Assembly (NCBI RefSeq): GCF_052425735.1
Contig: NC_135761.1
Coordinates: 59,768,001-59,832,000 of the forward strand
DNA from: Oculina patagonica
Taxonomy: Eukaryota
Reading direction: 5' to 3'
DNA length: 64,000 bases
The notes beneath the pieces were generated by a model. That model searched no databases, was not told the DNA's origin, and worked only from the letters and a program-made list of their open reading frames with translations. The position numbers and the translations under genes are program-made. Positions 1 through 64,000 of this stretch are shown piece after piece. Every line of letters begins with the position of its first letter. Within the stretch, counting starts at the first letter, position 1.

Positions 1-703
1 TCTTTGTTCAGTGTCGCCCTGGATCAGAGCCAGAAAGAACTGAAAGAAATTAAATTTATCAACTGGGTCTTACGTATTTAACTAAAAACAGGAAAAATCA
101 GAAAGAGATTAAATTTACGACTTAATCTTTAGTTTAGAGTCGTGATATATATTGTTGATGATAGCGAAATATGCTTACAATGCTCTAGACCAAAAACAGT
201 AACATTTTAAAATCAAAACAATAGTCTCAAAGTAATATTGTTACGGACGACGTCCTCTCTCAAGTAACGTAATGAATGTTGCAAAGACAAAACCATTAGC
301 CGTGTGATTGTTGTTTTAAGTAGCAATATCACTGTACGATATTTGGTTTGTAATTATGCTATTGTTTTTCATTTTATGGCAGTCCAGAACAAGCTTAATT
401 AACAGTTGTTAGAATTTAAAAACAGTTCTTTACAATATGCTAATTGAAAATGTTTATTGCACATTACGTTTTATTGTGCAAAATACATTTGCAATTAGCA
501 TATTGTTAAGAATTATTGGAAGAAGTTTTTGTGATATTTGGAATAATTAAGATAGAGGTTAGTGTTATCAACTTTGGCCAAATTACCTCAAACTCCAACC
601 TGGATATCTCAAACACGAGTCTAATAATTGTTCTAATTATAACGTATAACTTCTTATTTGGCAATTCCAAAAAAAAAACATACACCATTACGGACGGCTT
701 TTT

Positions 704-850
704 GGAATTCCGAGGGCAGGGGGATTCTTTGAACTGGAATTCCGAGGGCAAGGGGGGATTCTTTGAACTGGAATTCCGAGGGCACGGCAAGGGGGGATTC
801 TTTGAACTGGAATTCTGAAGGCATGGGGGGTACTTACATTTGGAATTCTG
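704..850. repeat. Short tandem repeat (~33-39 bp unit TGGAATTCCGAGGGCAAGGGGGGATTCTTTGAAC), 3-4 copies
   Basis: Units are visible directly; probably the internal repeat of a degraded MITE. Confidence 0.75.
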
Positions 851-858
851 AAAGCTTA

Positions 859-1822
859 CAGTGAAACGAACTCAACCGGGGCCACCCAACGTTTTTTAGC
901 CAATCACAAGACAAGCTCAGAACAAAAGATTTGGAGTTCGTTCATCAGCAGATCAATCACAATAAAGGGCAAATTAAACTGTTGGTTTGAGATCAGATGC
1001 GAGGGAAAGCAAAAATTTAATGTAAGTTGTTCATTTCGTTTACGGTAAAGGCGAATAAATATTAACTGTACGGCGGCCGCGAATTTTGGAGACTGAATGA
1101 ACTCATTGTAAATAAATTTACCGAATTACGGCCGGACTAAACGTTTAAAATTTATAGCTTCTGAAAAATGGTAAGTATAATGTCGAAACGAAAGCTTAAT
1201 ATGTAATTTACCGAATTGCATCCGGTAACTCTGAACACAAAACGGAAAGTAAATAAATTTATCGAATTTCGGCCGGCTGAACTTATAAAATATATTTTCC
1301 CACCAACGGCCTGGAAGGTCAAAGGCGAAAGGGACTCAATGTAAATATAAAATTTACTAAATTACGGCCATGAATTTTGAACACGAAACGGGCTCAACGC
1401 GAGTATATTTCCGATACATATTTACCGAATAACTCGAGAATAACGGTCGGTCGTAATTCAGTAAATTGATTTTCAAAATTCACGGCCGTAGTTTGGTATA
1501 TTAGCCTGAATGTCGGAGAACAAAACTTATGTCTGTTTCGGAAAATAATTTTTTTTTTTGAGCCCGCCGTAATTTGGAATATTTATTCAGAAAATCACGT
1601 TGAATCTATACCGTCTTCCAAATTGCCGGCCGCCGTTCGGTAAATATTTATTCGAAATGGACAACATTACATTTAAAACTAAGCTTTCGCATTCTGTCGC
1701 AGTTTAATTTGCCCGTTACCGTGATTGGTCCGCTGATGAAGGAACTCCAATTCTTTTGTTCCGAGCTTGTCTTGTGATTGGCTAAAAAACGTTGGGTGGC
1801 CCCGGTTGAGTACATTTCACTG
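859..1822. mobile_element. Non-autonomous Tc1/mariner-type foldback element with TIRs over 120 bp and internal repeats
   Basis: TA|CAGTGAAA...TTTCACTG|TA termini. The TIR includes ctcaaccggggccacccaacgttttttagccaatcacaagacaagctc. An internal aaatttaccgaattacggcc motif is repeated and mirrored around ~1440. Confidence 0.85.
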
Positions 1823-2251
1823 TAAAAAAACTTGTGAACGTTACCAGTTCGTAAATGATGCACAACCCTAATTTCTCGCAGTCTGTCGATAAGCAGTCGA
1901 CCATAGGGCAATTATTTCATCCTTCTTTGAAACAGAGGTGGAATTATTATGTTTCACATGGCAAAAATGAAAACCGGAACTTGTCAACTTGCTCTGGCAA
2001 ATTTGAATTGAAAGTTGCAAGTTGTGACGAACAAACTGTCGATCAATATTGGAACATTGCGCCGCAACATTGCAAAGTTCCCATCAAAAGAACATCCGGT
2101 TTGACTGTGTAACTGTAGGCTCAAAGGCAACAAGAAGACATATAGTAACTACAATGTATAACAATTACAGTAGTATAATTATCTTTGAAGACATTCTGTA
2201 ACTTGTGTTTCTCTGTTGCTTTTTTTGTTCACAGACTATGTGTTCCTACCC

Positions 2252-5200
2252 ATGGAAGGTAGTTTTGCAAGGGCTTTATACGCTTACCAATCCGATAATC
2301 CTGATGAACTCTCTGTTCCTGAAGGAAGCATTATAAGAATTACTCAATACATAAACAAACATTGGTTGGAAGCTAGTTATCAGGGAGAGACAGGATTGTT
2401 TCCTGTTACTTATGCCGAGAGGTTAAAAAATGAGACGCATATGCAGAACGATGCCTCTACCGATGACGAATTACAAGACAACTTACCATCCAATTGGCAG
2501 GGACAAAACAATGAATTTTATAGACAGAAGGATTTTTCAGCAAAACTCAATAGTGATGATGGGTCTTTTGTAGAAGCTGCCTTTGCTTTTAGTGCTAGAA
2601 ATGACAGCGAGCTTACATTTCCTTCTGGGGCTCTGATAGAGGTTACAAAAGATGTCGATGTGGACTGGCTTGAAGGTTCATTCAATGGCAAGACAGGGCT
2701 TTTTCCAAAGAGTTACCTCAAGTCATCTGAAAAACCATGTGCCCGTGCTGTGTACCCCTTTGTTGGGGAAAGCGTGGGAGAACTTACATTCCGAGAAGGT
2801 GACTGTATCTTTCTTCGTAAGCGTTTGAACTCACAATGGATGGAAGGGGAAATTGATGGCAAAGTCGGGCTTTTCCCCTCAAGCTTTGTTGCTGTCGAAG
2901 TTGAGTTACCACCCGAACAAAATACATTTGTAAATGGAGATTTTAATTTTATGAATTTGCCATCTAATGATGGAGTCCATAACAATACTGTTGCACCAAA
3001 AATCAAATGGAAAAGAGGTATGAAAGGAAGGGCTCTGTTTCATTTTACTGCATTGTACTCAGGAGACCTGGAGTTGAATAAAGGAGATGTTGTCACTGTT
3101 CTTGAAGTTGATGATGATAACTGGATTGAGGGTCAGTTAGCTAATGGAATACGTGGATCATGCCCTGCGGCATATCTGGAACCAGTATATGATACAAGCA
3201 GACTATATGACAATAAATCACTGAAGGCTAGGACTCATGGATTTGTATCTGATGCCAGTTTCTCTGGAATTTTTGATGACTTTGTGTCTGACAGTGGCTA
3301 TATAAACACGTCACAAAAAGGTAGCTCTCGTCAACAGACCAATAATGTTGTTGACTCATACACAAAGAGAGACGATGATGCATACAAACACCTTTTAGAC
3401 TCCTCTTTCATGCAGGATCCAACTCCTGCCCTTCTTCCATCCAACATGCCCACAACTGAGACTCAAGAAACTGGACAAAGAACTCAACCTTTGTTAAAGC
3501 CAAAGCCGGCACTAAGAACTAAACCAACACAAAATTATTCAGTGACATACTTGGGGGGCAAGGATAGTGGAGAACTCTCGGCACCAAAATCTTACCAAAC
3601 CAATGTTAGTCCTTCAATATCCATGCCGTCACTACCAGGTAGAAGTGCACCAGTTCCTAGCTCAAGAGAGATGTCATTAAGCTACCATTCTCAAATTCCA
3701 AATCTTCATCAAGACTCTGCTGGAACTTGGCCTGGCAAAAGAGCAGGGATTCATAGACACATTGCTGATGAAAAGACAAACAGAAAGAACTTTTTCGATG
3801 ATGATGATCTGTTATCAGGCAACTGCACATCATTGCCGACTCCACTGGTTCCATTACCTCAAGCAGGGATCGATGATAGAAATAGTGAATCAAGTACATC
3901 AGAAGATTCTCCAAGAACACCCAAACGACCAGCACCCCCACCCCCGAAACGAGACAGCAGCAGCAAAAATCATGCCCGCAGCAGCACTCTTCCAGCAACT
4001 AGATCAAAGGGTCTTGTACAAAGTGAATTTAGTAGGGAGGCATCATCATCAAAAGCAAAGGACCAGCAACTGTTGGATGGAAAGGACATGAAACAGAATG
4101 GACGGCCACATACCCCTTCTCCAACAGAAAATAAAAGGGACTTTTCCCTTTCCATCAAAGGATCTCCTAAGATGAGAAGAGCTGGTGAAAGTACAAAGCC
4201 TAAACCTCTTTCTAGGCCACATTCTGTGCATTGGAAAGACAGGGATTCTCATTATACAGCAGAGAAGGTACATGTCAGTGGTAGTTAATAAAATTGTGTA
4301 TACATGTAGCCCTTCGCAAAAATGCGAGAGGATTAACAAAGGACCAGTATCAATAAACCCTTCGAGTTTTTTTGTTTTCCATAGGACTGCCTGGTCGCCA
4401 GTGAAAAATCTTAGTCGCTAAATCAAGCTCATGCCTTTAATTGTTCTTCTCAATTTTAGTCGCCAGGGTGGCGACTTTGGTTCCAGTTTAGTCACTAGCT
4501 CCAAAATGTTAGTCGCCATGGCGACTAAATTGGTCTCAACTTGGAGGGTTGCAAGGGTAATATTATTGATGTTTTGCTTGTGTAGAGTCCACTGGAGCTG
4601 AGACGTTCAAACAGTCTAGAAACTTTAAGAGAGGTTAAATCCAGCAGTGTTACCATGGCTACTGGCAGTGCAAAACGCAGCGATCAACAATCTGTCAACA
4701 AAGGTATTAGTTATTTTAACCATAAACAATTGATTTAAACCAATCAGAACATTAATTTTTCTACACATTCTAGCAAAATTAAAGAACATAATGGATACAT
4801 ACATATATTATGACAAAACTACATTTAAATTATTTTATATTAACTGGATTGCATCGCATGTCCAGGAAATTCAACAGAGGGAACTGATGTGCCAGGGCTG
4901 GCAGCACTACAAGAAAGGATTGCTGAGGCAGAGGAGAACCTCAAGGTTTGAAGTTAACATGCACTTTTATACTACAGCACCATTAGTTAATTACATGTTA
5001 TTACAGTACTGTAGCTACAATAAAACTATGGGTCTCTTTAAGTTAAGCAACTATCCAAAACATTTGTCCCAAACTGAACAGTTAAAACTGAACTGTGCTG
5101 TAAATGATACATACAGTAATTTGCAGTTGCAGGGTAAGTGATAGAAACAATAAATTTGAGTGTCCAATCTACAGGTAGGGGTATTTATGGGTATTTACAA

Positions 5201-8200
5201 TGGTGAGCCATTAAGGTGAGAAATTATTTGGACAAGACTATTGTATCGGACTTGTGAAATGAATATTATGTACATGTAATTTTTAACTGGTCCCATACAT
5301 TCATGCTAAAATTACAGAATCCATAACCTATTTCAAGATTTACAGACTTGAAGTGAACAAGCTGTTTAAATAAATGAACATGCTGTTTAATTTACTGCAC
5401 ACAAAACAACAAAACCAGCATATATCAAGGGTGTTACCTAACAGAAAATCTAATGGACCAGTGGGCCCTATTTAAATACTACTGAACAGAAAATATTAAA
5501 ATAAAATGTACTTTACAGATTGTGCAGCACAATAGATTTAATGAATATTCAATAATTATTTTGTTGTAAGATAATAGTTTAATAGTATGTTTATCCTCTT
5601 GTCTGTTAACAGAAGGAAATGAAAGTTCACACTGGATTCAAGACTATTTCTCAGGTACAATGTATGCCTCGTTAGAAGATATTTTAGTAACTTGGACATA
5701 ATGCCACTTTTACTACTTGGCAATTCACGCCATTGATCAGGATGGGCATGTTGGCAACCAGTGTGATCAGTGTGATGGAGCAGGGAACAGCACTCTCCCT
5801 CACGTCAATTGTCTATAAAACATTTTTCTATCCCCTGGATATTACATTATTTTGGGTATCGCATTATACCCTCGTTTATTAAACCTCTGACAATGGGAGC
5901 CCTTGACTCTATAGATAACTTCTGCTCAGGTTGTCAAAACACTTTTGAGTAAGACTTCTATCACTAGCTAGCCTGAAGTTAAGGCGTCTTCTCTGGTCAC
6001 CTACTCCCAGGATCAGATGTCTTTCCCAGGAGTAGGTGACCAGAAAATGACAGAATGAAAAATATTATTCTTACATGTAGCTTGTGATGACTGATCCTGT
6101 TAAGCAAAGAGAAATGGAAGCTAAGGTGTCACAGAGCCAGCAAAAGATAAATGAATGGCAGGAAGAATTAAAACATCTCAAAGGTTTGTTGCGAGCGCCA
6201 ATTGCAATCTATCAATTGCATTTTGGCAATTTCAGATCTCAAATTTTCATGTAGTTTGAGGAGGTGCTAAGTTCAGGAAGGGGAGACTGGATCCCTATCT
6301 GGGGTCATTGCTATGTGTCCTTGGGCAAGGACCTTTACTCTCACAGTGCCTCTTCCCATCCAGGTGTATAAATGGGTACCAGAGAATTTAATACTGGAGA
6401 GGACTGGCATCGTATCCAGGGTGAAGTTAAAATTCCTAAACTGGGATAAGCTCCAAAAGTAAAGGGCACTTTGGCACAGTACCAAATTTTTTTAATATTA
6501 AATTTTCATGAAAAATACTGTGCTACTTTGATTATTTACAAGTGTGACCAATTAACATGCTAATCTTTTTCAGATGAACAAGTCTTTCTGATAGAGTCAC
6601 ACAGGAAAAAAACACTGAAGATTAAAATAGCTGACTTGGAAGCAGACTTAGAGGTATAATTTTCAAAATATTAAGGTGGCTCTGAACCGCTGTTATAATT
6701 TTTTTTAACTTCGCCAAAAGTTGTATCATGACATGTTGATTGAACAGCTGTAATAATAGGGTCACCAAGCTCATTTTTGAGTCATTAGCACTAAATTTAG
6801 GGTTGGTGTTTTCAACAGGTTATACTGTTGCTATGGTAACCACTAGTGTCAAGTATTAGATTTATACAACTTCTTGTCAGCCAATTATTGGGCATTTGTT
6901 TCATACCATTACTGTTATAACAACTGATAAAGAGTTGTAGTAGTGACCAATAAAAGTATAACGTTTGGAAAATGCAAAAAGCCATTACCAGGCACCTTAA
7001 TTAAGTTTAGTATTTCTGTAAATTTCCAGAAACAAAATGCAACCAAAATATTGTTATTGTACTTGTTCTTGGATCTTTAGAGTTGACCATCTATTTTCAG
7101 AAACAAGTGCGAAGTCAGAGAAGTCTTGAAATGTTGCTTGGTGTTGTGGAGGAGAACAGAAAGAAAGAAGTTATGGAGAACCTTGGAGTGTGTGCGCAAC
7201 TTGTGGAGAAGATCAAGCGAGAGCTAACTGAGTTAGAGGGTAAGATATTTAGTAGGTGTGACAGTCAAGTTAGGCAGGTTTAAAAAAATAAAAAACAGCA
7301 AATGTGACCACACAGGCAACTGCAGCTGGTATGATTCGGGTTGGTAGAATTTTGTCAAACTCTTCATTTACCAAACTTCAATAAGCTGGGACAAAAATAT
7401 TGGCAAGCCCTTACAGATTGAACCGATTTTTCGTCTGGCAAGGCATAGAAAATTAATTGTTAGGTTGTGCTTTAAATCATTGTGTTCTTTCTTTACAGTT
7501 TCTCTGCACAGCTTAACAGAAAAACCAGCAGAGTCAAGCCAAAAACACATGGCTGAACAAAGACAGCGAGTCTTGACTGAACTCATTAATACAGAAAAGG
7601 ATTATTGCAATGACCTTGAGCTCTGTGTAAAACACTTTCTGCTTGAACTCCAAGATGCACAGGTCGGTTTCTATATGTTGGTGTACCCTTTTCCAGATGC
7701 TGAGGTTGTGTGTGGGAGCAGGGGGGGGGGGAGGGGGATAAAAGGTGCCAAAAGTAAACAGAGACTGGAAAAGGCTGGTACATGAATGAATGAATAAATG
7801 ATAATGGTTCTTTTATAGCGAATAAATTATTTTACAAAGCTCAATGCGCTTCATAATTAGAGTAACGAGCGCCGAGATCGGACATGCATCAGAATAATTA
7901 TTAGGCCCCTTTGGCAGCTGCTATACATCCTTGTATACGTCCTTTGCTGAGCCATCTAACCCATGGATACATGTGAAAAGGCCAGACCACAAACCAGGAA
8001 ATCTGTGTCCTACTCTTTGCGATTTATAAGTGTGTGGGTTTTTTAACATCCCCTTCTGACCATAACACTGAAGATGCAGGAGATGAGGCCTACATGTATA
8101 GTTTATCATCCTTATCCGAGAAGATTAGAACATCTAATGTAGCGTGACCTCAGTAGAAACATCAGCAGCGTGAGTCAACAGACCTTTAGATTTGTGTGCT

Positions 8201-11200
8201 CAATGACTATTAAGATTTGCCTGAAAATTAATTAGTCTAACATGACTTGTCTTGGGGCCTCAGAGGTGAAGGACAGGAGAGAGCTGCCATTTTACCTGGG
8301 CAGGAGAAGACCACACGACATTTGAAAACATAAAATTTAATGGTCTGGATAAAAGCAGACAAACTACTATTTTTAAAAAATGTACAACAACTTTTAGTTT
8401 GCAAGACATGTTTCGATCGTTCCAATGATCATCTTCAGTTGTGGAATCGTTTACAGTTGATGCTCACGAATGCGCATTTGTGAGCATCTGAGTAGGGACA
8501 GGAACTCACACATTTACCAACATCTGCAGCAGTCTGAGGCATGCCGTAGGCTTGCATCTAAGAACTGCTTTTCTATTGTAGATTCCGCACCCAATAGACT
8601 ACAGCTAATTTTAAAAGAGGCTGTCCACATCCGCTAGGAAAACCCCACGTTAAGTAAGCAGCTCAAACATGCTGACTTAACTCTTTCATTTTAGTATTAT
8701 GTTATTTTCTTATAAATAAGTGTCGTTTAATTTAATTTTATTTTTTTTTGCATCATTTTGTGTAATAATTGTAATTTACTAAGTTATTTTTACTGTTTAA
8801 TTTCTTTGCCGTGTATTTATACTCGCGCGCATTGTTCCATGTCTCGCACATTTAAATGCTGCACGTTAAATTTAAAATGTATCACGAATGTTGTGTATCA
8901 CGCATGTTACGCCATTGCTTGTAAAAAATTCAACTTCAACTGTAAACAATTCCACAACTGAAAATGATCGTTGGAACGATCGAAACATGTCTTGCAAACT
9001 AAAAGTTGTTGTACATTTTTTAAAAATAAAATTTAATGTTGAAAATGTCAGTTGTCTATTTGCTAAGACCCTCTGAGGTTTAGAGGCAGGGGACAGCTTA
9101 CATTTCACCTGGGCAGGAGATTACTGACTTTTTACCTGAAAAAATATCATACTTACATGTACCAACACAATGTTGCTCTTCAGAGGTGCATGTACACTGT
9201 ATTTTGAAAAAATTACAGACTAGACAGATTTCTGTACTCAGAGCAATGTCATCAGTGTGGGCAGGGAAGAATTGAGTGCGAAAAGAGACATCTACAGGAA
9301 GAGTTTGCATTTGTAAGCATGTACAACAACAAACCTATCAAACTCGCTTTTTGATGAATAAAAGATTTTCATGTGGGATTTGTTCTCTACAGGTGAAGGA
9401 TCTTGACTGTGAAGGATTGTTTGGTAACATTGAGAGTGTGTTGGAAACATCACAGAAACTGTTGAAAAGCTTAGAAGATGCTGTTCAAGACAAGGAAGGA
9501 AAAGATCAGGAACTTGGTAATACAATAATGTGTATAATTACACATTGCAACATTAATTTGTCAACTGAACGATGGAGATGTAGGGGAAAAATGCTGAACT
9601 GGCAGTCAGGGATAGGCATGACAAATAAATCCGTTACGGCTTTTAAGACATTTGAAACCAACAAAGACTGAAGATGTTTGGTTGAAACGACTTAATTTAG
9701 TTTTTTGAATGTTGTATAATTATAACATACAGTATTTAGCATTTCAGTCAGATCAGACCAGTTAATAAATCTTCATTGATGGAGATGTATCTTTTTATCG
9801 ATTTTTTTTTTTCAATTAAGTTTTTTACCCTTCACACCAGGGTCAGTGGGTAATTTGATTACATCGTTTGGCCTCTTTTAACTGTACATTTGTATTATAC
9901 AGTCACATACAATGAATTTTGTATTTTTTTTTTCAGGAAAGTGTTTTGCGGACATAGCTGAAGAGATGAAAGAAGTGTATGCTGTGTACTGTAGGAATCA
10001 TGATGATGCTATCTCACTCATGGAAAAGGTAACAAAAGCTGCATTTAGGAACCAAAGATACACAGCACTGAAATACATGTATAAATATTAGGAAGTTAAT
10101 GCACATGTACATCCAGTGTAAGCATCCGTAAAACAGGCCAAGTAAAAGTCCTGCCTTTAAGGTGGATTTCCACTGACGCGTAAATATTTACGTACGTAAA
10201 ACGTGCGTAAAAAAGATACGTAGGCAAATTTCCAGTGTCGCGTGAAAAGTAATAAAAAGCGTTTCCTTTTTTCTTGCGTTGAACGTACGTAATTAGGATT
10301 ACTGATGGCCAAGTGCGTCAGTGTTACTCCAGACACTGTGTCAAGAAGGTACAGAGGTGACAGAGGTCTACATCGAGCCTAGTGGCACATCTTGCTGGAG
10401 CATATCCCAGTTTCTGTAGCATAAAGCGACTAGGATTATTTCTACTCCCCCATGTAGGAATGGGATGCTAGTCCATCACAGGGTTACCCCCCAGCATGAG
10501 TTGGCTGGTACTAATACACCTGGGTGGAGAGAGGCACTACGAGAGTAAAGTGTCTTGCCCAAGAACACAACACAATGACCCCGGCCAGGGATCGAACCTG
10601 GAGCACTTGATCTGGAGTCCAGCTTGCTAAATGTTAGGCTGGCCACTACGCCTCCCTACTGTATCAAGAAGCAAATGAGTATTGCTACTCCCCCAAAAAG
10701 GGATGTTACTCCCTACATTAACCAATTTTAGTGTACACGCATGTTTATGTAGTGCACACACATGTACCTAATACATGCTTTTATGTGCTTGCAGTACGAG
10801 GAAGTGCCTGAGATACAAGAAGCCTTCACAAAATGTTTGGACAAGATTAGGTACATATGCATGTTCATTTGCAAGTAACAGCTCAATTGATTTTTTACTG
10901 GTTTCCGTATAAGTACATGTACCTTATTGGTACTTAATTTCGCGGGTCTTTAGTATCGCGATTTTCGCGGTATTTTTTTTTTAACGTTTTCTGACATATT
11001 TTGAGTGTTTTGAACGTACTGTTTGGCCAAATCAAAAAAATAAAACCCTGCGAAATACTGTCTCGCCAAAATCGCGAAATTAATGTTAAATCCATGAGAC
11101 CAGTTTTCTTGTTACAAACATTTTTACTAATAGTGCGAAAAGAGCAGTTTTCAATTGAGTGTCGTAAAACAAACCAAAGTAATCACTCTGGCCAATCACA

Positions 11201-13282
11201 AAGGACACAGACAATCCAGTGAACCAAATCAAAACTCGAAGCAAATACATGTCGCAGGCACGAAGCGCGGGAAAACGTGATTAATATTGGTTTTGGTTTT
11301 ACCTCTGATTTGTTGAGAAGGTGGCGCAAGTTTTTTAAACCAAACGCTAAGCATAGTAATACAAAACGAAAGCAAACACGAATTACTTTGGAAACTCAGT
11401 TGAAAGCCACTCTAACGGGCTTATAGACAGGTTAATCGGAAGTCAGGTTTTTTATGTACGTGGCGTTTTTTGAAGATCATATCTCGGAATGCAGTTCTTT
11501 TTCTCTCAATCTGAAGACTTGAAGATCGGTTTTATTATCAATCGTGGTTTTATGTTATTTTCCCTCTCTTCAGAGAACACACGCGGTGTTGGGACTTGTC
11601 GTCATTTCTTATCAAACCAGTTCAGAGAGTTCTGAAATATCCACTCTTGTTAAATGAACTACTTAAGGTGAGTGTAAATTGCTTGATAGACTGTAATCAC
11701 ACAATCCCATGACAGATGTCAATGACTTCAATAATGCCTTCCTAAATTTTGAGTGTTGCATAGCCCTAACAATTTATTCAGCTGACTACATATTGTAAGG
11801 TTTTTTTACCAAAAGAAATCCAAGCATGGTCACCATTGATATCGATAGCGGAACACCATCATCATCCGTAGTAGCTATTTTACTTGCTTCAGCAACTAAT
11901 AAAGTAAAAACTTAATAAAGTGACGACTTACCATTAACATGTATTCACATTTATCATTTGACATTATTTGAGCCTGCAGTTGGCAGGACATGTGTCACAC
12001 ATAAGAACCCAGTATATGACCTCGCTCACCATGAGTCCCCTATAGCTCAGTGGTTAGAGCGTTCCAACCGGTATTCTGGAAGGTCATGGGTTCGACTCCC
12101 GTTGGGGAACTCGGAAAATCTTTTTTCCAAGTATTTGACTTGTTTCCACTTCTCCACTTATTTTCACTTTAATAATAGTCACCATTATCATGTATTCAAA
12201 GTGATGACTTGTACCTTTAAGTGATTTTTATTTCTCTTCTTTTTTTCAAAAGTATACGCCTGAAATCCACGGGGACAAGTACAATTTGCTGAAAGCAATA
12301 TCGGTTATGACTGATGTGGCAAACGCAATCAATGAGTTTAAAAGAAGAAAAGATCTTGGTGAGTGTGTCAAATGCATCCCTTTACAAGTTAAAGCGCATC
12401 TCGTTATGAGATTTACGTTAAGAAAGAAAGAAAGTAATTGCAGGGAAAAATTGTTCGCTCCACCAATTGAATTAGGCTTCTCTCAAGCTATTGGTTCGAA
12501 AAAATGTTAAAACGTCACAAAACGAAACATTCAACCAGTACGTGTGTTAAGAAGTCCATGAGATACTCATTATATGTCTGTATTTTAGATTACTTTGTTG
12601 ACTTTTGTTGTAGACTGAAGTTTCTTTTCTTTGTTTCTCCCGAATAGTCGTCAAGTACAAAAAAGTAGAAGACAGTGGTCTAACCAATAAGATACAGAAG
12701 CTAAGCTGGCATTCAGTGGTGAAAAAAGGCTCCAGGTTTAACCAGAGGCTAACACAACTCACAGGGCTCGTGTCACAGGTATTCACTACTAATAGCAGGA
12801 AAAAAACGCTTTTGACTTTTCGAGGAAAGCCTAGTAAAACTTGTTAGCTCCGCCAAGCGATGCCTTACAAGTGCATAAAACGCCGCCAAACAGCCTTGAA
12901 TGAAAACTTCAACTTGATACAACTCACGTCAAAAAACATGATACGCGGCTTCTGATTGGAAGTATCATTTTTTTTCTCACTCGTGAAAAGGGATACACGC
13001 CATTTGATTGGTTTACATCGGTTTGCGAACGAAAATTTTCTTTGCGGCTTTCCAGTGTTTATACTGGATCTGTGTAAAATTATTATGTATATATCAACAC
13101 GAGAGGTGTTCATCGGGTATCAACGAGAGAGAGTGAGAGAGCGAGGGAGTATTTTGAGAAATGAGGTGTGAAGCCGATGAACACGCCGAGTGTTGAAATC
13201 TCCGAAAAAAAACTACGGAGAAACGGAGAAATAAAATCGTAAAAATCATGCTTTAAGATCGGGTCCAAACCACCGCACGGTT

Positions 13283-13316
<34 letters not shown>

Positions 13317-16300
13317 GTTTGAGAAGTATATATAGTGTTACAGTGCACCGTGCAGTAGACTTTATTTACGATAGCTAGCGAAAGCTCGCGCGCGCGATTT
13401 CTCGCTCTCCCTGACTGACTAGAACGCCAAGCTACGCTGGCTATATTTACGATTATATAGCTTCCTTGACGCTTCTTTTATTATTATGTTTACAAATCGA
13501 CCACGAAAACTTTACTGTTTTTTAATAAAAACTCCTTCTAATTTGTACTGTATTTTGTAGATTCATAAAGTGTTGTTTGTTTTATACCAATTTTTGTAAC
13601 ATTTTCCGTTATAATTTTCAGACTGTTGACGAAAAATTTATTGAAGAAGAGAAGAAGTTCCGTGCAGTAGAGAAAACTGTGAAAACGCTCTGGAAGAACA
13701 TCTCCACTTATTTGGAAGAATTTCAGGTAACAGTGTAGCAGCATAAATAAAAAAATCAATGACGAGAGCGCTAATGTCTCCCACCAAAGTGGCCCGGGTT
13801 CGATTCCCCGTCCCGGCGTCATATGTGGGTTGAGTTTGTTGTTGGACCTCGTCCTTGCTCCGAGGGTTTTTCTCCTGGCTTCTCCGGTTTTCCTCCCTCC
13901 AGTGTAAACCAACACTTCTAAATTCCAGTCCGACATGGATAGAGGATCCGCATGAAAATCAGCTAGAGCTGATGTGGCTTACTCTCTAAATGTAGCAATT
14001 TACTTTTTTATTTTTATTTCATTTTTATTTATTGGCTTGTAAGATCGCATTTTTACCTCATGTTTTATGTGCTCTACATGTATATCGTCGTCGTCGTCGT
14101 CGTCATCATCATCATCATCACCAGCATTATCTCATCATTTTTCTATATTTGTAAAATCACTCATGATGAAGGTTTAAAACATATCTTTGTAATGAACACT
14201 AATCGAGTTAACTATGGTATGATTCTCACTCGAGTGTTCTGTCATTGTACAGGAGACAATGGAATGTCACAAGTCATCAGGGCAGAATGTCAGTGATTTC
14301 TATCAAGAAGCTGCCACGTGTTCAGAGGTGTCCACTTATCAGAGAATACAGAAGAGGATTGGAGAAACTATCCTTTGTAGATTTGTAAGTGTTAATAATG
14401 GTCAATCCAGGCCAAGGGATAAAGGTGCCCATGATGTCAGAGAAGGTTTAAACTGCACATGTGTATTCCAAGCTTAAAACTTGCTACTATCTGGGACAAA
14501 ACTGTTGAAACACTTCGCAAATTTCCACAATTTTAGTCAACAGAGTTCAGGCTTTGCAACCGCCTCCCCCCATTTCAATGTTGTTTATGCTGTAGTGTTT
14601 TCAAAACAACGCCTGTAAAACTGCAAACCTAAGAAACAACATTTAGTAGAGGGGGGGGGGGGGGTTAAAATATTTTTACCCGCTTTTTTGAAAAGGGCGT
14701 GGAATGCGTTTGTTTCAACTAGTTTTGTCCAAGATTGTAGAAATTTCCAAGAATTTGTTTTTTTATGTGCCTTCCAAACAAGCTTCTTTGCCCCACGCTT
14801 ACGATTTTTTCTCATGTTACCACAGGCAGACCACCCTATGTGTTCGTGGTATTTTGTTTCGACATGAGACGAACAAAAGAAATTTTGAAATCTATAGGGA
14901 CTGTAAGCCGGAATGACATATCTAAACTACATTTCGCTAAATTCTTAATAAAGTTTAATGAAATGTTAAAACGGCCCGCGAGGTGAAAAATACAACAATT
15001 GAGTCGATAAACGTTTCATTTTTATTGAGATTTAGAGCGAAATGTAGTTTAGATATGTATTTCCATAGCTTTATTTCATTAACCCTATAGATTTCATTTT
15101 TTTTTTGTTCGCGACGTCTCATGTCAACAACAATAATTAACCACGAACACATAGGGTGGTCTGCCTGTGATGTTACCTTGGAACAACATGACGTCATGGA
15201 AGCAGTTTGTACGGTGTGCTGTCCTCTCGGTCGAGATAAATTACTTCAACAAGAAATATATTCACAGAGACTGATTTTCTTTCATTCCTTTTCCATTCTA
15301 TTTCATTTTTTCCATTTTCTTTTATTTCAAACAGGCCGGGATTTTAGAAGTTCTTTAGTTTATTCATTTCAAACTGACACGAATGAACCATTTTTTTTTT
15401 TTTAAAAAAAAAACTTTTATTAAGAATGTCATCAACCACCTAGCTAAGGGAAAAAATTCCCCTACTAATACGGGGACATAACGAAAAAGAGTTAAACTAA
15501 AAGGAAATGCTAAAAAAAAACTATAGCTATTTACAATAATACTATCGTGTTATGATTTATTTCATCAGATGGACAGTGTTCAGGTACAAGTTTTGTCTCC
15601 GCTCAATTCGTTACTCAACTTATTTCAAGGCCCGCAGCGTTTGATCCAGAAACGAAACGACAAGTGCTTGGACTACGATCGCTGGTCAAACAAGATTGAC
15701 AAGATAAAAGACAGGGACAAGTTAAAGGCGGTAAGTTTGTGCGACAGGGTGACGAGGGGTGGTTCTCTATTGAACGATGTTATTGGTGTCCTGTAACAAA
15801 CATCATCCTACTCTGATGAAGGTGGACAGAAACCACCGAAAAGTTAGGACTTTAAAGTTCAGATCGGATGAATCTTTCTAATTATAATCAGTCAACCGAT
15901 CGCCGCAGTCAAAGTGTTTAACTAAAGGCTGGTTTTAAATTGCGACGGAGTTAAAGTTGTAATCAGAAGCGCAGAGCGTAACAATCTATTGAGTGATCTG
16001 TTGATCCTTAACCGATGGAGTCGTAAGCAGAGTTTCGGATTCCGCTTATGACTCCGTCGCTTATGTAACTGTAACTTAAAGTTGTAGTAAAAAGCCGTTA
16101 AAATTGACAGAAATTTCATGTAAAGCCGTGGTGTATTTTTTTATCCTTAACTTCAGTTGCAAACTTAATGGGTTATATTGAAAGGATTTTTAATTGTTCT
16201 TGGGTTGTTATAATAGTTGCCAAAATGCTTTTCAGGCAAAAGAAGAACTCGAACTTGCCAAGAAGAACTACGAAGCTCTAAACACACAGCTGCTTGAAGA

Positions 16301-19300
16301 GATTCCTGGGTTCACTGAGATGTGCATGGCTCTGACGGTGGACTGTCTAGAGAACTTTGCCTTAGCACAGAACAGACTATACTGTGAAATACAGCAAGAT
16401 TATGACGAGCTGTTACAGGTATAGTTTGACTGGCATCCAAAATATTAGGGGCCTTCAGATTGGAGTACGAGATCGAGTATGAGTACGACTTTCGAATTTC
16501 AATCCAGTTACGTTTCCAGAGCCCTCACTCCTCCCTGTTGCTGACCTGTATAAAAAAAAAAGAATATCGGTACGAGATCGATGTGAAACTCTTTCCTTCG
16601 CAGAGGCCTCTTATTTTTTCATATGGGCTGGGAAATGGGGAGAGGTGAAAAGTAAGCGCGCGGAGCCTGGGGAGAATTGCAACGAAAGCGTGCGGGGGAC
16701 ACTGGGAAGGGAAAAGGCCCTTCCTGTCGTTCCCCTTATTCCCCTATTTTTTTTTTTTTCGTGTTTTTTTTGTTCGCCTTTCCCCCTGAAGGAGCCTCTG
16801 CTGAGGAGAGAGGACATGAAATGATTATCAACCAGGGCCAGGTTGTTCTAAAGCAGATTAGCACTAATTAACCCAGGATTAACTGTCGATTGGGGGGTTC
16901 CATTTCTTTTGTAGGAAAGTGTTTTTAATGCTAATGTTTTGTTAAGCTTGAGATTAGAGGACTTCAAAACTTGAGAACAGAAAATATAAACAGAAAACCT
17001 CATTGAAAAGTTAAAAAATGTAATCAAAATTCACGCTTATCCTGGATTAGTTTAATTATGCTATGAACAACCCACGTTGGGTTTGAAAAGTCATGTTATA
17101 TTTGACCAGCCGGAAACGGGGTATAACCGAGTAAAATGTATTTGGTCGGACATCTTGACCGGTGATCATGCGACCGTTATTTCCAGCCCTGCGATCTGAA
17201 GGTCCTTATTGTCTACTTGTCTTCTCGGAGGGGTGACTATAAAAGGCGCGTATACGCTGGCGATTTATGTGCAATCTTTGTCGACAACAACAACATAAGT
17301 TTATTTGAACTGTAAAATTACAAAAAGAAATTTTTAAAAAAAATTTAAAATTTTTTTTTCCCCCAACCACAAAAAAAGCCATTTTATATAAGAGGGTTTG
17401 TCGCACATTTCAATGCAGTTTTTGTCGCGCTCAAGTTGCTATTCTAAATCGCGAATGTAAACTCACTAGCATTACTGGCTTAGCAAATTCCTCCTTAGAT
17501 AGCTTAGCCAGCCAGATCGACCGTAACACATCCTGTGTAAGTTTTCGTTTTGCTTATCACGCAACACCAAGAAATAATGCCTGATACATCAGTGAAAATT
17601 TTTTTTTCTTTCAGTTGCCAGTCGTGCAGGCAGATGACGAGGACATTGTTGAGCATCACAGCAAGAGATCAGTACAAGTTATGGAACAGTTTTCAGATCT
17701 GAGCTTTATTCCGTGTAGTTTTGTAGCTAAAGACAGTTCACGCAAGAAACGGCGATCATTAAAAATTCCAAGCACGCCTTCCCACGACCCAGTAAGTACT
17801 TCATATAAGACCTATAACATATCTACTGTTTTACTGCAAAACACACATTTATGCCTCTTTCTAAGATAATTTCAAGTTACATGTGTCTAGTTTGATATCT
17901 TATCTTGATGAACAAGCTCTGTCTATCTCGCAGCAGAGTCCCAGTCGATTTTTGTTTAGTAAGACTGAACACAAACGAGCGAGAGAAATGGTGATGTCAA
18001 CAATCACTCGAACACCACCGACTACTAAACAAAAATCGACTGGGACTCTGCTGAAGCTAACCTACAGTACTAACTATTTTCAACGCCTGACTCTGGAAAG
18101 CTGGTACACAAACTTAGAACAGACGCCTATCAACAGATGTCAACAACTACCGGCACCTTACAAACGACTATTCACGACTTAAACAGAAGCGACAAACGAA
18201 CCGCCAAAGACGATTAATTTGACTAACAATAGACGGAACAGAACGACTCAATTAGACTAACAATAGACGGATCGAAACTGACCAATTACTGATGACAAAC
18301 TTTACACGAGTCTTACAGCCAATAACATCACGGCTTAACTGACCAATCAGCTTCAACGGACCAGACTTATAACATCATCGACTGACAACAACTTTTCACT
18401 TGACTCTGAAGATGACTTCCGCTCAGGTTGTCGAAACGTCAGTCACCAACAACAGTTCTTCTCAGAACTACTCTCACCCGGACGATCACACTATACGAAC
18501 TACTGATACTCCTGGGTTCAAACCATTTACTTTACTACGTAAATTGTAACAGCACATGCGCGTGTCTTATCATTTTATTAACTTCTCTCTATACAGGACG
18601 CAGTAGAAGATGATAGCGAGACCAAGAACGGCTTGTTAAATACCAAAGAAGGCGAGCTGGGTAGGGAGGGTGGGGGAGCAAAGAAAGGTCCACCACTCCC
18701 TTCCCCCGCGATTCTTCAACCACGGCCAGCGCCGCGGAGACTAAGTAGCAGAACAAGCCTGGTGAGTAAAGTTTACTTTCTTACATTCTGTATAATTCAA
18801 CTTGCATGGATAATTTAGCTTTTAATAAAGGTCTTTTCTTATAGATTGAGATTTTGATTCTCATACCTTCCTTTCTTGTATTTGATGCGATAAAGTAAAT
18901 TTTAACTGAAGTGACTCCTGTTTGGGGAAAATAACTTTCTGCGACAAATATTACTGATAGACCTGTTTTTAACTGAGTACCGCAAAACCAAAACCAAAGT
19001 AATCACTCTGGCCAATCACGAAGGGCGCGAACAATGCAGTGAACCAATCAAAACTCGAAGCAAATACATGTAGCCAGTGGGAAGCGCGGGAAAACGTGTG
19101 AGTGAGTCACAATTGGTTTTGGTTTTACTTCTGATTGGATGAGAAAGTGGCACTAGATTTTTTAACCAATCACTAAGCTAGGCTCGATTTGCGCCGCCTT
19201 CTCGAGTCCGGACTTTGTTCCTCCCCGAGAGAGACTTTTGGGAGGGAGGAGCGCGGGCTCATTTTCCTGAAGAGCGGCTGGAAATCGAGCCTATCACTAA

Positions 19301-20245
19301 GCAAGAAATGCAAAACAAAGGCAAATGCGAGTTGCTTTTGACACTCAAATGAATGCTGCTCTACTGTCAGTGTGCAACACCAAAACGAGCATGCTCGCAG
19401 CCTGAATAAATAGACGTTTCTATTTATGCGCTCAAATTTTCGTGCGCTCGAGTGGGGCGTCGAAATTCGACCCGAAAAGTTCTAATAACAGCAAGATCGC
19501 AAGAAAACTTTTTGAAGTGACAGAGGCGATGGAAACGATCGGTACGATTAGCTGAGAACCAGCCTCAAGGCTACCTTGCTCGTGTCAAATAGCTGTTTTC
19601 TAGATTCAACTGATGCAGTTTCAAGATAGCTACCTGATCTGTTGTTGTTGTTGTTTTCTTTTGACGAGTATAAGCATTTTTCTATTTTTCTAGGAGCTAA
19701 AGGATGTTGACAGCTCACAGCCAGTGGAAGTAACCCCAGGGGAAAGCAAACGCTACGTTGTCGAGTTCAACTTCGAAGCTCAAAATGCGGGGGAGTTGTC
19801 TGTATCCGAGGGGGATCTTGTCTCTGTCCTGCGTCACTCAGATAGCAGTGGTAACCCGGAATGGTGGCTGGTTCACTATAACGGAGCTTCGGGGTATATC
19901 CCGGAGAGTTATCTATCCCCGGTGGGTGACAGTGACAGTGACAATGATGGCGAAAATGATGATGGTGACGACAATACTGCACAGGACACAGATAGAACTG
20001 ATACAAACGGTGTTGAAGATGATGGTACTACATCCATGCAAGCTGAAACTGCTGTTAAGTTATACTACTGTGCAGAATTTGCGTTCGAGGCGAGCAGTGC
20101 AGCGGAGTTGAGTCTTGATGAAGGACAGTTAGTAATTGTGTTACAGAGACAGGATTTGACCGGGAATGACGAATGGTGGCTAGTGGAAGTGAACGGACAA
20201 AAAGGATATGTTCCTTCAAGTTATTTGACAGCAGTGGAGGATTAA
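2252..20245 (+). CDS. DNMBP: Dynamin-binding protein (Tuba / ARHGEF36), Cdc42-type GEF scaffold; 21 coding exons, ~1606 aa
   Basis: Exons joined by GT-AG with consistent phase: 2252-4267, 4586-4703, 4866-4945, 5613-5654, 6081-6183, 6574-6653, 7101-7239, 7499-7662, 9393-9516, 9937-10028, 10795-10850, 11574-11667, 12253-12358, 12648-12778, 13622-13726, 14253-14384, 15569-15730, 16236-16418, 17615-17791, 18597-18761, 19694-20245 (4821 nt). Four N-terminal SH3 domains (MEGSFARALY.., WLEG..GLFP). DH motifs RVLTELINTEKDY, LFGNIE, YCRNHD, SFLIKPVQRVLKYPLLL. BAR region (LIQKRNDKCLDY, YEALNTQLLEEIP). Two C-terminal SH3 (PEWWLV..GYIP, DEWWLV..GYVPSSYL). An acceptor at 2233-2234 implies an upstream non-coding exon. 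Confidence 0.93.
6290..6485 (+). mobile_element. Partial tRNA-derived CORE-type SINE
   Basis: gtgtccttgggcaag..ctttactctcacagtgcctct..ccaggtgtataaatgggtacc, the same family as 41849-42153. Confidence 0.7.
7800..8135 (-). mobile_element. SINE fragment (Deu/Nin-domain-like)
   Basis: Motifs cctactcttt..tgtgtgggttttttaac.tccc and ggcctac..gttta..tccttatccgagaaga resemble Nin/Deu SINE central domains as I recall them; (gaat)n tail-like run at the end. Confidence 0.5.
8343..9025 (+). mobile_element. Penelope-like element, 5'-truncated, with an inverted terminal pLTR copy
   Basis: GIY-YIG C-terminal remnant (RICEHLSRDRNSHIYQHL..CFSIVDSA..LKEAVHIR*ENPTLSKQLKHADLTL) at ~8470-8694. 8355-8449 is an inverted copy of 8949-9030. 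A 13-bp flanking direct repeat ATAAAATTTAATG sits at 8330-8342 and 9026-9038. Confidence 0.85.
8402..8441 (-). ncRNA. Type I minimal hammerhead ribozyme (Penelope pLTR)
   Basis: Minus strand reads caa-CTGAAGA-tgatc..gatc-GAAAC-atGTC-ttg. The plus-strand twin at 8955-8994 has a mutated core (CTGAAAA). Confidence 0.7.
10375..10656 (-). mobile_element. tRNA-derived CORE-type SINE
   Basis: Reverse complement of the 41849-42153 family (gggaggcgtagtggcc head, ggttcgatccc B box). Confidence 0.8.
11140..11415. mobile_element. MITE family (gagcagttttcaattgagtgtcg...), also at ~18960-19362 and ~23570-23840
   Basis: Three dispersed copies share aaaccaaagtaatcactctggccaatcac..aaccaatcaaaactcgaagcaaatacatgt and imperfect inverted ends. 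Confidence 0.75.
11960..12190 (+). mobile_element. tRNA-like Pol III repeat (single arm of the family forming the 50874-51207 palindrome)
   Basis: A box TAGCTCAGTGG and B box GGTTCGACTCC, followed by a T-run. The anticodon arm is non-canonical. Confidence 0.65.
13372..13443. mobile_element. Tiny TAGC..GCTA MITE with 9-bp TSD (Mutator-type)
   Basis: TSD TATTTACGA on both sides. Confidence 0.65.
13764..14005 (+). mobile_element. tRNA-derived V-domain-like SINE
   Basis: B box gggttcgattccc, then tgtgggttgagtttg..gggtttttctcc.gg..ctccggttttcctccc, followed by an (attt)-rich tail. Confidence 0.7.
14821..15169. mobile_element. MITE with CACAG termini and 7-bp TSD (P-element-like)
   Basis: TIR cacaggcagaccaccctatgtgttcgtggt; TSD ATGTTAC on both sides; further internal palindromy. 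Confidence 0.8.
17960..18532 (+). mobile_element. Penelope-like element 3' fragment
   Basis: GIY-YIG C-terminus TYSTNYFQRLTLESWYTNLEQTPINRCQQLPAPYKRL followed by a pLTR carrying a hammerhead. A degraded copy of the pLTR lies near 5900-5945. Confidence 0.82.
18401..18445 (+). ncRNA. Type I minimal hammerhead ribozyme
   Basis: Stem I tgact/agtca, core CTGAAGA, stem II gac..gtc, GAAAC-GTC cleavage triplet with palindromic ACGT (dimer-type stem III). Confidence 0.75.
19179..19293. mobile_element. Mutator-type MITE nested in another MITE
   Basis: TIR taggctcgattt/aaatcgagccta; 9-bp TSD TCACTAAGC. Confidence 0.8.
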
Positions 20246-22321
20246 AATCCCTAATAGTCTGCTCTTAATTACGATATAGTTAAACTCAAACAAATTATAA
20301 GAAAAAATGGCTCGAAGTTAATGGCTTAGCTGTAACTGTGAATAATTATCAAAATTCTCCTTGCTAAATTACATACATTTTTCTACTTCCGCTTGGAGAA
20401 TTTTGCGTAACGGTTTATCCAGACTTTTTTCTGAAATAATCAGTTTCTTATTTGTCAATTGCTCGTAAATTTTCATAATTTTCCCGGTTACAACCAAATC
20501 ACAAAGAGATCTGGGTACGAGATTGGTACCTGGCAGCAAGCGCGCGGGAAAAGTCGCATAAGCCAAGTTTGATTGGCTTACTTGTCTGCTTTTGAAGCCA
20601 TCTGTATCGATCGTCACAACACGTTTACGCTGATGATTGACATTTGACATGTTTTAATTGGTTTCCCTATCCATTGAAATTTGCTATTTTGCTTAGTTAC
20701 CAAAGAGTTGAAAAATAACGAAAAAATGTCAAACCGTTTTGACAAAGTTGATCAAACACCAGTGATCAAACACGTTAACGACAGCCAACAATGCAGTCAT
20801 TAATGTCGCTAAAAAATAAGCCGGGAATTCTATTAGCATCATTACGGTGTATGTCACTGTAAAAAAGAGGAGCTATTATTTTTCAAATGGAAATGTGCCG
20901 AGCAAGTCGCAAACCTGTTAGTCTACTAATAAAAACTCGCATTAAAGTATCGGTTTTTTTTTCTCGCTTTTAAGTTATGTGTAGATAGCCAATCTTTCTC
21001 GTCAATTTTTTATCTGTATTATAAAAACATTTTTGTTACATATCAAAAAAACAAATTTTAGGAAAATATGAAATGTTGTGCATGGAATGAATGGTGAATT
21101 TTAAAAGAATTAAGAGTGATATTTAGTATTATACGTAATATAATTTTGAATAGTTTATTTGCCCATAATATTGAAGGTGCTTAAATTTCGAGTTATAAGT
21201 TGGATAACTAAATATTACTTGCACATAAAATTGTTGTGTAATTCCGTCTGTCCAGATTTTCTAATAAAAACTTGTGCACGATTATAGAAGTCTGGTGATT
21301 TTTGTTCCGAGATCTTTTTATACGATTCTTAATACGGTTATCTTATCAGAGATTGTCGTTACTTAACCTCTGATTGTCGTTACTTAAAAATCAGACCTTT
21401 TTTACGTTCGCATTTAGCAGTCTTTTGTAACTGTTACGTTTGGGGAGTTGCTGCATTGGCCTGTGGGGGGTGGGGGTTCTTCCCGTTAACTAAAGCGTGT
21501 ACTGTATATTTTGTTGGAATAAATATTGATGGAAATCAGCCTTTGTCCTATGCAAAGAGAAGAGAAAAATTAATATGATTCAGAAGACAGAAATGCATTG
21601 TCCTTGAAATAAGTCATCAAAATAAAGATATAGACATTTTTTAAGCCTTCACTTAACGCACGGAACGCGGTGTTTTGCGTTTGGGCGGCGCTCCCTCAGG
21701 GGCAGGGGTCTACTCCCAATAGTGCTCCACCCGAAAGGGATACCTTTAAATGCTGAACGTCCACGAAAGGGTAGGGATTTCACTTCTTGCTTCACTAAAA
21801 GTGACATTTAATGGGTACTCAGGTAAGATGTTCTGTGAAGGGGTTGAAATTCTACTAGAAGTATGTGAAAGGGGTACCAATTCATTGGAAGGAATATATA
21901 ACAGCTATGGGCCTCAGAGCTGCCATCTATTTGATCGAATCTTTACTGTACACGATCAGTATTACGGAATTTTGGTGGTCTCTTTGACCAGAGGTAAAAC
22001 CTTAGTGGAAAAGGGATGTTTGTCACTATATCGTTATGTTAAAGTCAAGCTGCATATTACAAATGTGAATGAGAGAGAAACTGAATGCTCTTTCCATAGT
22101 ATTTTATTGCTGCAGTTTATTAACACCACTAAAAAACAATAGTCAAATGTCATTCAGGTCTGCATACCTAATAAATCGATTACAATGCTAACAATAGCTT
22201 CAGTTCAATTCAATTGTATTACGCAGGTAACAAAACTCAACAGCTTGACTGTTATATTCTATTGAATAGTAATATTAATGCACCCAAAGGGCTTTGTGGT
22301 TGTAGCACATTGTAGCCACAG

Positions 22322-22553
22322 CAGGGTCATAACCAAGTATATTTTTTCATCGCTGATCCCAAATTTTAGCTCTAAATTTTGATTCCTGATCCCCAAAATG
22401 TGGCAACATTTGATCCCCGATTCCATTCTGATCCCATCTGATTAGCCGATCCGGATCCCATGGCATGCCATGACTTGTGACCCAGGATCCCGGGCCCATG
22501 ATCCCGATCCCGAGGCTGTGATCCCTGATCCTATATACCTGGTTACGACCCTG
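22322..22553. mobile_element. hAT-like MITE with internal GATCCC repeats
   Basis: cagggtc.taacca.gtatat / atatacctggttacgaccctg; flanks ccacag / ccatag. Confidence 0.7.
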
Positions 22554-23991
22554 CCATAGGATTTAGCTGTAGCTGTAGATGCATCATTACGCCAGCAATG
22601 CCACCAAATAACATTAGAGGATTCTGTTACATACATACTTGGCTTACAGCTCAGATTAGAAATGTCTCGTAGATAAGTTGATAAACTAATGCATTAAGTT
22701 ACGGTACTGGCTTCTGATTCCAGGGGGTGAGGGTGGGGTCGCGTAGGGAAGAGGGTGAACTTGCATATGAAACAGTCAGGAGTCCTCTTTAGAAATTAAA
22801 TTAACCCCAAAAGGAGCCCAATCTTGGCGGGCCCTAGCTATTTTGGATCCCCAAAAGACCAAATTAAAAAAAAAATAGAATTTACATTTCTTTGCGTGCA
22901 ACCCTAAATGAGAGAAAGAGGGCCAAAAATATTGGTGTTTTGCATGGAGCACCCTTTATAATAGATTTGATTTTAACTGATGTTATTGTTTTAAGCAATA
23001 AAGACAGCAAGCATTCCCATTTCTTTCATATAGAGTCCCATTCCCCTCGGGGGTTCTGATGCCACCATTTTTTCATCAATGTTTATGAGCAGTTAGTTGA
23101 GTAAACACCTTCTATACTCATACTCCAAGTCATCCCATGAAAGATACCACTGAGAATTCACTTAAACATAACATACTGACAACACAGCTCAGCCTCTAAA
23201 CATATCCATGTGGTTTCTGTGATTGCTTGTAATTATCTGGAAAAATTTTTTATCCAATAACCAGTTGGCAGCTAAGATCTTAAGGTAGCTAATTTCAAAT
23301 TGCTTGTAAAAGTAATCACAATACATTTTTTGACAGTACTAGGTTGCACATTGTTTTACATAACCCTACATACATCTGTACTCTGTAAACTATACATGTG
23401 TACACATGTACAACTATGCTTTAAACTAAGAAGAAATACGGTTCTTAACCAATAAGTTACATAATTATATACACAATAGATTTTCAAAATGCACTTATCT
23501 TAATAAGCAATATTGTCACTGATATAAGGTTGCAAGTCTTCTGACCTATCTGTCTTGTGACTAGATAGAGAAATGTAGTGTCATAAAACCAAAACCATAG
23601 TTATCACTCTGGCAAATCATAAAGATCAAAGACAATTCATTGAACCAATCAAAACTCAAAGCAAATACATGTAGCTGAAACCAAGCAGAAGACAAGCAAG
23701 TTACAATAACTGGTTTGTACTTCTGATTGGATAAGAAAGTGCCACACACAAGCTTTTTTAACCAATCACCAAGTGCTTTAATGCAAAACCAAAACAGACA
23801 CAAAAAAAATACTTTTGCCACTGACATGAACATTGCTCTAAGTCAGCTTCAATATTAATAATAATAATTATTAGTACAATTGTGCACTGTACTGTTATAA
23901 AACAAACATTACTTAGGTAATTAAGATAATTTCATATATAGCATTATTAATAATAATTTTCTTCATTTTCAGTTTCTCTGAATCATTGTTG

Positions 23992-25447
23992 CTACAATCC
24001 AATTGAGTTGAGAACTCTGTCTTTGATGAGAGGGTCAAAGCACCCGTAACAGTTTTCAAACAGACACTGCGGCTTATTGTATTCCAGCAGCTTCTGCGGG
24101 CCACGCACCAAAAAGTGCTCTAAACTGTATGCAATACACACAATGCACTGTTCCTGGTAATCATCACATTCCTGACAAACGTAAACACGACCTGAAGACT
24201 TCCCAACAAACACGCCCTGAAGAGAAAAAGCATCCATTTTTACAAAGGGGTATCAAATGGTTTTTGTGAGCATGCCAGCCGTTTTCTTCGCGACGAGCAC
24301 TTTTCAAAAAGCTACCTCCTTTTATTGCTACTTTTCTGATCTGCCGCATGCTCTGATCGCTCTGTAGTCTTGCACAATATTCAACACGACAACTACTAAT
24401 GTATGAACATACCTGCCAACCCCCAGAGTACCAAAATCTGGAGACGTCCAGAAATCTTTGCATTGTATGGATATCATTTAAGACAATGTATGAATACTCT
24501 CTGAAAATCAGACCGGGAGACTTGATGAAAAACTTGGAGTCTCCCAGGAAAATCTGGAGAGTTGGCAGGTATGTATGAAGGTCTATAAGTGTTTTCTTGA
24601 CATGCATTGCGTACCAAAGGGCATGTAATGAATTTTGCTATTTTTTACATAAGAAAATGACATGTACAGTGTAGGGGTACAAATTTATTGAAAGCATTGT
24701 TTTCTGGAATGGTGCACATGTATGACATTAGTGACGTCTTATTTAAATGGAACTGCTGATCATTCACGCGTGCATACGATGCCAGGAATTTTTCCTCATA
24801 TACATCACTATACGTGAATGACATTTAACACATAAAATTTGATAAATGCTTTCAGCACCAAATTAAAAGGTTTGCCGAGTTTTAAATCGCCCTTTTCAAC
24901 ATTTTGAAGTTAAGCAGTTTTTATAGATAAGTTTTAAGTTTAAGCTAATTTCTAATTCATTTCTTGTTGACGTTCGACATTTATAAGCTTACATGAAAGC
25001 TAACATTTTCTTTGACAGACAACGATACGTAAGCCCAATAAATTTAGTTTACAGTGGATCGATCTTTTTTTTAAATAGACATTTGATTTCTCCTCAAATA
25101 AACGGAAGATTATTTGAATCTTATGTAAAATGATGTATTCTCACCTCTACTGGGAAAGACAAGCTTCCTTGCAGAACACCGATCTGGGCGACTTCTTCCT
25201 CGATGTAGTATTTTTTCCACACCTGTAATGTGAAGTCTTCGAATACAGTGGACTCATTACGACCAACTATTACGAGATCTCGATTGAAACCCGTTACAAT
25301 CAGCTTGCGATACTTGTAGTCGTCAAGAAAAGAGTTCAGTTCGCTTGAATTGTTGACATTTAATTGCCTTAGACGTGCGAAGAAGCGTTCCTTGTCCGTA
25401 GGATCAGCAAGCTGAAAGGCGCTGGAAATGTCACTGCACTCCGCCAT
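23992..25447 (-). CDS. US22/SUKH-like domain protein, 2 exons (25447-25145, 24216-23992), 175 aa
   Basis: ATG at 25447; donor GAG|gtgag; polypyrimidine acceptor cttttctcttcag|GGC; phase 0; TAG at 23992. The spliced protein reads ...LNSFLDDYKYRKLIV...TVFEDFTLQVWKKYYIEEEVAQIGVL...VFVGKSSGRVYVC...IVCIAYSLEHFLVRGP, matching the US22 pattern W..yl...m.vlG / v...GrVY / vA.sl..f...G as I recall it. Confidence 0.72.
24408..24573. mobile_element. MITE with 6-bp TSD (hAT6-like) in the US22-like intron
   Basis: TIR catacctgccaac/gttggcaggtatg; TSD TATGAA. Confidence 0.8.
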
Positions 25448-25860
25448 GTTTGTTCTCTGAAGTAGTAAAACCACGCCAGATAATGGGCACAAATTGATGG
25501 TAAAATCCTCAATGATCTCCGATTTACAAGAATATCCAGCAAATGCACAGTTGTTGTATAGTTCCTCCTGTGTTTATTAGCTGCCTTTACGCTCCATATC
25601 GTACAAACAAACGCACAACAAGAAATCCGAGGGCGACAACCGTGTCTGACAGATGTCAATAATCTTGCGCTGGGGGCCGGACTGAGATGAGACTAATCCT
25701 GCCCCACTCCTCCCTTTTAGAAATTTTATTGCCCCAGTTCGAATTCCTCTATTTCTTTCCGATTTTTTCTACGGAGGGTAGTATTCTTATTCTTATGTTT
25801 TACTTAATCTGTTATTTAGCTTCCCGAAAGCCACGATTAAAACGGTAACAGCAAAATGAT
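25448..25860. promoter_or_regulatory. Probable bidirectional promoter / 5' region between the US22-like and coiled-coil genes
   Basis: The two genes diverge from here. The region is locally CpG-richer with GC-box-like stretches (gggggccgg, gccccactcc). TSSs are not identifiable. Confidence 0.35.
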
Positions 25861-25914
25861 TAACTCTTAGGGGCTCTCTTGACTCTCTTGGGGTTTTTCT
25901 GCGTGGCTGTGATC

Positions 25915-26230
25915 CCCGGGGGGGGGACTCCCATATGAAACGGACGGGGATGCTCGTCGGAAATTTTGAAAAGAACCCCTAAAAGAGACCAATCTGGGTG
26001 TGGCTCAAGCCTTTCTTGACCCCTAAAAGATACCAAAAAACTAAGAATGGAGTTTATATTTGTATATTTCTTCGTGTGTAACCCTAAACGAGACCATTAT
26101 GGCTAAAAATATTGGCGTTTTGGGCGTTTTTTCCCGGAACACCCTAAGCGAGACCAAAAGTCCGAAATTTACACCCCTAAGCGAGACGACGAGCATCCCC
26201 GTCACTTTCATATGCGAGTCCCCCCCCGGG
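25915..26230. mobile_element. CCCGGG-terminated MITE with 8-bp TSD
   Basis: TIR cccgggggggggactc.catatgaaa..gacggggatgctcgtc; TSD CTGTGATC. Related copies at 28305-28616 (inverted), ~22721-23053 and ~34021-34417. Confidence 0.85.
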
Positions 26231-26342
26231 CTGTGATCGTAAGCGCCTGCAAGGTAGCATTGTCAGCGGTGACAGTACAAGGTACGCAATCAGGGACAAC
26301 ATGTGTCCCTATACATAAAGTACCTGCTACTGTACCGACCTT

Positions 26343-26755
26343 GGCGGCCCAAGCTCACAATTAGAGGAGTTAATATATTTAACATAATTCTCTTTTGTAA
26401 CCATACGCGAAACGTGACTCTCGACCGGCAGCATATGGAGGTGTTGTGTTACAACGGTTCTCATTTATAAAGGTTTGTATGGGAGAATACGCTTTCGAAT
26501 TTATAGCTAAATATAATGAGATTTTGACAATAAAATCAACTTAACTCAATGTCCTGTCGTTATGTCTGTTGTTATCTCGGTTCTCAGGCCGATCCGAGGC
26601 GTTTTAAGCGAGTTATGCAATTTTTGGTTTCCACTGAGAACCGTTGTAACACAACACCTCCATATGCTGCCGGTCGAGAGACACGTTTCGTGTATGGTTA
26701 CAAAAGAGAATTATGTTAAATATTTTAACTTCTCTAATTGTGAGCTTGGGCTGCC
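26343..26755. mobile_element. MITE / foldback element with ~120-bp near-perfect TIRs
   Basis: cccaagctcacaattaga...ccggcagcatatggaggtgttgtgttacaacggttctca mirrored at ~26635-26755. Confidence 0.8.
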
Positions 26756-26934
26756 TGTGTTTGCTGCCAACAACTTTTGTTTAAACAGAGTACCGTCAGT
26801 ACAATCATGTAGATATTTAAATAAATGTAAACAGATGTATAAAAATATATCATTGTGCAATCCACACTTGAAATTGCATGGATTGTAAATGTACAGTGTA
26901 TGCATACATTTTCTTGCAGAGGTGACAAAGAACT

Positions 26935-29900
26935 ATGCAAGAAGACTGGTCAAAAGAGAGGAAAGCCTTGCTCAAAAGCATCAATGAAAAGGAAGAAAGA
27001 TTGAAGGATTTTGAAAAAGTAAGTGACTGAGAATTATGACTGAAAGTTATTAGACATCTAATCAAGACAGTTGGACCTCTACTTAATGTCCTCTAATGGA
27101 CACTGCCATTATAATAACCAAGCTGCATTCAGTCCAAGTTACGCTGAAGATCTTCGGCGTGGATCTTTGCCTTTTTCAATACAATCCTTTAAAATCTTGG
27201 CATACACTTGGCAGATCTTCGGCGTAAGCTTCGCTTGGAATGCACCTTGGCATAATACAGACACCTCTATTATCAATCTGCAAAGTATGCATGCCTTTTT
27301 CCAAATGTTCATTGCACATACTAATATTGCAGCATTGCACATGACAGCTGACCGCAGTTCACATCATGCATGGGTGAGCTCCTGACTTCCGGTCGTATTG
27401 CACGCGGCTAAAAATGGTTCTGCCTGCGCAAGATCTTGTTGAGTTTCGCCATACTCTGCGGGCTGGCCTCTATATAATCTATGGACAGTCCACTTGTTCC
27501 CAGAGGAATTTGCTAATAATGTCTAATCACTCACTCCCCCCCTCCCCTCCCCACGAGCCTTGGAGGTCTGCTTATTGTGAAAACATATATTCATGAATGT
27601 CAATGAAACAGAAAAATTTAACCAAATTTAAACTTTTTCAACCAAGCTTGTTCAAAAACATTATCAAGCAAGCTAGCGCAAGTTAAAAATTTAATCCAAA
27701 TGTTGCAATTTTGATTGGTTAATTTTATCTCGTGATTTCCAAATAATTATATGGTACTTAGTGGAAACAAATGTGCTGCAAACACTTTGTACAATACGAA
27801 TCAAAGGGAGTTACACGTTGCAACCCTTATGGGTTCCTGTTTAAATTACAAAATTAATTATACATAATTTTATTGTAGTTTATTTAAGTTACTATACATG
27901 TATGTTTTAAAACTAGTATTTTTTTAATTGGCAGAGGTTCCTCCCCAGAACGATAGAGGATGAGAGACTTATTTTGAAGGTACTGTACACACGTACATGT
28001 ATATAACTACAATGCATGCGCAGTGGAACCCCGATATAACAATATGCCAAGGGGGCAGTAAAATTGTATTGTTATATCGAGGAATCGTTATATCGGGGTT
28101 CCGTCCCATACATTTTACTATTGCCGGGACATACATATTCATCGATCGATATATCGGGAATATCGTTATATCTAAGATCGTTATATCGGGGTTCCACTGT
28201 ATTTTACAAACCTGATGGATACAAACAAGAGAGAGACCATATTCTATTTCCTTGATAGTTTTAAATAATATTATCAGCAAGAAAAATAATGCCTTATGCA
28301 AAAACCCGGGCGGGGGGGACTTGCATACAATGAAAGTGATGAGGATGCTCGTCATCTCGTTTACGGGTGTAAAGTTTGGATTTTGGGTCTCGCTTAGGAA
28401 ATTAATGTTAAAATTTTTAGCCATAATGGTCTCGTTTAGGGTTACACACGAAGAAATATACAAATATAAATTCTATTTTTAGTTTTTTGGTTTCTTTTAG
28501 GGGTCAAGAAAAGCTTGAGCCACACCCAGATTAGTCTCTTTTGGGGATTCTTTTCAAAATTTCCGACGAGCATCCCCAACTGTTTCATTCAAATAGGAAT
28601 TCTCCCCCCCCCCGGGGGCAAAAGACCGAATCATCCAACATAGTGTACATTAAATAACAAATATAAACAGTGGAATCAGAATTCTTGAACCCTAGATTTT
28701 TTTAATCTCCTGATAACTTGAACCAATAGTTGCTTCCCTTCTCTCAGTCAAACACTGCAGTTATAGCCCCGTTTTTTCAAACTCCCAAATTTCTTGAACC
28801 AATTTTTGTTTCTCAGAGGTTCAACCAATCAGGATTTTACTGTTAGTGCCTTAATCCTTATCAAAAAAGCAAATGTTAAGGGCAGTGGAACAAAAATTTA
28901 CATGGCTATCTTCAAAGGTCGGTACACACTAGACGACAAGTCGCTGCAACATGTCACGGGGACAAGTTGCTTCAATACTGTATGTTGCCCTGTGTGACAT
29001 GGTGCATTTTTACGACAATCTTTATTGCTGCGACAGAATTTTGTCGGTGCGATCGGTCGCACAAATTCAAACTACTGCAGCTTTATTGAATTGGTTAACC
29101 AGTTCACTTTCCCACTCTTCTAAATTCTCTGCGTGTACACCGAACTAGCGCCTTGTCGCAGCGACTTGTTTTATAACAGTACACACGGCGTGACTTATTG
29201 CAGAGACCTGTTGTTGCGACTTGTCGCCTAGTGACGTGTGTCCAGACCTAAATACATAAACTAAAGATTATGAACTGGATCACGAATCTCGTGATTTTCT
29301 CTGGAGTATCAATGAACATTTCACACCAAATATAACTACATGTATTGGGACTGTGTGGGAGGACTGGAGGTGAAAATACTTGACTTGAGTTCAGGCTAAG
29401 CACAGCATTTGGCCAAAAAACAAATATTTTTCCATCTAGTGCTACCTAACTCAGTCAATACGCACTATATTGATAATCATGAATTGACAATAGTATACCT
29501 GCCAACTTTTTCTGGGTCAAAGGCGTGAGATTTTTATCCTGAGAGTGCCAGGATTTCCGAAGACGATACGACAATGTCCGAAGTTTTCTGAAGACGTCCG
29601 AAGTATTCCGAAGATGTTCTGAACATATTCCGATCCCAGTGCATGGACGTGTTTTGCTAAACACGACCTCGTTCCCAATACTTTTTTTGTCAAAACTCTG
29701 AGATTTTGGGAAAAATGACGCCATTGACTTTTTTTACATGGAGTTTTCGTTTTTCACATTGGTTTGAGTTTACATTTTTTGGAAAGTGTGTCATTTGTGC
29801 TTGTAATAACTCACATCTTTCGGCCAGGAGTGAGGAATTGGTTCGTAAGCGTGAGTTGGTGTGAGATTGAAGTTTTCAACTTGCAGGCGTGAGACTCACG

Positions 29901-32900
29901 CCCAAGGCGTGAGAGTTGGCAGGTATACAATAGGTGATAAATTACTCAGTGAATGACCCTGCACACTTTGGTGCATGATCTCATTAATTTTATTTTCTGC
30001 ATTTCATTCAATGGTCCCTTGTAAAAAAACCTCACAAGTGTAAGCATCAACTTTAAGTTAGTATAATAATTTTTGTAATTATACATGTATCATATTTACA
30101 TGTTTTGTCTTTAAATTGTGAAGGAAAAGGACCTAGAAAAAGAAGTTGATGTTATTAAGTCCAAGGTACGTTGAATAACAGGGTTGCCACAGATCAGAAA
30201 ATGATCAGGGGAAAAATTTTTGAACCTGGTCGAGGAAAAGTCAGGGAATTTTATTTCGAGTCTAGGAAAATTGACATTTTGAAAAAAATGATGACACCTC
30301 TGATATAATGCTATTGAATGCTAGAAGAAACATTTCAGGTCACAGTGATCTAGTACACTAATACGGCTGACTTTTTGTATTTACTTTGTCAAGGAAATTC
30401 AATTTTAATCAGGGAAAAGCCAGGGAATTTTAAAAAACGATGTCTGTTATGTGTATGGAAAATAACTCATTCATAAAGCTGGAGTTTACCGGGACACAAA
30501 AAATTGCAGTCCCCAGACTTCAATGTCCAGCTTACACAACAATTACATTGTCATGTTTGTATTGTAGTCTCAATGTACATGTACACTGAACATTATGTAA
30601 ATATCAAAATTAGAACCCCCATAACTTGAACTTGGATAACAGTTTTACTCAAACAACCCTGCTAACTCGAACTAACCTCCAATTCCCTTAGTTTTGACCC
30701 CACTTTTCAGTCATTTTACTCGGTTAACTTGAACTCGGATAACTCGAAAACCCTGCTAACTCGAATTACAGTAAATTTTGTTTCCCTTGAACAAAATTTG
30801 GGTCAAATTTACCCCGATAACTCGATTTTCAGTTCTTGCAACTTGCCATATCATGGACACCTATTGATTAGAGCAACGAACAGATCAAGTATATGAATGG
30901 AATTAGATACGGAGACTTTGCTATAGAATGTTTGTGTTAGCTTTAACATTTTTCATTAACCGTCTTTTTTTCCTGTGCTTTATTGCCAACCACCTCCTTA
31001 GTATTAATGTAATTTAACTTCGCTCAGCTCGATAAGCTTTTTAGTTTTTCTGAGTGTTGTTACCATATTCTGTTTTAATTATATGTATATATGTATATAT
31101 TTTTTTTCAAAATTGTATGTAGGTACTTTTTTGGTAATAAAGTTGTTGTTGTAAGTATTTGACAGCCATTTTCCACTCTTATCATAAGAATGTACTGTAT
31201 GGTCGTGTTAGAGTTTCTGACGAGATAAGTTAAATGTGCACTGTACTGTATACTGAAATGCTGAAAAATAAGTGAAGTATCAATTATTAACTTGGCAAAT
31301 TAAATATTCAATTGACCCCGATAACTCGAAACAACGCCAACTCGAACTGTTTTTCATTTCCCTTCAGAGTTCGAGTTACCGGGGTTTTTACTGTACTTTT
31401 TTGAAAATCATTGACACAATTGGCATGGTGTTATAAACAGAGTGTGACCAAAGTTGCTCAGGTGGAGCATGCGTTGTTTACTAATTTACAGAGTTTCATG
31501 TTGTATGTACACCTGTTATAATGCGTTTTGAAATTTATGCTTCATTGAACGTTTTAGCCTGCGAACAGGCTCCCGAGTGGGGTTTTTACGCGAGCGAAGC
31601 GAGCGGAAGAGCGGGGCCTGAGGGGGAGCCTGTAGACTTTGTTTGATTCCGCCCATCCGCCCACTTGTAATGGATCCTGTAACACATCTGTCAGTAGGGT
31701 AATTAGACCTAGCAAAAAACAGATGACAGGCCTACACAGACTCCTACTTCGTGACTTTTGTACAAAATAAGCCGTTCGGTAAAATTGGATTTGGTCGTCC
31801 AATTTATTTTGACGCTTCAAAGTTGTTTAGAAAGGGCACTATGCTCTGTCACTTGTATTATAAGAAGGCGATTTTAGGTTATAAAGTAAAGTCGAAAGAC
31901 TGCCGCTCAGCAGATGTGTAGAGATGATAGATCTGCACCGTTTCCCGTTAGTACATTTTGACACCTCTGTATTAAATTTTGCTATTGCGGTTAGCCTTGG
32001 CTCATTCATATTCGCAACATGTGTTTTAAGCTCTAAAAATGTTCGCTCTGGAAGGACACAGATCCTATTTCCGTGAATATGTTGATTATGTACTTGCATT
32101 CTATATTTGCAAGGCCGGGCCCGGCTGTTTATAGTGTTGCAATGTGTGTTGCTTTTTATCACAGATGACATATTTATTTCTGTTCACTTTAGCCAGAGAC
32201 TGCGTAGCTTTATTTTGCAAAGCTATTGCTTTGTTTTAGAGACACGTTATTTACTGTCGCTAAGGATATGTATCTTGCATCAATTTTAACGAGCGTTTAG
32301 TCTTTTGAGCTCGATGTTTTGGATTTTCGCCTCTTTCCTTTGTTCGTTGTGTGACATTTGCACCACAAGATAAATGTAGGATTCATGTAGATTTATCGCA
32401 TATCTAACCACACGCAAGTCGGTTGACTTTTTTTCGTGTTGTGTATGCCACTATTTTTCATCACTCACTTGTCAAAAATTAGCGTTCTGACCAATCAGAT
32501 CATGATACCAGTATCTGGTATCATGGATCGGCGTTTTCAAAAGACTGTCCACAGGCTCCCGTGCCCCCGTACTCCCCCTCAGGCCCCGCTCTTCCGCTCG
32601 CTTCGCTCGCGTAAAAACCCCACTCGGGAGCCTGTTCGCAGGCTATGAACGTTTTTATCTTCATTTTTAGATTGCCACAGTCAAGCAAGAAATAGAAGTC
32701 TTGAAATTGCGTAAGAAGCTAAAGGTATCTCTCTTGGATCAACTGAAAATTAAAAAAATAATTTAATTTAATTAAGATAGCAACAGCTTCAATCATTCAA
32801 CCACCCACCAACCAACTAACCAGATCTTTAATTCCTAGAGAGATCAAATAAACATAATTTATCTAGAAACAGGGTTTTGCTTTGTCAGTACTTATTAAAT

Positions 32901-33313
32901 AATAATTATTACATGTTCAAAAGCCAATTTCAAGGGAGTTGACTGTGAACACATACTTGTCTGAATAACTAACTGATAGGAGATGCATTAATTAACAATT
33001 ATTCAACAAGTGGAGGTGAATAATTGTTTTAGTATATATACCACACAAGTTAAATAACTAGCGGACCAAAACATCACTTTTGGTAAACAAAGCGACATGT
33101 GAAGGCAGTTTGTTTCTCTTTAGCTGCTCAGAGGTGAAAAGTACTTTGCTAACCACCTCCGAGTTAACCAATCAGTGCACGCGAAAAGCACTATTCACTT
33201 GTGTGGTGTATACTAAAAATGTATATTGAAATTTATAATTTTATTATGTTAACTGTTCTTTTTTGGCTTCTTTGCAGGAACTTGAAGAGGAGAATGAAGC
33301 TCTGAAGGGGTGA
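26935..33313 (+). CDS. Small coiled-coil protein (86 aa), 5 micro-exons, unknown family
   Basis: Exons 26935-27018, 27935-27979, 30124-30165, 32671-32724, 33278-33313, all phase 0 with pyrimidine-rich AG acceptors and AA/AG|GT donors. An in-frame TGA lies upstream of the ATG. Product: MQEDWSKERKALLKSINEKEERLKDFEKRFLPRTIEDERLILKEKDLEKEVDVIKSKIATVKQEIEVLKLRKKLKELEEENEALKG*. Confidence 0.72.
28021..28199. mobile_element. Tigger/pogo-like MITE
   Basis: cagtggaaccccgatataac / gttatatcggggttccactg followed by TA. Related degraded elements at ~28668-28843 and ~30605-31395. Confidence 0.8.
28305..28616. mobile_element. CCCGGG-terminated MITE (inverted copy of 25915-26230)
   Basis: The internal sequence is the reverse complement of the 25915 element (cttgagccacacccagatt.gtctct). 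Confidence 0.8.
28915..29250. mobile_element. PIF/Harbinger-like MITE
   Basis: aggtc.g.acacactag.cgacaagtcgc / gcgacttgtcgcctagtg..gtgtccagacct inverted ends. Confidence 0.6.
29494..29927. mobile_element. MITE with 6-bp TSD (hAT6-like)
   Basis: TIR tatacctgccaact/agttggcaggtata; TSD CAATAG. Confidence 0.8.
31555..32645. mobile_element. Young Mutator-type non-autonomous element (1.09 kb)
   Basis: Perfect ~70-bp TIRs tagcctgcgaacaggctcccgagtggggtttttacgcgagcg...; 9-bp TSD TGAACGTTT. Confidence 0.92.
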
Positions 33314-33769
33314 CTGGAATAAGGCCCCAAATGACTTCTGATAAATTGCTAGATTCCCCTTCCAATTTGCCCTGTGAATGCTTATACATGTAAGTCAAGG
33401 GAAGAATGTCATATTATATCAGGAGTAACTAGGCCTCATTCCACTCACCCTTTCAATAATTTATACTTTGTCAATTACCGGTACCCAATACAGCAAAACA
33501 TGTTTCCTCTATTTTATACTCTGATATAAAGGCTATACAGCCAATCAAAACACATAGAAGATCCATACCATACAATATTATAAAATGACATTCATACTTA
33601 ATGCATGTGCTGATTGGTTGCCCTGCATGCTTCTCAGCTATTCTTTTCTAAAAATGCCGTTATCACCTGCAATTATTTGTATGTATTTTTCACCTTAATT
33701 TCTCATTTCATTTTTTATCAGTCATACAATCAATCAATCATTCAATCAATGGATGAATCGATGGTTGGA

Positions 33770-33903
33770 NNNNNNNNNNNNNNNNNNNNNNNNNNNNNNN
33801 NNNNNNNNNNNNNNNNNNNNNNNNNNNNNNNNNNNNNNNNNNNNNNNNNNNNNNNNNNNNNNNNNNNNNNNNNNNNNNNNNNNNNNNNNNNNNNNNNNNN
33901 NNN
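33770..33903. other. Assembly gap (N-run)
   Basis: Run of N next to a (caat)n/(gatg)-type microsatellite. Confidence 0.99.
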
Positions 33904-34932
33904 TTTTAAGCACCAGAAAACGAACGTTTTTAGAATAAAATTGTTTTTAAACACCTTACATCTATTTCTGTGTTATATTTTTTGCTGTTTCTGTGCACAC
34001 CTTGCCCGGTCGGGGTGGGGGCCCAGGGGGATACTCCGGTTTGTAAATGACGGTGATGATCGAAGGATTTTTTTAGGTTTGAAGTTTTCGATTCCGGAAT
34101 TTTTTTGTGTTGGAAAATTTGGCAAGTATTTTTTGGGGTGACTTGATTTGAATAGGGGATTTTTTGGGTATTATAAACGAACTAAAGTGCCTTGGCGTGG
34201 CTTTGGAGTACTAATGGTATGATGAATAAAAAAACACAAGCATTCAATTTTTTATGATTTTCTTTGCGTTATATTATTGCCCCTCCTGGCAATTTAGGGG
34301 TAAGTTGACAAGGGATTTTTTGGGTAATGTTAGAAGACTTAGGGATTTTTTTGGGGTCCTGAGGTTTGCCTCCATTCGATCATCCCCGTCATTTACAAGC
34401 CGGAGTACCCCCCCTGGTGTGGAAGTAGGGCGTAGGTAAAATGGCCGTGCTTGTTGGCAAGTCCAAAATATTGTTTAAAGAGTGTCGACTGTGCTGAACA
34501 AACAAATGCATGTTCAAGATTGCGGTTAAGGCTTCCTCCCAATACTTTGGAATGGAAATAGACAACCCTGTTCAGCGTAGAAAGTTTGTGTTAATTTTGT
34601 AATTCTTTTTGAATTTTGAAAAAGATAAGAACATTTCTTCCTCCTACAAAATGTCCGACAGCGTCTTTACGCCGTCATTGAACCATTGTTTATAAAAAGC
34701 AGATTTTCCGGTAATGGTGATAAGGTGATTATTCCATAGGATCTCGTTTTCTTTTTCTTGTCGTGGGAATATAACTATCCGCTACTTTTCGCAGCGTTGC
34801 TTTGTGTGACATGTCAGTCTCAACTTGCAACGCAATTTTTTCAATAAATAGAACGCAATGATTTTTCAACACAAAGATTCAATAAATAGAACGCATCATT
34901 CGTGTGTGACCGGTAACCTATAGCTAAGTACT

Positions 34933-35313
34933 TCAAGTGCTTGCTTGCTTGTACCCCCTCTGCAACTTGCAATAATTGTAATGATGGAAGGTAGCATTGG
35001 CGTTAAACTTTTTAGTTGCTCTGTACTTGTCAGTGGCCAACAACTCACACAGATAAAGATCTTTCGAGTCAGGATACGCCGCCATGTTAAACGAATAACA
35101 CTTTGGTTCACCAACACAAAGGAAAGTGCAATCTAACTGATCTGCCACCATGGACGATGTTATTTTCTTTACCCATAAGTAGTGGAAAGGATTTCGCTGA
35201 AAGTCGCCAACAGAGAAGTCGCCTGTTGGATTTCGATAAAGAGCACTGTCTTCCATAGTGTACATCATCATTAACTGAGAGAACAGAAACAATAGAAGTG
35301 GCAGAAGTACCAT
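34933..35313 (-). pseudogene. Truncated paralog (copy 1): signal peptide + PAN/apple domain only; pseudogene or PAN-only variant
   Basis: Near-identical to exon 1 of the paralogs (SALYRNPTGDFSVGDF...CELLATDKYRATKKF) down to ~34977, where homology stops before the donor site. No EGF or fibrinogen-like exons are visible between it and the gap. Confidence 0.6.
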
Positions 35314-37199
35314 GGCGCGTTCTTTGCAAGAAGACTAGATGACCAAACCGACGATTAAATAGATTTTTCCCTTCAAAACTCTCTAAGTTTCAATCACTGA
35401 ACTATGTCATGTTCAGGTTAGTCGTTAGACGCGTACGGCTGCGTCGCCAAAGGTGTTCTATCTTATATTACGTACGTTCCACTGTATGTTTTTATATTGC
35501 TTTAAAATTTGTAATGGACTAAAAAGGTTACACCACTATACGTTCTATATGTTTAATAATATCATGGAAGCAGTATTTATTCTGAGTCTTACATAATTAA
35601 AAATTTACGACGTTAGTTAAAGTATTTAAGTTCTACTATATACGTACTGCCAGCGCAAAGCTTCATTACATAGAATAGGAAATTACTGGAACTGAAAAAA
35701 GGCAATTCGATTTTTCATAGTTTTAAGTAGGTCAATGTTTTACCCTAACAAGAGAAACAGAGTGTTTTATTCCGCATGTTTGAGACATCGTGAGCAATAA
35801 TGTAGAATTTTCGGAAAAAACGGTCTTAAATGAATTGCAGCAGTTACACAAGGGGTGAGGCTTTTGGCTTCAGTTGACCTTTTTGAGGAGGCTCCGCCCG
35901 AAAAAGGTTACTACGAGTTGAAGTATAGGGAAAAAGGTAGGGGAAAGTGTCTTTTAGGTGTTAGCAATATCCGAAACAGACACATACATGTATTAAGCAT
36001 GAGAATATTTTTTTTGACTGGGGTTAATAAAATGAAAAGTTCAGAAAAGGGATGATATATTTGTACTGTAGTTATGTAGAGGTGCTTCTATTTTCTGCTA
36101 TTTTGTAAAAGGGTTAGCTTTTCCTTAAAAATAGAGTTAGAAAAACCCTTTCTAATTGTTAGAATTAATTTTGTTCAAACCCGTTGCTTTATGTAAATAC
36201 ACTGGTGGCGGCGCTTTTTTAGCTTCAAAGAATCGAGTTACTTTTGTTCAGAAAACTAGCGTTGAAGCTTATCTTCAAACGATTTCCTTCCCGCAAGAAC
36301 TCTTTGGGGTAACATTTTAAGGGTCGCCCACTACAGTTACTGAAGATACAAAGCTTCCACTCCGAAAAATGGAGACAGATTTTTCTTCAAATATTTATCG
36401 GCCGCTATTATTGCTTAAAACCAGCCTAGTTTTGTGTTATAAAACGCCGAAGAAACTGCAAGTGCCTTAAATAAGCGCTAAAAGTATCGAGAAAGTACTC
36501 ATTTGTCTTTTAAAAACATCAAAAATAACCCTCAATTTTCGAATTCTACAATGTATGCAGCCATTAAACTATTATACACCACTTAAATTCGAACAGCTGG
36601 CACCCTTCCACGGAGTGCACAGACAAAAAGGACCCTCAAAAAGAAAGCTATAGCTATGTTCCTTTGAGTCCTCTTTCTTTAAATATAAAGTTAACGTGCT
36701 TAGAGCACAAACAATTTTGAATTACAACAGAAGTCCTCAATTATTCATTCTATAAAGATTTTATTTACAAATATCCATGTCTATGAATATCTTAAACTGA
36801 TTAAAATACGTTTTACCGAGCTTATAAACTCTCTGTTGCGTGACACTTTTCAGGAAATTTTTCCAATGCAACTTCGCGCTACATATTGCTGCAACTTGCA
36901 ACATAACCTGATATCATGGCCTCCCTCCCTACTTACCACTCCAGGGAAGGAGGGCATGAGACATTTAATCGTATGTAAAAAAAAAAAACCGGATTCTTGT
37001 TTTTCTTTTGATTGGTTGAGAAACAATACTAAATGAAGCGGTGTGGACTGATTGGCTACAACATGAATGGTAGTACATGCAAAAACACTTCACAACTTGC
37101 AATGCAACAATGTTGCAAAACAAGTTGAACAAAAAATGTTGCCCGTATTGCTGGGTCTTAAAACTCTTATAAAACCTGGCTTTTTAGGCAAACAGACCG

Positions 37200-37560
37200 T
37201 ATGTTAGTCGAGAACTGGCAAACTTGATGCGTGGTCGGTTTGGATTCACCACAAGAGAACAGAAAACGTTGGTAACCGCCCTGCAACAGGCAGCAGAGAA
37301 AGCCTCATACTTTATCTGGCTAAAGCGTGACGACAAAGTGTGGCTCGGCTAGTTTTTTATTTTCTTTTTAACTCATGTCCCAGCCAGCACCAGCTCTTGT
37401 GAAGCCTCCTTAGGGAGGGGCCCCGCCATGGCAGAAGGCAGTCGAGGAGTAGGGGCCGAAACTGTCTGCCATGGTTCCTCCTGACGACTTCCAAGCTGGA
37501 TCCAGCATTGGAGCTGCTGGCTGGGAAGCACCGCAGTGTTTTACTACTTCTCAGTTGTCC
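37200..37560 (+). mobile_element. 3' fragment of an RLE-type non-LTR retrotransposon (HERO-like)
   Basis: The ORF end ..FGFTTREQKTLVTALQQAAEKASYFIWLKRDDKVWLG* (stop 37350-37352) matches the AAE.AS..IW..R C-terminus as I recall it; a GC-rich structured 3' UTR follows. Confidence 0.65.
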
Positions 37561-38451
37561 AATTTCATGTTTTTAAGAATTTAGCAGCTAGGAATATGTT
37601 GTGACAGTGGAGATTGCCTTTTTCCAATTTGGGATCGACTTTAAGTGAAGTTGAGAGAATTTCTGAGCTCATCATTGTCGAATTCATTTTCTTGTAGAAC
37701 ATAAAGCAAGACACAAATGCACAAATAAATTTGGGGATTGATCGCAGATCAGTAAATATCGTAGCATGTTTTAGCGACGCTGTAAAACTGGATCGAACTA
37801 ATTCGCAGACCAGGAAGTAATTTCTCAATAAATACATCTAAGCACGGATTGATATTTTGTTTGACTTTATTAAAGCTTTATAAATAAACGCAAATGCCAA
37901 TTAATTACGTGGTTTTTATTTAGGGAAAATAACAAAGACCTTTTCCAGTATGTAATATTCTGTATGCACCTAATTGAAACCATTCTCACGCTCTAAATTC
38001 CTCTCAGCTACTTTAAGACGCGACACAGTTAGCATTCACTTTTACATTAAAAATTGTTTAAATTACATTAAACTTGTTATATGCTAATGTTAGCAAAACC
38101 GGGTTAATAAAAAAAGAAAACAAATCGCAACAATAGAAATTACTTATATCTGACTATTTGATTTCAGGTTCAAATGTGTCTTCGAACATCGATAACGATA
38201 CGACAGAAATAAACTATTTTATTATAGGTGAAGAATTTAAACCTTCCTTAAAATTACTAGCTACTTCAAGGTCCTTAATTTATCAAGTAAGTTTAGCTGA
38301 AATGAAACTGGTGTTTCATGACATTTTTAATTACTCTATTTATAGCAAAACACTGGCAATCTATGAGTTTAGGGCAGATTGTCATGTTAACCGAATTGAC
38401 ATGAATTAGTTTTATGTCCAAATGCCATGTTAAGTCAATACGTCACGTGAT

Positions 38452-40270
38452 TCAGTTGCTGGTCTTTCCGTAGCACTTTAGTTTTCCCAGAGTGTGGTAA
38501 CCCTGTTCGTCAATTTTGTTGTTGATAGTACCGACGTCTCCAAACCTTAGCTGCATCACGGGAAGGTGGGATTTGTTTGTCAGCAAACCGCTGTCCTCGC
38601 GCCACACAGCATCATTTTTGTCGCAGTTGCATCCGTATCTGGTGTATGCGCATGTGTCAGATAACCCGCATGCGCACTCGTAAGGAAATGCGGAATCACT
38701 TCCTCCCCAATACGTCATCTTGTCTCCATCACGTGACACCCACCAGCCAAACATCCCACCGTTGTGTAAGAGCATTGAATGATAACATTCATATTTGATA
38801 AACTGTTCGCAGTGTGCAGATATGGCCGTTAGTTTGCCCAGCTGGAGAAAATCTGCCCCGGTGTACTTAATGTCACGACTGTAACAGCCACGAGTGTCAC
38901 ATCCTTGCACCAACATTTTGCCTTCACTGTCGTGACTGATGACTGTCACGCCAACTTGATTCTTGTCAGTCATGTCGCAGTAAACGGTGAAAGGTGTCAC
39001 GCCTCCTTTTCTATCAGGGTTGATGTCGTAAGAACCACTTGGAGCTTTGGGATTGCACAACTTAATCTCACTACAGCTTTTACTTCCTGCAAGGAAATGT
39101 TGAAACGTTTCTAAAAATCTATGTTTGGTATTGGGCTTGGAACAGAAAAGCCTGATAACAAGTTGAAATTAAACCCGTTATAGAGGTAGTGAAGAACATT
39201 TCCGTTGAATTCCACAGTTTGCCTCCTTTCCATGTCCATCGGGGAAAAGGCGATTGTTATGTTAATGCAATAATACCATGTGACACCAAAAGACGTCACA
39301 GGAAAAACGATGTAATATATAAAAATTCTGTTTAACTTATGTGTTGTTCAAATTTTACAGCTTAAAATGTCTTAGCAGATTCGATAAAGACACCTCTTAT
39401 TTTTGTCCCGAATGAGGGTAATAACATCTCACGAACAAAGTTTGAGAGAAGCCTGATAATTGTGACACTGCTTGACTGTGCCAGGGGGCAGCTTGTAAGC
39501 TAAAGTCAGCATCCAATGTCTACGGGGGAATTTTTCTACGAGATAAATACAGGGTTAAGCCTTTTGAGGCACTGAGGGCATGGAGTTGTAGCTTTCGCGA
39601 GACTTGTTTGAGAGATAGGAATTAATAGATCTTGAAGTTCTCAAAGATCTCAAAGATCTATAAATAAAGTTTGATTGATTGATTGATTGATTGAAGTGGT
39701 ACCTCCGTGTTCGCAGTGAGTTCCACAGAATCCCAGCTTGCAGTGGCAGCGATAGGAGTTCAGTTCGTATTCAGGAACACAGTCCGCACCGTTCTTGCAA
39801 GGATCACTTTCACAAGGAGACTGAAAATAACGTACGAAAAGATTAGCAATAAACACTGTTTCGTAATTATAGCAAGACTTCAAATGACAAAAACTATGTC
39901 TATGAACTATATGATTTACCAATGGGCTGTAATGATGGAAGGTAGCATTAGCGTGAAACTTTTTAGTAGCTCTGTACTTGTCAGTGGCCAACAGCTCACA
40001 CAGATAGAGACCTTTCAAGTCAGGATCCGCCGCCATGTTAAACGAAAAACACTTTGGTTCAGCAACACAAAGGAAAGTGCAATCTAACAGATCTGCCACC
40101 ATGGACGATGTTATTTTCTTTACCCATAAGTAGTGGAAGGGATTTCGCTTAAAGTCACCAACAGAAAAGTCGCCTGTTGGATTTCGATAAAGAGCACTGT
40201 CTTCCATAGCAAACACCATAGTTATGTTAGCCGAGAGAAAGAAAACGAGCACAAGTAGAATATGCGCCAT
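38452..40270 (-). CDS. Secreted PAN/apple-EGF-fibrinogen-like (CASPR/neurexin-IV type) protein, copy 2; 367 aa
   Basis: Exons 40270-39920 (signal peptide + PAN: DCTFLC..KCFSFN..CEL), 39820-39703 (EGF: CESDPCKNGADC..YRCHC..G.HCE) and 39086-38452 (KSCSEIK..SGSY.I.PD..F.VYCDM..HDSE..CEQFIKYEC..YWGG..CACG..CNCD..LPV..FGD..LGKLKCYG). Phases 0/1 are consistent. Confidence 0.88.
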
Positions 40271-41489
40271 AACGGGGCGCGAGCGAACCACAAATGATGA
40301 AGTATGAATAAAAATGAAGAATAGAAAGCCTTTTAAATTTATTTTTGACTTCGTTGTTTGAACATGTAACTCATTCGTTGATTAAAAGTATTTACTTAGT
40401 GGCAAGTGCATCTTAGGAAGTGCATCAAGTCCGTCATGCAACCTACGAAATACTTGGCTTAATAAAATGCTTCATTTACATCTGAAAATCGTGGCTTAGC
40501 ATCTTGTTTTAAAAAGTCGAAAGATTTTAAAAGTTGCAAATCATCTCCGAAAGATCTTTCTTTGTTGGGTGTAAAGACGAGTGCGTGTTAGGTGCAATGA
40601 ATTAAAGTTTGAGAAAGATGTTAAAACAATCATTTCCCGTTTCTAAAATATTTATGACTTTTAATGGACGTAACGAGATAGGCGTGTTGCATTTCCTGGC
40701 GAAGAGTTTGTAAAAAAAGAAAGACGAAACCATTAAAAAAACTATTGCTCTTGTGATGAATTTTTGTGACGCTGTCTTTCTTTTTCCGTGAGCATTGAAA
40801 AGGCGAAAGAAAAATTAAAATGGTGTTGTAATAAGACCATAGGTCTTGCAAAGCTGTAAAAGGATGCGTATGTCAGATTTCGAACGAGATCAATTTTAGC
40901 TCACTTAACGTTAAGTGGGTAAATGATTGATTGATTGATTAACTAAAGGATAAGTTGCCAACATGCAACTCAGTAAACATTGAATCGGAATCCTCCACAA
41001 TGAATAGTGAAAAAAATTTCGCGAGAGCACCTTTTATCGGTTTTAAGAGCGCCTTATTGATGAAATAGAAAATGTATTAAATCCTTTTTTCGGAATAATT
41101 ATAAAACGGTTTTCAGATAATAAGAATACACTGCCTGTAAAAGTAGCGGAGAAAAAGTCTCAAATTGTTAGCTAACGATAGTCTAATTAATTCCCGTACG
41201 AGACCTTCAACATTTTAAATAATTAATACCCCTTCACATTAGGCAGGGAAGTCGAGTTTTTTCTTCGAGTCGCGGGCATGTAAAATAAGGCTTTAGCAAA
41301 GGGTGACTTTCTATGATGGCAAAAATTATTTTGGTCGCATAAATAAACAGCTGTGTTTGACCAAAGTTGCAGTGCTCAAACGCGGAAAACACTTCTGGAA
41401 CATTCTCAGTGAAACAGCCCTCCATACATACCTATTTTCAAATGGGTAGCACAGCATAAAAATAAGGAATGTTGGTTATCGAACATTAC

Positions 41490-42950
41490 GCTTTCAATAT
41501 AATTTTGTTAAAGGTTGTTGAATCGACATTTACGCTACCATGCGTAAATTTGACTTAATATAAACTTGGAGAAAAGGAGTCTCTTAACCGGACTTTAAAC
41601 TTGAGTGTAAAGCTGGTATAAAGGTCATCTTTAAAAAAAATGTAAAGGTAACGTAAAGCTGAGATCGAAATTTACGCCAGCTTTACGTTAGATTTAACAA
41701 CGTGGTAAATTATGTTTTCGTGCTCAGATGCACTTAAACCAAGCCATAAACAACAGAGGATGTTTATCCTTGCCGTAAACATATTTAATAATTTAAGCGC
41801 CATTATCCGACAGAAAATGGATAGAATTTGCCCTTACGCCATTTTTTTGGGAGGCGCGGTGGCCTAATGGTTAGCGCGCTCGACTCCGAGTCGAACGGCC
41901 CGGGTTCGAGGCCTGGCCGGGGCGCTGCGTTGTGTTCTTAGGCAAGACACTTTACTCTCACAGTGCCTCTCTCCACCCAGGTGTACAAATGGGTACCGGC
42001 GAATTTACTGCTGGGGGGGTAACCCTGCGATGGACTAGCATCCCATCCAGGGGGGAGTAGCAATACTCCTAGTCGCTTAATGCTACAGAAACCGGGATAA
42101 GCTCCGGCTGTATGAGCCTCATGGCTCGGACACAGACTTTACCTTACCTTTTACCATTTCCAAAAATACAATGTGCAAATTAGCGTTTGAATAATAAAAA
42201 AAACTGTTTAGTCTTATTTTGGCGGTCCGCTATCGCACAACTAAAATTTGAAATATAAAGTTTACATAATGCAAAAATAACATTATGTCTTCCTTTTCTA
42301 GTCTGTCTGAAAATTTAAATCTTATGCTTTAAAATCTTGTTGGCATGAATGATATGGATGTAACTATAAAAAACAACAACGAGGAATTAAATGGGGAATT
42401 GCTTGGAATGGGAAACTGGCATGAGAAATTTAAAATCGAAATTAAATTCTTTCGTTAATGAAGATAAGATTTGTGCACACTTTTGAAGAACTATGGAAGT
42501 TTTGAAGTTTTAAGAAAGAATTGGAAGATTTTTCTTCTTGATCGTACGTGGATTACTTATGCGCGGGCTGAGTCAAAATACAAACTTCGTAGGTCTTTTA
42601 TTCAAAAATGTCTTCTTTGCAGCTTAAGGTGGCTTACAACACAGCATGAAAATTGGGTTTTACGTGAAATAAAAGGTGGTTAAATCTGGTTTAAAGTTGG
42701 TTATCTAACTTTACACCATCAATTAAATGTTGTGAAAGGTAGTTAAACCAATCTTTACGCTACCATGTGTAAATGGGATTTAAAGTTTATGTAAAGAAGT
42801 CCCATTACCCTGCCTTTAAACTTGAGTGTAATGCTGGCATAAAGGTCAGCTTTAAAAAATGTAAAGTCAGCGTATAGCTGAATAAATTCCAAATTTACGC
42901 CAGCTTTATTTGAGCTTTACACCACGGTAAAGTTAGGTTTTCATGTTGTG
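41490..42950. repeat. Two diverged direct copies of a ~250-300 bp segment (~41490-41720 and ~42650-42950)
   Basis: Shared tttacgctaccatg.gtaaat, ctttaaacttgagtgtaa.gctgg.ataaaggtca and aaatttacgccagcttta. Confidence 0.65.
41849..42153 (+). mobile_element. Full-length tRNA-derived CORE-type SINE
   Basis: A box tggcctaatgg, B box ggttcgaggcc, MIR-core-like gtgttcttaggcaagacactttactctcacagtgcctc..aaatggg, and a (ttacc)n tail. Confidence 0.85.
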
Positions 42951-43086
42951 CAACAGTTTTGAGGGGGGGTGAATTAGCCCAACTTTCAACCATTCTTTTA
43001 AAATGTCCAGCAATGTTTTATCTTCCTCGTTTTACTGTTTGTTACAGTGTAAAACCTTCATTTGCCACATTTGAACAATAAAAATG

Positions 43087-43350
43087 GCCCAGTGGTTTAG
43101 GGCGCTGGTTTTGCAATCCGGAGGTCCCGAGATCGAACCCTTTACCCTGCCTCTAGCTGGATTTTTTCTCCGGTAGTCTTTGTTAATAACCAACTGGTCT
43201 GCCTCCTGCTAGTTGGGATTTTTACCTATGTTATAAAGTTTATTTAAAATATGTGTTTCCACTGTCTCAGTGGCATGCCTGTAAACTAGTTATCTTAAGA
43301 AAATATGAAGCTAAGGGCATCACCACTATAAACAACCTTTACATTTGTTT
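43087..43350 (+). mobile_element. tRNA-derived SINE (Meta-domain-like)
   Basis: Degenerate A/B boxes followed by ccaactggtctgcctcctgctagttgggatttt. An inverted remnant lies near 62800-62865. Confidence 0.55.
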
Positions 43351-45290
43351 TTTACATTTTGTCGATATATAAATAGCCAAAATAAGAGAACGAGTGCTTA
43401 AGAGGAGATGGGCGCTTGTAGTTTCAGTGGTGCTGTTTTCAAAATCTACACGTATATGACCCTACCTCAAATTTTCAGAAATTAGAAATTAGCTTTGATT
43501 ACACATTCATGCAAAATTAAATAAAGATCTGGGAGATGTTAGTCCCATCTCAGCTCGTTCCCTTTCTCCATCTTCCCTCGGTCATCCTCGTTTCCTTTTC
43601 CCGCTTGTTGCCCAGGTTAAGAAACTATGTCCCGGATCGTACCAGATGTCAGTTTGAACTTTCAAAATTTATATTTGTGTCGCTGGAAACCTTAAAATAA
43701 TAGTCCATTTTTATTAAGAATTGCTATATTAGAGCACTGAAACTGTTAAGGAGCATGTTTGGCTGCGGATGGCTCGGATGGGAAACGGTTTGCAACTTGA
43801 AATAGTTAGGCTAACGTTTTTTAAGTTTTTTCTGTGCGGCTTCGAAAACTCGATATTTGTAGCGGTTGCTTGATTTCTATCCGCAAATTAAGGTTATATC
43901 TTTCTGTAAATGTTCAAAGATAATGAACAATTACAAACAGAGGTATCCTGAAAATATTAAAATTAACTAGAAAAGGCCAGAGAAAGTACCAGGACTGGGA
44001 AGACTCTTTCCCCATGGCCACCTTTCAATCGCTCCAACTTTTCAATGCGAACTTCTTTCCCGAAGTTTCGCGTTTCCCTCACGCCTCTAAATGTCCCTGG
44101 GTCTCCGAGGATGACGAGTGCTCGCTCCACACAAGTTTTGTTTTTGTAATTTTGAACTGCTGAGTCATTATTTATTGTTTTTGTATTTTATTTCTGACTG
44201 ACTGAGTCATTCTGATTCTAGGAATCAATTCAAGGGAGTTTCAAACTATTTTTAAGTGCCTATAAGTCTGTTGTTTGGTCAGTGTGTATAAAACTGTCAT
44301 TATTTTTTACTTTGAATAGTAGTGGAGGAAAATTTTGGAGTAAAACTCAAGCGGAGAAAAATGACCATTTGCTTGTCTGGCAGTCTTGCACAGAGAAGAA
44401 TTGATGTGCTTTCTTTTTACGCAGTGAGTATAGCAAACGCATGAATTTTGAGTTTTCTACCACACAATTATTCATTCCAAAAAGTTCTTTTTTTGTGAAT
44501 GTCCATGTCTATGAATATCTTAAACTCATTAAAATATGTTTTACCAAGGTAATACAAAATCTACAAGTATAACTTAAATCTAATGACAAAGATGGAATTC
44601 TCTACCAGAATCGATCACTGGTTCGAGTAGCTTCTCTTCTTTTAAGAAAAAAATGATTAAATTTCTAATAAAATGAGTCTGAAATTGGCCTAGCTGCACA
44701 TTCACAGCGAAATTACAAACTTATTGCTAACCCGAGGTGGCCTCCCCCATAAGCCTTGTGGTTTCTTGGAGGTCTCCTCGCCGTATCTTTTTAAGTTTTC
44801 TTTTTTTAATTTGTATGTTTAATTCTGAAGTGGCAAATAAATGATGATGTTGATGATGATGATGATGAAGGAAACATACCTGATTTGGATGCAAAATTGC
44901 AAGCGATGCTACACTTAACGAGTACCATTTTACATCGTTTACTCTGGTCTTCGACCGCCATCTTCAAAACACGTGAAACTCCTTCCTTTTTGGTACTTAT
45001 CGAATAGAATTATGGGTAAATTACTAGAGTACTACCAAACAAACAATGAACAAAGCGAAGTGAATACGAAATTTCAAGATTTTTTAAAATGATTTTCAAA
45101 GAAAATGGTGAAATCCAAGAGGGCGGATCCCAGACGGCGTCTCTTATCACGTCATATGACGTCAAAGCCAACAAAAATTATGCCAAGGGCTTTAAACTCA
45201 GTGCAAAATAATTTTGCTGCGCACTAATAGAATGTAAACGAATAGAAGGAGAAGGGTTGTTTCCATCCACCCCACCCCCCGCTCCCCCTT

Positions 45291-45495
45291 TGTAGTGGAA
45301 TTATGGGACTGATAAACATTAGTCACGTGACATAGCACATGGAGCGAGCAACAGTCGAGCGAGCGCGAGTCTTCCTTCTTCTTGAGTTCTTGTCGAGTCT
45401 GCATCTCCTCGTTTACAGTTAAAGTGTATATAAAGTTGTGTTTACAGTTCATTCTCGTAGTGGTGACTCTCAATTCCCCCGCAAGTCCCTTTACA
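45291..45495 (+). repeat. 5' LTR
   Basis: TGTAGTGG...CCCTTTACA, direct repeat of 48406-48610. Confidence 0.93.
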
Positions 45496-45496
45496 A

Positions 45497-47620
45497 GTGG
45501 TGGAGAACCCAAATTTCGTCGAACTCATCTTGGCAGCTACAATTGAAGAATTGCAAGGCATCGTGGCTGGACTTGTCAGCGTTGTGAAAGACTTAACAAC
45601 AAACGTAACTCAAGTAACCCAAACAGTCGGCAACATGGCCGAAGCCGTTCCAGCACCAGTTCAACACGAACATACACAAGGTCTTCGTATGCCTTCGATG
45701 CAGCTTCCTTCGTTTCGTCGAGATAGTGTGGTACAAGACGATATCTCGGAATTTCTGGAGCGGTTCAACCAGCAAACCTCACATCTTCCCGCCGGAACAC
45801 GTTTCACCCTTCTTGAACAACAGTGTGTTGGCGACTGGCCGAGATCTGTGTTGTCAATAGCAAAAACTACAGAGGGCTACGCAGATAAAGCGGTAGAAGA
45901 CCAATTTAACCTTTGCATTGAAAGATTACGTGCAGAATTCGGCGAATCAAAACAAGACAAGTGCCGCCGATTAGCAGCCGAGTTGAGCGCCATTCAACAA
46001 GAGCGTGGCGAGTCAGTGGAACAGTTTGCGTTCAAATACAAGAAACTACTGCATCAATTGGAGAAACTTGGCGAAAAGATTGCGAAAGATTGTCCTACCT
46101 TTGTTATTTCACAGTTTATTTCTAAAGTCAAGCCTAGTATCGCTCAGCAGCTCGTTGTGAAAGCATCAGAATTTGAAACCCTCGATAAAGCAGTCGAAGC
46201 GGCTCGTCGTGTTGAGTTGTCATTTCAAACTTCGCCCACCGCCTCGAAACCAAATCAGTCGCTCGATGAATGGAAAGTTTCACCACCGAATGCGTTTGTT
46301 TCCTCAACCTCCATGAAATCTCAAGATCAGCACTCCCAACGACAGCAGAGGGCTTGTTACACGTGTGGAGAAACAAATCATCTGTCGATGTCAGTACTGT
46401 CCAAAATACCGCAAAGACACGTCAAAACAACCGGAGATATGCAGAAATTACAATCGATTTTCCAAATCTAATTGCGAGGAAGACGGCAACAAAATGCTCA
46501 TATGGCCAACAACACAAGTGCCAACGCTGTAACAAGTGGAGCTGTAAAGCTATCAAACACTCAGAAAAATCGCCCATCAAGCACACCTCGCAGCGCTGTT
46601 CCATCTGATGAGGTAAATTCTCTTAGGCAGCAACTCGTAGTCTTGTCTACTCGTCTGGAAAAATATGAAGCTCAGTGTACGGAGAAATCCTCGACTTCTA
46701 TTCCTGCAGGATCTGAAAACCAAACCTCAACCTCAGCTTCACGACCACCACCTCCAGCTTCATTTGATCAGCCATCAACATCTACTCCATTATTTGGATT
46801 ACCTGCTGTTACCATCCCTGCACATTCAGCAAAGCCAGAAACTCAGTTGTGTCAGCGTAATATTCTGTGGACCTCTGTTACATCTGCAGGTGAACCACTG
46901 CCCTTGCCATTGGATAGTTGTTGTTCTGTATCTCTTGTGAGCAAAGTACATGCTGATCTTGTTGCATCCAAACGACCTGACCTCAAGTATTGTGCCCTTG
47001 AAGAACACATTTCTGTTACCTCTGCGGATTCAAAGTCTGATCTTAAAGCAGTCGCCACTATGAAAATCCCCATCACATGGGAAAATGAAACAGAAACTGT
47101 CTTTACTATGCTCGTAGTTCCAGGTTTTGTCTGGCCAATGCTCTTTGGAGAGAACCACCTTCATGCGACTCAAGCATTGGTTGATCATTATGCTACGTCC
47201 ATCACCTTTCGCCATCCAAGTATGCAGTTTCGAGTCCAGTGCTCGCTTGACAATCCACTTCAAGGTTTTGCAAACATCTCTGTACCCAATAGTTCCTCAT
47301 CGTGTGCAAGTGGATCAACATCGCAGAAGCCTCATGTCAGTATTACATGCCTTCTTACCGGAGCACCACCACTGGGTGTTCTCAAGCATTCACAATCCCT
47401 TTACCGTGGTCTTAATTTTGTTACAGTCTGTGTCACCCTTTCTGCAGCTTTAATGGGATACCAAGTAATGCGTCAACCGCTTTGGATTGAGGGTAAAGAC
47501 GTTCAACCAGGTGTCAAGGTTCTCAGTGGTCCCTTTGATCTCAGCCAAATCTCAAGTCATGTGAAACCTGAAACAGCACGTCCTAGCAGTGATCGGTGCT
47601 ACAATGCTCACAATGTATCT
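45497..47620 (+). pseudogene. Frameshifted gag-protease ORF of the LTR element
   Basis: Capsid-like motifs (LPSFR..DISEFLERF, IQQERGESVEQFA, QFISKV, TLDKAVEAARRVE), zinc knuckle CYTCGETNH, frameshifts near 46390, 46494 and 46570, and a retropepsin-like segment LDSCCSVSLVS...MLFGENHL. Confidence 0.8.
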
Positions 47621-48381
47621 CCAATTCCTGGTACTGGTCAAATTAGTCCATTCTTCTACCTGAAGAAAGCCTCTCAAGAAGCACCTATGCAGAGCAGCTT
47701 GTGTCTCGTATGCGTGAAGCACAAAAACAGTTCAACAGCATCAAAGCGGATATGAAGAGAACTCAAAGAGAATATTATGATAAATCATCCAGGGAACTTA
47801 ACATTGCAGAAGGAAAGCAAGTTTATGTTAGAAGACCACCTCCGAGTTCACAACCAAAAGGATCAGCCATACGGTTCATTCGTCGATTTGATGGTCCTTA
47901 CACTATTATAGGACATGTTCATGGTCGCCAGGATCTATTGCGACTTCGACACAAATTCACTCAGGATGAGATTAAAACAGTAAACATTGAAAAGATCATT
48001 GTTGTGCCAGATGAACTTTCAGAAGAAGTAGATTATGATCTCAGAAATAATGAAGAACCACCATCTAACACAGAGACAGTTACCCCTCCTGAATTACCCA
48101 CTCGAAAGAGTGCAGCAATTGATCCTGATTTGGCAAAGTTAGCATTTGCTCTTGGACATTATCTGAACAGTCTACCAGGTGCAAAGGCATATGCATCAGA
48201 AGCCTGCAAAGTGGTGTACCAGCAGATTCCAGATGCACAGGAAATTTTGAAACGTTGCGGAAAACTTAAAGGACTGATTTCAAAGTGCCCTTATCTATCC
48301 ATGTCTGGAGGCTCAAATGGAGGAACTTACTTGTTAAAACTTGACAAAGAGATGTTTGCAACTTTAGTTTCAGAAAACTAA
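47604..48381 (+). pseudogene. Integrase C-terminal remnant with GPY/F motif plus an extra C-terminal domain
   Basis: AHNVSPIPGTGQISPFF (end of the integrase core), then YAEQLVSRMREA...QREYYD...GKQVYVR...RRFDGPY..., then a ~85-aa folded-looking tail ending just before the PPT. Confidence 0.78.
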
Positions 48382-48405
48382 AATCCCTTTTAAGAAGGGG
48401 TGGAC

Positions 48406-48610
48406 TGTAGTGGAATTATGGGACTGATAAACATTAGTCACGTGACATAGCACATGGAGCGAGCAACAGTCGAGCAAACGCGAGTCTTCCTTCTTCTTGA
48501 GTTCTTGTCGAGTCTGCATCTCCTCGTTTACAGTTAAAGTGTATATAAAGTTGTGTTTACAGTTCATTCTCGTAGTGGTTACTCTCAATTCCCCCGCAAG
48601 TCCCTTTACA
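48406..48610 (+). repeat. 3' LTR
   Basis: Direct repeat of the 5' LTR, preceded by a polypurine tract and followed by the TSD CCTT. Confidence 0.93.
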
Positions 48611-49850
48611 CCTTGTACCACGGTGGGTGGATAACTAGGAATGCGTTTTAACATTGTAGTTACGCTTTCTCTAACACGGATGGACATTAAATGAAGTTGA
48701 GATAATTTTTGAGCTCACCAGTGTCGACTCTCGCTTCGTGTAGAATAAAAAGTCAATACACAAACTCAGGTTTGTCGAATATGTGATTAACTTTAGGGAT
48801 TGACCACAGATCATGCAGTTAATATCATAGCAAGTGTCAGGTACGGCTGCAAACTGGATAAGTGAAAAATAATTCACAGACCTGGTATAATTCATCAGAA
48901 AATATATCTAAACACAGATTTATTAATATTACTGTTGGCTTTATTCAAAGGCTTATTAGCAAGAGCGAATTTAATTAATTAATAACAATAACATTTATAA
49001 TGCGCAAATTTCATGAAATTTTCAAGTGCAACAAGATTAAAAACCAAAACTAGGCTAGAAAGCTTAAATTACAATTTTTAATTACATTGTTTAAGTTTCC
49101 ATTACATGCTTTCTCGTTTAAGGAAACTAATAAAGTCATGAAAGCCATCTGGAAGACCCGGTGTAAGTATCTGACTTGTACGCATGTAATTCAAACCATC
49201 CCGACAGCCTGATAACCCGTCTCTCATCAACAAATTTCTACACACTTTAACTTTAATATTTGCTTAATTATATTCCATTTGTTATATGTAAATGAAGGCA
49301 AACTTGGCTTAAAAAAGAAACAACAAATCGCAACAATAGAAATAACTTATATCTGACCATTTGATTTCATGTTTAAATGTATTGACCATCAAACTTCGAT
49401 AACGATACGAAAGAAGGACTGAAAGAACAAAATCAAGTCATTCCCCGGGATTGTTGTAAGTGAGATTTTATAATCTACATTCATTGACAAAAGTCGTTGG
49501 CCCACCCACCCTCATTCCCCCGTGCAGTGCGTTTCAGTTTGTGAGAAAAAGTAGGCAGCAATTGAAGGCATTAATTTTTTACATGCTACGCAACATTGCA
49601 AAAGGGGATAGGGGAAATTACATGACTTTTTCATGTTTTAAGTAAGAACAACAGAAACTGCAATGATTGTCAATGATTGTAGCCTTACCGAAATTCAATA
49701 GTGACTTTAAGTGAAATTAACTGGTGTTTACTACATTTATAATCACTTTATTTCTGGAAATATTTTTATGACAATCCGATGGCAGACTACCATAGTATAC
49801 GAACTGACATGAATTAACACTCAACACGTCAAGTTAATAAGTCTTGTGAT

Positions 49851-52337
49851 TCAGTTATTGCGTGAGATTCCAAAACACTTTAGTTTTCCAAGAGTGTGGT
49901 TACCATGTTCGTTTTTGTAGTCGGTGTCTCCAAACCTGAGCTGCATCACGGGAAGGTGGGACTTGTTTGTCAACATACCGCTGTCCTCGCGCCACACAGC
50001 ATCATTTATGTCGCAGTTACACCCGTAACTGTTGTTTGCACAGGTTCCAGTTACTCCACATGCGCATTTGTAAGGAAAGCTGGAGTTGCTTCCTCCCCAA
50101 TACGTCATCTTATCTCCATCACGTGATACCCACCAGCCATACATCCCACCATTTTGTAAGAGCACTGAGGCATGACATTCGTACTTGATAAACTGCTCAC
50201 AGTGTGCAGATATGGCTGTTAGATTTCCCAATTGGTGAAGATTTGCCCCAGTGTACTGAACGTCACGACTGTAACAACCTTCTTTTTTGCATCCACTTAC
50301 CGGCGTTCTGTCTTCACTATCGTGACTGATGACTGTCACGCCAACCTTGCTCTTGTCAGTCATGTCACAGTCAACAGTGAAAGGTGTCACGCCTCCATCT
50401 CCATCAGGGTCGATGACGTAAGAACCACTTGTAGCTTTGGGATTGTGTGACTTAATCTTACTACAACTTTTATATACTGCAAGGAAGTTTGAAAAGTTTC
50501 TTAATATACTAAGCTATGTTTGGTTTTGGAAATAACATGATTTCTAAAGGATGTACAGATCAAAAGTCATTTTCAAACTTATAGGGCAGTAAAGCACTTT
50601 GCCGTTGAATTCAGTTCTCAGTTTACCTTCTTTATATTTCACTCGGGAGAATGGTGGTTACTAAGTTCCTTACAATGCTATTATGTGACTGGCTGAACAT
50701 TAGTCCCCCGACGTTTATGTTGTCTGTGGACTGTGATAATTTATTCCAATTTCCAAATATGGAATGAATTAAGTTTGTTTGTATCTAGCTACTATTATAT
50801 CCGTATATACGGTGATTCCAAATGCGACATGATTCATGATGTGGTTTAAATTTTTAACAGAAACCTTTTTATGGTGAAGAAATTATTCTACATGACACGA
50901 GCATGGGACAAAGAAAAAATCTGAGTCCCCGATGAGACAAAGAAAAAATCTGAGTCCCCGACGGGAATCGAACACATGGCCTCCCAGATACCGGTTGGGC
51001 GTTCTAACCAACTGAGCTACGTGAGACTCGCTGTGAGCTGGGCCATTTTTACTAGGTTGATAAGTGGCCCAGCTCACAGCGAGTCTCACGTAGCTCAGTT
51101 GGTTAGAGCGCCCAACCAGTATCTGGGAGGCCATGGGTTCTATTCCCGTCGGGGACTCAGATTTTTTCTTTGTCCCACGCTCGTGTCATGTAGAATAATT
51201 TCTTCACTACTTATCACCGAGCTTAAAATCTACCATCTTTATTATTTACAACCTTTTTATTTTGAGCAATTTGTTTAGCAACATTTGAAATATTTGGGGC
51301 AACTTTTCAGCAATTTACAATCACAATCTGGATAGGGTACTCGATAGGACAAGTAGTTTTTATGTTGTTCGAGAGAAGCTACACGTAGGTGCTAATCGTC
51401 ATATGGTCGCCTGAAAGCAAATGACAGCAGTCCTGGCCTGGGATTTTTTTATGGAGGAACAGGATTGAGTCTTTTCTAAAACAATTTCTAAGCAACTTTT
51501 AGGTATTTTTCAAAGCAACTTTTTCGCAATTTTCTAGCGCAATGTGGATTGAGAGCAACTTAGAAGCTAACTGCAGCTACGCGTAGGTGCTAGCCGTGGC
51601 ATGATGGCTTGCAATTGAAAGCTCATGACAGCAGTCACTGACCTGGGAGTTTTCATGTTAAAAATTAGTATTGAATTTCCTGGTGTTGTAGAATTCCCTA
51701 GACTTGTGTTAGAAATGCATGGGTATTGAGACATATGAAAGTATATCCCTCATACCTTTGTGTTCGCAGTGAATTCCATAATATTTCTTCTTGCAGTGAC
51801 AGCGATAGGAGTTCAATTCATATTCAGGAACACAGTCGGCACCGTTCTTGCAAGGATCGCTTTCACAGGGAGACTGAAAATAACGCACGAAAAGAAAAGT
51901 AATGGGGACTACTTTGTATTTGCAGTGAGGCTACAAACGAATTGAACTAGCTAAAAAGAGTGCAGACTAAATATGTTTTGCCTTACCCAAGGACTGTAAT
52001 GATGGAAGGAAGCATTGGCGTGAAACTTTTTAGTTGCTCTGTACTTGTCAGTGGCCAACAACTCACACAGACAAAGACCTTTCGAGTCAGGATACGCCGC
52101 CATGTTAAACGAATAACACTTTGGTTCACCAACACAAAGGAAAGCGCAATCTAACTGATCTACCACCATGGACCATGTTATATTCTCTACCCGTAAGTAG
52201 TGGAAGGGATTCTGCTTAAAGTTACCAAAAGAAATGTCGCCTGTTGGATTTCGATACAAAGCACTTTTTTCCATAGCAAACACCATCGCTATGTGAGCTG
52301 AATGAAGAAAAACGAGCAAAAGTAAAAAAAGCGCCAT
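49851..52337 (-). CDS. Secreted PAN/apple-EGF-fibrinogen-like protein, copy 3; 364 aa
   Basis: Exons 52337-51987, 51873-51756, 50476-49851; same motifs and phases as copy 2; open throughout. Confidence 0.88.
50874..51207. repeat. Palindromic pair of tRNA-like units in intron 2 of copy 3
   Basis: ~140-bp arms around a ~19-nt spacer; each arm has A/B boxes reading outward. Confidence 0.85.
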
Positions 52338-54401
52338 GACGGCGCGCGTGCCAAACACAAATTGTGAGGTTTGAATAAAAACGAAGAATAGAAAACTTGG
52401 CAAAGTTATTTCATGCTGAACGCCTGAATATGTCACCTATCAGATGTTGATTTATAGCCTTTTATTAGTAGTTTTTACGGCAACTAAATATGTGAAATGC
52501 ATCACGCAATGTAATGACCGACGAAGTACTTTGCGCTGTTAAAATACTTTAGTCAAGTCTTGACTTCGTTTTATAAAAAAAAAATTGAAATGTTACGTTG
52601 TTAATCCAAAGGATTCTGCGTTATTTTGAATAAAAGCGTCGTACTCTTCAATGTATATTTTAAAGTTTGAAATATGCAAACGTTCATTTGCCTTTGTTCT
52701 AATTAAATATTTATAACTTAAATGAAAGGACAAGCATTGGAATAAACCAATAAATAAAACTTATCACTCTCCTTTTTTTCTTCATTTATCACATTTTAAT
52801 TGCCCAGTGTGAAATACATAAACTAGATACGTGCCCCAACTCTATTTGAACAGCAAGCACTGTTCAGTGTTGTTCACAGACCAACACAATTGTCAATTAA
52901 ATTTTTAATTAACAATGCATTACAAAAGAAATCCTCAATTATTCATTCTAGTACGTCTTTCGTTTATGAATCGGTCATGTCTATAAATAACTTAAACTCA
53001 TTTAAACAGTTTTACCAAGCATACGGGCTCTCTGTTGCATAACGCTTATCACGTTGTGCTTTTCTTGTGCTTTTATAAAAAAAATGCTCTGATAAAAAGA
53101 AAGATTGAGACAGCACAGGGTATCTAACTTGTATTAAAATGTACGATCTCAAATCAAATTTAGTGACTGATATTTCACTGTGTACAATTTCGTATTTGTG
53201 ACAATTTACCAGGAATGTGTTAATTTGCAACAGTAGAGATTCCCTTGCTCTAATTTAGGAACGGCATTAAGACAATAATTCGAAGTTAAGAGAATTTTTA
53301 AGCTCGTCACTCAGTGTCGAATTCTAGTTCTTGTAGAATAAAAAATCAAGACACAGAAACAGGTTTTTCCAATACGTGATTATATTTGGGGATTTACCGC
53401 AGCTCAAGCAGTAAATATCATAGCTTGTGTTAGATACGGCTGCAAAACTAAATGACTCGAAAATAATCCGCAGACCAAGGCCGAAAGTAATTAATCAATA
53501 AATATATCTAAGTACTCTCTGAATATTTTAAGTGTTAAAATATAGATAGTACGAGCATCGTCCTTCAACGAGGAACAGTTTTGTCTTGCCAAGATGAAAG
53601 TTACTTGGATATAAAACTGTATACATTTCAACCGGAGTGAAGCCATTATTTTTTAAAGGGGAACGGCTGGAAGTGAATATTTTATTTACTTTGCTTTGAA
53701 GGGACTGTGTCACGGATTTAGCTAAATTAGGGCATGGAAAATGACCATCAAATTCATTGAGTTCATTGAAATATGAAAATAACCTCTTAACTGAATTAAA
53801 ACAGTGAAGGAACATTTCAATAACACACCAAATAGAAAACACCAAATTGATATTTTTGTTGGCTTTATTAAAGGTTTATAAGCAAAAGTAAATTCAATTA
53901 TTTACATGGTTTCTCGCCAAGGTCCTTCTGAAAGCCATATAAAAGACCCAATGAATGTATGTTAATAAATTCAAAACTAATTCAAACCGTCCGAAAAGTC
54001 AATGACCTGTTTCCACATGACTTCTCCAAGGTACCACTCAATTTAACTTTAAGATTTGCTTAATTATATTACATTTGTTATATGTAAATGTAGGCAAAAC
54101 TGTCTTCACATAATATAACAAATCACAACAATAAAAATCACTAACATCTGACCACCAATCGTTAACGATACGAAAGAACTAAGTTATCTTGTAAGTGAAT
54201 GTTATTAATTTAGGCGTTCGCTTAATTTACTAGCAATGTTAACTAACAAGCAAGCTGAAGTTGGACCAAACCGGTGTTTTATTACATTTAGAAAACTTAA
54301 TTTATGTAAAACTTTATTGCAATCCGAGCCGAACTGACAGGAATATTGCCATTCAATATTAAATGCGATGTTTAGTCAATAAGTCACGTGATTCAGTTCC
54401 T

Positions 54402-56326
54402 TTACATTCCGTAACACTTCAGTTTTCCAAGGGTGTGGTAACCTCGTTCATTAATTTTGTTCCGGACACCGACGTCTCCAAACCTGAGCTGCATCACGGG
54501 AAGATGGGACTTGTTTGTTAGCAAACCGCTGTCCTCGCGCCACACAGCATCATTTTTGTCGCAATTGCATCCATAGCTGGCGTCTGCGCATGTACCAGTA
54601 ACTCCGCATGCGCACTTATAGGGAAAGCTGGAGTTACTTCCTCCCCAATACGTCATCTTGTCTCCATCACGTGACACCCACCAGCCGTTCATGCTACCGT
54701 TTTTTACGAGCACTGAGTCATAACATTCATACTTGATAAACTGCTCACAGTGTGTAGATATGGCTGCTAGGTTTCCTATCTGATAGCGATTTGCCCCAAT
54801 GTACTGGATGTCACGTTTGTAACAGCCTGCAGAGTCACATCCCTGCACCAACGTTCTGTCTTCACTGTCGTGACTGATGACTGTCACGCCAACTTGATTC
54901 TTGTCAGTCATGTCACAGTCAACAATAAAAGGTGTCACGCCTCCTTCTTCATCAGGGTCGATGACGTAAGAACCACTTTGTGCTTTGGGACTCCGCAGTT
55001 TTATCTCACTGCAACTTTTATATTCTGCAAGGGAGTGTTGAAAAGTTTAAACCTATGTGTAGTTTTGAAAATGGCATTCCAGCAGTTTTACAGCTTAACA
55101 ACATTTTAGCAACTTTTGGGAATTTGAGCAACTCTTTGGCGAGCGATCAACTTCGAGCACGTTTTCCTAAAGCAATCATATTCAGCAATCATCAGGCTTC
55201 ACTGAACCCAAATATAGAATTCTGTTTTTAAATTAAGTTCTGAACATTTCCTGTTTGCAGTTGTGCACGTGATAATCATAGTACAAGAAATTTCTTTTTT
55301 TTTTTTGAAAAGAGAGGAGCACTGTGGCCTTTTGTGACATTGGGTGGCCTGTGGATTTTGGTAATTTATTTCAATTTTCTAAATATGGAATAAGGTGTTT
55401 CTGTGTTAAGCACCTACATAAGCCGCGGGCATGGAGAAGTTTGGAATAACGGTTATTTTAAGATGTAAAATGTGTATTGATGAAATAAGCTAGACATACA
55501 GTCCATATCTATGATTAGAAATGTCTAATTTTGAGAACACTTTTTAGATTTAATTTTTGGTAGCAACTTTTCCCTTTATTTTGTGCAATTTTTAGCAACT
55601 CCGTTTTAGGCATGTTGGGTGAGTTCCATTATAGCTTTACATGTTTAACACAACAGCATCCAATATGGCGCGCGGTCCTTATCTCGCTTATTTGGCACGT
55701 GTTCCCGAGAATCCCTCGTGAAATCGGAGTTGTGGAGGGGGAAAAAAAAAAAAAATTGTAAGCCCATACTGTGTTCGCAGTGAATTCCATTATATCCCTT
55801 CCTGCAGTGACAGCGATAGGAGTTCATTTCATATTCAGGAACACAGTCGGCACCGTTCTTGCAAGGATCGCTTTCACAAGGAGACTGAAAATAATGAACG
55901 AAAAGATAAGCAATAAACACTGCTTTGCAATTACAGCAAGACTTCAAATAACTCAAACTATGTCTATACACTATATCTTACCCATGGGCTGTAATGATGG
56001 AAGGTAGCATTGGCGTGAAACTTTTTAGTTGCTCTGTACTTGTCAGTGGCCAACAACTCACACAGACAAAGACCTTTCGAGTCAGGATACGCCGCCATGT
56101 TAAACGAATAACACTTTGGTTCACCAACACAAAGGAAAGTGCAATCTAACTGATCTGCCACCATGGACCATGTTATTTTCTTTACCCATAAGTAGTGGAA
56201 GGGATTTCGCTTAAAGTCGCCAACAGAGAAGTCGCCTGTTGGATTTCGATAAAGAGCACTTTTTTCCATAGCAAGCACCATCGCTATGTGAGCTGAAAGA
56301 AGGAACATTACTGAAAGTTGCGCCAT
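54402..56326 (-). CDS. Secreted PAN/apple-EGF-fibrinogen-like protein, copy 4; 360 aa
   Basis: Exons 56326-55982, 55884-55770, 55024-54402; same motifs and phases; open throughout. Confidence 0.88.
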
Positions 56327-56882
56327 AGCTCAGCGCGTGGCGTGTCAACCACAAAAGGCGAAGTTTGAATAAACACCAGGGATTGAAGAAGGCCTTTTAA
56401 AGCTATTTTCGTGTTTAATGCCTGAATATGACACATATATATAATTTATAGTTTTTAATTAGAAGTTATTAAGACAATTAAATATGACGGTGGAGTACGT
56501 GGGCGCCGTGGGCGCAAGTCTTGAAAATCGCGTCTTACATCTGTTTAAAAAAAAGTTGAAAGATTTCAAAAGTTTCAGAGTTTCAGAGTTTCAGAGTTTT
56601 TTAAATTCAATTTTAAGGTGCGGTTAATACTAATGATAAGCTTAACGTTAACGGTAATTTAATATTTATGACTCTTGATGTGTCGACGTGATGATAGTTG
56701 TTGCATTGCTGGGAAGTGTTTGTGAGCCTTGCGAATATTTAAAACCAGCATAAATTCTATTACTTTCCTGCGATTATATTTTTAGACTTTTTCTTTTTCT
56801 CGTCCGTGGGAGAAAAAAGGGTTAGAGGATTTTTTAAATAGTGCTGTAGTATGAAGACCATTCCTGTAAAATAAACAATGCT

Positions 56883-57250
56883 GGATTTTCACTGACGAGT
56901 ATTTTTCGCGCGTTACGTGCGTGAAAAAATTTAGAGATAATAGCGAAGCGCGCGGGCTCTAAAAAGACAGGCTCAAAAACATCAGCGCCTTCTGAGAGAA
57001 ATAGAAGGAATCTAGGCGAAGTTTCCGATTTGTCTAAGTGTCTAAGGAATACCGGCTGCTTTAGAAAATGTTTTAGGAAAATCGTCCGCCATTTCGGTTT
57101 GCTTGTCTGAGTATTGTCTGAGTCGTGACGTCACTCGCGCGCTTCTCTATTTATGAACGACTTGGGTAAACGTGCAAGCCGTTCATACCTTGTCTCTTAA
57201 GTTTTCCACGCACGTAAACGCACGTAAAAAAAAAAAACGCGTCAGTGGAT
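56883..57250. mobile_element. MITE (ggatttccactgacgcg family; short relative at ~10160-10245)
   Basis: Imperfect inverted ends cactgacg.g..ttttt..cgcg.ttacgtgcgtg / cacgcacgtaaacgc..aaaaacgcgtcagtg. Confidence 0.55.
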
Positions 57251-58013
57251 TAAATCTTTATCGGAATAAGTTACTAGCACGCAGCAGACAAAACATTCAA
57301 AAATTAAAAGTGAGAGAGGGAAAATGAATTTCACTTTGAAAACACGTCATGACCAACATAGATCGATGTTAATTCATTGAGGTGTTGCTTGCGCTCAAAA
57401 ATAAATGGGAAACTGCAAGGGTGCTCAAAAATGCATGCTCGTGCGCAAATAAGATAATGCAGTCGAGTATATAAGGACCTTTTGTAAAATTCTCAAAGAA
57501 AGAGCCTGCAATTGTTTACTTCGATAGAGATAATTATTCCATGTACGAAAAAAATCACGTATTAAATAATTAAAACCCTTGCGTACTAAGTAATGAAACG
57601 AACTTCTTAGAAAATATACCAACATGACCCGCAAATTTTATTTTCATAGCGCAAATCAGAAGTTTTTTTTTCAGACTGCTTGAAGGGAACGAATCAAAAC
57701 GAAATATCCTCTCTTGCAAAACGAAACGAATTTATAAAATAAATATAACAAACAAAGCTGAATTGTAATAAAAAGTTTTATGTGATGCCAAGTTAAAAAA
57801 AAAATGAAAAACAATAAATATTTTAATAGGGATATACCTGACATGCACGTTTTTTGTTTTTGTTTTTATGCTTCAAACAGCTCGGTTTGCGAAGTTATCA
57901 ATGACATACTTCCATTTTGACACAAATTTGTCTGCGTTACGTTTTACATATTTTCTTACGAAATCTATTGAGATTTTGACAAAGGCCGAGCTTTTCCCAT
58001 AATTTTAACAAAA

Positions 58014-60400
58014 GAATGAAAACCCAAGAAGACACTGAGTTGCTAGGCAACAGACCTATTCGCTTCCTGTGCCAAAGTTTTTCGCCAGTGTTAGGATCTA
58101 TAGGAAGTCCTTCCTTTCTTGGACAAATTACTATTTTATTCTTCCCAGAAGTAGGATTAAGTGGTGTTGTCGGGCAGTAATCAAACCAACGTTTACAAAC
58201 GCCAAACCCCTAACGAACTCAGAGAAAAAGGCTTCAATAATTTATTTCCAACGGCAAAATTATTCCACGCACGAGAATTAACCAAGCCATTAACAACGCG
58301 GGTGTTCCACCTTGCCATAAACATATTAATAATTAAAGCGCAGCTCAACTCCAGCTCAACTCCAACTCAATCCATTAACAAAACTTAACTGACGCCATTA
58401 ATTTTTTGGCGCAGTGAACTCCTTTATTAGGTATAAGTAAAAAATATAGGCGTTGGATTAGAGAACTAGAATCATACAATGAAGAACAACGTAATGCCTT
58501 TCAAAAATCGTCGATTATTCGAAAATAAATAATGATCTTCTGGTATGAGCGCCGTCCTTCAATGAGGAATAGTTTTGCCTATATATTCCATGAATGTTTT
58601 TTTACCAATGTTGCAATACCTGTTTGTTAAAAGCAAAACAATGGGCACCTTTGAATAAAGAGCTTAACACGAATAACGGTAATTTCTTAATTTTAAAATG
58701 TATGAAAATTAATCTTAATATTTCTTTTTTGTCCGTGAAATAGAATAGTTTGCCAGATAATACAAAAGTCCTGTAAAGGAAGCATAGAAAAATGCTACCA
58801 ATGGCCAAGGTATGACAATTATTCCATGTACGCGAAACCTTCACAGATAGAACGAACGAATGAAACCTAAGAAGTCACCGAGCTTGCGGCTGTCATCACT
58901 TAATTTGCTAGGCAACAGACGTATTCACTTCTTGTGCCAAAGTTTCCCGCCAATATCAGAATCTATGGCAGGTATCATTTTTTGGATGAGATACTCTTTA
59001 ATTCTTCCGAGAAGTAAGAACTGGCGGTGGTTTTCGAGTAATTTAGCCAATATTCACAAACGCCAAAAACTTCTAACTTTCCAAAGAAGGCGTCAAAAAT
59101 GTATTTCAAATTGCAACATTATTCTTTGCACGTAAACCAAGTCATTAACTACAGCGGATGTTCATCCTTTCCATAAACATATTTAATAATTAAAAACAGC
59201 AAGTCATCTCCAACTTAATTCCTTAGAAAAAATACTAAACAGTGGCCAATAATTCGGTACAGATTACCGCTTTAATAGATAGAAGCAAAAAATAGGCGTT
59301 AGATAATGGAACTCGAATCATGCAGTGAAAGAAAACGTAATGCCTTTCAGATATCGTCGTCTATTCGAAAATAAAGTCATCTGAATGTACAAGGACCGTC
59401 CTTTGATGAGGAAAAATTTAATTTGCCTCGTTTTTAAGTTATATTTCCAATTATATATTTCATGAATGCTTTTTACCAATGTTGCAATACCTGTTTATTA
59501 ATTAAACGCAGAAGAATTGGCTCTCTTGAATAAATAGTTAAACACGAATACTGAACAGTAATTTCTTAATTAATGTTCGAGAATATTTCTTTCTTGCCTG
59601 TATAGAACAGTTTGCCAAATATATAATAAAATAGTCCCTTAAAATTAGCAGCGAAAAATGCTACCTATGGCCTAGTTATAACAGTTATTCCATAGCCTTC
59701 AACCATGTTATGGACGAATGAACCCAAGAAGTCACTGAGTTTGCGATTGCCGTCACCTAAGTTGCTTTGCAACAGACGTATTCACTTCTTACACCAAAGT
59801 TTCCCGACAATATCAGAATCTATGGCAAGTTTTTTTCTTCTTGGACGAGTTACCCTTTATTCCTCCGAGAAGTAAGAAGTAGCGGTGGTTTGAGAGTAAT
59901 TTAACCAATAATAACAAACGAAAATATATAAACCCCTAACTTTCTTAAGAAAGAAGGCGTCAATAATTTATTTCAAGTGGCAAAATTATACTACGCACAC
60001 AAACCAAGCCATTAACTAGAGCGGATGTTCATCCTTACCATAAACATATTGTAATAATTAACGAATCATTACATGCAAAGCAAATTGATAAAGTTTACTT
60101 TCAGCGACTCCAGCTCCAGCTATTAGCAAAAATAAAATGCCTCCATTAGTTTTTTTGATAAAAGTACCCGGTTCATCAGGTAGAAGTTGAAAAAGGCAAC
60201 AGATAAGAAATTTGAAATTTATGCAATGATTAAAGAAGACTACTGCCTTTAAAAAATATTGAATACTATCCAAAAACCAAAAGTGTTTAAATATTGATAG
60301 TATGAGCACCGTCCTTCGACGAGAAACAGTTTTGCTTCTCCAAGACTAAAGTTACTTAGTGATAAAAACTACACACATTTTAACGGGGGTGGAACCAAGA
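58014..60400. repeat. Degenerate tandem array, three ~850-bp units
   Basis: Unit anchor gaatgaa.cc.aagaag.cac.gag at ~58014, ~58858 and ~59716. Shared ggcaacagac.tattc.cttc and ccgtcctt..a.gag.aa motifs. Confidence 0.75.
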
Positions 60401-60641
60401 TTTTTTATAGGGGAGTTATGGAGGTTTTTTTTTGGAACTTTACTTTACTGAAGAAGCCTTACGCTTATTCAATGAGTGAAATGTCTCGGTGAAAACGCCG
60501 ATCAAACACCAAAGAAAGATAGTTGTTGTATATAACTGTATCAGACTCGTGCCTAGTCGCTATTTACGTGTTTTGGGGGCGAGAGAAGATTGGATACTAG
60601 GGTGGACCACGACAACCCACGCGCCTCAATACACCTTAGTA

Positions 60642-61098
60642 CCGTAATGATTCGATTTAGCGCCCGGGGCGCTTATTTAGTTTTTGCACCGCAAGGGAGG
60701 GCGCTTATTCGAGACAGGGCGCTTATTCGGGTCGACAGGGCGCTTATTTAATTTTTTGAGAAACAACCAAATGTATCTATAACAATAACAGGAACTGTAA
60801 CAGTTAGAAATGGTTAAAAGTTCAGTAACTTTTAAAATAATTGTTCATTTTAACAGTAATATATATAATATATACATAAACTGTACGGTGAAAGGTCAGA
60901 AGTTTATCTAGTTGTCGTCAGTGACTTCAGTAGGGGCAGTTATCCACAATAGGGGCACTCATTAGAATAGGGGTGCTTATATGAATGGGGGCGCTAATAA
61001 GAATGGGGGCGCTTATTGGAATGGGGGCGCTTATTTACAAAAACACATTCGAAGGGGGGCGCCTTTTGGAAGGAGGGCGCTAAATCGAATCATTACGG
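60642..61098. mobile_element. Tc1/pogo-type MITE (TA TSD) nested in an older TIR element (~60542-61150)
   Basis: TA|CCGTAATGATTCGATTTAGCGCC ... GGCGCTAAATCGAATCATTACGG|TA with internal gggcgcttatt repeats. Confidence 0.88.
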
Positions 61099-63402
61099 TA
61101 CTCAATCTTCTCTAGACCCAAAAACAGGTAAACAGCGATTGGGTACGAATGTGCTACTGTATTGCTAATCTCGAAACGCATAAAAATGTAGCAATGTTTC
61201 CCTTTTTTAACGGGGCACAAAAGTGTCTGTTTTGCGAGGTTAACTTTGTATGAGAGCGTGTCACTTGGGACACGGAAAATTGTCCGTTGTCCGTGTTAAC
61301 CGGTGTCCATATAGAGTGGGTTAATGTAAGAGAAAATGTATTAGCTTCCCGTCAGGACAAACAAAACTGTCCGTAATAAGCGGGTGTCCGTAGTAACCGG
61401 GTTTCCTTACAGCGAGGTTTCGATGTGCAAGAAAATCAATCTTCCGAAAAATCCGACCCTAGAGAAGGGGAATCGTCATAAATCAGAAAGATTATGGCTA
61501 AACTTTTGCTAATGACCAAAACAAGACATAATAAACATGAATGAATGAATGAATGAATGAAGGCCTTAGTTAGAGTGTCAATATTATTTAGCTTATAAAA
61601 ACTAATTGGGGACGCTATTTCAATATTCAAACAAGGTTAAATAAATTATAAAAAAGCGGTTTATTTTGCAATATTTATTCGGTATTTAGACCTTTATAAT
61701 GTATTTACATTTTGAACCTTCTATCCTGAAAAGAATGCATAAAACGTTTACAGTAATAAAAAATGTGGTTTAGGATATACCACCACAGAATAATACAAAT
61801 GCTCTAAAACTGGGATTAAAGAAATTGATTTTAAATCTTTAACTTGATATCCTTCTACCAAACCATGTGGTTTAAAACAAAATTATGACTACAGCCAGTT
61901 TATAATGCCAACAGCCTTTGGCCAACCGTGACAATTCACGTGATTGTAAATATCTTCATCATCTTATAACAATTTGACCAGTCTGCTTTAATTGCCTTAA
62001 AATTATATAATTATATTTTAAATGAAAAAACGAAAGTGAGTTTATATTTTACACCTTTATTAAAAGGGTTCCATGAAACTTTCAATTTCCGCTACTCTCT
62101 CGAATCAGATCTCATTTTCCTAATCAGCGGTTGGTATTTGAAGTTATCTTTAAGGAAAAGCTATCTTTTTGGTTACCGTGGCTAAAAAGGCGCTGATTTA
62201 AGCAACTGAATTTCTTAAAGTGTCAGGGATAATTAATAATTTTTGTTTAAAGTTAAACAATCCTCTTTGGCAGTTAAGAATAGTTTAAAAAGGTGCTGAA
62301 TTAAATACCTTATAAGTTAAGGTTACTATTGTGAGCGGCTACTAATTTTAACGATTTTTTTCTAAGCAAGATTCAGCGACTATTAAATTAAGCTATTTTC
62401 CGAAAAATGCTTAAAAAATAGCGATATCGTGCAAACCGGATTTAAAACAACATATATCTAAGATGAAAATGAATGTTCAATAAACGAACAAACTTACTTG
62501 AAATTGAACGAAATTTGCATTGCCAGAAAGAACAATGTTACCAGTATTCTTTATTAAAATAGTTTTTCAAGTGGACTGTATTTTAGGGTGGGAGGGGGGG
62601 TACTTAAATTAACAAGTATTGAATTTCTCCGAGACAAATTTTAGCGAGTAATAACGATTTAATTAATAAATAGCCGCTCACAATAATAACCTAAAGGTAT
62701 ATGATTATTGGGGCCATGCACACAGCTTCAAGCTCTTGCTACAATGGGATAGCTTATTTTCAGGCACGGAACTCAAACAATAGAAATGAATATTATAAAT
62801 AAACATAACATTGTTCAACATCCCAGCTGGCCCGCGGAAGCAGGCCATGCCATTTGGCTATTATTTCGAATATTAATGTCGCGTTAAACTGTTCTGTTTA
62901 TAGTTAGAAGCCACCCTATAGAGGAAGCCGAAAGACATATCTCATCAACAGAATGATTCATTTCTCAGATTTCACAATGCGAACAAAAAAACAGAAAGTA
63001 CATTAGTTACAGTTTTATAGCTGTTGGCTACTTTAAAAAAGTATACGGGCACGAGAACGAAATAAAATTGTTGCTGAAATCAGTCCATTACAAGAGAATT
63101 TAAGAGCATATAAAAAAAATGTAAGTTCTTTATTTATTTTGAGAACCACAATAAAAGTATTTCAACAATTGAAAAATCCCAACCAAGCTAGTCTGTTATG
63201 AACCAAATAGCGTGTCCAATTTGTCACAATATAAACTCCATAAATTGTCTGATTTTAAGAAGCCATTTTTTCAACTTCTATTCACTTGGCAGAATTAGTA
63301 CTTTTGAGGTGTTCTGAAAGGCTAATAAAAGTTTAATAAGTGGATAAATTAACCTATTGTTTCCTTTGCATTTTTCTTGTTGTTAAAGTAGCCAGTGGCT
63401 TC

Positions 63403-63812
63403 CCCGGGGGGGTACTTAGGGAAATTTTTGTTGGGTATGTGCCGCTGGCCTCTCAAAACCCCTACCCCATTATAGTCTTATTCTATGGCCAATTATAGAC
63501 CCCATCTTAGTCACTTTTGGGTAAATTTGATTTTTACGACCCCAACTTAGTCACTTTCTGGGAGCTGTTTGTCAAATATTGAACAACAGCAATAAATACG
63601 GTAACATTTTTTTCGGAGAATATTTCCGTTCATAAATCACAACTTCCCTGATTTTCGTACTCTCAAAATCCCGGAAAAGTGTGACCCCATTCTAGTCACC
63701 CAATAAAAAATGCTTGAAATGGCGACCCCATTATAGTCAGTCCAGTCGTGAAAATGCGACCCCATCCAGCGGCACATCCCCATTAGCCCATTTATAGGAA
63801 GTGCCCCCCCCC
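63403..63812. mobile_element. CCCGGG-type MITE with 8-bp TSD
   Basis: cccgggggggtact..gggtatgtgccgctgg / ccagcggcacatccc..agtgccccccccc; TSD GTGGCTTC. Confidence 0.75.
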
Positions 63813-64000
63813 GTGGCTTCCAATCAAATACCAGTTTTAAAACGTGTTAGCATATGTAACATTTAGTTATTTTACAAGTGAGGCTTATCTAAGGCAAACA
63901 TATTTCCTTAATGTTACAAATGCAATTACGTAGTAATACAAAGATATACTGAACAGAAACCAATCGCCAGTTTGTGAGTCTCAGATGATCCCATAACACT

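What the first reader, a model, noticed from the sequence alone, without database searches (positions are those of the whole stretch)
23992..25447. Intron-containing cellular US22/SUKH-like gene in an invertebrate genome
Seen: two ORF-track fragments splice cleanly (phase 0) into a 175-aa protein with the ordered motifs fl..ykyr.l.., T.f....LqvW..Yy..e.va.IG, vfVg.sGRVY and ivcIA.SLe.Fl..G. Established: this is the signature pattern of the US22 family, part of the SUKH superfamily. That superfamily includes bacterial immunity proteins against nuclease toxins and host-antagonist proteins of herpes-, irido-, pox- and adenoviruses, with cellular copies known mostly from some vertebrates. Inference: an intact, spliced copy among ordinary host genes, with no viral neighbours, is a domesticated or ancestral US22 protein that may act in antiviral or anti-toxin defence. 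It would be easy to miss because no single ORF contains the full domain.
Basis: partly seen in the sequence, partly recalled or inferred. Interest (0 to 1): 0.82.

Follow-up and report, generated by a model that had tools for sequence, protein, structure and literature searches.

The report
Ancient cnidarian cellular US22-like gene
This is a real, spliced and expressed coral gene for a small protein with the same fold as the herpesvirus US22 family; it is single-copy, shared by corals, anemones and Hydra, and very strongly conserved, so it is an old host gene, not a viral insert, and it does not evolve like an arms-race defence gene.

Summary
On the minus strand, exon 1 (25447-25145) and exon 2 (24216-23992) join in phase 0 across a 928-nt GT..AG intron and give a 175-aa protein. 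Intron-less contigs from two studies and one raw polyA read carry exactly this junction.

The nearest full-length orthologue I could submit (93% identical) matches Pfam US22 at E 1e-5 over profile positions 7-120 of 124. At 26 bits it is below the 35-bit curated cut-off. US22 is the only recurrent Pfam hit, in 9 of 14 family members. An AlphaFold model (pLDDT 78) has the SUKH topology. Its nearest viral structures are almost all herpesvirus and iridovirus US22 proteins (35 hits at E<=1e-3, best 1e-6). Its best solved match is an SMI1/KNR4 protein (Z 5.7).

The gene is single-copy in this genome and has orthologues in stony corals, sea anemones and Hydra. The intron position is the same throughout. 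The DNMBP neighbour is conserved from coral to Nematostella. dN/dS is about 0.03.

It is therefore an ancient cellular gene, not viral or transposon cargo. A defence role is not supported. The most likely role is an intracellular binding adaptor for a conserved partner, which is an inference. A Cys-rich C-terminal tail with an invariant CYGCFDP motif is specific to this family. No paper in the library describes the gene.

The parts
23648..25644 (-). Transcribed region (minimum extent of the mRNA)
   Evidence: Intron-less contigs lie on 25644-25144 and on 24215-23960 (X1) or 24215-23648 (X3) (table 8).
25448..25644 (-). 5' UTR (about 197 nt). It holds a 6-codon upstream ORF (MERKGS) and in-frame stops before the start codon.
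   Evidence: Contig extent. In-frame upstream translation shows stops and no other in-frame ATG between them and 25447.
25145..25447 (-). Coding exon 1, 101 codons (residues 1-101): the N-terminal helices, the beta-hairpin and the first strands of the US22-like domain.
   Evidence: Translation. 100% match as the only exon-1 copy in the genome. Orthologue alignment.
24217..25144 (-). Intron, 928 nt, GT..AG, phase 0. It contains a repeat fragment at about 24408-24575.
   Evidence: Joint 'skips 928' in two contig sets and one raw read. The same intron position occurs in Stylophora (2264 nt), Nematostella (2464 nt) and Hydra (13656 nt).
23992..24216 (-). Coding exon 2, 74 codons plus stop (residues 102-175): the last strands and helix of the domain, then the conserved tail.
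   Evidence: Translation. Pfam US22 positions 88-120 at E 0.028. Only copy in the genome.
24088..25342 (-). US22-like (SUKH-fold) domain, about residues 36-144, interrupted by the intron.
   Evidence: Pfam PF02393 aligns to residues 35-143 of the 174-aa proxy, E 1.2e-5. AF2 topology is a-a-b-b-a-b-b-b-b-a. Foldseek hits to viral US22.
23995..24087 (-). Family-specific C-terminal tail (about residues 145-175) with invariant C..C-Y-G-C-F-D-P..R. It lies beyond the Pfam domain.
   Evidence: Invariant columns C151, C156, Y157, G158, C159, P162, R167 in 14 cnidarian sequences. Low pLDDT in the model.
23577..23740 (.). Dispersed short repeat at or just beyond the 3' end of the transcript. It is not part of the coding gene.
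   Evidence: At least 1253 first-look candidates genome-wide at 78-90% identity. Very high summed contig depth.
19724..20245 (+). Last coding exon of the convergent neighbour DNMBP/Tuba (SH3 domains), used as the synteny anchor.
   Evidence: ORF. Collinear tblastx with the Stylophora and Nematostella loci, whose neighbour carries SH3 and RhoGEF domains.

Best explanation
The locus is a bona fide two-exon, single-copy nuclear gene of a stony coral. It encodes a 175-aa (20 kDa, pI 4.8) protein with no Pfam signal-peptide or membrane-domain hit, so it is probably intracellular. The protein is one US22-like domain of the SUKH superfamily followed by a family-specific Cys-rich tail of about 30 residues. 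The gene is an orthologue group at least as old as the anthozoan-medusozoan split, and it evolves under very strong purifying selection. By analogy with other SUKH domains, it most likely works as a small protein-binding adaptor or stoichiometric inhibitor that clamps a conserved endogenous partner in the cleft between its helical and beta-sheet halves. Known SUKH examples are bacterial immunity proteins that bind toxin domains, FBXO3/SKIP16 and Smi1/Knr4 as adaptors, and viral US22 proteins that bind host factors. The five invariant cysteines, including the CYGC knuckle, may hold a metal ion that fixes the tail. Shown here: gene structure, expression, copy number, phyletic range, synteny, selection, and sequence and fold similarity. 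Inferred: intracellular location, binding mode, partner and metal site.
For: Splice and expression: (junction in 2 studies plus 1 raw polyA read). Single copy: (exon 1, exon 2 and the family profile find only this locus in 529 Mb). US22 sequence similarity. PF02393 is the top hit for the full-length members in which it is detected, E 6e-6 to 0.2. It covers nearly the full profile for most of them, 9 of 14 members match, and no other SUKH-clan Pfam family appears. Fold: (pLDDT 78, pTM 0.75, SUKH topology); 35 BFVD hits at E<=1e-3 and best 1.1e-6, nearly all the named ones being US22-family proteins such as UL23, UL24, UL26, UL28, UL29, U7, U8 and iridovirus US22; best solved chain is 3d5p SMI1/KNR4 at Z 5.7, rmsd 4.1 A over 103 residues, followed by the toxin-immunity entries 8bd1 and 8g0k, Syd 3ffv, the uncharacterised 2prv and 2icg (both named as SUKH structures in PMC3113570), Knr4 5j1b and FBXO3 9kbf; vertebrate uncharacterised proteins, SUKH-3 and herpes U7. 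Language-model neighbours are SUKH-3, SUKH-4, SMI1_KNR4 and US22 clusters. Age: orthologues in Stylophora, Nematostella, Actinia, Actinostola and Hydra. Identical phase-0 intron position. Convergent DNMBP neighbour in coral and Nematostella. Constraint: dN 0.042, dS 1.35, dN/dS 0.031 against Stylophora. All three coding polymorphisms are synonymous.
Against: Every member scores below the Pfam gathering threshold (12-27 bits against 35). The family profile does not reach viral or vertebrate US22 at E<=1e-3 in 1.8 billion proteins. Solved-structure Z scores are modest (5.7 at best, in a range the tool warns can be common). The window's own spliced protein was tested only through its exons and a 93%-identical proxy. 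No partner, localisation or metal binding was tested. The tail is poorly modelled (pLDDT 40-54).
Confidence: 0.65

Rival explanations
1. One reading: a domesticated US22 protein that acts in antiviral or anti-toxin defence, for example by neutralising a viral or bacterial nuclease toxin or antagonising a viral factor.
For: Bacterial SUKH proteins are immunity proteins against polymorphic nuclease and deaminase toxins, and viral US22 proteins act at the host-virus interface (PMC3113570). Toxin-immunity pair entries are among the better solved-structure matches (8bd1, 8g0k).
Against: One copy per genome with no paralogues. dN/dS is about 0.03 and polymorphism is synonymous only. Identity is 63-66% between corals and anemones. 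There is no toxin gene next to it; the neighbour is DNMBP. Immune and counter-immune genes usually diversify, and this one does not. A defence role against one invariant target cannot be excluded.
Confidence: 0.15
2. It is a SUKH-fold protein but not specifically a US22 (SUKH-5) clade member. On this view it is an independent, very divergent eukaryotic SUKH lineage, and its best hits to US22 reflect shared fold and composition.
For: Pfam score is below the curated cut-off. The profile search finds no viral or vertebrate US22. Atlas and AFDB searches rank bacterial SUKH-3 as high as US22.
Against: US22 is the only SUKH-clan Pfam model that any member hits. For most members the match is in register over nearly the full profile, and it holds in deeply diverged lineages (hexacorals, anemones, and P0047 from the more divergent Hydra-related set). 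The BFVD top 50 is almost uniformly US22 at probability 1.0.
Confidence: 0.15
3. It is recent viral integration or transposon cargo: a passenger US22 gene from an integrated herpes-like or irido-like virus or a large mobile element.
For: Zhang et al. 2011 attribute the known cellular US22 copies (Branchiostoma, salmon, frog, platypus) to integrated herpesviruses. The gene is flanked by a dispersed short repeat. Another first-stage note reports a Gypsy integrase about 23 kb away.
Against: Single copy. A spliceosomal intron sits at the same codon in coral, anemone and Hydra. Synteny with DNMBP is collinear in Stylophora and Nematostella. No relative was found in IMG/VR. Purifying selection is strong.
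Confidence: 0.02

Closest known systems
Herpesvirus / iridovirus US22 family (Pfam PF02393; SUKH-5 group of Zhang, Iyer & Aravind 2011, PMC3113570)
   Same: It is the best and only recurrent Pfam match, over nearly the whole profile. The motif order is the same (..W..YY..E...IG....G.F.G..G.VY....C.A.SL..F...G). The predicted fold's nearest neighbours are UL23, UL24, UL26, UL28, UL29, U7, U8 and iridovirus US22.
   Different: It is cellular, single-copy and intron-bearing, with one domain per protein; many of the viral matches are far longer proteins (240-1228 aa) of which only about 120-190 residues align. It is under extreme purifying selection. It carries an invariant Cys-rich tail (CYGCFDP) outside the Pfam domain. 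Its score is below the Pfam gathering cut-off.
Vertebrate and amphioxus cellular US22-like proteins (salmon, frog, platypus, Branchiostoma)
   Same: They are cellular genomes encoding small US22-like proteins. AFDB cluster hits 1-4 are unnamed or automatically named proteins (E 7e-5 to 4e-4), which by my reading of the accessions are frog and fish entries; the tool gave no organism.
   Different: Those copies are sporadic and are attributed to integrated herpesviruses. The cnidarian gene is a phylum-wide orthologue with conserved intron and synteny. The cnidarian profile did not reach them by sequence.
Bacterial SUKH immunity proteins (SMI1/KNR4, SUKH-3, SUKH-4, Syd; e.g. PDB 3d5p, 8bd1, 3ffv, 2prv)
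   Same: They share the core fold. The best solved match is 3d5p at Z 5.7 over 103 residues. SUKH-3 models reach TM 0.55.
   Different: There is no adjacent toxin gene and no polymorphic-toxin locus. No sequence-level match to those Pfam models was found. The context is a eukaryotic spliced gene.
Eukaryotic SUKH adaptors FBXO3 / SKIP16 / Smi1-Knr4
   Same: They are cellular SUKH domains used as protein-binding modules. Weak structural matches were found (9kbf Z 3.0, 5j1b Z 2.9, ApaG/F-box cluster TM 0.44).
   Different: There is no F-box, ApaG or other fused domain here. It is a stand-alone domain with a Cys-rich tail.

Membership tests
Pfam US22 (PF02393) | Whole-protein score at or above the curated gathering cut-off (35 bits) | tested here: not met
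   25.8 bits for the 93%-identical proxy P0007:26-199. The range is 12.2-26.7 bits among the members that match. The window's exon 2 alone scores 14.9 bits, and exon 1 alone has no hit.
Pfam US22 (PF02393) | Statistically significant, in-register alignment over the whole domain profile, reproducible in diverged members | tested here: met
   E 6.4e-6 and 1.2e-5 over profile positions 7-120 of 124. P0047, from the more divergent Hydra-related set, gives E 4e-4 over positions 3-122 of 124. 9 of 14 members match, and no other family matches more than 3.
US22 / SUKH-5 group | Predicted structure most similar to US22-family proteins | tested here: met
Model me3a01fe82ac7 (pLDDT 78). BFVD gives 35 hits at E<=1e-3, best 1.1e-6, probability 1.0, TM by query 0.46-0.60. 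Nearly all named hits are US22-family proteins.
US22 / SUKH-5 group | Encoded by large DNA viruses or integrated viral DNA, often as multigene arrays | tested here: not met
   Single copy. One domain per protein. The cellular neighbour DNMBP is conserved to Nematostella. No IMG/VR relative.
SUKH superfamily | Core of four helices and six strands: a beta-hairpin plus a four-stranded meander (PMC3113570) | tested here: met
   DSSP order of the model: H15-26, H33-42, E47-51, E56-59, H70-81, E85-92, E100-105, E111-115, E124-129, H132-138.
SUKH superfamily | Clear similarity to solved SUKH structures | tested here: inconclusive
The top chain of 48,161 is 3d5p (SMI1/KNR4), Z 5.7, rmsd 4.1 A, 103 residues. 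3ffv, 2prv, 2icg, 5j1b and 9kbf are also listed at Z 2.9-3.8. Z below 8 is within the range the tool flags as possibly common.
Bacterial toxin-immunity SUKH systems | Gene adjacent to a polymorphic toxin (nuclease or deaminase) gene | tested here: not met
   The neighbours are DNMBP in the window and Stylophora, DNMBP and ARHGAP35-like in Nematostella, and THAP and a glycosyltransferase in Hydra.

The most novel reading that the evidence does not exclude
The US22-type SUKH domain is an ancestral animal gene, present before the anthozoan-medusozoan split and kept as a single essential copy in Cnidaria. On this reading the herpesvirus, iridovirus, poxvirus and adenovirus US22 families descend from capture of such a host gene, not the reverse. 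The cnidarian protein would then reveal the original cellular partner or pathway that the viral copies mimic or hijack. Its invariant Cys tail may form a metal-binding latch that the viral copies lack.
Probability: 0.2. Interest if true: 0.7.

Novelty: new member of a known kind. Interest (0 to 1): 0.5.

Why it matters
US22 proteins are a large, poorly understood family of herpesvirus host-manipulation factors. Their known cellular copies have been treated as debris of integrated viruses. A phylum-wide, single-copy, intron-bearing and strongly constrained US22-like gene shows that this domain has a long-standing cellular job in early-branching animals. Because it is present in Nematostella and Hydra, it offers tractable systems for finding what a stand-alone US22 domain binds. 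It also bears on the direction of host-virus gene flow for this family. In databases the orthologues are only 'uncharacterized protein', and the domain is missed at Pfam's threshold and is split by an intron.

Tried and rejected
- Foldseek against PDB with the first, shallow-alignment model (pLDDT 61) gave nothing significant; 3d5p was only rank 7 at E 1.3.
- The family profile against PDB sequences gave only chance-level hits: CagZ and a telomerase p19, E 0.15-0.3.
- Weak Pfam hits to CagZ, DUF7529, DUF7563 and NleG (E 0.02-0.2) were inconsistent across members and were rejected.
- The exhaustive profile search of 1.8 billion representatives found only 28 proteins. All are cnidarian-type full-length proteins or exon fragments, apart from one repetitive 1171-aa protein that looks bacterial and was judged spurious. 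No viral or bilaterian relative appeared.
- The IMG/VR scan found no relative.
- NCBIfam gave nothing.
- Rfam on 22500-26500 gave nothing.
- The genome-wide PF02393 scan gave three sub-threshold hits elsewhere. The best is riddled with stops and looks like ordinary non-coding sequence, so I judged them chance. That scan missed this locus because each exon alone scores too low.
- AFDB Swiss-Prot gave only weak Syd matches.
- The language-model search on the tail alone gave scores below 0.9 and was not informative.
- Paper searches for US22 with Nematostella, with cnidarian terms or with the orthologues' LOC ids found no relevant paper: three returned nothing and the broad cnidarian-term search listed none that mentions US22.
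- No complex prediction was run, because no specific partner is claimed.
Exon references and a 93%-identical orthologue were used instead.
- A phylogeny with viral US22 could not be built, because no viral or vertebrate US22 sequences were retrievable by reference.

Full report
**1. Observation**

The minus strand of 23992-25447 holds two coding pieces.
- Exon 1 (25447-25145) encodes 101 residues and ends GAG|GTGAGA.
- Exon 2 starts after a pyrimidine tract and CAG|G at 24216 and runs 74 codons to TAG at 23992-23994.
- Joined in phase 0, they give 528 nt and 175 aa (20.1 kDa, pI 4.8, 8 Cys).
- The first in-frame ATG after upstream stops is at 25447.

Public runs laid on 23400-25900 show one joint, 24215->25144, 'skips 928', CT..AC on the + strand (GT..AG on the gene strand). 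One contig in each of two runs from two studies carries it, with at least 255 nt on either side, and one raw polyA RNA read carries it too. The contigs extend from 25644 to 23648, and the intron has essentially no depth apart from a repeat fragment. The contig runs are only guessed to be RNA. The intron-less form together with the raw polyA read makes transcription and splicing the straightforward reading. Three coding differences in one run are all synonymous third-position changes.

**2. What the protein is**

*Sequence.* The window's exon 2 alone hits Pfam US22 (PF02393) at E 0.028 over profile positions 88-120 of 124, and exon 1 alone has no US22 hit. Spliced orthologues give much more.
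- P0036 gives E 6.4e-6, and the Stylophora protein cut to the shared start (P0007:26-199, 92.6% identical to the window protein) gives E 1.2e-5. Both cover positions 7-120 of 124.
- Anemone orthologues give E 0.002-0.2, and the more divergent P0047 gives E 4e-4 over positions 3-122 of 124.
- 9 of 14 full-length members match US22. No other family matches more than 3, and no other SUKH-clan model appears.
- All scores (12-27 bits) are below the curated 35-bit cut-off, so formal Pfam membership is not met.

*Fold.* A first AlphaFold model from 6 sequences (pLDDT 61) already had the SUKH order of elements. A 30-row alignment that included trimmed exon fragments raised it to pLDDT 78 and pTM 0.75. 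Its topology is a-a-b-b-a-b-b-b-b-a, which is the four-helix, hairpin-plus-meander core described for SUKH domains (PMC3113570).
- Foldseek against viral models returns 35 hits at E<=1e-3, best 1.1e-6, probability 1.0.
- An exhaustive alignment to 48,161 solved chains puts an SMI1/KNR4 protein first (3d5p, Z 5.7, rmsd 4.1 A, 103 residues). Two toxin-immunity entries (8bd1, 8g0k), Syd (3ffv), 2prv, 2icg, Knr4 and FBXO3 follow lower down. The Z values are modest, but the recurrence of one superfamily is not what chance gives.
- AlphaFold DB clusters give unnamed or automatically named proteins first (frog and fish by my reading of the accessions; the tool gave no organism), then SUKH-3 proteins.
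- The ESM Atlas gives SUKH-3 and herpes U7 at TM 0.55.
- Language-model neighbours are SUKH-3, SUKH-4, SMI1_KNR4 and US22 clusters.

Taken together, the protein is a SUKH-fold domain whose closest relatives by sequence and by shape are US22 proteins.

**3. Cellular or viral, young or old**

*Copy number.* The coral genome (529 Mb) has one copy. Exon 1, exon 2 and the family profile each find only this locus.

*Phyletic range.* Database searches find the protein in many stony corals, including Stylophora LOC111345441. They also find it in the anemones Nematostella, Actinia and Actinostola at 63-66% identity, and in Hydra vulgaris (LOC105848884), with several further unnamed lineages that group with Hydra or with the octocoral-like set. 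The taxon labels for the unnamed groups are my inference from sequence grouping. An exhaustive profile search of 1.8 billion representatives found 28 proteins. All are of this family except one repetitive, bacterial-looking protein, with nothing viral or bilaterian. IMG/VR holds no relative.

*Intron.* Every genomic exon-1 fragment ends ..E followed by a GT-derived V. Explicit splicing of the Stylophora, Nematostella and Hydra loci puts the phase-0 intron at the same codon, with intron lengths of 2.3, 2.5 and 13.7 kb.

*Synteny.* In Stylophora and Nematostella the gene lies tail-to-tail with the SH3/RhoGEF gene DNMBP, exactly as in the window. tblastx is collinear through at least ten DNMBP exons. 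Hydra has other neighbours.

*Selection.* Against Stylophora, dN is 0.042 and dS is 1.35, giving dN/dS 0.031. In deeper pairs synonymous sites are saturated while dN stays at or below 0.28 to Nematostella.

This is an old, vertically inherited host gene. The transposon-cargo and recent-integration readings are excluded.

**4. How it probably works**

No function was tested here. Three points shape the inference.
- SUKH domains are binding modules. They act as immunity proteins that clamp toxin domains in bacteria, as adaptors in FBXO3, SKIP16 and Smi1/Knr4, and as host-factor binders in viruses (PMC3113570).
- This protein is a bare domain. No Pfam signal-peptide or membrane-domain hit was found, and it is acidic.
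- It is single-copy and among the more constrained genes one sees, which argues for an invariant endogenous partner and against a fast-moving pathogen target.

I therefore favour an intracellular adaptor or stoichiometric inhibitor of a conserved cellular protein.

A feature specific to this family is the tail beyond the Pfam domain: G-P-x5-Y-x3-4-C-x4-C-Y-G-C-F-D-P-x3-4-R. Its residues C151, C156, C159, Y157, G158, P162 and R167 are invariant, as are the core cysteines C114 and C127. Five invariant cysteines in a probably cytosolic protein suggest a metal site. The model, built without metal, is unsure there (pLDDT 40-54). This remains untested.

**5. Comparison with what is known, and novelty**

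Zhang, Iyer and Aravind (2011) list cellular SUKH-5/US22 copies only in Branchiostoma, salmon, a frog and platypus, and attribute them to integrated herpesviruses. Searches of the held literature for US22 together with Nematostella, cnidarian terms or the orthologues' LOC identifiers found no relevant paper. The orthologues are deposited as uncharacterised or predicted proteins. I therefore file the finding as a new member (a new cellular, cnidarian-wide orthologue group) of a known domain family.

Two caveats apply. The Pfam cut-off is not met. The direction of transfer between animals and viruses is also open, because no viral or vertebrate US22 sequences could be retrieved here for a tree.

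**6. Verdict**

- Observation: confirmed.
- Family assignment: well supported as 'US22-like, SUKH fold'.
- 'Ancestral or domesticated cellular gene': supported.
- Defence function: unsupported.
- Interest is moderate. The case is clean and somewhat surprising for virus-host evolution, and it gives a tractable handle on US22 biology, but the function is unknown and the domain itself is known.

Noticed in passing
window 23577-23740: A dispersed short repeat of about 165-175 nt sits at or just beyond the 3' end of the transcript. There are at least 1253 first-look candidates in the genome at 78-90% identity. Summed contig depth in the runs guessed to be RNA is very high (9,000-22,000). It looks like a SINE/MITE-type element. 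There is no Rfam match.
   Followed up: partly
window 24408-24575 (inside the intron): A second repeat fragment has elevated contig depth (150-350) and many short contigs that run on into unrelated sequence.
   Followed up: no
window about 25576-25596, minus strand: A six-codon upstream ORF (MERKGS, then two stops) lies in the 5' UTR, in frame with the main ORF. It may affect translation.
   Followed up: no
L006:10001-10075 (Stylophora LOC111345441): The NCBI model starts 25 codons upstream of the conserved MA.. start. In the window the equivalent stretch is similar in sequence but has no in-frame ATG, and transcript-derived proteins of other corals start at MA... The extension is probably an annotation artefact or lineage-specific.
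   Followed up: partly
L012:10001-24184 (Hydra vulgaris LOC105848884): The Hydra orthologue keeps the same intron position, but the intron is 13.7 kb. Its neighbours are a THAP gene and a glycosyltransferase-49 gene, not DNMBP.
   Followed up: partly
L008:1-8542 (Nematostella): In Nematostella the gene lies between two Rho-pathway genes: ARHGAP35/p190RhoGAP-like upstream and the Cdc42 GEF DNMBP downstream. Only the DNMBP side is found in the coral window.
   Followed up: partly
G000:C14:16755964-16756260 (L013): This is the best genome-wide PF02393 hit outside the locus (24.7 bits, E 0.008). It has 7 stops in about 99 codons and reads like ordinary non-coding or unrelated sequence, so it is probably chance.
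   Followed up: partly
window 34933-35313 and 39650-40291 (minus strand); 38452-39060 (minus strand): Two similar ORFs share an N-terminal segment (..MEDSALYRNPTGDFSVGDF..), one of them with an EGF-like Cys pattern. A Cys-rich ORF of 202 aa lies nearby. These are probably exons of tandemly duplicated secreted-protein genes.
   Followed up: no
window about 33770-33880: A run of N (assembly gap or masked stretch) shows as X in an ORF translation. It was left untouched.
   Followed up: no

Follow-up and report, generated by a model that had tools for sequence, protein, structure and literature searches.

In chromoviruses the chromodomain, which serves as a targeting module, follows the GPY/F motif at the C-terminus of the integrase. 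The locus described here raises the question of what a Ty3/Gypsy integrase carries when a different module occupies that position, and whether such a module could also choose the landing site of the element. The window, by which we mean the entire 64,000-nt stretch of Oculina patagonica DNA that was analysed, contains at 45291-48610 an LTR element of 3.3 kb that harbours a 90-aa tail in the place held by the chromodomain in chromoviruses. The original prediction read this tail as a winged helix resembling LOTUS/OST-HTH domains and suggested integration targeting as one of its possible roles. The features of the element and its immediate flanks are as follows, with window coordinates and strand.

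45263-45290, no strand: host target, a C-rich tract on the + strand (G-rich on the - strand), immediately upstream of the element
45287-45290, no strand: left target-site duplication CCTT, 4 bp; the same four bases stand after the 3' LTR
45291-45495, + strand: 5' LTR, 205 nt, with TG...CA ends, 98.5-99% identical to 48406-48610
45498-45510, + strand: primer-binding-site-like TGGTGGAGAACCC, TGG-type, 2 nt past the 5' LTR; the motif is kept in families A-E
45497-46471, + strand: gag open frame with one weak CCHC zinc knuckle (zf-CCHC, E=0.0013), terminated by a stop at 46469-46471
46472-47610, + strand: continuation of the gag-pol frame (protease region) as far as the internal deletion
near 47598-47657, + strand: deletion junction, where positions 3267-6381 of the intact copy L031 are missing
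47701-48108, + strand: integrase C-terminal region, with the GPY motif followed by a Pro/Glu/Thr-rich linker
48109-48378, + strand: 90-aa tail, a predicted winged helix (folded part about 48124-48375)
48392-48405, + strand: polypurine-tract-like AAGAAGGGGTGGAC right before the 3' LTR; the motif also precedes the 3' LTR in families A and B
48406-48610, + strand: 3' LTR, 205 nt
48611-48614, no strand: right target-site duplication CCTT

LTRs with TG...CA ends, a primer-binding-site motif, a purine tract and a 4-bp duplication are hallmarks of Ty3/Gypsy elements (Metaviridae), and all are present in the window copy; the position of TGGTGGAGAACCC suggests that it serves as the primer-binding site. 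The window sequence at 45290-47610 matches L031 952-3266 with 98% identity, after which the copy lacks the 3.1 kb of L031 that encode the reverse transcriptase, RNase H and the zinc finger and core of the integrase. Relative to L031, a further 48 nt are missing directly past this deletion and 89 nt are missing between the stop codon and the LTR. The stop after gag is absent from intact copies, L031 being a single 2018-aa frame throughout, and in the window copy gag and the tail lie in different registers. With its internal deletion, the window copy is a dead, non-autonomous Ty3/Gypsy relic of a tail-bearing family.

The open frame that contains the tail (47701-48381, + strand, with its stop at 48379-48381) reads as first described, with the GPY motif and the P/E/T-rich linker preceding the 90 residues of interest. 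It had also been described as ending right at the polypurine tract, which is true of the window copy but not of intact copies, where ∼120 nt separate the stop from the LTR. In intact family A (L031 7216-7350) the purine tract and the first LTR bases are doubled, ∼110 nt apart, between the stop and the 3' LTR, and the same doubling downstream of the tail is seen in L059, L063, L064 and L068. The window copy has only one such copy of the purine tract, as would be expected if the two had recombined and the spacer had been lost.

A six-frame search of the coral genome found tail matches at 34 places, which fall into three families, each listed here with one copy.

Family A: L031, 2018-aa gag-pol, tail 97% identical to the window tail
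Family B: L033, 1429-aa pol, tail about 58% identical to the window tail
Family C: L032, 2023-aa gag-pol, tail about 35% identical, with about 100 extra residues after the tail

Families D and E have LTRs of 420-480 nt and tails that are about 46% identical. Tail identity ranges from 35 to 97% over all copies and from 35 to 63% between families, with 24 positions invariant among six sequences; the linker that precedes the tail is unconserved. The order of Pfam matches in L031 is that of Gypsy elements (RVT_1 974-1130, RT_RNaseH 1219-1322, Integrase_H2C2 1540-1595, rve 1610-1707), zf-CCHC is also among the Pfam matches in intact copies, and the GPY region and integrase core are common to all tail-bearing families. 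The LTRs of intact tail-bearing copies are 97-100% identical, and those of L031 and L034 are 100% identical, which indicates that the family is young.

A profile search of 1.84 billion representatives extended this distribution with 120 tail relatives at E<=1e-3, nearly all of them short C-terminal pol fragments, in clusters that include members named Montipora foliosa and Oculina patagonica and, in one case, a protein of the octocoral Paramuricea clavata. The tail is present in at least five diverged families, one of them octocoral. It also marks a clade boundary, being found in every integrase relative that is at least 52% identical and has a complete C-terminus, and being absent from the next relatives (28-29%). 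The tail is a conserved domain of intact, young elements and not a chance extension of an open frame. Its presence in related intact elements had been proposed as a check, and it is kept in the 2018-aa and 2023-aa polyproteins as well as in the 1429-aa pol.

Several matches at the margins of this search deserve mention in their own right. One sequence returned as a tail relative, P0104, was rejected as a spurious match to a low-complexity repeat. In the 287-aa protein P0067 a 51-residue piece of the tail (E 4e-22) is joined to leucine-rich repeats, and this is probably either a gene prediction that took in part of a transposon or the product of exonisation. The tail profile also has weak tandem matches (whole-library E about 1e-4) in P0118 (residues 1-470), P0124 and P0119, and at loci L054/L055. 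One of the two weakly matching proteins, which are of metagenomic or metatranscriptomic origin, is 2206-2568 aa long and combines ankyrin repeats with a region resembling UvrD helicases, the second is a hypothetical protein of 458 aa, and they have in common the pattern 'aS.aC..lY...P.ak..l...GGl+.l'. The weakly matching regions had no match to a Pfam family and a word search around the giant metagenomic protein P0118 returned no relatives; these proteins (P0118, P0124 and P0119) may be cellular relatives or the source of the tail domain. The roughly 100 residues that follow the winged helix in family C (L032:535-831:-; also L087-L097 and P0171-P0173) are conserved across species, including Oculina patagonica, and gave no Pfam match and no confident AlphaFold2 fold (pLDDT about 30).

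AlphaFold2 run on a 51-row alignment of the tail returned a model with a pLDDT of 88 and a pTM of 0.78, in which the elements follow the order H6-20, E26-28, H29-39, H43-49, H52-59, E63-66, E75-78 and H80-89. Folding the family C tail on its own reproduced this order, with a pLDDT of 77-92. On these models a winged-helix fold is predicted for the tail at high confidence, consisting of a helix bundle followed by a beta-hairpin wing to which an N-terminal strand pairs. The helix-helix-hairpin pattern originally recognised in the sequence is thereby borne out in two families; neither disorder nor a chromo/SH3-like fold is predicted. With no chromo Pfam match in any copy and a winged helix predicted in its place, the tail is, as had been proposed, not a chromodomain.

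The 50 best structural matches were all winged helices. Foldseek against the PDB returned generic winged helices only, none of them at E<=1e-3, and a sequence-profile search of the PDB with the tail gave nothing at E<=10. A PadR-like regulator (8.0), SarX (7.8) and an NRG1 winged helix (7.7) tied in structural score, and a second comparison agreed. The tail is basic, with a median pI of 9.1, and conserved Lys/Arg residues at positions 34, 44, 49, 52 and 54 lie on helices 2-4 of the model; the hairpin is rich in glycine. The helix-turn-helix face with its basic residues, together with the wing, is the usual nucleic-acid side of a winged helix.

The proposed likeness to LOTUS and Egalitarian domains held in part. 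LOTUS domains (MARF1, TDRD5, TDRD7 and Tejas) and Egalitarian are among the best structural neighbours of the tail, and a bacterial OST-HTH cluster in the ESM Atlas matches the tail model at TM 0.66/0.74. A feature search of the ESM Atlas gave OST-HTH 0.85, Egalitarian 0.83 and TTC3 0.78, all of them below the 0.9 level. LOTUS domains have a winged helix-turn-helix core, to which an extended subclass adds a C-terminal helix 5 (PMC5458760), and the order of elements in the tail model agrees with that of extended LOTUS, including the predicted C-terminal helix at residues 80-89.

Membership of the OST-HTH family, on the other hand, was not supported. Neither PF12872 nor any other Pfam family matched the window tail or any of 51 aligned members at E<=10, and the same OST-HTH profile picked up 17 cellular LOTUS exons in this genome. 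The window integrase C-terminal region at 47701-48108 likewise matched zero Pfam families at E<=10, and further Pfam scans covering the whole integrase C-terminus and the metagenomic proteins gave nothing relevant. Comparison by hhalign of the 51-row tail alignment with 10 LOTUS domains of this coral gave a probability of 0.3%, in a test whose sensitivity is limited by the small LOTUS profile. The structural scores of LOTUS domains also tie with those of PadR, SarX, forkhead and ORC winged helices. We therefore treat the tail as a winged-helix family of its own, new and closest in appearance to LOTUS, and file it outside that family.

The suggestion that the tail is an integration-targeting module draws strong indirect support from the insertion sites, where a very strong bias was found. 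Both flanks are readable for 14 independent elements, which represent five families and come from at least three assemblies and from an octocoral: the window copy, L031 and L034 (family A), L033 (B), L032 and L035 (C), L056, L103, L104 and L106 (other coral assemblies), L107 and L108 (D), L109 (E) and L110 (octocoral). All 14 have a G:C homopolymer or G-rich tract 0-11 nt from one LTR edge, for which the chance at the background rate (0.46% per strand-specific 30-nt window, measured in 121 kb of host DNA) is about 4e-29. A C-run precedes the 5' LTR in six cases and a G-run follows the 3' LTR in eight; read on the G strand, the element always lies 5' of the run, and the opposite arrangement occurs zero times (polarity 14:0, p=1.2e-4). 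Some tracts are pure G10-G20 runs, and at the other extreme are G-rich stretches that contain interruptions and match G-quadruplex motifs. For the 25 nt adjoining the window element G4Hunter returned -1.96, an absolute score of 1.5 or more being reached in 0.4% of background windows.

Copies from the same genome that could be read only at their 3' flank follow this trend, with a run of at least six G within 30 nt in 10 of 25 (P=1.4e-17). Three of these copies without a G-run in the 3' flank, L001, L003 and L028, have a C-run in the 5' flank, read via the window, L034 and L035, and eleven further copies without a downstream G-run were read on the 3' side only. The single tail-less Gypsy control (n=1) is L111, taken from a related assembly, and neither of its ends adjoins a tract. 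Pfam matches in L111 list integrase families ahead of the reverse transcriptase, and its gene order may be Gmr1-like. Among 45 loci in a short-read metagenome there were few downstream G-runs, with one clear G-rich flank (L059) among the ∼7 that have defined ends, and several of these contigs pass from the LTR straight into the primer-binding site. We assume that the scarcity of G-runs in these contigs reflects assembly breaks and LTR collapse, the G-runs themselves probably remaining unassembled.

Clean 4-bp target duplications separate the LTR from the tract, and in several cases the run's first bases form part of the duplication, which indicates that the tract pre-dates the insertion and excludes a G-run added by the element. 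More generally, the association might have arisen otherwise than at integration, through selection for survival, homopolymer artefacts of assembly or G residues supplied by the element. Homopolymers are indeed error-prone in assemblies, and retained insertions are the only ones visible. Against this, the pattern is seen in very young copies with LTRs that are 99-100% identical, in at least three independent long-read assemblies as well as an NCBI octocoral assembly, and with exact 4-bp duplications between the LTR and a tract that may lie at either end of the element yet always has one polarity; furthermore, survival bias could not produce a precision of 0-11 nt. We consider an origin other than at integration highly improbable.

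A specific repeat family bearing G-runs was also considered as the target and rejected, as the flanks past the tract show no significant similarity to one another apart from a single pair. In that pair, an element of family A (L004, contig 6, about 30.37 Mb) and one of family C (L035, contig 4, about 13.86 Mb) occupy the same nucleotide position, with TAAG as the duplication in both, and the two host sequences there are similar copies, each starting with a G-run. L004 and L035 are independent insertions at the same spot.

The reading we favour, with a probability of roughly 0.6, is that the tail directs integration to G-tracts. The winged helix, rather than another part of the integrase, would read the tract by direct binding of G-rich nucleic acid, whether as duplex, as exposed G strand or as G-quadruplex. 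An intasome docked in this way at the 5' edge of the G-run would carry out strand transfer 0-11 bp from the run, and the element would in effect choose non-coding homopolymers as a 'safe haven'. So strict a polarity speaks for a feature that is itself asymmetric and is recognised in one orientation; nucleosome exclusion or DNA stiffness alone would not yield polarity. The long and probably flexible linker before the tail fits awkwardly with the tight distance and strict polarity. For LOTUS domains an affinity of about 10 nM for poly(G) RNA has been reported, along with binding of RNA G-quadruplexes (PMC7498356). The same study found that they bind DNA G-quadruplexes weakly, which counts against direct reading by the tail (PMC7498356).

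A more specific version would make the tail a true but highly diverged LOTUS-type domain, captured by the retrotransposon and reading G-quadruplex or single-stranded G-rich nucleic acid at chromosomal G-runs. We regard this as a tentative and somewhat unlikely reading. If it is true, these elements would be the first LTR retrotransposons with an integrase guided by nucleic-acid structure and not by a chromatin mark or host tether, and their tails would for the first time place LOTUS-like domains in proteins other than cellular ones of the germline and of RNA metabolism.

Since both the tail and the G-tract bias descend with the integrase as a unit, it is to the tail's own role that the figure of 0.6 applies. 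Co-inheritance would also suit G-tract targeting by the integrase core or GPY region, or by the shape of the target DNA, with the tail doing a different job, such as binding RNA or cDNA of the element itself, serving in multimerisation or nuclear import, or interacting with germ granules or Vasa. LOTUS-like folds act on RNA and in germ granules, which is in keeping with such jobs, and the elements' own polypurine tracts contain short G-runs. The C-terminal position of the tail, however, is the site of the targeting modules in chromoviruses, and the shape of poly(dG:dC) alone would not yield a one-sided 14:0 polarity. Among the further roles first suggested, Vasa binding, germ-granule homing and silencing evasion gained no support from these observations. 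We think it unlikely that the targeting lies outside the tail.

The tail might alternatively recognise the tract indirectly, by tethering the integrase to a host protein bound to G-tracts or G-quadruplexes (a helicase, for example, or a factor that binds poly(C)/poly(G)), much as LEDGF does for HIV and BET proteins do for MLV. Such a tether would explain the observed targeting equally well, and winged helices, including extended LOTUS, can bind proteins. In Oskar, TDRD5 and TDRD7 the LOTUS domains bind the Vasa helicase through helix 2 and the C-terminal helix (PMC5458760), and the tail model has a C-terminal helix of its own at residues 80-89. A distance of 0-11 nt with fixed polarity is nevertheless tighter than in the tethered systems described to date, the tail is basic with conserved Lys/Arg on the helix-turn-helix face, and it has no known partner. 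We judge tethering improbable, and prefer direct reading of the G-tract by the tail.

Compared with the chromovirus integrase (MAGGY and Tf1-related elements), the coral elements share a small extra domain after GPY/F, non-random integration and the gag-PR-RT-RNase H-IN order. In contrast to the chromodomain, the coral tail is predicted to be a winged helix and not a chromo/SH3-like barrel, and the apparent target of the coral elements is a G-run read within a few nucleotides rather than a histone mark. What appears to be new here is the predicted winged-helix domain on the C-terminus of a Ty3/Gypsy integrase; the architecture, with a module after GPY/F, was already known from chromoviruses. 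Generic winged helices (PadR, SarX/MarR, forkhead and ORC/Cdc6/Cdt1) have no sequence relationship to the tail, and to our knowledge none of them occurs as an integrase appendage or reads homopolymeric G.

Precise choice of a 'safe' target is familiar from other elements: Ty3 targets Pol III start sites, Ty5 targets via Sir4, and R1-clade non-LTR elements target microsatellites, the last choosing a simple repeat as the coral elements do. Ty3 and Ty5, however, rely on host-protein tethers, and the elements that specialise in microsatellites belong to the non-LTR class and have endonucleases. With LOTUS/OST-HTH domains the tail shares a predicted winged-helix core, four helices before the hairpin and a C-terminal helix as in extended LOTUS, and LOTUS domains bind poly(G) or G-quadruplex RNA (PMC7498356) where the coral elements land at G-runs. 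The tail differs from LOTUS domains in lacking sequence or profile similarity to them, in sitting in a retrotransposon integrase and in its putative ligand, which would be chromosomal DNA. Two reports describe a statistical enrichment of retroviral integration near non-B DNA, G-quadruplex motifs or R-loops (PMC9962126, PMC11616997). The enrichments they describe are regional, whereas the coral junction lies at the tract edge, with strand polarity, in every element examined. In a literature search of incomplete coverage, G-run specificity was not described for any LTR element, nor a winged helix for any Gypsy integrase.

The C-terminal modules of integrases decide where retroelements land, and few kinds are understood, namely chromodomains, the Ty5/Ty1 tethers and the LEDGF/BET tethers. 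The coral elements add a compact, apparently self-contained domain of 85 residues that is linked to nucleotide-precise, strand-polar insertion, in an association conserved from stony corals to an octocoral. The bias towards G-runs suggests a mode of landing-site choice that is new for such an element. Should the tail be what reads the run, it would provide a tractable system in which to ask how DNA sequence or structure steers an intasome, a natural animal example of 'safe-haven' targeting and a possible functional bridge to the poly(G) and G-quadruplex binding of LOTUS domains. Targeting of this kind also leads one to expect structural variation in coral genomes to be concentrated at G-runs.

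Two other features of the window were recorded. Direct repeats of 282 nt at 34977-35258 and 39928-40209, which are 94.7% identical, 5 kb apart and start with TGTAATGA, have no long open frame between them and no G:C run directly at their ends, and probably represent a decayed or non-autonomous LTR element. Downstream of the tail-bearing element by 1.2 kb, a 179-aa open frame at 49851-50390 (- strand) had no match to a Pfam family at E<=0.01; it is rich in Cys, Trp and Gly and looks like an exon of a host extracellular protein.
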